Shown here: positions 1-39,650 of the stretch, in pieces | Layout: each line of letters opens with the position of its first letter | Position numbering within the stretch: position 1 is the stretch's first letter | The notes under the pieces: generated by a model | What the model saw: the letters and a program-made list of their open reading frames with translations, nothing else | Databases searched by the model: none | What the model was told of the DNA's origin: nothing | Translations under genes and position numbers: made by a program | Assembly: GCA_016839785.1 (NCBI GenBank) | Contig: JAEOTQ010000162.1 | Span: 1-39,650 of the forward strand | Length of the DNA stretch: 39,650 bases | From: Candidatus Hodarchaeota archaeon | GTDB taxonomy: Archaea; Asgardarchaeota; Heimdallarchaeia; Hodarchaeales; Hodarchaeaceae | Direction of reading: 5' to 3'

Positions 1-537
1 CCATTAGAAGTTACACCTGCAGTAGTAGCTGCATCAATCAGTGAATCAACCCCTCCCCCTAAAGTGACAAAACCTATAAAGGCTAAAACGGTTACGGATT
101 CACCCAAGGCAGAAAAAGTTATAAAACCAGTTTCACCACCTCCCCCTCCCTCAAAACCAAAGGAAGCAAAAAGTGAAAAGCCGATTGAAGTGAAAGAAGT
201 TGAAGAATCTTCAATCTTATATTTTGCTGCGAATGAGACTGTAGAAGTAACTGAATCAAAAGCAAAGCTATTATATTCTGCAATCAAAAATGAAACAACG
301 CTCACCATGCTTCATACATCATCTGCGGCCACGGAAGGAAAAATTTCTTTGTTTTCCTTGAAAAGAAATACAAAGACAGCTACTTGCAAGACAGCAAATC
401 CAATATTTGTAATTTATTTATCCTCAAGTATGAATTCCGTACAAGCTCTTGATGATCTAGAGATACCCATACCTGCAGGTTATTCTATTTACTATACCTG
501 TCCTGGAAATACTTTTCTGGGAATAAACCTTGAATGA
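1..537 (+). CDS. 5'-truncated hypothetical protein: Pro/Lys/Glu-rich linker plus ~110-aa C-terminal globular domain
   Basis: Frame is open from base 1 (PLEVTPAVVAASISESTPPPKVTKP...) and continuous with track ORF 64..537; ends TGA TGA; contains SPPPPPSKP. Confidence 0.75.
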   Translation, partial: PLEVTPAVVAASISESTPPPKVTKPIKAKTVTDSPKAEKVIKPVSPPPPPSKPKEAKSEKPIEVKEVEESSILYFAANETVEVTESKAKLLYSAIKNETTLTMLHTSSAATEGKISLFSLKRNTKTATCKTANPIFVIYLSSSMNSVQALDDLEIPIPAGYSIYYTCPGNTFLGINLE

Positions 538-688
538 TGATCTGACAAGCACTTATTTCCTGCTTTCAGTCATTCTATTCAATTCCTACTCCTTTTTAAA
601 CAATAATTGATCCCTCTTCTTTTTCACGATAAAAACAATTTTAAAACTCTTTTCTCCCCATGTTTAAACCTCAACAAGGTGTTTTTTG

Positions 689-2002
689 ATGAATGATAAA
701 AAATTCAATTCTCGACTAAAAGGTTTCTTCCGAATGTCGATGAGAGATCGACAAAAAAAGATAAAGGACCTATGTCAGTTAAGTCAAGAAGATTTAGAAT
801 ATTTAAATGAATCCTCGACAACATTAGAAAAAGCAGGTCAAGGTTTTTACATTGAAAATGTCATCGGGGTTCAACAAATCCCTCTAGGAGTCGCCACTAA
901 CTTTACAATAAACGGTGAAGACGTTTTGGTCCCAATGTCTGTAGAAGAGGCTTCCGTAGTAGCTGCTGCATCGAATTCGGCTAAAATTGCTCGTACTTCA
1001 GGTGGTTTTACTACAAGTAGTACCCCTCCCATCATGATTGGTCAAATTCAAGTAATAAATATTCCAAATCCATTTTCTGTTCGTGAATTATTTCTAGAGC
1101 ATGAAGATGAAATAATTAAGATAGCAAATGAACAAGATCCCATTTTAGTGAAGTTCGGAGGGGGATGTAGAGGAATTAATGTTAAAGTTCTTATGGATAC
1201 TATCACAGAGCCCATGGTAATATTGGAACTTTTGGTAGATGTTCGTGATGCCATGGGGGCTAATGCTGTAAATACCATGAACGAAGCGGTCGCACCACTA
1301 TTGGAAAAATTATCTGGCGGTAAAGCTTTATTAAGAATTATATCGAACTTAGCAGTTCGGAGATTGGTTCGCGCAAAAGCAACTTTTAAAGCTGATGACC
1401 TAAAAACAGATAAATTTTCAGGTACCGAGGTCGTAGATGGTATCTTAAACGCTTATGCTTTTGCAGAAGCGGATCCATATAGAGCATCAACTCATAATAA
1501 AGGTATTATGAACGGTATTGATGCTGTTGCATTAGCCACTGCTCAAGATTGGCGTGCAATTGAAGCTGGTGTCCATACTTATGCAGCTATCAAACAACCT
1601 GGAAAATATACTTCTCTTACAACGTGGGAAAAAAATGTCGAAGGAGACCTTGTTGGAACTATAGAAATTCCTCTCGCAGTAGGATTAGTAGGGGGAGTCG
1701 CAAGAATTCATCCTATTGCTCAAATTGCTTTCAAAATAATGAACCTCTCTGTTCCAGGGGGAGCGCTTAAATTGGCCGAGATAATGGCGTGTGTAGGGTT
1801 AGCACAGAACTTTGGTGCACTTCGGGCATTAGCATCAGTTGGCATTCAAGCAGGTCATATGAAATTACATGCGCGTAATTTAGCTGCATCCATGGGAGCA
1901 AAGGGTGAAATATTAGATAAAGTAATTGAAATTCTCACCGAAAGAGATCTAAAAGTCACGTATGATAATGTTAAATCGATTTATGACGAAATAACAAAGT
2001 AG
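689..2002 (+). CDS. mvaA: Hydroxymethylglutaryl-CoA reductase, class II (bacterial/degradative type)
   Basis: Class II motifs ENVIG, EEASVVAA, DAMGAN, ISNL, THNKGIMNG, GIQAGHMKLH; ATG at 689 (in-frame TTG at 686). Confidence 0.95.
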   Translation: MNDKKFNSRLKGFFRMSMRDRQKKIKDLCQLSQEDLEYLNESSTTLEKAGQGFYIENVIGVQQIPLGVATNFTINGEDVLVPMSVEEASVVAAASNSAKIARTSGGFTTSSTPPIMIGQIQVINIPNPFSVRELFLEHEDEIIKIANEQDPILVKFGGGCRGINVKVLMDTITEPMVILELLVDVRDAMGANAVNTMNEAVAPLLEKLSGGKALLRIISNLAVRRLVRAKATFKADDLKTDKFSGTEVVDGILNAYAFAEADPYRASTHNKGIMNGIDAVALATAQDWRAIEAGVHTYAAIKQPGKYTSLTTWEKNVEGDLVGTIEIPLAVGLVGGVARIHPIAQIAFKIMNLSVPGGALKLAEIMACVGLAQNFGALRALASVGIQAGHMKLHARNLAASMGAKGEILDKVIEILTERDLKVTYDNVKSIYDEITK

Positions 2003-2031
2003 GAATTGTATAAGGGACTTTTTCTGTATGA

Positions 2032-2706
2032 TTATTCTCTCTTCACAAGATTAGAATAGTCATCATCCTCTTGTACTTCCCACTGCTCAATGCCAATCAT
2101 ATTCGATTGACAAGACACATCAATTTGTGTTAAGACGTTTAGAAAATTTGCGAGAATTCTTCCAGTAGCCCCCCAGATTATTTCTCCTTCATAATTAAAG
2201 AAAGGAACATGTATTAATTTTTCTCCTTTGTATGGTACTGCTTCTGTCCAAAATTCTTTAATATTGGAGATTTTATTTAACGCTACTTTTAGAACATATT
2301 CAATTTCATCAGAATTATGATTTGAACACTTTACATCGAAATCTTCTACAATAAAACCTACAATTGGAGTGACAACATATTGGCTTACTGTGAAAATGTC
2401 ATCCAATAATCCTAAGACATGAACGTCTTCACATCCAATTTCCTCATGAACTTCACGTAAGGCTGTATGAATTAAATCTTTATCCAAATCTTCGTCATAT
2501 CTTCCACCAGGGAAAGAAATCTCATTCTTATGATGAGTAACTTTCTCTGTTCGTCGAGTAAAGAGCAAGAACCACTCCTCAAAATTCCGAAACAGCGGAA
2601 TAAGGACAGCTGCTCTTCTATAGTCTTGAGGAAGTTTAAGAACTTTGCGAGAACTCTCTTGAAGCATTGTTTGCAATTCTTGAAGGCATTGTGGAAGTTG
2701 AGACAC
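2032..2706 (-). CDS. Nudix hydrolase, CoA pyrophosphatase subfamily
   Basis: AAVLIPL, LLFTRR..H..EISFPGG (NuCoA motif), Nudix box ALREVHEEIG, IWGATGRIL. Confidence 0.9.
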   Translation of the reverse strand: MSQLPQCLQELQTMLQESSRKVLKLPQDYRRAAVLIPLFRNFEEWFLLFTRRTEKVTHHKNEISFPGGRYDEDLDKDLIHTALREVHEEIGCEDVHVLGLLDDIFTVSQYVVTPIVGFIVEDFDVKCSNHNSDEIEYVLKVALNKISNIKEFWTEAVPYKGEKLIHVPFFNYEGEIIWGATGRILANFLNVLTQIDVSCQSNMIGIEQWEVQEDDDYSNLVKRE

Positions 2707-2939
2707 TTAGATCTCCTACTTATGAGCAAATAAGGGTTTATTTAAGACATTTTTTAGATAAATGAAATAAATGACTATATTTCATTTCTTCCCAGGGATT
2801 TTCCTTCGAAACTCCATCTGTTTAGCAATATATATAATTCAGAGAATTTTTGATTTATTCAACAAATAGCTTGTTTCCAATTTGCGAATAGTCAAAAAAT
2901 TCGCATACTGAAATCACCAGAAATTAAGGGTACTTATTC

Positions 2940-3323
2940 ATGCCTTTTATTAATGTAACATTTGCAGAAGCAAAGAATTCTTTAACAAATCGGACTCTCA
3001 TCGCTGAAATGCTAAAAGAAAAAAAAATAAATCCAAAAGAGGCTGATTTACTGGAACATATGCATTTCTATGCAAAAGATCAAGAAAAACACTCTCTAGA
3101 AAAGGTAAAAGAATTATGCAATCAATATTTTCTAAATGATCCAGAAGACGCCTATCAAAAAATTTATCGATTTGTCACAAGTGATAACAAAAGAGTTGCT
3201 TGGGTAATTTTTTCCCGAACGTTCCAACAAATTCCTTATGATGACAAAGATCCACTAGACGACTATACACCACGAGTTTCCGAAGTTTTGACAATTAAAT
3301 CAACATTCATTGCAATCAAGTGA
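2940..3323 (+). CDS. Hypothetical protein (127 aa), first gene of a putative three-gene operon
   Basis: ATG start, ordinary protein composition, 17 bp before the next gene, with a GGAG Shine-Dalgarno-like element in the gap. Confidence 0.7.
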   Translation: MPFINVTFAEAKNSLTNRTLIAEMLKEKKINPKEADLLEHMHFYAKDQEKHSLEKVKELCNQYFLNDPEDAYQKIYRFVTSDNKRVAWVIFSRTFQQIPYDDKDPLDDYTPRVSEVLTIKSTFIAIK

Positions 3324-3340
3324 GATAGGAGAATAAACCA

Positions 3341-5110
3341 ATGGCTGAAGGTAATTGTGAGCAATTGGCCACTGAAGCAGAAAAAGCTACTAGTCATTCT
3401 CTAGAGATTGCAGCTGAAATCTATGAGTCAACAGCTAAATGCTTCGATTCCAAAGGTGATAGAAGAAAAGCAGGCCAGTATCTCACAATTGCGGGTGATT
3501 TTTATTTAGAAATCAAGAAAATGGATAAGGCAGCCAGCTGTTATGGAAAAGCTATTGTCAGACATCTAATGACTGAAGATATTGAAACTGCCAAAATCCT
3601 TGTTGAAAAGGGAAAAGATTATGGTTTCACTTCCGCAACCTATCAATTCAAAATGGCACTGAATGCATTAGATCGAAAAATAACTACAGAAGAGGGAATG
3701 GAGGCGGAACTCACTCAATCTCACATCGGAGAAGATCTCCCAGATATTGTGATCTTACCTTTGGAGGAAGAGAAGGGATTAATACCGATAAACGACGAAG
3801 AATTCACAAATAATGATGATATTGATTATAATAGACAAGATTTTGTTATACCCGAATTAAAAACTGATGACCCCACTAAGATGAACTCATTCGCAGTATT
3901 AGCGGCAGTATCAAAGAGTGCAAGAAAAAAAACAGAAAGAAGAATACTTAGCGAAGCTGTAGTGAAGGATCAAAGGGGAGAAACAAAGTTTTTAGCATCG
4001 AAGTCAAGAATCACCTCAAAAAGAGCCAGTTCTGATGTTGAAGGAGTTACCGAACAAAAACACTCTGTTCCAATTTCAAAATCTGAAACTGAATTACAAG
4101 ATGATACACCCCCTCCTACTGAGCAAATACTCCTTGCAGATACTTTAGATCTCGAATATGCGGCTAAAACTGAGATTACCAATGAATACGAAGAAGATTT
4201 ACTAGATATCGAAATTGTAGATCGAATTCCATTCAGATGGGAAGTTGTAGATTTTCAGACGAATTTTGAGCTTAATGAAAGAAAAAGAACAGAAGAAGGA
4301 ACGGTATTCACCTGGAAGGCTGAAAAACTAGCTTCAGGGACGAAAGGAACAATAGAGTATGTGCTACGTAAACGAATAGAAAGATCAATCATCCTTAGAA
4401 AAGAACGGCAAGTGGTTGTTTTGAATTTATACCACTCATTGCATCAGAATTTGGAAGCTCAGCTGAACTTCGTTAATACTACAGGAGAGCAGGTACAAGA
4501 AATACTTATCGAGGACGTAATTCCTCCAGAATTGGTTGTTAATCAAGCCTTTTCACCTCAAAAAATTCGTGCTGTGAGGATACCAACTCATAATTCAACA
4601 TTATTCCGATGGATATTCAGTAATCTTCCCCCAGGGGATACTTTTTCCGTGAATTATGTCTTCAAGGAAAAACCATTGACTCGTCAATATATAACTGAGG
4701 TTGAAACTGATTCTGGGAAGTTAATATGTACAAAAATATCTCAACCCCTCGTTGATTCATTTGAATGTGAATATATTTGGATGTATACTATCGAAAATAT
4801 GTCAGCAAATGATATCACTTTGAATGATCGTATACCGTTAGATTTTAGTATATCCCTTGTTGATCCAATACATTTACGACCAACTATTCTTCGAGAAAAA
4901 TCGAATATTCTCTTATCTTGGAATTTAGAATCAGAAGAGAAGATTTTCATTGTTTTGAGAATGTCAGGAAAGGAGTCATTTACCCCACTCGCACCCACCA
5001 TTGAGATGAAGAACTGCAGAGAAATTCAGATTTTAGAAACCAGCTCTGACTCGAAAAAGGCATTACTTGATATCAGGCATCTTAAGCTTAAATTCTTGGA
5101 GATAATCTAA
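3341..5110 (+). CDS. Uncharacterised cytosolic protein: N-terminal SNAP-like TPR helices, acidic linker, three DUF11/Ig-like beta-sandwich repeats
   Basis: AAEIYESTAKCF and KAASCYGKA TPR patterns; repeat cores IEIVDRIP, ILIEDVIP and ITLNDRIP, each followed by a Trp strand (FTW/FRW/LSW); no signal peptide or TM segment. Confidence 0.65.
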   Translation: MAEGNCEQLATEAEKATSHSLEIAAEIYESTAKCFDSKGDRRKAGQYLTIAGDFYLEIKKMDKAASCYGKAIVRHLMTEDIETAKILVEKGKDYGFTSATYQFKMALNALDRKITTEEGMEAELTQSHIGEDLPDIVILPLEEEKGLIPINDEEFTNNDDIDYNRQDFVIPELKTDDPTKMNSFAVLAAVSKSARKKTERRILSEAVVKDQRGETKFLASKSRITSKRASSDVEGVTEQKHSVPISKSETELQDDTPPPTEQILLADTLDLEYAAKTEITNEYEEDLLDIEIVDRIPFRWEVVDFQTNFELNERKRTEEGTVFTWKAEKLASGTKGTIEYVLRKRIERSIILRKERQVVVLNLYHSLHQNLEAQLNFVNTTGEQVQEILIEDVIPPELVVNQAFSPQKIRAVRIPTHNSTLFRWIFSNLPPGDTFSVNYVFKEKPLTRQYITEVETDSGKLICTKISQPLVDSFECEYIWMYTIENMSANDITLNDRIPLDFSISLVDPIHLRPTILREKSNILLSWNLESEEKIFIVLRMSGKESFTPLAPTIEMKNCREIQILETSSDSKKALLDIRHLKLKFLEII

Positions 5111-7048
5111 TTGTCAGAAACTTTACCTCATTTTAATATGCACCAGTTTAACCATGTAGTGCTAGCGGTTCTATGGGACGATATCTCGGGCCCTTCAATT
5201 ATATCCCTTTATCCTTTGGCCTTTGATGACCCTGAATCAATCGCGTTACAGATATATCTAGCTTCAGTAACGGTTTTCGGTCAACATGGACAATCTCAAA
5301 GGACAGAGTTTAGTGTCCCCTTGTTAAGCTTGGGAAAAAATATCCTTGCCCGTGTAGCATTTGATGCATGGTTTGATCCATCAATTCGTGGAGAAGAACG
5401 TCCATTTTTTTTAGCTATTATTGCAAAACATGATAGCGTAAATTTATTGAATACACATCTCGACACTCACATTTTTACATACTTAGATATGCTAAAGGAA
5501 GAGAAAGACAAATTTAATGCAAGATTGGTGTGGGAAAAGATCACAGATTCAATAAGTGATTCTCCAATAGAAAAAGTCCATTTTGATCCAGCTAGTATAG
5601 ATTCCGAATACGCTATCCCACGTGCCTTGAAAGATTTACAAACGGCACATGAAGCATGGGATAAACTCAAAGATCGTAATCAACTCTGGACAGCCATGAA
5701 AGTGGCAAATCGGTTGGAAAAAATTGATGATAATGCTGCTGGTGAAGCATTTCTTTTATCTGGAAACATTTTCCAAGCCACCAATAACTTTCAGGATGCA
5801 CAAAATGCTTTTAAACAGGCTACTGACGCTTTTTCTCGAGCTCATGAGTTTCAGAAATCAGGCCAAGCTTTTTGTCTAGCAGGAAAAATGGCCTATCAAT
5901 TGGGGAATAATGATAAGGCAATTGAATTATTTCAAAGTGGAGCTGTCTGGATAAAAGACTTAAACTCACAAGCCTCACTACAATACGATATGGCATTAGT
6001 TTATCAAGATCTTGATCGGTTTGAAGATGCGAATGGATGTTTTGAGAAATCTGTGAAGTTGATTGAAGAAATTGATTATAATATTGCTGCAAAATATACA
6101 TCTACATATGCAAGTAAATTAATGCTTCAAGCAGAGAAGGAAAAATTAGAAAATCCAACGTATTCTCTTGGTTTGACACGGAAGTCCGCAGAGCAACGGA
6201 TTAGAGCTGCTGATTTCCTAAAGAGAAATGATGATGGACTTGAGGAAGCTGCCACGTCTTTAATGCTAGCTGCTAAAATCTTCTTTTCTTTAGAAAATGA
6301 ATTGAAAGGGATAAATCTTGTAAAACAGGCTTCTTTGCAATTTAAGCAGGTAGATAATTTTCAGTCAGCTCTTAAAACTTTATACGATGGTGCTCAAACG
6401 GTAAAAGATGTTGAATCGAAATTATCACTTTTTAATCATGCTCTTTCTCTCATTCCAGAGGAAACTCATGATAATCAAATTAAAAGATTATTAGGACTGA
6501 TATCTTATGAGATTGGAAGAATTGAAATAGATAGGGATCAGCATTTAGTATCAAATAATTATCTCTCTCGTTCTAAGAATTTCCTTACTACTGCTAAAGC
6601 TCCTACTGTTGAACTAATTCCCGTGTTGATACTCTTTGCAAGCAATTCATTTAATATCGAAAACTTCGAGGATGCTGCTAGTAATTTTTATGCAGCCTAT
6701 GAGCTTTTATCAGATATGGAAGAGACAGAATCAATATTAAATCAAAAAAGTCGATCCTTAACAAACGCGTTAATTAGTTGGAGACGAAGCAGTACTATAT
6801 ATCACAATGCAGGATTAGTCTCGTTATTAAACCAAAAGGAGAGAGAGTCTGTTGAATATTTCACTCGTTCAGCCGCATTATTGATTGAATGGGTAGAAAA
6901 TAATGCGATAGACTCTCAGGATGAAATTCAAAAGGTACTACGAGATCGTGTAAGTAGATTACAGGTAAAAAATGACTTATTCTTGTTAGCTGAGTCGAAA
7001 TATAAAATTGAGGGAATTATTTCAGATCTAAATTCATTAATTATTTAA
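5111..7048 (+). CDS. Longin/uDENN-like N-terminal domain fused to an extended TPR (alpha-SNAP-like) solenoid
   Basis: N-terminal VVLAVLWDDISGPSIISLYP resembles the hydrophobic-FD-x3-GP-x5-YP start of longin/uDENN domains; ~480 aa of TPR-type repeats (AQNAFKQATDAF, ANGCFEKSV, AASNFYAAY); TTG start abuts the previous stop, alternative ATG at 5138. Confidence 0.6.
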   Translation: MSETLPHFNMHQFNHVVLAVLWDDISGPSIISLYPLAFDDPESIALQIYLASVTVFGQHGQSQRTEFSVPLLSLGKNILARVAFDAWFDPSIRGEERPFFLAIIAKHDSVNLLNTHLDTHIFTYLDMLKEEKDKFNARLVWEKITDSISDSPIEKVHFDPASIDSEYAIPRALKDLQTAHEAWDKLKDRNQLWTAMKVANRLEKIDDNAAGEAFLLSGNIFQATNNFQDAQNAFKQATDAFSRAHEFQKSGQAFCLAGKMAYQLGNNDKAIELFQSGAVWIKDLNSQASLQYDMALVYQDLDRFEDANGCFEKSVKLIEEIDYNIAAKYTSTYASKLMLQAEKEKLENPTYSLGLTRKSAEQRIRAADFLKRNDDGLEEAATSLMLAAKIFFSLENELKGINLVKQASLQFKQVDNFQSALKTLYDGAQTVKDVESKLSLFNHALSLIPEETHDNQIKRLLGLISYEIGRIEIDRDQHLVSNNYLSRSKNFLTTAKAPTVELIPVLILFASNSFNIENFEDAASNFYAAYELLSDMEETESILNQKSRSLTNALISWRRSSTIYHNAGLVSLLNQKERESVEYFTRSAALLIEWVENNAIDSQDEIQKVLRDRVSRLQVKNDLFLLAESKYKIEGIISDLNSLII

Positions 7049-7085
7049 TAAAGACCTAAGGTCTGATAAAAAATTTGTTTCCCGA

Positions 7086-9311
7086 TTAGTCCATAAATTT
7101 TAACCGTATTTGTTCAACTAATTTTTCTCGTTTCATAATTAACCTTGATTTCTTGAGCTCTAATCGCTTAACAATCTCCTCATGCTTTAGATCTGATACT
7201 TCGTCATTGAGAAATTTCTGGTCAGCTTTTTCCAATGAATCCTCAATTTGAGCGATATCACCATTAAGAGTTAAAAGTTCAGGATGATTAGTTGGAAAAC
7301 CCTCCTCATCATAGTGGTATTCTATTGATTGATCTTCTTGTTTTTCAGCTTTTTCTTGCTTAGCTTGTGACGTAATATTGATTGTTTTAGTGAAAACTTT
7401 AGGCCCAATTACTTTCTGAGATGGAGAGGATTTTTTCTCTTCCTTTTTGCTTTTACGTTTTGTATGCACATCCTGATCACTTAGATACTCAGAATCACCA
7501 ATTAAGAAGCCTTCTTGTTTTCCCTCAGAGTTTGTTAGGAGCAAATTTGGTAACTCACCTGAGAAAAGGGATTCGACTTGGTCAGTGAATAAACGATCAA
7601 ATTTCTCTTGGGCCATCGTAATTTCTTTACGTGCTTCATCAAGATCAATTTTTTCCCCTTCTTGTATACGCATACCGAAGATTTTAACGATTTCTCCTGC
7701 AGGCGTTTCTAATACTGACACAAATGGTGTTTGCACAAACGAATAGTCTGGAGTTTCTAGAACAGTAACTAATCCACCTAGAATTTTAACATATTCTCCA
7801 ACACCTTTTATTTCCACAACTTGAACTACTCCTCCAAGAATTTGAACCAGGTTTATTCCAAACTTCTCGAAAACGAATATTCCCGGTAATCGAACCAAAG
7901 TATAGTCTTTTGTTTCTGTAATTGTATATTTTGATGGAGCAGTATCAAAAACAGAGGAAAAAATTCCTTGTGGTCCTTTCCAATTCTTTAACTGAGATAT
8001 AGCCTGCTTGACATTGTCGAATAATTCAGTTGTGGAATCAAGTCCCGCAGAAATCAGCTCGTTTTCAGTTAGTTCACTTATTTTCTTGGGTTCTAGTTGA
8101 AGTTTGAGTTCATCCCATTCTTCTGGGGGAACCCAAATTGTTGTGGTACCCTCTACATCTTTTGTAGAAACCTCTTGATCTTCTGTCTTTGTAGACAACT
8201 CTGATTTTCCCATTAAAACCAGTGTCGTTCCTTTGTCAGTAACGGTAGGTACTGCAATAGAACCCTTTTTTGCTGAGATAGAAGTCTTTCCCTTGCTTAT
8301 GATTTTCAAATCATCTGTAGGAATGGTAAAAACCTGTGCTGGTTTTTCAAATGAAGTTTCTTGTATTGTACTGGCAAATTCATTAATTCTACTACCTACT
8401 TGACTATTAGGATCAACAATTTTTCCTGTAAGTGAATTAAGCATTGAGTTAAATCCATTAGTTCTTTTTCTTTGGGGTGTTAGTAAGAGCAATACCCCAA
8501 TTATTAGCAGAAAGAATGCTACGTATTGAATAACCTCTTTTCTATTAACTATCCAACCTAACAATAAAAATGCTAATAATATGAATGCTGATGACAAAAA
8601 TCCATCACGTACTCTTTCTACTCTATTTTTCAAGGCAAAATTTTGACGAAGAAGAGTATTTATTGAAACACTTTGCCTTGGAGCGTTACCAGGTAGAATA
8701 ATCCCCAGAACATTGAAAACGAGAGATCCAAGGAGCAATACTTCTAATTCAAATTCAAAGGATTCAGGGATTAGAAGGATTGAAAATCCAGTTAAAACAA
8801 AAATTACGATTGTTGCGATCCAAAAACCACGAAACACTTCCCCAACATAGTAAAAATAGCCAAAATGCATGGATTTTAAATTGAACCTGTTCCAAATAAT
8901 CGCTAGTGGTGTGAGAAGACAGGCCGTCAATGATTCAAATTCTGAATAAGACAAATTTGGAAAATTAACATCCCAAAGTTCGAAGGAGATGGACGCAGAT
9001 GAGAAAATATTGATGAGGATAAATCCGAAAAGAATTTTCACCGCCCTATTAAGAGGAGAAGGAATCTCTCTCTCATCGCCTGAAAAGAACTTTGAAAAGG
9101 GGATTACTAAAAAAAGCAGAAGAATGATACCAAATAAGGTTGCTCGTATGGCTGAATCACCAGTGAATGTTACAGCAATTATACACCAGAAAATAAGAGC
9201 AAGAGTAAAAATATAATCAAGGGGAGTCTTTGGTCGAAGAAATTCTTCTGTTTGATCAAGCGCAAAACTCTCTAAAGAGCCATACTTCTGTATTTTTTGA
9301 ATATTTTCCAT
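7086..9311 (-). CDS. Uncharacterised polytopic membrane protein (~8 TM) with a large C-terminal soluble region
   Basis: About eight hydrophobic segments in the first ~280 aa, then a soluble region with beta-hairpin repeats, a Lys-rich linker and a terminal helical hairpin/coiled coil. Confidence 0.75.
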   Translation of the reverse strand: MENIQKIQKYGSLESFALDQTEEFLRPKTPLDYIFTLALIFWCIIAVTFTGDSAIRATLFGIILLLFLVIPFSKFFSGDEREIPSPLNRAVKILFGFILINIFSSASISFELWDVNFPNLSYSEFESLTACLLTPLAIIWNRFNLKSMHFGYFYYVGEVFRGFWIATIVIFVLTGFSILLIPESFEFELEVLLLGSLVFNVLGIILPGNAPRQSVSINTLLRQNFALKNRVERVRDGFLSSAFILLAFLLLGWIVNRKEVIQYVAFFLLIIGVLLLLTPQRKRTNGFNSMLNSLTGKIVDPNSQVGSRINEFASTIQETSFEKPAQVFTIPTDDLKIISKGKTSISAKKGSIAVPTVTDKGTTLVLMGKSELSTKTEDQEVSTKDVEGTTTIWVPPEEWDELKLQLEPKKISELTENELISAGLDSTTELFDNVKQAISQLKNWKGPQGIFSSVFDTAPSKYTITETKDYTLVRLPGIFVFEKFGINLVQILGGVVQVVEIKGVGEYVKILGGLVTVLETPDYSFVQTPFVSVLETPAGEIVKIFGMRIQEGEKIDLDEARKEITMAQEKFDRLFTDQVESLFSGELPNLLLTNSEGKQEGFLIGDSEYLSDQDVHTKRKSKKEEKKSSPSQKVIGPKVFTKTINITSQAKQEKAEKQEDQSIEYHYDEEGFPTNHPELLTLNGDIAQIEDSLEKADQKFLNDEVSDLKHEEIVKRLELKKSRLIMKREKLVEQIRLKFMD

Positions 9312-9581
9312 AAAAAAACTCTTTCCTTATTTGTTTCTTAAATTTCTGCTATTATCAACTGATGCTTAACATATTATCCAATTTGAAATTATATTTTTTG
9401 ATTTTGTCAAGCTCTTTAAATAACTGGTTTTTCCATACTTTTGATCAGTAATCGGGATTCAGACCAAGAAGTCGTCTCAATTTGTAGTTTTACACTTTTA
9501 TTTATATGAATTACACTCGAGGTAAATATGTCGAAGTTTGATAAAATTTTATAATAAAAGGTATCTATGGAACGAAAATCA

Positions 9582-12500
9582 TCATTCTGTCAGTGTTGGA
9601 TCGTGACAATAAACACAACCTTCCTCATTAAATTCTGTTAAAGTAATGAACGCTCCACACTTGCTACATACGATTTCTTCATCAGAAGTTGACTCTTCCT
9701 GTGTAATTGATGTTTCTTCTTCACCTTTTTCACCGTTAGTATATAAATCCGTTTTTTCCAATTCATCAATCTCATCAGGTGATACTAAAGATGATTTCTG
9801 ATCACGAGAGGTTGTTTCTACAGATTTAGGGATAATAGATTCGATCTCATTCCTCGATATTTGCGGAGATACGCTTTTCATTGATGAGGGCTTTACAGAC
9901 GATGACGATCTTTTGCCACCTTTTTTCCTACGTCGTTTTGGTTGAGATTTCGTTGTTTGTGGAAAATTAAAAATTGTGTCAAGAGATTGTGTCCTTGGTT
10001 TCCCTCTTTTCTTTTGAGTTTTCTTTAAATTTACGTTTGTTGATAATTTCACAAGTCTAAGGGGTGGTGTTTCTTCTTCTGGTTCGGAAGGTATAATTAT
10101 TGCTGTATTAACGTCTTCAGATTCCTGTTCAAGTATTTTCTCTTTTTCTGCATTCTCTATTTCTTCGATGTCAAGAATAATTTGTGTATCTGATTTTACC
10201 TCTTGAGTTTTCATTGGATATTGAATCATTCTATCAAAAATTCTCCCAGGATCATAAATATCTTTTAAATACTGCTTGGTGTCAATTAATTGCTTTATAT
10301 CTGAAATTGAGGTGATCTCATTTAGCATAAAACTTAACGTACATATCCCATGCTTTATAAAAACAGATTTAACTTTTTCAAAATCGAAATCAAACACTTG
10401 AGCAGGGATAACATGATTTCCCTTGATGTTCACCATTTGAATACGAATCCCTGGATCAATAGAATATCCAAGGTCCTTCAAGATGTATGCTGCTGTAACT
10501 TGAGGTAATTTTGACTTATAATCCTTTAGATCCTTATTAATAGCCTTGGGTTTGACAAAGTATGAGGGATCTAGGTTTCCCTCCAGCACTTCATTTCTTA
10601 TCCTATCTGAGGCTTTAAACGCGTTTTGATATATTTGTCCTAATGAAATCGGATTTGCGGGATCGTACTGTTCTAAATATGCTTTTATAATTTCTTCTTG
10701 AAAGTGTTTTTGTAGTTTTGAAAAATCTGCTCTTTTTGATTCCAACCCTGTTATTTCTTCTTCCTCCCATTTGTTATCCTGTCCTAGATGATTATAAACA
10801 ATATATTTCTTTTTGCCCATGACAAATTGAAAATCATAGGGACCATCTTGTTCGAATTGAATTAGGCTTTTACTAGTCCTCTTTATCGTCACTCCGTCAT
10901 TTAACTGGTAATTGTCATTTTTGAATCCAGCAGTTATAACTTTTTCATTTAAAATTTTATCAATAAGACTAACGCGAAACTCAAGCTTTTCATCTAATTC
11001 TGCAGGATTACTTAATGTCACGGGAAAATCAAGGGGAAATTGCTTTGGAACCCATAACCATACTCCGTCGGTATTGTGACATATGATTCCTCCATTCGCA
11101 GATACAAAATTATTATTTTCATCCACGGTCAGGTCATATACATACTCTGAAGTCTTTTCGACCTCTTCTAAGCTTTTTTTCTGAATATTAATTGTATCAT
11201 TTAATTCCCTATGAGGATAATGTAATCCACTACCCACTCTCCAATTCTCATAGTTCATGAAGTTAATTACATAACATGGATTTCCAGAGGTTGCTGAGAC
11301 GGTCTCTTGAATACTGACCGTGGATCCCAATTGTTTTCCAAGTACGTAGAGATCATCTCGTAATCCACTACTTGATGTATAGAAGGCCTTTCGTTTTCCT
11401 TGAATCGATCCATCTCCGGCAAAATATCCTCTTAAAAACGCATCCTTTATTTCTGTATTTGCAGATAGGATTAATTTTGGGATTCTTTTATTAAAGGCAG
11501 TATGACCACAACCAAGGGTCTCGAAAAGATGATAGAAGAAAATATTATCCATAGCTAGCCTAAATGTTTGGGATCTGGAATCTGAGAGAGCTGGTGTAAC
11601 TTTATATGTTGTATGTAAGTGTTTAGCGACTTCTACTATGAGTTCTTCAATTCTTTTCAGATTAATCTTATTCTTTTGAGAAATCCCAACGCTTGCTATA
11701 CCATTGTAGATCCCTGAACTCCCTTCTGCAACAAACCATCCACATAATTCTGCTATCTTCCCATCTAATTTTATAATTGGTGAATACTTGTACCCCTTCC
11801 TACTACCTACCAATGTTCCAGGTTCTATTTTGCCATTAAATCGTTTTAAGGAAATTTCGTAATAGTTTCTTCTCTTATTTTTGTCTTTCTTGTCGTATCT
11901 TAAGCTAGACTGTCGTCCTCCCCATTTTTTCTCTCCTCCAACAGGAACGTAAACGAATAACTCCAAACTTTCTGGGCTACATGATGTGAAATCAACATAG
12001 AGTCCTGATTTCTGAATATTGGGAATGGTTCCAATATGAGCTATGAATTCGTCATTCAATTTATTTACTATTAAAGGTTCAATACGCTCCTCAATTTGGT
12101 GGAATATACTATGAGAATCCGTAGTCTTGACAGAACCAAACGGAGTGGTAATTTTGAATATATTTCTGTTTGTTTTCTGCCTAACACATCGTAATACAGT
12201 CTTCCATTCAACAACTCCGTATTCTGATACAGATAATGCTTTCCAACCACTTGGTACGGAAACGTATTCTACTCCTCGAGATTGAACTTGAACCCCTGAC
12301 TCTGAGATCGACAGACAATAATCTGTAAATTCTCCTATTGAATCAATTTTGATGAAACCATCTGGATCTTTGAGAACAAGACGTTCAGCATAATCCAAAC
12401 TATCTAATTCAGTAACCATTCCAATATTTTCCAATTGATTTGCGGCCCAATATATCAAATCCGCAGATAATTTTGTAGTAATACCTGCACACGGTGTACT

Positions 12501-15341
12501 AGCATTTCTCACTCCTCCCCGCATACCCAATAAACCGTAAATACTATTGAGGGGAACTTTCATTCCCAGTTGCGTACTATCATGAAATTTCTGTTGTCGA
12601 AGCGTGGTTGGTGGAACTGACTGATTTGTTAAGTTTTTTTGCTTGATAACTTGTTTTAATCTCTGGGCTTCGAATTTATGTCTAACTCTAGTATTGAAGA
12701 ATTCATCCATAATACGAGCTACGAAATTGAAAGCTTTTTGACACACTCGTGATTGAACAGAAATGAGAACTGATATTTTTTTTGTCCGAACATCGATACT
12801 TAGGTAAGTATTCTTTGGAAGCTGAAACGATTTTGGTTGATCTTCAAAGATATCAAAGTGATTTCTGTCTAAATGAGTTCCTAGCTGAGTAGCTTCCACT
12901 GTTTGTTCTAACCACTTCTCTATCCTATTATAAGGGTCAACAGAAGTGAAATTCTTTCCTAAATATGATTTACTCAAAGGAATCTTTGTGAATCCTGACC
13001 GTTTTTTCAAGATGTGTGCTTCAGTCTGTGAACCATTGTATGAGAAGATCTCTTGAATTCGTCCTGTAGTCGCTTCTTCAGGTTCATACTCTTTACAAGT
13101 AGACTCATTCTGAGTAGTACATATTGAAGGATCACATTTTGATGAACTTTTCACTTTGTGTTTACATGGTCTACGAGCAGTAAGTTTGATTACCCAATCT
13201 CCTTCAAAGAAGCAGCTTCCATCTTTTTCTTTATAGTTACACTTTTGACATTTGGTTAGTGGTACAATACCCGAAGGTTGTAGTTTATATTGGCGAATTT
13301 GTGATGGATACATAGATGTAACATCTACATGGACACCCCTCATCTGTACGGGTCCTGATGTATCTAATAGCTCGTCTATCTGCTTTACAATCTCCTCTAC
13401 AACTTGTTCCACTCCCTCAACTTGAATATCAGAAAGGTCCTCAAGGATTTCGCGTAAAATTGAATTTTTCTCCTCATAAAGACTAGTTGGCACCCCATTT
13501 TGTTGTAAAGCCGAGGAAAAATTCTTATGTAGCTGTTCGAGGTCATCTGTAAAGGAAATCGGTAAATCACCAAATTTTGCTAAAATTTTTCTATCAAATT
13601 GGTTTTTCATTTCCCTTTTGGCTATACCTTCACTATTTTTTGTGATAATTTGCTGTATAAGCGCTTTAATCTCAGTAAGAGCTTTTTTATTAGGTTTGAA
13701 GTCTGTGAAGATATCACTTCGAAAGATTCCTGATCGCCTCGCTTCAACTAATCCTCCAGTATAGGCAAAGGAGTCTATCCTTATATTTGGAGAAAAAGAT
13801 TCAATGTGTTTTTGCTCAATTCTTCGTTTACCAATAATGTTATAATGATGGCCTTCTGCATCAATTAGTAAATCATCTAAAGAACCAGCCCGACGAGTTA
13901 AAATTTCGGAAGATGGAACAGGAAACATCTGTCCTAAAGAAATAAAGAAATCTAACACAATTTCTTTAACATAACGATAAGTAATATATCCATCACATGC
14001 AGCATAACCAACAGCATCGACAGGACTTTCCTCGATTGCAAAAAGTGCTTCTCGTCCAATAGGTATTATCTTAAGCTTCTTTTCAACACTTGGCTTCAGT
14101 CCTAAATCCTTTTTGGGTAAGTAACTATACTTTTCATTAAACAAATAAGCATCAAGATGAATTATACCTGCACCCGATACAGAATCAATGCTTGCGGGAG
14201 AATAATTTTCTCTGAGATCAATATTCCCTTGATTCTGCCCATCAGGCCTTCGTTTATATTTAATACGAAAACCTGTTCTTCTTTCAAGTGAGATATTATA
14301 CAGTAAAGAGCGAACTGCTAAAAATGGGATGTCAAACCGATCTCCAAAGAAATCCGCAAACACATCAGGTTGATATTCTTCTATTATCTCATAAAACCGA
14401 TGCAGAAGTTGTTGTTCATTTTTATAAATTTGTACATTGACTGGAACTCGTTCAATAAGTACTGATTGAGGAAAAAAAGTATCTTTCTTACACCAATCAA
14501 CCCAGGGCTTTGAATGGTCCTTATCTTTCTGTTTCAATACAATATCAATGCCTGAGACATCTTTCGTGTCCACTACATCATCATTGATTATCAAATGATT
14601 TACATTTCCAGTGAATAAAGAAATCATTGAAATTGCATCACGATTGGGATTTGGTTCACGTGTTAAATCAAAGACAGTTTCAATATCATAAGCAAGAATC
14701 TGAAGTTCTGGTGGTGCTTTATTGTGTAAAATATCAAGTTTGTGAATTTCTCCTCCTCTAATATCGGCTTGATACCAAGATCCAACCCTAATATTATGGT
14801 CAATAGCTACACGATGGTTATAGAGGACATCCGCTTCTCGCCATTCAATTACTCCTTTAATTTGTTCACATTGAGATCTTATGCTCGGAACAGACCTTGG
14901 ATGATCCACAGTAACTTTGAGGAAATCCTTGGTTATTAGAAAAGTAAGATCAGCAGCATCATGACATATCTCCTTTGAAACCATGATAACTTTTTTCTCT
15001 CCAAGTTCCTGAATCTGAGCAATTATTCGATTTATTTGATTGCTTGTAAGTTCAGATCTTATTAATAGATAAAAGTATGGAGCATGTCGTAAAAAAGCAC
15101 TTCGCTTATTATGGCCCTCATCAAGAAAGTATACCTGAACACCGTTTATAGTTCTTGTATTACCACCTGATTGATAATCATCCTCAGAATCAAACGAGGG
15201 TTCAAAAGTTTCATCTTTTTTACTCTTGGCTTCGTAATCCAAAATAAAGATAGGCTGATCTACCTGCTGATTATACCGATAGGGGGGAAACCATGAGCGA
15301 TAACCATGATTAGCGCCGCGATTTCGACCTGAACTTGCCAT
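9582..15341 (-). CDS. polB: Family B DNA polymerase, eukaryotic Pol epsilon-like, intein-containing precursor (1919 aa; 1476 aa spliced)
   Basis: Exo motifs LAYDIET, FFGDRFDIPF and YAACD; epsilon-type YTGGLVEARRSGIFRSD; motif A HVDVTSMYP..LQP; motif B QLGMKVPLNSIYG; motif C ELD|TDGVW; KKKY and GLESKR. Confidence 0.93.
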   Translation of the reverse strand: MASSGRNRGANHGYRSWFPPYRYNQQVDQPIFILDYEAKSKKDETFEPSFDSEDDYQSGGNTRTINGVQVYFLDEGHNKRSAFLRHAPYFYLLIRSELTSNQINRIIAQIQELGEKKVIMVSKEICHDAADLTFLITKDFLKVTVDHPRSVPSIRSQCEQIKGVIEWREADVLYNHRVAIDHNIRVGSWYQADIRGGEIHKLDILHNKAPPELQILAYDIETVFDLTREPNPNRDAISMISLFTGNVNHLIINDDVVDTKDVSGIDIVLKQKDKDHSKPWVDWCKKDTFFPQSVLIERVPVNVQIYKNEQQLLHRFYEIIEEYQPDVFADFFGDRFDIPFLAVRSLLYNISLERRTGFRIKYKRRPDGQNQGNIDLRENYSPASIDSVSGAGIIHLDAYLFNEKYSYLPKKDLGLKPSVEKKLKIIPIGREALFAIEESPVDAVGYAACDGYITYRYVKEIVLDFFISLGQMFPVPSSEILTRRAGSLDDLLIDAEGHHYNIIGKRRIEQKHIESFSPNIRIDSFAYTGGLVEARRSGIFRSDIFTDFKPNKKALTEIKALIQQIITKNSEGIAKREMKNQFDRKILAKFGDLPISFTDDLEQLHKNFSSALQQNGVPTSLYEEKNSILREILEDLSDIQVEGVEQVVEEIVKQIDELLDTSGPVQMRGVHVDVTSMYPSQIRQYKLQPSGIVPLTKCQKCNYKEKDGSCFFEGDWVIKLTARRPCKHKVKSSSKCDPSICTTQNESTCKEYEPEEATTGRIQEIFSYNGSQTEAHILKKRSGFTKIPLSKSYLGKNFTSVDPYNRIEKWLEQTVEATQLGTHLDRNHFDIFEDQPKSFQLPKNTYLSIDVRTKKISVLISVQSRVCQKAFNFVARIMDEFFNTRVRHKFEAQRLKQVIKQKNLTNQSVPPTTLRQQKFHDSTQLGMKVPLNSIYGLLGMRGGVRNASTPCAGITTKLSADLIYWAANQLENIGMVTELDSLDYAERLVLKDPDGFIKIDSIGEFTDYCLSISESGVQVQSRGVEYVSVPSGWKALSVSEYGVVEWKTVLRCVRQKTNRNIFKITTPFGSVKTTDSHSIFHQIEERIEPLIVNKLNDEFIAHIGTIPNIQKSGLYVDFTSCSPESLELFVYVPVGGEKKWGGRQSSLRYDKKDKNKRRNYYEISLKRFNGKIEPGTLVGSRKGYKYSPIIKLDGKIAELCGWFVAEGSSGIYNGIASVGISQKNKINLKRIEELIVEVAKHLHTTYKVTPALSDSRSQTFRLAMDNIFFYHLFETLGCGHTAFNKRIPKLILSANTEIKDAFLRGYFAGDGSIQGKRKAFYTSSSGLRDDLYVLGKQLGSTVSIQETVSATSGNPCYVINFMNYENWRVGSGLHYPHRELNDTINIQKKSLEEVEKTSEYVYDLTVDENNNFVSANGGIICHNTDGVWLWVPKQFPLDFPVTLSNPAELDEKLEFRVSLIDKILNEKVITAGFKNDNYQLNDGVTIKRTSKSLIQFEQDGPYDFQFVMGKKKYIVYNHLGQDNKWEEEEITGLESKRADFSKLQKHFQEEIIKAYLEQYDPANPISLGQIYQNAFKASDRIRNEVLEGNLDPSYFVKPKAINKDLKDYKSKLPQVTAAYILKDLGYSIDPGIRIQMVNIKGNHVIPAQVFDFDFEKVKSVFIKHGICTLSFMLNEITSISDIKQLIDTKQYLKDIYDPGRIFDRMIQYPMKTQEVKSDTQIILDIEEIENAEKEKILEQESEDVNTAIIIPSEPEEETPPLRLVKLSTNVNLKKTQKKRGKPRTQSLDTIFNFPQTTKSQPKRRRKKGGKRSSSSVKPSSMKSVSPQISRNEIESIIPKSVETTSRDQKSSLVSPDEIDELEKTDLYTNGEKGEEETSITQEESTSDEEIVCSKCGAFITLTEFNEEGCVYCHDPTLTE
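11073..12401 (-). mobile_element. Intein (443 aa, residues 981-1423) with LAGLIDADG homing endonuclease, inserted in polymerase motif C
   Basis: Starts with Ser (SLDYAERLV), block B TTDSH, endonuclease motifs LCGWFVAEG and FLRGYFAGDG, block F VYDLTV, ends CHN with +1 Thr; excision restores ELDTDGVW. Confidence 0.96.
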
Positions 15342-15858
15342 AATATCTACTCAAAGCTTTAAAGACGAAACTAGTTCATATTGGAAAAAAAATGTATAGG
15401 ATCCTATTTTTTGGCTTTTTTTTCGTTAGAGACTTCGTATTTCATAATTTTGGATATTAGTATATCCTGAAGATGGATTTGTTGAAAATCTTATAATCAA
15501 TGAAAATCCCCTTCATGGAAAGTTGTAATAAATTCTTAGTAGTTCCAATTTAAAAAAGTACTTACAGGCTTTGGTATTTAAAAAGACAATGCCTTACATT
15601 TATATAGTCCTTAAATGGATATATAGATCTGTTAGGAAAACGAAGTGAGTATCTATCAGAAGATACCCCATATACTTGAATAAAGAGGACGATTTTAAGA
15701 AAGAGATTAGCTCCAGATTCCAGAATGTATTAAAGATCCATTGATCTATAATGTATAATTGACAATATTTAGATAATAAAAGGATAAAATGCCCAAAAAT
15801 TGTTTAACTTTGGTGACTATTTAGTGCTTGTCAAGAATTTGAAGGAGACCTATATCCT

Positions 15859-16119
15859 ATGCAACTTTCACGTCTAATAGAAAAATTCCGTACCGAAATT
15901 CTTGGTTTTTTAGCTGCATTTGTTTTGATTTCTGCTGGTTTAATTTTTCCCTATTTTATTCCTGATCAAGTAAATGCTCCCCTTGGATTTCAAGATACAA
16001 CATGGATAAAATCATTAATTTCTTATTTACTAATTGGTATGGGGCTTGTAAGCTTCTTTTGGCTCGTTATTATCCATCGATTCATGGTTCATAAGAGTAA
16101 AAAGGATTACATGTACTAA
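15859..16119 (+). CDS. Small membrane protein (2 TM)
   Basis: Two hydrophobic helices, basic C-terminal tail, AAGGAG upstream. Confidence 0.7.
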   Translation: MQLSRLIEKFRTEILGFLAAFVLISAGLIFPYFIPDQVNAPLGFQDTTWIKSLISYLLIGMGLVSFFWLVIIHRFMVHKSKKDYMY

Positions 16120-16164
16120 TAATTGAGTAAACTATAAAATTTGTAGAAGGATTGTGAATTAGGA

Positions 16165-16569
16165 ATGGGTAAAGGAAAAAAAGAGAAAATACCTCCCATG
16201 TATGTAAATTCGAATGTTTGGAAGGTTCTACTTGAAATTGAAGATCTCCGTGTTAAGGAACGAAAATTAATACGTAAATTATGGAGAGATCTGAGAGAAG
16301 ATACTACTCGAAGAATTCATACTATGGTTTTTGAGCAAGCTCTTCAATCTAATTCGGCTTTTCCATCCATGAATGAAAAAGAACTTGAAAAATGGATAAC
16401 AGAGAATATTTCAGCCGTATTTATTGCTCTTATTGAACAAGGTGATATTGTTGTTGAAGAAGAGGAACCCAGTAAATGGAGAGAGGCCGGAATAGCTATC
16501 TACGATAAAATCAGAAAAACTGTTTCAAAAGTAGAAACCGATAAAATAGAAGTAAAGGAAAACGACTGA
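16165..16569 (+). CDS. Hypothetical helical protein (134 aa)
   Basis: ATG start, co-oriented and tightly spaced with neighbours; no family recognised. Confidence 0.7.
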   Translation: MGKGKKEKIPPMYVNSNVWKVLLEIEDLRVKERKLIRKLWRDLREDTTRRIHTMVFEQALQSNSAFPSMNEKELEKWITENISAVFIALIEQGDIVVEEEEPSKWREAGIAIYDKIRKTVSKVETDKIEVKEND

Positions 16570-16584
16570 TTTTGGAGATTTAGA

Positions 16585-19176
16585 TTGTCTTTTCAGTTGA
16601 ATCAAAATCATCTCACTAATAAGACATCAGATCTGGCTTTAATCCGACTAAAACCATTGATTCAAGAGATTCTACAGCTCAATCATAAAAATTCCAATCC
16701 AGAAACTTCAGATAATAGATTTGAAGAAATTATCATTTTTCATTTTGTCACTCTGATGTTTATTGGGATAGAAAATATTAATGAGCTCCTTAAATTAGAA
16801 TTAAAAGATTGGAACGAAGTATTTTCTTATTTTAGTGATCCTTGTGAAGTCGTCCTTCAATTAACAAAATTTCTATCGCTTTTAAATCAATCTGATCAGG
16901 TTTACGGTTATTATTCTGAAAATCGAGATTTCTTGCAAGAAAATTTAAGGAAAGTGGATTGGGGAACACATGCGGAAATGGTTTGTAGGGATATTGTTTT
17001 CAAGAAAAATCATAGAAGTCAATGTGAGGGAAATTCAACCAATATAAATTTCGATTTTTTAGATAAAATTGCTTATTTATTGATAGAGATAAGAAATAAA
17101 TCAAAAAAACACTCTGGAATTATATATACTCCGTATTATATTGCTGAGCAAATCACTGAGAAAATTATCATTCAGTGGTATAAAAAAACCATACATACTA
17201 ACCTCAAAACGAGACCAAATCAAAAACCTGTCCTTCTTGATCCTACTGTCGGTACAGGTATTTTTTTAATTGCTGCAGGAAACGCCTTATTGAACAATTT
17301 TAAAAAAGAAGCTCAAATCTCTTCAGATCTTTCTCTTAGAAAGGAGATTATAGAACATTATCTTTACGGTTTTGATAATGATCCGATTGGAATTCTAATT
17401 ACCAAGATCAAACTAAATTTGTGGATATTAGATGACTTAATTTCAAGTACCGAGTCAGATGTGGGTCTATCAGACAATATCTATCAGAGAGATTCTCTAT
17501 TCGAATATTCTTCTATGCCGTCACATATGGAATCGATCTCCAAACTCGAACAAGATTCTTGGAATGATAAATATTCTGTTTCTAGTGAAAAAAAATTTGT
17601 TTATAAAATTCCTTCGAAGTCTTCCTTCCATAAAAGAATAACAGATATTAATAAACTTAACAAAATGGTTTCTGAATTAGAAGATTCATATTATTTCATA
17701 ATAGAGGGAAGAAAGCGAGAGTGGAACGAATTTAAAGCCTTTTTGAACAATGAAACTAGAAAAAAAGTATATTTTTCGGTCTCTGATTACTATAATCCGA
17801 CAAACGATTCTTTTCTTGTCAGTTCGTGTGAATTACATCAAAATATGGGCGATAATCTTTCACTATGGAATTTTCATGAATCTTATCACAGAAGTGAACC
17901 TGGTCTTCCCCAAAAATTCGATATAATCGTTGGAAATCCCCCTTATATAGCGTTAACAGATTTAGCAATGATTACACGCCTTAAGATTAGACAAGAATTT
18001 CCAGAAATCTATAATGGGAATAGTGATGTGTCATATTTCTTTACGAAAAAAATGATTCAAAATTTAAACCCTAATGGGATTCTAGGGTTCCTTCTACCAA
18101 AATCTTTACTGTCCAGTGTCCATGCAATGAGTATTAGAGAATTCATTACAAAAAATTCCACTTTTCTTGAACTTCACGATTTTAATGGGATTCAATTATT
18201 TCCTCAAATTAATATCAAAACATGTTTCTTACTACTAAAAAAACAAATTAACAGTCAAAACAAAGAATTTTATGCATATAATTACTTTACAACAAAGATT
18301 GAGGATATTGAAGTTATAAGAATTTCTCAAACGCGGCTAAAATCGAATAAATGGACTCTATTATCGAGTTTACAACTTAAAATTATAGAAAAATTGATCA
18401 AGATATCGAACTTCAGGTTGAAAGATATTTCGTCAATTAGTAAAGGTATTGAAACAGGGTGTGACAAGATTTTCGCTCCCAAGATTCCTTACTTCTTTTC
18501 TAAGCAATTAAATTTGAATTCCTATAATTATAAACCATGGCTAAAAGGGAAGGAGATAAAGCCATTTTTTATAAGTCGTGAGGGTAGAGAGGTCTTATAT
18601 GCTCCAAAATCTCGACAGAAACAGATTAGAAAATCAAAAAAAGCTTACCAATTTTTGAAGGATAACCAAAATGAACTTTTAAACAGGAGTAGAGTGACTA
18701 AGTATTACTTATGGAGAGAGGGAGATGAACGTTACACTATGAATTGGCAAAATAGCAAGATTGTCACCCCCTATAAAGCAAAGAAGAATACTTTTGCTAT
18801 TGATAATCAAGGTTGTCTATCTTCCAAGGATGTTGTTTGGATCATTCCTAATAAAGAATTTCAGGATGATGATTATCTACAGGTTCTTGTAGCTTTATTG
18901 AATTCAAAAACACTCACATTCTACGCTCGATGTATGTTCAAAGACTTGGGAAATATGTTTGATTATTACCCCCTTCAAATTGATAGCTTTCCTCTCGTAA
19001 TGCCTATTCGGAATTCTCGAGAGTTCATCGACATTCTTAATCTAGTAAGACGATTCCGATACGAAAAAAGAAGTAAAAGAGAGAACTTGTTGCAAGATAT
19101 AGATAAAATGGTATATCAGTTGTACAATTTAACAAAAGAGCAGATCTTGGAAGTTGAGTCATTCACAAGTCGATAA
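16585..19176 (+). CDS. Gamma-class amino (probably N6-adenine) DNA methyltransferase with TaqI-like C-terminal target-recognition domain
   Basis: Motif X GIIYTP, motif I LLDPTVGTGIFL, LYGFDND, motif IV IVGNPPY, GILGFLLP; TRD motifs KGIETG and ALLNSK; TTG start after GGAG. Confidence 0.9.
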   Translation: MSFQLNQNHLTNKTSDLALIRLKPLIQEILQLNHKNSNPETSDNRFEEIIIFHFVTLMFIGIENINELLKLELKDWNEVFSYFSDPCEVVLQLTKFLSLLNQSDQVYGYYSENRDFLQENLRKVDWGTHAEMVCRDIVFKKNHRSQCEGNSTNINFDFLDKIAYLLIEIRNKSKKHSGIIYTPYYIAEQITEKIIIQWYKKTIHTNLKTRPNQKPVLLDPTVGTGIFLIAAGNALLNNFKKEAQISSDLSLRKEIIEHYLYGFDNDPIGILITKIKLNLWILDDLISSTESDVGLSDNIYQRDSLFEYSSMPSHMESISKLEQDSWNDKYSVSSEKKFVYKIPSKSSFHKRITDINKLNKMVSELEDSYYFIIEGRKREWNEFKAFLNNETRKKVYFSVSDYYNPTNDSFLVSSCELHQNMGDNLSLWNFHESYHRSEPGLPQKFDIIVGNPPYIALTDLAMITRLKIRQEFPEIYNGNSDVSYFFTKKMIQNLNPNGILGFLLPKSLLSSVHAMSIREFITKNSTFLELHDFNGIQLFPQINIKTCFLLLKKQINSQNKEFYAYNYFTTKIEDIEVIRISQTRLKSNKWTLLSSLQLKIIEKLIKISNFRLKDISSISKGIETGCDKIFAPKIPYFFSKQLNLNSYNYKPWLKGKEIKPFFISREGREVLYAPKSRQKQIRKSKKAYQFLKDNQNELLNRSRVTKYYLWREGDERYTMNWQNSKIVTPYKAKKNTFAIDNQGCLSSKDVVWIIPNKEFQDDDYLQVLVALLNSKTLTFYARCMFKDLGNMFDYYPLQIDSFPLVMPIRNSREFIDILNLVRRFRYEKRSKRENLLQDIDKMVYQLYNLTKEQILEVESFTSR

Positions 19177-19189
19177 CTTAGTTATAACT

Positions 19190-21700
19190 TCATCTGAGAT
19201 AAGAAAAATCTGTTTTGGCTTTATCAATACGGGCTTGAACAATTCGTTGTAATGCTTTATGCATTATTTCCAAATCATTGTCCGCAAATGAATAGATCTG
19301 CTTAAGAAAAAGGTCTAAAATTCGCTTAGAGGTCGGATGTCCAGTTTTGATAAAAGAAGAAGGTTTAGATTTCATCACTTTCTCGAAGAGTGCTGAGTAT
19401 TCCTGTCTGTTCTCACTAAAATTGAAGGATGGTATCTTGATTTCTTGATACTCATAAACTTTGACATCCAATCCTCCTTCTCCGAGATTTCTACGTCCTA
19501 ATAATTCAATTTGTATGGAGACAAAAATTGTGTTTAAATATAAAAGCAGAAACTCGGTTAGATCTTGTTTGCCAATTAGTACCCCAGTCCGTGGAGTTAT
19601 CCCATATAACCGGGCATCAAAATAATAATTATGGGGATTATAGAAGAACGGATAACGATCATTTATTGTCATAATGCAGAGAATTGGACAAGAACGATAA
19701 TACTCTACAGGTAGTGAGTACCAATATTTACGATTTGAGCAAGTTGTTCTTAAAGCATAAGAGTTTCCTTTTATAGGTCTCCATGTTTCTCCCCATCTGA
19801 TATACTTTCTAATTCCAGGTTTTAGCTCAGAAGACTTTTTCTTGGGTACTATAAGGACTATATAGTTTAATAAATCATTAGTAACTTTGAATCCTTCAAG
19901 TTCTTTTGGTGATTTGATCAAGTAGTTTGGAACCCATACCTCATTCCGGGAAGTTATATGTGAAATTGGTTCATTCGGTTCTGCATCTTCATTCAGGATC
20001 TGATGCATCCAGTACTCCCGTTCTATTACAAATGTTTCTTCTTTTAATAGAAAACCTTGTTCATTTAAAACTGACTGTAACTCTTTATTTTTTGGCTTCA
20101 AAACTAAACTCGCATCTTTTGGATCTACCCTGGAAACGAAAAATTTATTCATTTTTCCAGGTTTACCAAGGTAAAAAAAGTCATTTGCCCCAGTTGTAAA
20201 GCCTCTACGAACAGATGTATAATCTTTCAGATATTTCATATCACCGTCTGCTTTTTCCAGAAATTCAAGGTAGGCACTTGGAGCTTTTGCAAATACTCCC
20301 CACTTTGGTTCTAATAAGAGTTTACCCTCCTTAATGGGTACAAATGCAGCACCCTCACTCATAGAAATTGCTTTTTGAATCCCGAAGGAAGTAATTTGCT
20401 TGAGGTTGTCTTTAGAATTAATCCAAATGAACTTAACCTGATGAGAGGATGACCTTAGTTCAAGACGTTGCCTCTCACTCTTAAAGTGGAGAGTCATTAT
20501 TGCTGTATTTACATCAACTGAAGGAATTAATTTCTCTAACCGAGAGGACACAATTAAATCTATATAAAAATGCTCTAGAAGGAAAAGTTGAAGCAATGAA
20601 CCATACTTGACGCCCATCCATGAATTCGGAATAATTAATCCCATACGATCATTGGGTTTTAGAAATTCTGAAATAAATAGCAAGAAGTAGATATATAAAC
20701 TAGATTGTCCAGAAATTCGAAAAGAGGTATTTCTTTTTCTAAAGTTTGTAATAATATCAGTAGAAGAGACACAATTTCTGATAAACCGTTTCTCAGTGGC
20801 TGGAATTAGCTCTTGACGAGTGTAAGGTGGATTCATCAGAATTGTAACCGCTCCATTTTTTTCATGATGGAGTTCTTTCAGAATTGAACTAGTCGTGAAT
20901 AAGTCTTGATTATAAACTTGACATTTCGTTGTTTGGAAGCGAAATTTACAGAATACTATGATTGCACTTTCGCAGATGAGAGATAGTAGGGGATCCTTCT
21001 CAATAGCAATAACTTTTCTTACTTGATATTTAAGATCGAATGAATTTTTTAATGCACGGAGTAAGAAAACACCTGTACCAGCCGCAGGATCAATAATAAT
21101 CTCTGTTTCAGAACTAATAACTTGATTAGAAATGAAGTCTACTATAGAAATTGGAGTAAAAACTTGACCTAACATCTGTTTTTTCTGTTGTCCAATACTC
21201 CTGTCAAAATAATAAGGCAATTTCATTTGAGAATAATTCATTAATTTATACGTATCTTGGTGAAAATATTTCACACATGTATCGAATATTTTAGAATTAG
21301 AGACAAATAACTCAATAATGGCTTGCAGAGGGAATATTGATGAATGAAACAAGGGGATATCTAAGTTACTCTTAGCAATTCTCTTACTTATCTTTGAAAT
21401 TCCTATTCTTAGTAAATTTTGACCCAAACTTTCATCTGTATATTCGAGTGTCTTTAAACCAATATTTAGAATGTCATAAATCAGAACAGCTACAACTTTT
21501 GCGATGGAATCAAGTTTACGATCAGTCTCGATCCTCATTTCTGGAAAAAATAATCTCAGGAATTTGGTTTCCGATTCTGATGCCGAACTTGAGGATGCTA
21601 CCAACTCATGAATCATTTGACGAATATGGGGTGTTATTTGCTGGATAAATTCAGAAAAAAAATCTTCATCAAACTGTGATACCAAATCGTCACCATTCAT
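19190..21700 (-). CDS. Second gamma-class amino DNA methyltransferase with C-terminal target-recognition region
   Basis: LGQVFTP, IIDPAAGTGVFL, AIEKD, MNPPYTRQE, MGLIIPNSW, RRGFTTGANDFF, GRRNLGEGGL. Confidence 0.9.
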   Translation of the reverse strand: MNGDDLVSQFDEDFFSEFIQQITPHIRQMIHELVASSSSASESETKFLRLFFPEMRIETDRKLDSIAKVVAVLIYDILNIGLKTLEYTDESLGQNLLRIGISKISKRIAKSNLDIPLFHSSIFPLQAIIELFVSNSKIFDTCVKYFHQDTYKLMNYSQMKLPYYFDRSIGQQKKQMLGQVFTPISIVDFISNQVISSETEIIIDPAAGTGVFLLRALKNSFDLKYQVRKVIAIEKDPLLSLICESAIIVFCKFRFQTTKCQVYNQDLFTTSSILKELHHEKNGAVTILMNPPYTRQELIPATEKRFIRNCVSSTDIITNFRKRNTSFRISGQSSLYIYFLLFISEFLKPNDRMGLIIPNSWMGVKYGSLLQLFLLEHFYIDLIVSSRLEKLIPSVDVNTAIMTLHFKSERQRLELRSSSHQVKFIWINSKDNLKQITSFGIQKAISMSEGAAFVPIKEGKLLLEPKWGVFAKAPSAYLEFLEKADGDMKYLKDYTSVRRGFTTGANDFFYLGKPGKMNKFFVSRVDPKDASLVLKPKNKELQSVLNEQGFLLKEETFVIEREYWMHQILNEDAEPNEPISHITSRNEVWVPNYLIKSPKELEGFKVTNDLLNYIVLIVPKKKSSELKPGIRKYIRWGETWRPIKGNSYALRTTCSNRKYWYSLPVEYYRSCPILCIMTINDRYPFFYNPHNYYFDARLYGITPRTGVLIGKQDLTEFLLLYLNTIFVSIQIELLGRRNLGEGGLDVKVYEYQEIKIPSFNFSENRQEYSALFEKVMKSKPSSFIKTGHPTSKRILDLFLKQIYSFADNDLEIMHKALQRIVQARIDKAKTDFSYLR

Positions 21701-21707
21701 CGTTCAT

Positions 21708-22415
21708 TTAATCAAAAAAAGAATCCAAAGGAGTGATTTTAGGAACTATTTGCTCATAGTAAGTACAGAGAATGTTCATTGGACATATATAACACCTAGG
21801 CTTTACTGATACACAAAGAGTAGCTCCCAAATCCATGATTGCTTGATTTTTTTTCCAAACATCTCCACCCATGATGAATTCTTCTGCAAAAATCCACATT
21901 TTTTTGTCAAATTTAGAATTTCTCTCATCTCTCCAAAATCCGAATACCCGGCTAATCACTCTCTCGACATTTACATCAACGATAGCTGCACTTTTGTCAT
22001 TTATTTCAAATGCAAAACTAAGAATCGCTCCTGCGGTATACCGACCAATACCTTTTAAGTCTAATAACTCATCAAGGGAAGAAGGAAATTGTCCGTTTCT
22101 ATTTTTTGATATTTCCTTTGCAATCTCGAGAAGGAATTTCCCTCTTCGAGTATATCCAATTTTATCAGTAATTCTCCTTACTTGGTGTAGGGAAGCTCGT
22201 GCTAAATCATCTATTCCAGGAAATTGTTTAAGAAATTCCCCATAAATTGGAATTACAATCTCCACATTGGTTTGTTGTAGCATAATTTCACTTACAAGAA
22301 TATGATAAGGGTCCCTTGTTTTTCTCCATGGTAAATCACGTCCGTTCTTTTCAAACCATTCAATTAAAAGGTTGGTAAAACTATGTAATGCTTTAAGCTG
22401 CGATTCGTTAATCAA
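21708..22415 (-). CDS. mutY: MutY-like HhH-GPD adenine DNA glycosylase (short form, 4Fe-4S)
   Basis: RDLPWR, PYHILVSEIMLQQT, HhH LKGIGRYTAGA, VDVNVERV, Fe-S motif C-x6-C-x2-C-x5-C; no C-terminal Nudix-like domain. Confidence 0.88.
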   Translation of the reverse strand: MINESQLKALHSFTNLLIEWFEKNGRDLPWRKTRDPYHILVSEIMLQQTNVEIVIPIYGEFLKQFPGIDDLARASLHQVRRITDKIGYTRRGKFLLEIAKEISKNRNGQFPSSLDELLDLKGIGRYTAGAILSFAFEINDKSAAIVDVNVERVISRVFGFWRDERNSKFDKKMWIFAEEFIMGGDVWKKNQAIMDLGATLCVSVKPRCYICPMNILCTYYEQIVPKITPLDSFFD

Positions 22416-22551
22416 GTAATTACACTCTAATCAATCACTTAATCTCTAAGAGTGAGATTCTTATGTGTTTCACAGTAATAAACACTTTATATTATTTTTC
22501 TATAGAACTATGTCGAAAATAGGAAACACCTCTCTGAAATAGTCTACCTTT

Positions 22552-22568
22552 AGAAGAACGCTTAAAAA
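22552..22568 (+). promoter_or_regulatory. Candidate archaeal BRE/TATA promoter
   Basis: AGAAGAACGCTTAAAAA about 50 bp before ATG 22615; same ACGCTTAA core as at 30330. Confidence 0.4.
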
Positions 22569-22614
22569 ACAAAGTGTCTGTTCGGTGACTTACCAAAAGG
22601 GATGCTTGATAAAA

Positions 22615-23421
22615 ATGAGTGAGAAAGATGAATCCACAACTAAGAAGCTGGGGCGATTTTTTGGGAAGAAAGCGGTAGAGGCAGGTAATGTAATTAATCG
22701 TGAGATGAAACGTGCAGGAAAAATCGCGAGAGACGAATTATCTGATATTGATTTTGGAAATGTAGTAGTTAAACCTTCTCAAAAACCCAAGAATGAGTCT
22801 TACGTTCGATTCACACGAAGAGAACGTCCCACAAAAACATATACTCAAGCCCATAGAACGGTTCAATTCTTCTCTCGACATCCTGAAAAGAAGGAAATGA
22901 ATCCTGGAATTGACGGACTTGTAAGTTTCTCAATATTAATGACCCCATTTGCGCTTTTGACAGGAATTTTGATATTATTTACTAATTTAAATGAGTTTGT
23001 AGCCATATTTTTCCTCTTTCTCTATACTCTATTTATTGCAATACCTGGGGCATATTTAGGTTTGGATTCTATATTAGCTGGAGCTCGATCTGTCATATTA
23101 GGTGGAGCTTCGGTATTTCGTGGGTTTTTGGAGTTTATCAAACTAATAATTCAAGGAATTATTGAATTAGGCATCTTACTTTTGAATAGCATGTTTGGAT
23201 TTCTTAAAGGAGCCTTCGATACTGTAGCAGACTATGTTGTATTTATAATTGTCTACGCCATTTTTGCTGGTGGAATTTGGGCAATTCTTTTAACCTTACA
23301 ATTAGAATTGGAAACATTAGTTGTCCTAGGTCTTATGGTATTAATTCCGGCCTTATTACCAGCAAGCATTGCCCATCGTTATTGGTTAATTTGGCGCTTA
23401 GGAAGAGAATCCAAATCTTAA
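22615..23421 (+). CDS. Uncharacterised membrane protein
   Basis: Basic hydrophilic N-terminal ~100 aa, then 4-5 hydrophobic/amphipathic helices; ATG 22615 preferred over GTG 22585. Confidence 0.7.
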   Translation: MSEKDESTTKKLGRFFGKKAVEAGNVINREMKRAGKIARDELSDIDFGNVVVKPSQKPKNESYVRFTRRERPTKTYTQAHRTVQFFSRHPEKKEMNPGIDGLVSFSILMTPFALLTGILILFTNLNEFVAIFFLFLYTLFIAIPGAYLGLDSILAGARSVILGGASVFRGFLEFIKLIIQGIIELGILLLNSMFGFLKGAFDTVADYVVFIIVYAIFAGGIWAILLTLQLELETLVVLGLMVLIPALLPASIAHRYWLIWRLGRESKS

Positions 23422-23461
23422 ACGAGGATAACGTTGAAAACTACCTCATGATCCTGGGGAA

Positions 23462-23929
23462 ATGTCAATGGATAAATCATTAGACGAAACTGATCATACA
23501 ATATTGAGAGCTCTTTGTAAAGATGGAAGAACTGTATATCGAGATATCGCTAAAAAATTGGAAATATCACCACAGACAATTTCTGACAGGTTAAAGAAGT
23601 TAGAGAAAAACGAGGTGATTCGTAAATTTACAATTGATATTGATCCAGAAAAGATTGGATATGATATTGAATTCATTTGCGAACTGGATATAGATGCGAG
23701 TCGTATGGATCATATTCTCACGATACTTGATAAAATCTCGGAAATCAATGTAATAAAGATCACAACAGGAATCCATGATATTTTATGCATTGGAAATGCT
23801 GCTTCGATAGGAAATTTGCACAAAATTGTAGAAAAACAGATATCTCTGATTGAGGGAGTAAATAAAACCTATACGTCGATTACCTTGAGAAAATTCAAAC
23901 AAAACCAGATTCTTAACTATGACGTCTAG
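23462..23929 (+). CDS. Lrp/AsnC family transcriptional regulator
   Basis: LDETDHTILRAL..DGR, HTH IAKKLEIS..TI..RLKKLE, C-terminal RAM domain TTGIHD..IEGVNKTYTSI. Confidence 0.93.
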   Translation: MSMDKSLDETDHTILRALCKDGRTVYRDIAKKLEISPQTISDRLKKLEKNEVIRKFTIDIDPEKIGYDIEFICELDIDASRMDHILTILDKISEINVIKITTGIHDILCIGNAASIGNLHKIVEKQISLIEGVNKTYTSITLRKFKQNQILNYDV

Positions 23930-24002
23930 TGGATGAAACCCGCTAGAAACATCTAGTAAATGGACAAACCAATAATCCAGTATTGAATTAATAGTGCTGT
24001 GT

Positions 24003-24018
24003 CCGAAAGTTTTTTAAT
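24003..24018 (+). promoter_or_regulatory. Candidate BRE/TATA promoter of rocD
   Basis: CCGAAAG immediately followed by TTTTTTTAA, about 90 bp upstream of the CDS. Confidence 0.5.
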
Positions 24019-24104
24019 GAAGTAAGCTTTTGTCCGTTTCAGAGATGATATCTCAATATCCTTCATATTTGAGGGAACATTTTATTTGAGTTGATGTGAT
24101 TAAT

Positions 24105-25304
24105 ATGACCAGTTCTAAAAGATATATTGAGTTAGATTCGGAATATGGTGCCCATAACTATCATCCAATTCCTGTTGTGATAACTAAAGCCAAAGGTGTG
24201 TGGGTTCATGATCCTGAAGGAAAAAAATATTTAGATTGTCTTTCGGCATATTCTGCTGTGAATCAAGGCCATCTACATCCGAAAATTGTCGAAGCACTTG
24301 AAAATCAATTGAAACGTGTTGCTTTAACATCAAGAGCTTTCCATAATGACAGAATGGGACTTTTCCTAAAACATTTGCTTGAAATTTGTGGAGAGGGGTT
24401 CGACATGGCTTTACCCATGAATACAGGCGCAGAAGCAGTTGAAACTGCACTTAAAATGGTACGAAAATGGGGTTATGAAGAAAAAGGAGTGAAAAAAGAT
24501 AAAGCTGAAATTATTGTTTGCGAAAATAATTTTCACGGTCGTACCACGACAATAGTTGGTTTTTCTACAGATCCAGATGCATATACTGGATTTGGGCCTT
24601 ATACGCCAGGTTTTAAAGTAATACCTTATGATAATATTGAAGCTCTTGAGGAAGCTATTACTCCAAACACTGTAGCGTTTATGGTTGAACCTATCCAGGG
24701 TGAAGCGGGGGTAATAGTTCCAGCAGAAGGCTATTTGAAGAAAGTACGCGAGATTTGTTCTAAAAATAATGTATTGATGATTTTAGACGAAATACAAACA
24801 GGTTTTTGTAGAACTGGCAAGATGTTCTGTCATCAGCATGAAGGAATTGTTCCTGACGTAATGACACTGGGAAAAGCGTTAGGAGGAGGTCTATTGCCAG
24901 TCTCAGCCGTCGTTAGTCGCAAAGAAATTATGAAAGTCTTCACCCCTGGTGTACACGGGTCAACCTTTGGTGGTTTTCCATTAGCTTGTGCGGTGGGAGA
25001 TGCAGCATTGGATGTTCTTGTCAATGAAAACCTTGATGAAAGAGCTACAACTCTAGGTAACTTATTTCTTCAAAAATTAAAAGAAATAAAGCATTCTAGA
25101 ATAAAGGAAGTGCGGGGAAAAGGCTTACTGACTGCAATCGAACTAAATGAAAAGGCACGACCTTTTACACAACAATTAATCAGCAAAGGGATACTGGCAA
25201 AAGAAACTCATGACTATGCTATCAGATTTGCACCACCCCTTGTCATTGAAAAAGAAGATATTTTGTGGGCTGCTAATATTATTAAAGAGATTCTTGAATC
25301 CTAA
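24105..25304 (+). CDS. rocD: Ornithine--oxo-acid aminotransferase (class III PLP enzyme)
   Basis: GAHNYHP, LSAYSAVNQGH, LTSRAF, PMNTGAEAVETA, VEPIQGEAG, DEIQTG, LGKALGGG, HGSTFGG; ATG 24105 (GTG 24096 possible). Confidence 0.95.
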   Translation: MTSSKRYIELDSEYGAHNYHPIPVVITKAKGVWVHDPEGKKYLDCLSAYSAVNQGHLHPKIVEALENQLKRVALTSRAFHNDRMGLFLKHLLEICGEGFDMALPMNTGAEAVETALKMVRKWGYEEKGVKKDKAEIIVCENNFHGRTTTIVGFSTDPDAYTGFGPYTPGFKVIPYDNIEALEEAITPNTVAFMVEPIQGEAGVIVPAEGYLKKVREICSKNNVLMILDEIQTGFCRTGKMFCHQHEGIVPDVMTLGKALGGGLLPVSAVVSRKEIMKVFTPGVHGSTFGGFPLACAVGDAALDVLVNENLDERATTLGNLFLQKLKEIKHSRIKEVRGKGLLTAIELNEKARPFTQQLISKGILAKETHDYAIRFAPPLVIEKEDILWAANIIKEILES

Positions 25305-25396
25305 AGAGTATAGAGGGAGTTATATGTTTTTTTTTACAAATAGTTTAATGCGTGTATGACTTTCAGCCTATGAAATTCGTTTGGAAATTGAATAAA

Positions 25397-25816
25397 ATGA
25401 AATTAAAAGTTAAAAAAATTTCTAAAAACGCTCAAATCCCAACTAAACATAAGAAAAACGATGCAGCATTTGATCTTTATGCAATTGATGATCTAAATCT
25501 TCATGTTGGTAGTACGGCCATTGTTCACACAGGTATATGCTTAGAGATTGAATCAGGATTCTTCGCAAAAATTGAAAGTAGAAGTTCTCTTGCTAGAAAA
25601 GGTATTTTTTGTACAGCGGGAGTCATAGATTCTGGGTATCGAGGGGAAGTCATGATTGTCATGAACAACAAAGGCTTAGAAGATTATCTAATTCATTCTG
25701 GTCATAGGGTGGCTCAATTAGTTATCCACAGAGTTGAAGAAGTGGAAATAAGTGAAATTGATTGGCTTGATGAGAAATTAGACAGAGGTGGAGGATTTGG
25801 GAGTAGTGGGGAATGA
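25397..25816 (+). CDS. dut: Trimeric dUTP diphosphatase
   Basis: Five motifs AAFDL, SRSSL, GVIDSGYRGE, RVAQL, RGGGFGSSG; likely start MKLKVKK. Confidence 0.95.
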   Translation: MKLKVKKISKNAQIPTKHKKNDAAFDLYAIDDLNLHVGSTAIVHTGICLEIESGFFAKIESRSSLARKGIFCTAGVIDSGYRGEVMIVMNNKGLEDYLIHSGHRVAQLVIHRVEEVEISEIDWLDEKLDRGGGFGSSGE

Positions 25817-25845
25817 ATATAATCTCGTAATTCAGATTTCTTCTG

Positions 25846-26136
25846 TTAAACCGAAACAATACGGAATTTCTGAGGATTGATTCTCTCAGAGTGGCATTCA
25901 GGACATTTATGAGGATCACTGATCCGTCCTCTACCTGAAAACACATAATTACAACCCACACACGAAGCTGGATTAACTTCAATTCGCTTATTATCATATT
26001 TAATTGTTTTTCGGACTGAGTCCAAATCTGCAGCAACAGTTTTTACTGAAGCTTTAGTAAAATCGGCTAATTCTTGAATAGTCATTTTTTCATTTTTTGA
26101 TAATAATTCTACTATTTGTTCTCGTCGTGTTTTCAT
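25846..26136 (-). CDS. HTH plus Zn-ribbon predicted transcriptional regulator (archaeal COG3357-like)
   Basis: TRREQIVELL HTH; PASCVGCNYVF and PHKCPECHSERI; likely start MKTRRE at 26136. Confidence 0.85.
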   Translation of the reverse strand: MKTRREQIVELLSKNEKMTIQELADFTKASVKTVAADLDSVRKTIKYDNKRIEVNPASCVGCNYVFSGRGRISDPHKCPECHSERINPQKFRIVSV

Positions 26137-26336
26137 TTTCAGCAACTTCACACATTTAAAGCAGGATCTAACAAAATGAGTAAACATCCTCCTTCAAAAT
26201 AATACATATTCCGCTAGAATAATATTAAATTAATAATATTGCATCATGGCACTTATTATTGACAAAGAAATTTTTGATTCTGTTCAGAAGTTCTTCAGAG
26301 ATATTTCAACTAAAATGATTTTTTGGAGATTAAAAT

Positions 26337-27749
26337 ATGCTAGAATCCGTATTCATTATAGGTATTGTTCTAATTATTGTTTATTTTGTGATTTATGCCT
26401 TATATTCTCAAAATATTAAAGATGAGAGTGATTTTGCCAAGGATGTTTTTTATTATCTTGTTCGTCGGTATCCCACTACGAAGATTTTAGATTATGGTGG
26501 ATTATCTTCTGATCCAATCATAGAATCTCACGATGCAGGCCCATTCAAGTCTCTTGAGATTAAAGTGATAACTAACAAACAAGAGGGGACAACAGATCGT
26601 GACTTAATTCTGCGAGGGGTCCTTGATAAGACAAAATTCCACCAATCAACTAATGAAAAATTGAATCTCTTAGTTTCTCCTCAAATCACTTGGAATGATC
26701 CTTCCACTATAGTTAATTTGGGAGTCCCCCCGTTCGATCAACGATTTAAAATCAGTGCTGATAATTCAATCTTTGTACGGCATTTATTTTATGAAACAGA
26801 ACTGGGAGAGATGTTAAAACGAAACTATGATCTTGAAGCCTATAGTCTCTATTGGTATCAAGATGGTACGACTGTCATCCAAATTCGAATGGAATCGATG
26901 ACGTCTAACAGCTTCCTTAACGCGTATAACATGGCACTAGCAACTGTAGGCCTTCTAAATCAAAGAGGATATCTAATTAAGGGATCTAAACCTCATGAAG
27001 AGGTAGAGGATTCTTTAATATCCTGGTCAGATATAAGTACGTCAATAAATAAAACGGATCAGCCAGAGGATAAATATGCAAAGATATACGCTTCAGACAC
27101 TTCCTATAAGCTCGACAAACTTCCTAAAATCAGACTTCATCCAGAAAGAGACTTGAAAAAATTGAATGATAAAGATATTCAACAAAACCGAACTATTAGC
27201 GTCCCCCCCACGAAAAAAGAAGTACTTTCAGATCATCTGACACCAGAAAAATCTCGAAAAATGACTAACGTTCAAAAATCGACTAAACCTAATCCTTTAA
27301 TCCCTTTATTCACTTCTATTCGGTATCAAGCGAAAAACATCAATTATCAGGATGATACAGTTGAAATTGAAACTTTTTCATCACAACTACCAACTATTCT
27401 GGTTTCATTTCCTTCCACTAAACAGGCCCTCCTTTTAGGAAACTCAATTCAAATACCAAAAGAACATTTTTCTCTCCATATAAAGAATTCTCATGATCCA
27501 AGCTCTCCATCTTGGGATAACCCATGGAAAAATATTGAAATAACTGGAAGAGATCAATTTCAAAACCAAATCAAGCAACGAACGGCAATAGCAAATCGAA
27601 TTAAAGAACTTGGCAATATAAAAATTGATATAAAAGGATCTGAGAAAGGGATTGAGTATTCAATACTCGTATCGAGATCAAAAGATGGGATTACTACTGG
27701 ATATTCCCTATTACTCGATCTGGTGTGGTTTTTTGAGATGATTGTGTAG
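26337..27749 (+). CDS. Membrane-anchored uncharacterised protein with an apparently duplicated alpha/beta domain
   Basis: Single N-terminal TM; two globular regions sharing W(N/D)(D/N)P, separated by a low-complexity linker. Confidence 0.65.
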   Translation: MLESVFIIGIVLIIVYFVIYALYSQNIKDESDFAKDVFYYLVRRYPTTKILDYGGLSSDPIIESHDAGPFKSLEIKVITNKQEGTTDRDLILRGVLDKTKFHQSTNEKLNLLVSPQITWNDPSTIVNLGVPPFDQRFKISADNSIFVRHLFYETELGEMLKRNYDLEAYSLYWYQDGTTVIQIRMESMTSNSFLNAYNMALATVGLLNQRGYLIKGSKPHEEVEDSLISWSDISTSINKTDQPEDKYAKIYASDTSYKLDKLPKIRLHPERDLKKLNDKDIQQNRTISVPPTKKEVLSDHLTPEKSRKMTNVQKSTKPNPLIPLFTSIRYQAKNINYQDDTVEIETFSSQLPTILVSFPSTKQALLLGNSIQIPKEHFSLHIKNSHDPSSPSWDNPWKNIEITGRDQFQNQIKQRTAIANRIKELGNIKIDIKGSEKGIEYSILVSRSKDGITTGYSLLLDLVWFFEMIV

Positions 27750-27813
27750 AAGAAAGGACTTAGTATTCTTTACATAATATTTTTCAGTCACTTATCAAAA
27801 CTTATGGTTTACT

Positions 27814-29142
27814 ATGTATTCTAATGAAAAATCCGTTTCATCCTCTCTTGACTGGAGAAAAACCTTTCTGATAGGTTTAGGTTTTTTTACCACTGGAATC
27901 TCGTGGGCACTTTATAATAGTTATGTGCCTTTGTGGTTAAATGATCTTATCCCTGATCGCTTCGTCGTAGGCATCATTATGGGATTGGATAATCTTGCAA
28001 TGATTATTATGGAACCAATCGTAGGTTCAATTTCTGACAAAACGCATACGAGATGGGGTCGAAGGATTCCATTCTTGATGATTGGAATACCAATATCTGC
28101 AGGCTTTTTCATACTACTACCTATGTTTCGAGGAACATTACTAATCTTGATGGCTATTGTTTTTGGTTTCCTACTAATGATGGCGTTTTATCGAGCTCCA
28201 GTGGTTGCATTAATGCCAGATATTATCCCCTCAAAAAATAGGTCGAAAGCCAATGGGGTAATTAATCTAATGGGTGGTCTAGGTGCAGTGTATGCCTTCC
28301 TTTTCGGTTCAATGTTATATTCTATCGACCCCATATTCGCTTTCGGAAGTACATCTCTCATTATGATAGGTGCACTTGTTTTATTATTTTTGTACGTCAA
28401 AGAACCAGTTGTCACAATTCCAGAAAATGCAATTCCAGAATCGGCTAAAGAAGAAATCTCCGTTATTAGTAGCTTGAAAGAAGTCTTTACAGATAGCGAT
28501 AAATCATGTCTATTTGTCTTATTTGCAATCTTTTTCTGGTTCGTTGGTTATAATGCCCTTGAGACATGGTTTACTTCTTGGGCTACATCAACATTACCAC
28601 ACGTCATGGATATTGCTGCTCCTGCTACCGAAGAAGCCATTAAAAAGGCGCGTGCAGCAGCTGGTTTTATGTTAACAGTTTATGCACTTGTGTTTGTCAT
28701 CTTTGCTATTCCTGCTGGGATTTTAGGTCAGCGATTAGGAAGAGCAAGAACAATTCGAATTGGTTTACCCATTACAATTGGTTTTATCTTTGTCATCTAT
28801 TTAGTAGGACAATTCAACATCCTAACCATGGGTCCTTCCACTCAATACTATGCCATGATGATCCTTTTAGGGTGTGCTGCTTTTGGATGGGCTTTAGTTA
28901 ATATTAACTCAATAGTCATTGTCTGGGAAATAGCTACTGATGTTAAGTTGGGATCTTACACGGGTTTATATTACTTATTTAGCAGCTCAGCTGCCGTACT
29001 TGGTCCTGGAGCAGTAGGGTTAATTTTCGATGTTTTTTCTGGAGGTTCTTTTGAGTTGTTATTCCCAGCTAGCTTATTCTGTTACGTGATTGCATTTGTA
29101 ATGATGTTTGGCGTTAAATCTGGAGAAGCTAAAATTTCATAG
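27814..29142 (+). CDS. MFS transporter (SLC45/sugar-permease-like)
   Basis: About 12 TM; PIVGSISDKTHTRWGRRIPF, RAPVVALMPD, GILGQRLGR, GSYTGLYY. Confidence 0.9.
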   Translation: MYSNEKSVSSSLDWRKTFLIGLGFFTTGISWALYNSYVPLWLNDLIPDRFVVGIIMGLDNLAMIIMEPIVGSISDKTHTRWGRRIPFLMIGIPISAGFFILLPMFRGTLLILMAIVFGFLLMMAFYRAPVVALMPDIIPSKNRSKANGVINLMGGLGAVYAFLFGSMLYSIDPIFAFGSTSLIMIGALVLLFLYVKEPVVTIPENAIPESAKEEISVISSLKEVFTDSDKSCLFVLFAIFFWFVGYNALETWFTSWATSTLPHVMDIAAPATEEAIKKARAAAGFMLTVYALVFVIFAIPAGILGQRLGRARTIRIGLPITIGFIFVIYLVGQFNILTMGPSTQYYAMMILLGCAAFGWALVNINSIVIVWEIATDVKLGSYTGLYYLFSSSAAVLGPGAVGLIFDVFSGGSFELLFPASLFCYVIAFVMMFGVKSGEAKIS

Positions 29143-29146
29143 AATA

Positions 29147-29178
29147 GGGGTGTTTATCAACCCCACTTTCTTCTTTTT
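29147..29178 (+). terminator. Imperfect hairpin plus T-rich tract between convergent genes
   Basis: GGGGTG-TTTAT-CAACCCC followed by ACTTTCTTCTTTTT. Confidence 0.45.
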
Positions 29179-30163
29179 AGATCTCCACTCTTGTACCAAT
29201 ATTTTCAGCAATTGCTTTATCATAGACTAGTCTTGCTGTAGCAGCATCTTGAATAGCCAAACCAACTGATTTAAACAATGTTATCTCCTGATCATTCTCT
29301 CTACCTGGTTTTTTTCCTGTAATAATCTCACCTAATTCTCCGTAAATATGTTCTTTAGTGATATTTCCTTCAGTGATAGGTATAATAATATCTCCTGCTT
29401 CTGCGAGACACGCACTGACTTGGTCGCATACAACTTTGGAACGTAATATCGTTTCACTATCTAATTCGCGTGTACCAGGACTATGCGATCCGATTCCAGA
29501 AATATGTGTCCCAGGTTGAATCCATTTTCCATGAAAGATTGGAAGAGCAGATGTGGTTGCAGTCAAAATAATTTCAGAACTTTTGATGATATCCTCAGCC
29601 GACGTAGCGACCTCTACTGGAATCTGTAGTTTTTTTGTCATCTTTTGTGCAAAATCTTCAGCTACCTCTTTACGAACGTCAAAGACTTTGCCTTTTGTAA
29701 TAGAGGGTCGTGCCACACAAGAAGCCCAAAGCTGGGTCATCCCTTGTACTCCTGTACCAAATAAACCTACAGTTTCTGCTTCTTTTTTAGCTAAATACTC
29801 AATAGCGCATCCAGAAACAGCTCCTGTTCGCATTGCTGTTAAATAACCTCCATCCATAATACAGATGACATCACCTGTATCAATATCCTGTAAAAGTACT
29901 TTTCCCAACGTTGTAGGGAGGTTATAAGATTTAGGATTTTCTTTAAAAACAGTAACAACCTTAACAGCAAGTGATTTTGATTGTGGGAGATAAGCAGGCA
30001 TATAAAGGCTTAAACCCTTCGTGCTCGAGATAACAATCCGTTGAGGAAGGATTGCAGCTCCATCTGAAAGCTGACTAAACGCGGTTTTCATCGCTTTGAT
30101 GGTATCTTTCATATCCAAAACAGTTTCTACCTGTTTTCTATTCAACAATAATACATTGCTCAT
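29177..30163 (-). CDS. Ornithine cyclodeaminase/mu-crystallin family enzyme (ornithine cyclodeaminase or archaeal-type alanine dehydrogenase)
   Basis: MPAY, VKVVTVF, LTAMRTGA, GTGVQG, ATTS, GTHISGIG, EAGD, FKSVGLAIQD. Confidence 0.9.
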   Translation of the reverse strand: MSNVLLLNRKQVETVLDMKDTIKAMKTAFSQLSDGAAILPQRIVISSTKGLSLYMPAYLPQSKSLAVKVVTVFKENPKSYNLPTTLGKVLLQDIDTGDVICIMDGGYLTAMRTGAVSGCAIEYLAKKEAETVGLFGTGVQGMTQLWASCVARPSITKGKVFDVRKEVAEDFAQKMTKKLQIPVEVATSAEDIIKSSEIILTATTSALPIFHGKWIQPGTHISGIGSHSPGTRELDSETILRSKVVCDQVSACLAEAGDIIIPITEGNITKEHIYGELGEIITGKKPGRENDQEITLFKSVGLAIQDAATARLVYDKAIAENIGTRVEI

Positions 30164-30324
30164 TTTCCTAACTCACTTTTCTTTACTTCAGTGAAATCTA
30201 TTTCTCATTAATGTCCGCCTAAGTAACCCCATTTCTTAAAAAAGTCTTTTCAAAGTTTCATTAATCAAATCTAAAAATTCAAATACTGTAAATATATGTG
30301 CGTACTTACGTTGTCAAATTAGTG

Positions 30325-30338
30325 AGAAAACGCTTAAG
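30325..30338 (+). promoter_or_regulatory. Candidate BRE/TATA promoter for the GTPase gene
   Basis: AGAAAACGCTTAAG in the divergent intergenic region. Confidence 0.4.
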
Positions 30339-30444
30339 ATTGAAATTAACAATACTGATTCACTGGATATTCGGAGGATATTACTAGAAAGACATAATAA
30401 GTTTTATTCTTAATTTTATCCATAGATAGTAGGAAGAGTGACGA

Positions 30445-31068
30445 GTGACCGTTTTAAAAATCGTATTAATTGGAGATGGAGGCGTAGGAAAAACAGCTAT
30501 TCGAGAGCGGTACCTAGGTAAAGGTTTTAAATCACAATACCTCCTCACAATCGGTGCAGATTTCGCTATGAGGGACGATATGATTGATGGCGCTGGTATC
30601 CGTTATCAAATTTGGGATTTAGCAGGACAACAACGATTTGATGCGGTTAGAGAGGTTTACTATAAAGGATGTGTCGGTGCACTCCTAGTCTATGATGTAA
30701 CTCGTCCTGATTCATATTTCAACACACCTAAGTGGATTAACGAGCTCTGGGCGAACAACGGGAGAGGTCGTGTTCCTATAGTTGTGGTTGCAAACAAAAT
30801 CGACATGAGAGAGTTATCTGATGACACAGTTTCACCAGAACAGGGTCGTGTGTTTACAAATCGTCTATCAAATCTCACAAAAGCCGAAGGGTTCGAATGC
30901 CACTATATAGAGACCTCAGCAAAATCAGGTGTCAATATTCAGAACGCATTTGGCCTTCTTGGTACGAATGTCATGAGATTTGTAGAAAATCAACGAAAAA
31001 CTAGCCGAATAACAAGCCGTCTAAAATCCACACCCCAAAGAACAGCTCCAGAACAGAGACAAGTTTGA
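30445..31068 (+). CDS. Rab-like small GTPase
   Basis: G1 GDGGVGKT, G2 TIGADF, G3 IWDLAGQQRF, YYKG, LVYDVT, G4 NKID, G5 ETSAK. Confidence 0.95.
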   Translation: MTVLKIVLIGDGGVGKTAIRERYLGKGFKSQYLLTIGADFAMRDDMIDGAGIRYQIWDLAGQQRFDAVREVYYKGCVGALLVYDVTRPDSYFNTPKWINELWANNGRGRVPIVVVANKIDMRELSDDTVSPEQGRVFTNRLSNLTKAEGFECHYIETSAKSGVNIQNAFGLLGTNVMRFVENQRKTSRITSRLKSTPQRTAPEQRQV

Positions 31069-31091
31069 ATCCTCTAAAGCTTTTTTTCTTT

Positions 31092-31799
31092 TTAAAAGAG
31101 AGAACGGAAATAAACAAGTATTTGCTTCATCCCAATTTTTGATTCTCCTGCTGTTCGAGTTTGAAATTCATAATAAAACTCACCTATTTGTGTATCTCGT
31201 GGCAAAACCTTTAGTATATCAAATAAGAGTTTATACCCTCGTGGGGAGATAGTTTCTGGATGATTCCGAATTATTGTACTAACAAATTCTGTTTCTCCTC
31301 CGAAAAAACCACTCATAATATCTTTAGGTCTAGTCCGTCGTCGTAAGAACAAACTAATCTTTCCCAACGTTGTTGCCCCCCATGAGATAATTTTTCTTTT
31401 TAGACCCCAGCCTTCCACACTTGTCCGTGTCCCGATAATCAGTTTATTATCTGATTTGAAAAGTTCTATTCCTTCACCGATCTTGTCGGGAGGATGTTGA
31501 AAATCAGAATCTATTACAATAAAATATTGAGTCTTAGTAATCTCTAAGGCATCAATAAGGGATATTGTTAATCCTTTAACCTCTTCGTCTTTACGATCGA
31601 GTAAGCGTATTTTTTCATTCTTTGCATGAAAATCGGAAACAATAGTCCCTGTTTTATCCTTAGATCCATCATCAGCGACAATAACAGAGATCCTTGGATA
31701 TAAACTTAATAATTGAGTAATCATATTATGAATATTCTTTTCCTCATTCAAAGTTGGGATAATAATGGTTGTTTCGCTTACAGGGTTTGTAGTACTCAT
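31092..31799 (-). CDS. GT2 glycosyltransferase, polyprenol-phosphate mannose synthase (DPM1-like)
   Basis: IIIPTLNE, ADDGSKDKT, DSDFQHPP, DIMSGFF, RGYK, R.AGESK; no TM tail. Confidence 0.88.
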   Translation of the reverse strand: MSTTNPVSETTIIIPTLNEEKNIHNMITQLLSLYPRISVIVADDGSKDKTGTIVSDFHAKNEKIRLLDRKDEEVKGLTISLIDALEITKTQYFIVIDSDFQHPPDKIGEGIELFKSDNKLIIGTRTSVEGWGLKRKIISWGATTLGKISLFLRRRTRPKDIMSGFFGGETEFVSTIIRNHPETISPRGYKLLFDILKVLPRDTQIGEFYYEFQTRTAGESKIGMKQILVYFRSLF

Positions 31800-31915
31800 A
31801 TAGACCACTGATAGAATCGGAGTTCTATGGGCTTTTTACTTTTCTTGAATATCGATTATTTTAAGAGTCTTCACCACAGTGAATCTATTAGTCAAATTCT
31901 ATACATGTGATTCAC

Positions 31916-32341
31916 ATGAGTCTACGAGAACTACTTGATAATTTCGCTGTAGGGTTTTCTGTTGCAGGTATATTTATCCAAACACCTCAGGAGCTCTTCC
32001 CCGTGGTTCAAAAAAATCCTAATTTTTATCTGGCGATTAAACGAATTCCAATCCTTGAGGAAGGATTCTTGGAGATTAATATTGGTAGCGAAAAGTTTGG
32101 ACTCCTTGTAAATATATTGAATGAGCAATTGAAACTATTAATAGTATCAAATTTGAAAAATATCAATGAAATCCAAGCCCATTGGAAACGATTTGGTCCT
32201 GTCATTCGTGAGAAAGTCCAAATTGACGATTTTATTATGCAAGAAAGCATTGAAACACGATTATTTAATCGTCTGGAAGATATTCGAATATCGTTTAAAT
32301 ATGCGTTAATTGATTTTAAGGAGAAGACTAAAGTTGGCTGA
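31916..32341 (+). CDS. Hypothetical protein, possibly roadblock/MglB-like
   Basis: Apparent order alpha-beta-beta-alpha-beta-beta-beta-alpha (LRELLDNF, AGIFIQT, FLEINIG, FGLLVNI, LKLLIVS, INEIQAHW); fold call tentative; GTG 31907 is an alternative start. Confidence 0.5.
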   Translation: MSLRELLDNFAVGFSVAGIFIQTPQELFPVVQKNPNFYLAIKRIPILEEGFLEINIGSEKFGLLVNILNEQLKLLIVSNLKNINEIQAHWKRFGPVIREKVQIDDFIMQESIETRLFNRLEDIRISFKYALIDFKEKTKVG

Positions 32342-33557
32342 AGAAGGAAATTTGCAATCAAATCCTGAAGACCTAGAGTTAGCTCAAAGGATTTTGGAGT
32401 TAACGACTTATTTACAAAAAAATTCCGAAATAATTGAAGATTTAAATTCTAAAGTATTAAAATTAGAATCTAAATCTCAGGATCTCGATATAGAGCTCGG
32501 TAAAAAAATGAACGAGTTTAAAGACAATTTTAATTCAGAAATATCGCAGATCCAAGAGGATTTCTCTTCCAAAATTCAATCTCTAAAAGACACTGTGGAT
32601 TCGCAAGAAAGTAATTTTTCTTCAGAGACAAAAACTCTTACAGAAGTTATCGAAACACAAGAAAATCATTTTAATGACAAAATCTCTTCGCAAACACAGC
32701 ATCAAGAGAATTTGAAAGCCTCTCTAACTGATCACGATGAGAAAATTGAACAGCTATCTGTAAAAATGACGGAAGGATTCTCTGAGACTGCTAATCAACT
32801 TGAAAAAAGCGAATCTAATCTAAAATCGTCTCTTTCTGCTTTAGGAGAGCTAGTTCGTACTCAATTCGAAACTGTTACGACTAGCACAACTACTTTAGAG
32901 ACCAGTGTTGAATCACTTAATAATCTTACTCAAATCCATACAGAAGCATTCAGTAATGTAAGGGAGAGCCTGTTAAGTTTCAAGGAAAAACTCCAAGAAA
33001 TAATCTCCTTATCAAAAAAAGACCAACAATCTCACTTTGAAAACTTCTCCAGAATGTTGGAGAGTTTTAATGAAAATATTAGGACTGAAATTACTCTAAC
33101 AACGCAAAATCTTAAAGAATCCGACATACAAATTCTGAATGAGGTTTCAGAGCACTACACGAGGAAAAAAGTAGGCGATGACCTTCAACAAGCTTTTACG
33201 AGCTTTAGCGAAGAAATCCAGACTCAAATGTCTCGTTCAAGGGAAGATTTGACCCTTAATCTACAAAATTCAATGAAAGAATACGAGATGATTATTGAAA
33301 CTCAATCTAAGAGTATACAAACATATAAAGAGGAACTCGAAAGAGTCCAGAGTGAAATTCAGGCAGTCATTGATCGGAAAGTTAACGAAAAATATGAGGT
33401 TGTATTCTCTTTGCTTTCAACTGTCGCTTTGCATGCGGAAGAACTTTCTATGCTTATTAAAACCGCAGAAATCTATTTGCCAAAAGAAATTTCTTCAACG
33501 GATAAAATTGAACCCGTTAAGAAATCTGATAACTTGAATCCAGATGCTACATCCTGA
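32334..33557 (+). CDS. Long coiled-coil protein (~400 aa)
   Basis: Glu/Gln/Ser/Leu-rich, Pro-free over ~370 aa; TTG 32334 has AAGGAG 10 nt upstream and overlaps the previous gene by 8 bp. Confidence 0.8.
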   Translation: MAEEGNLQSNPEDLELAQRILELTTYLQKNSEIIEDLNSKVLKLESKSQDLDIELGKKMNEFKDNFNSEISQIQEDFSSKIQSLKDTVDSQESNFSSETKTLTEVIETQENHFNDKISSQTQHQENLKASLTDHDEKIEQLSVKMTEGFSETANQLEKSESNLKSSLSALGELVRTQFETVTTSTTTLETSVESLNNLTQIHTEAFSNVRESLLSFKEKLQEIISLSKKDQQSHFENFSRMLESFNENIRTEITLTTQNLKESDIQILNEVSEHYTRKKVGDDLQQAFTSFSEEIQTQMSRSREDLTLNLQNSMKEYEMIIETQSKSIQTYKEELERVQSEIQAVIDRKVNEKYEVVFSLLSTVALHAEELSMLIKTAEIYLPKEISSTDKIEPVKKSDNLNPDATS

Positions 33558-33727
33558 TTTTAGGTTCAAGATTGATGATAAAACGTTTCTAGCACAAAAC
33601 ATTCTTTAACAGTAAAAGGCTAATTGAGAAGATTTAAATGAAACTTTACTGAATGGACTAATTGTAGATAATTAACAAAACTCGAAACCAATTCAAAAAG
33701 ATTTTACTATCGGAATGGGAATACTGG

Positions 33728-34252
33728 GTGTCACAAAATAAATCAGTCAAAGTGGTAATCGCAGGAGAAAAACGTGTGGGGAAATCATCACTTGTACATC
33801 GATTTATTCATGAAAAATTCCCTTTGAAAGATCTTTACTCTACTGTAGGTTTTGATTTCACTGTAAAGAGTATATCGTTAGAAAATGGTGATATCATAGA
33901 TGTTCATCTTTTCGACTTCGGTGGAGAGCCGCGTTTTCAGATGATCTTTCCTCAGTATGCTTCTGATTGCGATGGATTAATACTTGCATTTGACCCCTCA
34001 CGAGAACAGACCTTTAGTGCCCTCCATGAATGGATAAAAGTATATGGTCGAGAAAAAGAGAGTATAAATTTCCTTGTCTCCACAAAAGCCGATCTTGGAG
34101 TATCTATCTCTCCAGTTGAGATTAATGAGTTCAGAAATCACTACAATATTGATGAGTATTTTACAACTAGTGCCATTACAGGAAAAAACACCCAAGAACT
34201 CCTTCATAAACTTGTAACTCGTATTCTAGAAAAAGATAAAGACAAAGCATAA
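33728..34252 (+). CDS. Rab-like small GTPase, divergent
   Basis: G1 GEKRVGKS, TVGFDF, G3 FDFGGEPRF, G4 TKAD, G5 TSAI. Confidence 0.9.
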   Translation: MSQNKSVKVVIAGEKRVGKSSLVHRFIHEKFPLKDLYSTVGFDFTVKSISLENGDIIDVHLFDFGGEPRFQMIFPQYASDCDGLILAFDPSREQTFSALHEWIKVYGREKESINFLVSTKADLGVSISPVEINEFRNHYNIDEYFTTSAITGKNTQELLHKLVTRILEKDKDKA

Positions 34253-34276
34253 TCATTACTTGGAAATGACTGGCTA

Positions 34277-34831
34277 ATGACTGGTACTAAGTTTCAGTTT
34301 ACTCCCGATGTATTAACTGTTAAAGTTGTTGTAGCTGGGCCTGGAGGTGTGGGGAAAACTACTCTACTCAAACGCCTTGAGACAAATAATTACATTCCTG
34401 CAATAAGTACTATAGGAGTAAACTTTCTGGTTTTAGACCATGAAATAGGGGAAACTATTCTGAGAATAGCTTATTGGGATTATGCGGGTGAAAATCGTTT
34501 TAAATCACTTTTTCCTGGTTATTGTCAAGGATCTTCAGGGGGGATTGTAGCTTTTGATACTTCACGTATTCAAACACTTTCAGAAGTTCCTGAATGGCTT
34601 AAAATGATGAGAGAGCACAATGATCCTGATCTTCCAATTATTCTATTAGGGAATAAGATAGATACGATTGGAGAGGATAAAAGAAAAATTATCGCTGAAG
34701 CCTCAGAGAGATTTGTTAAAGATTATGGATTATCAGGCTATTATTTTTGTTCTGCAAAATCAGGTGAAGGGATTAGTTCACCTTTTTCTCACTTGGGGAT
34801 CTTACTTGTTGAGCGAGAGAAAAAATGGTAG
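34277..34831 (+). CDS. Rab-like small GTPase
   Basis: G1 GPGGVGKT, TIGVNF, G3 WDYAGENRF, G4 NKID, G5 CSAK. Confidence 0.92.
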   Translation: MTGTKFQFTPDVLTVKVVVAGPGGVGKTTLLKRLETNNYIPAISTIGVNFLVLDHEIGETILRIAYWDYAGENRFKSLFPGYCQGSSGGIVAFDTSRIQTLSEVPEWLKMMREHNDPDLPIILLGNKIDTIGEDKRKIIAEASERFVKDYGLSGYYFCSAKSGEGISSPFSHLGILLVEREKKW

Positions 34832-35161
34832 AGTATAGATTTCACCCATAGTGTTTATGTTTTTATTCACAAGTCTACGAATATTATTCGAGATACCTGA
34901 ATTGACTTTAATATGCAAGTACTCAATTACTATTAACTTTCCATATTTGTTTTCTTTCAAAACAACTCTAACCAAATTCTTTCATTCCAATGATAATACC
35001 TTAATCCATAGAACCAGTAATGACTCATTTGAATACCTTTTTAATAGACATTTCAATCGAAGTCATTGAAAGGAATGAAGTTTTATTAGGAAGGGCTTTA
35101 ATTCAAGTAATCAATCTGCTAATATTGCACTTCTTTTAATCTCTTAATAGGGGCCCGACGT

Positions 35162-38100
35162 TTGGTACATATCAAAGAAATTAGGATGACCGGTTGGAAA
35201 TCATATGGACCTGGTACCGTCCGAATGCCCCTTGCCAAAGGATTTACTGTTATTGTTGGGCCAAACGGGAGTGGAAAATCTAATTCAATAGATGCGGTCA
35301 ATTTTTGTCTTGGCGCTCTTTCTAAAAAAAGTATGCGAGCAGATAAGATGGTAGGACTTATCTATAATGGAATTGGGGGTAAAAAAAAGTCAGAAAAGGC
35401 ATTTATTGAAATTGTCTTTGACAATAGTGATTTTGCTATTCCTATCAGAGAATCAGAGGTAATCGTAAGTCGAGAACTTAAAACAAATGGTTCAGGTACA
35501 TACAGACTAAATGGAAAACGAACAACACGAACAGACATTTTGGATAAACTGAGAATAGCGGGTATCGATGTCATAAATAGCTATAATATAATTGCTCAAG
35601 GTCAAGTTGGGGAGATTGTGGGAATGAATCCCATTGAACGTCGACAGATGATGGAAAATCTTGCAGGTGTTGGACAATTCGATACAAAAAAGCATTCCGC
35701 CCTTTCAGAGCTAGAAGAAGCCAATAAGCGAATGGACGAATTACAACTTCTGGTTGGTGAAGTTGCGAAGCGTGTTGAATCACTGCGTAAAGAAAAGGAA
35801 GATGCTGAAAGGTGGAGTCAACTTGATACGGAGATCTTGAATCTCAAAGCTCTATTGATTTCATACTCTTTTCATAATAATAATCGTGCTTTAGTGAAAT
35901 TCGATGAAGATATTGCTTCTATCCGAAGCACCCAAGAAAACATTATATCAGAGCGTTCTCAAATTGATACTAATGTGGAAGAAGTTTCTGAGAAAATTAG
36001 AACTCTTGAAGACTCTTTAATTCGTGTTGAGACCTCTCTGAAAGAAATCAGATCATCAGCTGAAGAAAAGAATATCGAGAAAACTAAGGTTCAAGAAAAA
36101 TCTGAATATAACAAAAAGACCATTAAGTCTAATGAAAACCGTGTAAAGCAATTAGAATCTCGCTCTGAAGAAATTCAAAAGAAAATTCAAGATGATAGCC
36201 AAACCAAAGCCGAATTACATATCAAAAAAGAAGAATTAGTTAACAGGATAGAGCAAATCCAAAGTGATCGTACCTCTCTTGAAGAAGAGCTAGAATTAAA
36301 AAATCAAGAATATGATGAAATTAAAGCTGAGTTTGAGGATTCCGAAAGACGGCAAAAAATTGAGAATGATCGATTGACAAAAACTCAGGTGTCCTTTGAA
36401 GTATCTCAAAATATGGTTGATGCATTTCAAAATAATGTTGATGAATATCAACGACGGCAATCAGAAGCAGAAGAACAAATAGATTCAGCTGAATTGAAAG
36501 CTAAACAACTGAAAGTTCAAATAGAAGAAGAAAGTAATCAGCAAACGGAAGCTTCTGTAAAATTGGAGGAACTACAGACTAAAAAAGATAACTTAGAGAT
36601 ACAAATTGAGGAAATTGAAGGAAACGTAAGAGAACTAAGCGATAAACAACTAGTTCTCAAGGCAAAAATTGAGACTATTTCATCTTTTGTAAAATCAGAA
36701 GCAGGGAGAGAAAATCCAGCCGTATCCTACATTAATGGAAAGAAAAACGAGGCAAGTATTTCAGGAATTCTTGGTGAATTCCAAAATTTATCTGAAGAAG
36801 GTGTGAATCTCCCCCCGGAAGTTGGTCATCTTTCTGATGCTATTATTACAGATACAATCGAGTCTAGCTTAAAGTGCATTAATCTCCTGAAAGAACATTC
36901 GATAGGAGCAGCAAATTTTATCCCTCTTGAAAAATTCAAATTGAAAACAACTGATAATTTCTCAAATATTGTTAAAAAAATTCGAGAACAAAATCAAGTC
37001 GTTTCCTCTTTAGACGAAGCTGCCAATCTTTGGAAGAAACATGGCTCAACGCTCTCCACCGCTGACGGTGACATTTTTTACTCAAACGGAATAATCTTTG
37101 GAGGATTTCATCTCTTATCAGCCCAAGCGTCTGTTGACTCTTTGAAATCAGAGATGGAACAAATTACTAGCGAACTTGGCGAATATAAATCGAGATTTAC
37201 TCAAGAAAAGGAGAACCAGAAAAAGCTCCTGGGAATAGAGAAAGTAGTAGTTTCCTCAATAGAAAAACTGCAAAAGAGTATACAAGGAGCTACTCTTCAA
37301 TTAAATCAACAAGAAAGCGAAATCAAGTTATATTCAGAGAACCAGCAAAGTATTGAAGGGGAACTTGACCCACTGAAACAAAAACTTGAAGAACGACTTA
37401 TTAACCGAGATAAACAAAAAGAAGAGATGGATCACCACGAGCAGAACCTTGAAGTTATAGGGGAAGAAGTAAAGAATATTGGAGAACGTCTTGAAGCTGC
37501 AGATACGAGGCCTTTGTTAGAAAAGATGAATCAAATTGAACAAAGATTAGGAAAATCTCAAGGTCAACTAAGTGGAATAGACTCACGCATTGAGAGCTTG
37601 GAGACCCAAAAGGAAGAGAGAGATGCACGATTATCAGAAACAAAGAATGAAATTAATACAATAAAGGTTGAAACGGCCAATCTGGAAGGAGAAATCCAAG
37701 TTCTGGGTGAGCAAGTTGATCAATTTAATGCAGATCTTGAAGAGTTACTCGAGAATGAAGAATCTCTTCTAACAGAAATAAAAGATTATAAATCTGATCT
37801 TTCTACTCAAAAGAAATATCAAGGACAATTAATCAAAGATAAAGAACGATTGAACGAAAAAATAACAAAAGACGAAGAAAAAGTTACTGAAATTAAATTA
37901 CAGCGAGAAAGAATTGCTGTAGAAACAGAAAAATTACAAAGTGAAGCAGTAGAAGCACAGATAGAAATTATACCTGCCGATGCTGAAGAATTAGAAAAAA
38001 TTAACGAACAAAAAATAAATTCAGAAATTAATCGAAAATCAGAGGAGAAAAAGAGATTAGAACCCGTCAACATGCGCGCTTTGAAGGAATTCCAATCTGA

Positions 38101-38749
38101 AAATTCGAGATATATCGAATTACTTGATCGTCGTGATATATTAATTGAGGAACGACAGGTTATACTTGACTTTATTGAGGAAATTGAAACAGAAAAGTAC
38201 TCAGTATTTATGAAGGTGTATAAATCTGTTAACAGACATTTTGGCCTAATTTTCAATGAACTTTCTGGAGGAGATGCAAGGCTTATTCTAGAGAAGGATC
38301 CGAAGAAGGGAGAAGACATATTTGAAGGCGGCCTTTTTATCGAAGCACATCCCGCAGGAAAAAAGATTGCTTCATTAGAAAGCATGTCTGGTGGTGAAAA
38401 AGCTCTAACAGCATTAGCATTTATTTTTGCAGTTCAAACCGTTGACGCTCAACCCTTCTACATTTTAGATGAGATTGATGCTGCTCTTGATCCAATGAAT
38501 GTCAGAAGAGTGGCAAAATTATTATATAAGATGTCCCGTAGTGTAGGAAGAGATGGAGAAGATGAGGATGGGAAAAAATCAAGAAAATCAACTACACCTG
38601 CCGCTCAATTCCTTGTTATAAGCCATCGTGATATTTTAATGGCCTGGGCAGATAGATTATATGGTTGTACAAACGTAAAAGGCCTAAGTTCTGTCTTCTC
38701 AATACAAATGAGTGAGGATCAACAGTTAGAAAGAGATCAAGCATTTTAA
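35162..38749 (+). CDS. smc: Chromosome segregation protein SMC
   Basis: GWKSY, Walker A GPNGSGKS, Q-loop IAQG, coiled coils, hinge GDIFYSNGIIFGG, PVNMRA, signature MSGGEK, Walker B/D-loop ILDEIDAALD, ISH. Confidence 0.96.
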   Translation: MVHIKEIRMTGWKSYGPGTVRMPLAKGFTVIVGPNGSGKSNSIDAVNFCLGALSKKSMRADKMVGLIYNGIGGKKKSEKAFIEIVFDNSDFAIPIRESEVIVSRELKTNGSGTYRLNGKRTTRTDILDKLRIAGIDVINSYNIIAQGQVGEIVGMNPIERRQMMENLAGVGQFDTKKHSALSELEEANKRMDELQLLVGEVAKRVESLRKEKEDAERWSQLDTEILNLKALLISYSFHNNNRALVKFDEDIASIRSTQENIISERSQIDTNVEEVSEKIRTLEDSLIRVETSLKEIRSSAEEKNIEKTKVQEKSEYNKKTIKSNENRVKQLESRSEEIQKKIQDDSQTKAELHIKKEELVNRIEQIQSDRTSLEEELELKNQEYDEIKAEFEDSERRQKIENDRLTKTQVSFEVSQNMVDAFQNNVDEYQRRQSEAEEQIDSAELKAKQLKVQIEEESNQQTEASVKLEELQTKKDNLEIQIEEIEGNVRELSDKQLVLKAKIETISSFVKSEAGRENPAVSYINGKKNEASISGILGEFQNLSEEGVNLPPEVGHLSDAIITDTIESSLKCINLLKEHSIGAANFIPLEKFKLKTTDNFSNIVKKIREQNQVVSSLDEAANLWKKHGSTLSTADGDIFYSNGIIFGGFHLLSAQASVDSLKSEMEQITSELGEYKSRFTQEKENQKKLLGIEKVVVSSIEKLQKSIQGATLQLNQQESEIKLYSENQQSIEGELDPLKQKLEERLINRDKQKEEMDHHEQNLEVIGEEVKNIGERLEAADTRPLLEKMNQIEQRLGKSQGQLSGIDSRIESLETQKEERDARLSETKNEINTIKVETANLEGEIQVLGEQVDQFNADLEELLENEESLLTEIKDYKSDLSTQKKYQGQLIKDKERLNEKITKDEEKVTEIKLQRERIAVETEKLQSEAVEAQIEIIPADAEELEKINEQKINSEINRKSEEKKRLEPVNMRALKEFQSENSRYIELLDRRDILIEERQVILDFIEEIETEKYSVFMKVYKSVNRHFGLIFNELSGGDARLILEKDPKKGEDIFEGGLFIEAHPAGKKIASLESMSGGEKALTALAFIFAVQTVDAQPFYILDEIDAALDPMNVRRVAKLLYKMSRSVGRDGEDEDGKKSRKSTTPAAQFLVISHRDILMAWADRLYGCTNVKGLSSVFSIQMSEDQQLERDQAF

Positions 38750-38792
38750 TAGGATAATGGAATATTAAGAAGATTGAGTGGATTTTTCTACA

Positions 38793-39650
38793 ATGACTGA
38801 ACCTGAAAACGTCCGAGATGAAGACTCTTCTGACGATGAAGACGAATATATCAGACTTTTCAGTCACCAAGAGCAATTCTTCTTAGAAGAACCTTATGTT
38901 TATTTAATTAACCCAGACCTTTTTCCGGAAAAAGTAGCTTACGTAAAGGAATTCAAGTTAAAAGAAATCCTTCCTGATTTTTATGGAAAATTACTAGAAC
39001 AAGGTTTAGATTTTCGTATTCTAGGGCAAGCCATCTACTCTGCAGCTAGAATTCACAAGAAAAAAGTAAGCTTAGCTATCCAATATGAAAAAAAACAGGA
39101 AGAAAAGATAGCAATAAGGACAAAGAGACGCGCTTTTCAGTTTAAAATTCCTCTCCCGTATTATATCACAAGAGAATTGTTATCTCTTGCAGAAAGCGCT
39201 AATCCAGATGAATTTTATGCAGAATTGTTATTAGGCCTTCAAGAGGAAGATGAAAAGCGTAAAATAGAAAAAATTAAAGAGGAAAAGAAAAAACAGCAGG
39301 GAACTGGAGAGGAGAAACGAAGAAGACGAAAATTGGAGATATCTGATTTCGAGAGCTTCGATTATGAACTAGATCTAGATCGGATTGCGATTGAAGATAT
39401 TGTTAATAGAACTTTTGAAGTAATTCAAGGCCTAGCTCAAATAGATAAAAATGATGAAGCTGAATTTACTAAAGTAGTTAGGGGTATGGAAACAAAGGAA
39501 GGTTCTGAAGAGCAAAAGCGGTTGACACGTGCAAGAGTTCTAATATCTCTACTTTATCTATTCCGCGATGAATCGATAACCGCGGAACAGGAACTCAATC
39601 CTCCTTATGAGATCTATATTAAAGTCATCGGAAAAAGAAAAACAACTGCG
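38793..39650 (+). CDS. scpA: Kleisin ScpA, 3'-truncated by the window edge (absent from the ORF track)
   Basis: Manual translation is open for 286 codons: MTEPENVRDEDSSDDEDEY...LDFRILGQAIYSAARIHKKK...RVLISLLYLFRDESITAEQELNPPYEIYI; N- and C-terminal kleisin motifs; 43 bp after smc. Confidence 0.8.
   Translation, partial: MTEPENVRDEDSSDDEDEYIRLFSHQEQFFLEEPYVYLINPDLFPEKVAYVKEFKLKEILPDFYGKLLEQGLDFRILGQAIYSAARIHKKKVSLAIQYEKKQEEKIAIRTKRRAFQFKIPLPYYITRELLSLAESANPDEFYAELLLGLQEEDEKRKIEKIKEEKKKQQGTGEEKRRRRKLEISDFESFDYELDLDRIAIEDIVNRTFEVIQGLAQIDKNDEAEFTKVVRGMETKEGSEEQKRLTRARVLISLLYLFRDESITAEQELNPPYEIYIKVIGKRKTTA

Follow-up and report, generated by a model that had tools for sequence, protein, structure and literature searches.

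A three-gene longin-TPR operon of Hodarchaeales as a candidate regulator of a small GTPase

What do the three genes at 2940..7048 of the window (the whole 39,650-nucleotide stretch of Candidatus Hodarchaeota DNA analysed here) encode: a trafficking complex, as an earlier note suggested, or a regulator of small GTPases? All three lie on the + strand: g1 (2940-3323, 127 aa, ATG start), g2 (3341-5110, 589 aa, ATG start) and g3 (5111-7048), a longin-TPR protein of 645 aa from a TTG start, or of 636 aa from an alternative ATG at 5138. The earlier observation of three co-oriented genes with gaps of 17 nt (g1-g2) and 0 nt (g2-g3; 27 nt if g3 starts at ATG 5138) was confirmed by the ORF coordinates. 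Because the upstream NUDIX gene (2032-2706, minus strand) is divergent from g1 and the downstream 741-aa ORF (7086-9311, minus strand) is convergent with g3, the genes form an isolated unit. Searches found 66-75 homologues per gene at E ≤ 1e-3, which supports their being real genes. The statement that none carries a transmembrane segment or signal peptide agreed with a Kyte-Doolittle scan, itself crude (19-residue mean maxima of 0.44, 0.80 and 1.53 for g1, g2 and g3; polar N-termini).

The AT-rich intergenic region upstream of g1 (2707..2939, + strand), in which we read a TATA-like run near 2826-2840, is likely the promoter region of the operon. A metatranscriptome contig begins at 2883, 57 nt 5' of the g1 ATG, in weak agreement with this; a sigma-70 scan was uninformative (12 sites seen vs 15.6 expected). 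In a sediment metatranscriptome run, short contigs fell on g1, the g2 3' end, the g2/g3 junction and g3, a hint of expression in which DNA carry-over is possible. The stop codons of g3 and the 741-aa ORF face each other across 37 nt (7049..7085) that include a short palindrome flanked by A/T runs and could possibly act as a bidirectional terminator; this spacer was not among the sites listed by the terminator scan.

The phyletic set comprised 83 genomes of the class, with two Hodarchaeales families (f1 and the sister family f2) and 59 genomes elsewhere. g1 was present in 23/83 genomes, all of f1 and f2, and in 0/59 elsewhere. Full-length g3 occurred only in f1 (20/21, plus G000) and f2 (2/2), and the TPR-bearing form of g2 was restricted to genomes holding g1/full-length g3. 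By coordinates, the genes lay side by side in the same orientation in each of the 16 genomes with them on one contig, and five more genomes were consistent with adjacency across contig breaks. The g1-g2 gap was 5-17 nt in 12/12 loci, and the metagenome loci with enough flank kept the order g1-g2-g3 (4/4); in G070, g3 was located apart from g1-g2. Co-occurrence of all three genes is limited to the two Hodarchaeales families searched, where they are nearly always neighbours, and the synteny check across Heimdallarchaeia showed them to be co-conserved, though confined to f1/f2. In f1 the locus sits in a syntenic block (HMG-CoA reductase - NUDIX - g1-g2-g3 - 741-aa gene - PolB), with the 741-aa gene kept in 8/8 loci and NUDIX/HMG-CoA reductase and PolB each in 7/8. 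Since the whole block is syntenic, adjacency inside that one genus is weak evidence alone. In f2, the g1-g2 and g2-g3 pairs persist despite different flanks.

Longins of one class form a catalytic 'bowl' in the eukaryotic FLCN-FNIP, GATOR1 NPRL2-NPRL3 and C9orf72-SMCR8 GAP complexes, and human folliculin and C9orf72/SMCR8 use this longin type to switch off small GTPases. The AF2 model of g3 (75 homologues; pLDDT 85.9, pTM 0.78) had longin topology (beta-beta-alpha-beta-beta-beta-alpha-alpha, residues 15-148), and together with profiles and motifs it delimited a longin domain (5138..5560, + strand, residues 10-150) followed by a predicted TPR solenoid of about 14 helical hairpins (5615..7045, + strand, residues 169-645). 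When a domain-family profile of 30 sequences, g3 included, was searched against 177,635 PDB sequences, only human C9orf72 fell below E 0.001 (6lt0_C, E 2.3e-4; profile 17-152 of 160 against residues 27-162, WD..GP aligned). A broader HMM (141 representatives plus A3) matched the genome's 441-aa ORF on contig C230 (E 3.2e-9), which passes Pfam Folliculin (27.9-29.1 bits vs a cut-off of 23.3). g3 residues 1-170 matched 0 Pfam families (no longin, Folliculin or NPR2), and Pfam NPR2 had no match across the genome. In the ESM Atlas, residues 10-150 adjoined Asgard clusters (score 0.92; 19% of members with NPR2), and a eukaryotic C9orf72-like/NPR2 cluster scored 0.75, a lead only. The profile evidence supports assigning the g3 longin to the FLCN/SMCR8/C9orf72/NPRL2 (GAP) type, with the eukaryotic link consisting of the one C9orf72 match and a transitive step. 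The longin-TPR architecture proposed earlier for the third gene was thus borne out by the AF2 topology and by the C9orf72 and Folliculin-linked profiles; Foldseek with the whole g3 model returned TPR proteins only.

The motifs of the g3 longin resemble those of GAP longins. W22-D23-x3-G27-P28 (5174..5194, + strand) lies in the beta1-beta2 turn with the same spacing as C9orf72 W33-D34...G38-P39 (numbering of PMC12290439, section 2.4), and R93, followed by G94, lies in the beta4-beta5 loop (5387..5389, + strand). In 141 family representatives, W22 was conserved in 139, D23 in 123, G27 in 139, P28 in 127, R93 in 131 and G94 in 110; R93 was invariant in the g3 family proper. At the position aligned to R93, the fingerless C9orf72 has N. 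R93 is a candidate arginine finger, the putative counterpart of SMCR8 R147. In the relevant passages of PMC12290439, the WD...GP motif with a conserved arginine is described as specific to the GAP longins FLCN, NPRL2, SMCR8 and C9orf72 and as missing in adaptins, TRAPP subunits and DENND proteins, and Heimdallarchaeial longins are said to carry GP and an Arg finger also. The account in PMC8213707 has SMCR8 Arg147 directed at the nucleotide and ARF1 GAP activity nearly abolished by C9orf72 W33G/D34K.

Domain fusions and gene linkage connect this longin family to GTPases. Among 80 relatives scanned for fusions (chosen from 150 listed of 268 matches), 18 had the longin domain fused to a GTPase domain, either Arf or Ras. 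A linked Arf-family gene is seen only in G069 of family f2, where it (PF00025, E 3.2e-44) sits immediately 5' of g1-g2 and is co-oriented with them; in the present genome, the examined f1 loci and G070, the operon neither contains nor adjoins a GTPase gene. The best match of the G069 Arf in this genome is C43:6982-7572 (54.5% identity; next best 39%), and the window's three Ras-family GTPases lie >23 kb from the operon and are only 25-30% identical to it. Receiver domains precede the longin in 10/80 relatives, PAS and histidine-kinase fusions occur in many others, and the closest g3 paralog in this genome is REC + longin; a role in signalling that involves no GAP activity is therefore possible. 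An Arf domain is also present in 2/10 receiver fusions and in most PAS and kinase fusions, so two-component inputs and GTPase control are combined rather than alternative.

g2 and g1 are less readily classified. The AF2 model of g2 (pLDDT 65) begins with a 6-helix SNAP-like TPR (residues 1-120), followed by a disordered acidic linker (about 120-270, 21% D+E) and by strands confined to residues 272-572 (pLDDT about 57-90), which are predicted to form beta-sandwich repeats at about residues 268-576 (4142..5068, + strand). The earlier description of g2 as TPR plus three Ig-like domains held for the TPR and the beta-sandwiches; kinship of the repeats was uneven, with an hhalign probability of 92% for repeats 1 and 2, a weak 46% for 1 and 3, and no relation (0.3%) for 2 and 3. 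The beta region is the part matched in other Heimdallarchaeia families: outside f1/f2, g2 relatives in 47/59 genomes covered only query residues ~213-581 (HMM positions 250-579), this being the sole part common to their ~520-aa proteins, and distant g2 homologues matched Pfam DUF11. SNAP-like TPRs had been claimed for two genes. g3 exceeded the Pfam SNAP cut-off of 25 (28.3 bits, plus TPR_2 and TPR_12), yet its best Foldseek matches were generic TPR proteins (TSK, OGT, LGN/Pins), not SNAP; g2 fell below it (16.4 bits). Modelled g2 residues 3-120 best matched Sec17 (Z 14.0, rmsd 3.0, 112 aligned) and gamma-SNAP (Z 13.7), aligning to the first ~135 residues of both at 17-21% identity; this likeness is modest because unrelated TPR proteins (Rap) score Z 13.5, and of the SNAP fold, which spans ~290 residues, g2 contains no more than about 3 hairpins. 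g1, correctly described as a small protein, is very conserved (72 homologues; mean column identity 69% over 37 sequences) and of no known family: searches gave no Pfam family at cut-off and no PDB sequence below E 0.02, g1 did not resemble the longin profile (hhalign 0.2%), and the genome has no paralog of it.

We predicted complexes of g3 and g2 residues 1-225 with g1 as the scored partner, alongside 3 controls. g1 reached a median ipSAE of 0.35 (runs 0.35, 0.00 and 0.36; best control 0.00), with partner pLDDT of at least 52 and run agreement of at least 0% of contacts, and scored 0.00 once g3 was swapped for an unrelated protein. The mark was reached by 116/157 solved complexes and 2/215 mismatched pairs; scores ≤0.60 included only 18/157 solved complexes and both passing mismatches. 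The prediction weakly supports g1 joining a g2/g3 complex. The heteromeric complex envisaged earlier thus drew weak support from the tight conserved operon, the shared phyletic pattern and this score, tempered by the one run of three at 0.00.

We believe, at a probability of about one half, that the three gene products make up a cytosolic regulator, specific to Hodarchaeales, that acts on a small GTPase (most likely one of the Arf family), with g3 as active subunit. From the homology, motifs, domain fusions and gene linkage we infer a GAP activity, its substrate, a dimer and a complex. g3 would act through its N-terminal longin, which would dimerise, probably with itself, because the operon holds no second longin (nor was a DENN domain found in it). 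The dimer would cup a GTP-bound GTPase, and R93 would insert into the nucleotide pocket as arginine finger, with the WD and GP residues assisting. The g3 TPR solenoid, g2 and g1 would be scaffold, targeting or regulatory subunits.

It is conceivable, if rather unlikely, that the g3 longin is instead a GTPase-binding platform without GAP chemistry (an effector, GEF or nucleotide-state sensor) to which the TPR, g2 and g1 recruit proteins. GTPase fusions suit binding as well as catalysis, and longin/roadblock dimers are described in PMC10933270 as mostly GEFs and occasionally GAPs; against this, the 141 representatives retain the WD, GP and RG residues, which are those reported in PMC12290439 as GAP-longin-specific and absent from GEF/coat longins. 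We give still less credence to a longin that has no tie to small GTPases and serves as the output module for signalling or sensing in a Hodarchaeales-specific signalling scaffold. The receiver, PAS and kinase fusions and the REC + longin paralog would fit such a module, as would the two-component fusions of NPRL2-like longins in the account of Liu et al. (10.1101/2020.10.19.343400), but Arf recurs within those fusions and the G069 operon starts with an Arf gene.

About equally improbable, in our estimate, is that g1-g2-g3 are co-transcribed neighbours that form no single complex, g1 and g2 serving unrelated functions. The f1 block would conserve the neighbourhood regardless of function, G070 keeps g3 apart, g2 beta-region relatives occur elsewhere in Heimdallarchaeia without g1 or g3, and the complex prediction is weak; opposing this are the one presence/absence pattern of all three genes across the 83 genomes, the short g1-g2 gaps, the pairs retained among the differing flanks of f2 and the loss of the g1 score upon g3 replacement. 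Least credible is the proto-coat, adaptor, TRAPP-like or DENN-GEF trafficking complex first suggested. A longin, an alpha-solenoid and a beta-sandwich 'appendage' do recall adaptor/coat parts, and the g2 N-terminus resembles that of SNAP/Sec17. However, the longin is of the GAP rather than the adaptin/TRAPP/DENND class, a membrane-binding element and a DENN domain are lacking, and Foldseek placed the AP-4 mu4 C-terminal domain at rank 17 (probability 0.23) and TRAPPII at rank 38 (0.15), with TM ≤ 0.18; nothing in the analysis ties g1-g3 to membranes, coats or trafficking. The earlier interpretation is therefore partly supported: its coat and GEF building blocks give way to a GAP-class longin, and its GTPase-regulating function is favoured by the longin class, the motifs, the Arf/Ras fusions and the G069 Arf.

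Among known systems, the Asgard 'FLCN/SMCR8-type' (GP-motif) and 'NPRL2-like' longins, as presented in parts of PMC12290439 and 10.1101/2020.10.19.343400, share with g3 the fold, GP before beta2, the arginine, occurrence in Heimdallarchaeia and fusions to two-component or GTPase domains. They differ in that the g3 longin heads a 645-aa TPR protein encoded in one operon alongside g1 and g2. The term 'TPR' appears 0 times in either PMC12290439 (Traffic 2025) or PMC10933270, and the sequence list of the former (Data S1) may include g3 orthologues. Of the 'undescribed' status claimed earlier, the TPR fusion and the operon stand, as both were found in no paper of the literature searched; the longin class is already published. 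The C9orf72-SMCR8-WDR41 Arf GAP (6lt0, 7mge; described in sections of PMC8213707) is the sole PDB family matched and shares the WD-x3-GP spacing and an indicated Arf link. It consists of two longin-DENN proteins (a heterodimer) and a beta-propeller, C9orf72 carrying WD and SMCR8 the Arg finger, whereas g3 combines WD, GP and the candidate arginine in a single chain and has a TPR solenoid instead of DENN, and g1 and g2 as partners. The Rag GAPs Folliculin-FNIP and GATOR1 (NPRL2-NPRL3) belong to the same longin superfamily, the 441-aa paralog linking Pfam Folliculin to the g3 domain; g3 itself is below the Pfam Folliculin/NPR2 thresholds and is without DENN or the NPRL2 C-terminal domain, and its operon is without a linked Rag-type GTPase. 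Because g3 appears to begin with the domain type of folliculin and C9orf72/SMCR8, the operon is a candidate regulator of GTPases that lends itself to testing, rather than a demonstrated coat or adaptor of vesicles.

Three genes, g1 (2940-3323, 127 aa), g2 (3341-5110, 589 aa) and g3 (5111-7048, 645 aa from a TTG start), follow one another on the forward strand. The ORF coordinates confirmed their common orientation and the intergenic gaps of 17 nt (g1-g2) and 0 nt (g2-g3, with the TTG start) described in the earlier note; an alternative g3 start at ATG 5138, which gives the 636-aa form in some database entries, would make the g2-g3 gap 27 nt. Because the upstream neighbour, a NUDIX gene (2032-2706, reverse strand), is divergent and the downstream neighbour, a 741-aa gene (7086-9311, reverse strand), is convergent, g1-g2-g3 is a unit standing alone. 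Judged from their sequences, g1, g2 and g3 are genuine conserved genes with 72, 66 and 75 homologues, respectively (E ≤ 1e-3); where a homologue has a source name, the label is always that of an Asgard MAG (Hodarchaeales/Hodarchaeota, Heimdallarchaeota, 'Promethearchaeota' and, in two cases, 'Thorarchaeota'). As had been claimed, the products appeared free of TM segments in a crude hydropathy scan (maximum 19-residue means of 0.44, 0.80 and 1.53). The 741-aa protein is without a Pfam family and adjoins the operon in 8/8 loci of f1, the Hodarchaeales family of the source genome, at 40-82% identity; this could reflect a functional link to the operon or mere synteny.

Short near-identical contigs from a sediment metatranscriptome, for which DNA carry-over is possible, were found at 2883-3067, 4716-4968, 4984-5134, 6296-6485 and 6683-6915; the parts of the operon lacking such contigs are uninformative on expression. 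The contig at the g2/g3 junction extended only 24 nt into g3, below the 31-nt threshold applied, and was not counted as bridging. A sigma-70/terminator scan, uninformative for an archaeon, found 12 promoter-like sites where 15.6 were expected and 1 terminator-like site where 2.5 were.

Co-conservation of the operon held across the 83 Heimdallarchaeia genomes searched, in which g1, full-length g3 and the TPR-bearing form of g2 shared a single phyletic pattern. Each was present in 23 genomes (the source genome, 20/21 other f1 genomes and 2/2 genomes of the sister family f2), and g1 was found in 0/59 genomes outside these two families. In one f1 genome (G059, 74% complete) the g3 search returned nothing but receiver-type paralogs, and two TPR-only matches lay outside Hodarchaeales. 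The three genes were adjacent and co-oriented in 16/16 genomes with all of them on one contig, and five more genomes were consistent with this adjacency across contig ends. At the ORF level all three were present in 8/11 loci, the other three loci being cut by their ends, and the order g1, g2, g3 was kept in 8/8 longer loci and in all four metagenome loci with enough flank. Gaps between g1 and g2 were 5-17 nt in 12/12 loci, and those between g2 and g3 were ≤36 nt in 8/12; the larger g2-g3 gaps probably reflect rough start-codon calls and, in metagenome locus L073, a g3 split into two ORFs. Since f1 is a single GTDB genus and synteny there extends over the entire stretch from HMG-CoA reductase through PolB, adjacency within it proves little. 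Linkage is better argued from the phyletic pattern common to all three genes and from f2, in which the g1-g2 and g2-g3 pairs persist although the flanks differ.

Some loci depart from the three-ORF layout. In metagenome loci L072 and L073, g3 appears as two overlapping ORFs, through a frameshift or assembly error, and in genome G060 (contig C23) a single TAG interrupts an open frame of 1277 aa that spans g2 and g3. Elsewhere in the window, a 1919-aa family-B DNA polymerase (9582-15341, reverse strand; Pfam DNA_pol_B_exo1, Intein_splicing, LAGLIDADG_3 and DNA_pol_B) is split by an intein with a LAGLIDADG homing-endonuclease domain; its orthologues in related genomes differ in ORF length and may therefore vary in intein content. 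A tail-to-tail pair of large Eco57I/N6_Mtase-type (type IIG-like) restriction-modification genes occupies 16585-19176 (forward) and 19190-21700 (reverse).

The N-terminus of g3 had been read as a longin domain, and this reading stood. In the AF2 model (pLDDT 85.9, pTM 0.78, from a 44-sequence alignment), residues 15-148 form the strands and helices E15-23, E27-34, H41-51, E65-70, E78-88, E96-106, H107-134 and H137-148, with pLDDT mostly 73-91 across these elements. The resulting succession beta-beta-alpha-beta-beta-beta-alpha-alpha is the familiar longin order, and the same reference topology appears in PMC10933270. Residues 1-170 matched 0 Pfam families at E ≤ 5, and g3 alone reached no Pfam longin model. 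In the ESM Atlas, residues 10-150 were nearest to small Asgard proteins in a cluster with 19% NPR2 members (score 0.92), while a eukaryotic C9orf72-like/NPR2 cluster at a score of 0.75 was taken as a lead only. A search of 1.84 billion proteins with a narrow profile of the domain (A3) collected 268 cluster representatives (E ≤ 1e-3); the same profile matched nothing below E 0.85 among PDB sequences. With a 30-sequence alignment (A5; g3 and stand-alone family members) as query, human C9orf72 was the sole match below E 0.001 in the whole PDB sequence set (E 2.3e-4), with profile positions 17-152 of 160 aligned to C9orf72 residues 27-162. A broader HMM built from 141 representative domains plus A3 matched a 441-aa ORF of the source genome (C230:1195-2517, forward strand) at E 3.2e-9, and the N-terminal longin of this ORF scores 27.9-29.1 bits against Pfam Folliculin (cut-off 23.3). 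Homology to GAP-type longins was thus found both with C9orf72, through A5, and with a Folliculin-positive paralog, through the family HMM; a search of the source genome with Pfam NPR2 found nothing. Liu et al. (10.1101/2020.10.19.343400) mention an 'FLCN-like' Heimdallarchaeial protein, which may be this 441-aa protein (locus L031); its contig also carries a 347-aa GTPase-like ORF (6778-7818).

Among the 141 representatives of the family, W22 was kept in 139, D23 in 123, G27 in 139, P28 in 127, R93 in 131 and G94 in 110. The family motif W22-D23-x3-G27-P28 aligned in A5 with the WD..GP of C9orf72, GP standing at the start of beta2; the C9orf72 residues are W33-D34 and G38-P39 (PMC12290439), and the substitution W33G/D34K is reported to nearly abolish GAP activity (PMC8213707). 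The family R-G aligned, in the same search against PDB, with N-G of C9orf72, the subunit without an arginine finger. R93 lies in the beta4-beta5 loop, is invariant in the g3 family, and is a candidate equivalent of the finger residues SMCR8 R147, FLCN R164 and NPRL2 R78. According to PMC12290439, a GP motif beside an arginine finger marks the GAP longins FLCN, NPRL2, SMCR8 and C9orf72 and recurs in Heimdallarchaeial 'FLCN/SMCR8-type' longins. Several lines point to the folliculin/SMCR8/C9orf72/NPRL2 (GAP) type as the probable class of the g3 longin.

The rest of g3 departs from that class. About 14 helical hairpins follow the longin to the C-terminus (residues 169-645, AF2), in the place where FLCN, SMCR8, C9orf72 and NPRL2 have a DENN or NPRL2 C-terminal domain, and no such domain is present there. 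Pfam recognised only repeats in g3 (TPR_2, TPR_12 and SNAP). Of the SNAP-like TPRs attributed to both large proteins, those of g3 held to the extent of 28.3 bits (cut-off 25) over two short stretches; g2, with only ~120 residues of TPR, fell below the cut-off at 16.4 bits. Foldseek favoured generic TPR proteins, the sole kind matched by the whole g3 model (TSK, OGT, LGN); Foldseek and VIA-align were queried with the whole g3 and g2 models, and TPR proteins filled their match lists. The known complexes of this class also pair with a second longin, and none was detected in g1 or g2 (hhalign 0.2%). In C9orf72-SMCR8, both longins cup ARF1 and SMCR8 Arg147 points at the nucleotide (PMC8213707).

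The AF2 model of g2 was weaker (pLDDT 65). It places six helices in residues 6-120, disorder at 120-200 and 228-270, and strands only at 272-572. The helical head was most similar to the first ~135 residues of Sec17 (Z 14.0, rmsd 3.0, 112 aligned) and of gamma-SNAP (Z 13.7), although an unrelated Rap TPR protein reached Z 13.5 and such values are common for helical repeats; the head spans ~120 residues, compared with the full twisted TPR sheet of ~290 residues in SNAP/Sec17. For the three Ig-like domains proposed for g2 the results were mixed: the strands are predicted and repeats 1 and 2 are related (hhalign probability 92%), while repeats 1 and 3 gave 46%, repeats 2 and 3 only 0.3%, and g2 itself did not match Pfam DUF11. 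DUF11 was matched by 2/8 scanned ~520-aa homologues (L017:5257-6927, 30.1 bits against a cut-off of 24.6; the L020 homologue, 18.3 bits). These ~520-aa proteins, present in 47/59 genomes of other Heimdallarchaeia families, have only the beta region in common with g2. HMM searches found neither g1 nor g3 beside their genes; the sole match, next to the gene in L015, was TPR-only. In eight f4 and two f6 loci (within L015-L030; both are other Heimdallarchaeia families), a co-directional gene for a ~200-aa helical protein precedes the ~520-aa gene, and this protein weakly matches the g2 TPR head (E 0.002-0.03, the search being very small), so g2 may have arisen when two older adjacent genes fused. 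Locus L030, from family f3, has the order bPH-domain protein, g2-like protein and 646-aa TPR protein without the longin motif. Within the g2 head, C6, C34 and C67 (3356-3358, 3440-3442 and 3539-3541) are invariant in 41/41 aligned homologues, and H19 is nearly so; the cysteines may form a metal site or redox switch.

The small protein g1 is strongly conserved (69% mean column identity), and no family, paralog or profile similarity to longin, g2 or g3 was found for it, nor any PDB sequence below E 0.02. In one complex prediction, full-length g3 and g2 residues 1-225 were combined with g1 as the scored partner. The heteromeric complex suggested in the earlier note drew weak support: g1 reached a median ipSAE of 0.35, with the best of three controls at 0.00, and one of its runs also gave 0.00 (0.35, 0.00, 0.36). 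With an unrelated protein in place of g3, the g1 score was 0.00; the pLDDT of the partner never fell below 52, and contact agreement between runs was at least 0%. In calibration, the mark was reached by 116/157 solved complexes and 2/215 mismatched pairs, and scores of ≤0.60 belonged to only 18 of these 157 solved complexes and to both of the mismatched pairs above the mark. The prediction thus raises the odds that g1 binds g3 by only a little.

A link to small GTPases emerged from the relatives of the longin. We scanned with Pfam 80 of the 150 listed relatives, chosen to span lengths, and found the longin fused to an Arf or Ras GTPase domain in 18/80, to TPR repeats in 14/80 and to a receiver domain in 10/80, two of these with Arf too; receiver fusions are under-counted, as most ~290-300-aa proteins were skipped. 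GTPase-longin and two-component fusions have been described (PMC10933270; 10.1101/2020.10.19.343400). In the f2 genome G069, a 227-aa Arf-family gene (PF00025, E 3.2e-44; L046:311-994) immediately precedes g1 and the start of g2 in the same orientation (contig C83), with the remainder of g2 and g3 on C585. The genes upstream of g1 in G070, the second f2 genome, encode an Rce1-like protease and a CN hydrolase, and g3 is on another contig. No Arf gene adjoined the operon in the f1 or metagenome loci examined. Genome and metagenome scans turned up f1-type loci almost exclusively and added nothing on the sister family, so the Arf linkage comes from one genome. The best match of the G069 Arf in the source genome was C43:6982-7572 (54.5% identity over 167 residues; next best, 39%).

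The window has its own cluster of three Ras-family small GTPases (30445-31068, 33728-34252 and 34277-34831, all forward), which also holds a 415-aa apolipoprotein-like helical protein (32310-33557, forward). We set these GTPases aside as operon partners; they lie >23 kb away, and at 25-30% identity to the G069 operon Arf they are not its orthologues. The closest paralog of the g3 longin in the source genome is a receiver (REC) plus longin protein of 298-304 aa (C8:39005-39916, reverse strand; L002:1405-2301), which adjoins a PAS-rich ORF and lies ~4 kb from GTPase-like ORFs at C8:34218-35120 and C8:35160-35906. Eight proteins (P0280, P0293, P0310, P0322, P0332, P0334, P0337 and P0340; alignment A6) form a separate ~680-aa group with an N-terminal GP-motif longin, TPR repeats and a conserved C-terminal domain of ~130 residues.

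The earlier note had offered a trafficking scaffold of coat, adaptor or GEF type and a GTPase-regulating complex as explanations for these genes. Against AP-4 mu4 and TRAPPII, Foldseek gave probabilities of 0.23 and 0.15 with the whole model as query. The coat, adaptor or GEF explanation is not supported; g3 carries the GP motif, which is reported to be absent from adaptins, TRAPP subunits and DENND proteins (PMC12290439). The GTPase-regulator part of the other explanation is supported by the GAP-type longin, the GTPase fusions and the Arf gene in the G069 operon. We believe the operon is best read, from its sequences, as a putative Hodarchaeales-specific small-GTPase regulator in which a GAP-type longin is fused to a TPR scaffold; g1 and g2 would be its accessory subunits, and the substrate would most likely be an Arf-family GTPase encoded elsewhere in the source genome. 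GAP activity, substrate, dimerisation and complex formation are what we infer for it. In its most specific form, to which we give about one chance in five, g3 would be a single-chain forerunner, still living, of the longin GAP heterodimers of eukaryotes: its one longin would combine the substrate-holding WD of C9orf72, the GP and the SMCR8/FLCN arginine finger. It would act as a homodimer and serve as native GAP for an Arf-family GTPase of Hodarchaeales, and g1 and g2 would be lineage-specific targeting subunits on the TPR solenoid.

Arf-, Rag- and Rab-like GTPases are numerous in Asgard archaea, but to our knowledge none of these has a demonstrated native GAP or GEF. Pairs are hard to predict, since a GTPase seldom shares an operon with its regulator (PMC10933270). 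The longin class itself is already published, as are its fusions with GTPases and two-component domains. In the literature searched we came across neither the TPR fusion nor the g1-g2-g3 operon; the supplements and Figure 5c of Liu et al. and Data S1 of PMC12290439 may bear on this, and 'TPR' has 0 occurrences in PMC12290439 and in PMC10933270. For testing in archaea closely related to eukaryotes, the locus offers a defined set: a GAP-type longin whose candidate catalytic residues are W22, D23, G27, P28 and R93, two candidate partner subunits in g1 and g2, and a candidate substrate reached through the G069 operon Arf and its match at C43:6982-7572. In eukaryotes the longin-GAP mechanism is lysosome- and nutrient-linked. 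If GAP activity were shown for g3, this mechanism would predate eukaryogenesis, and the operon would reveal the role of a GAP longin in another architecture, with a TPR solenoid instead of DENN.
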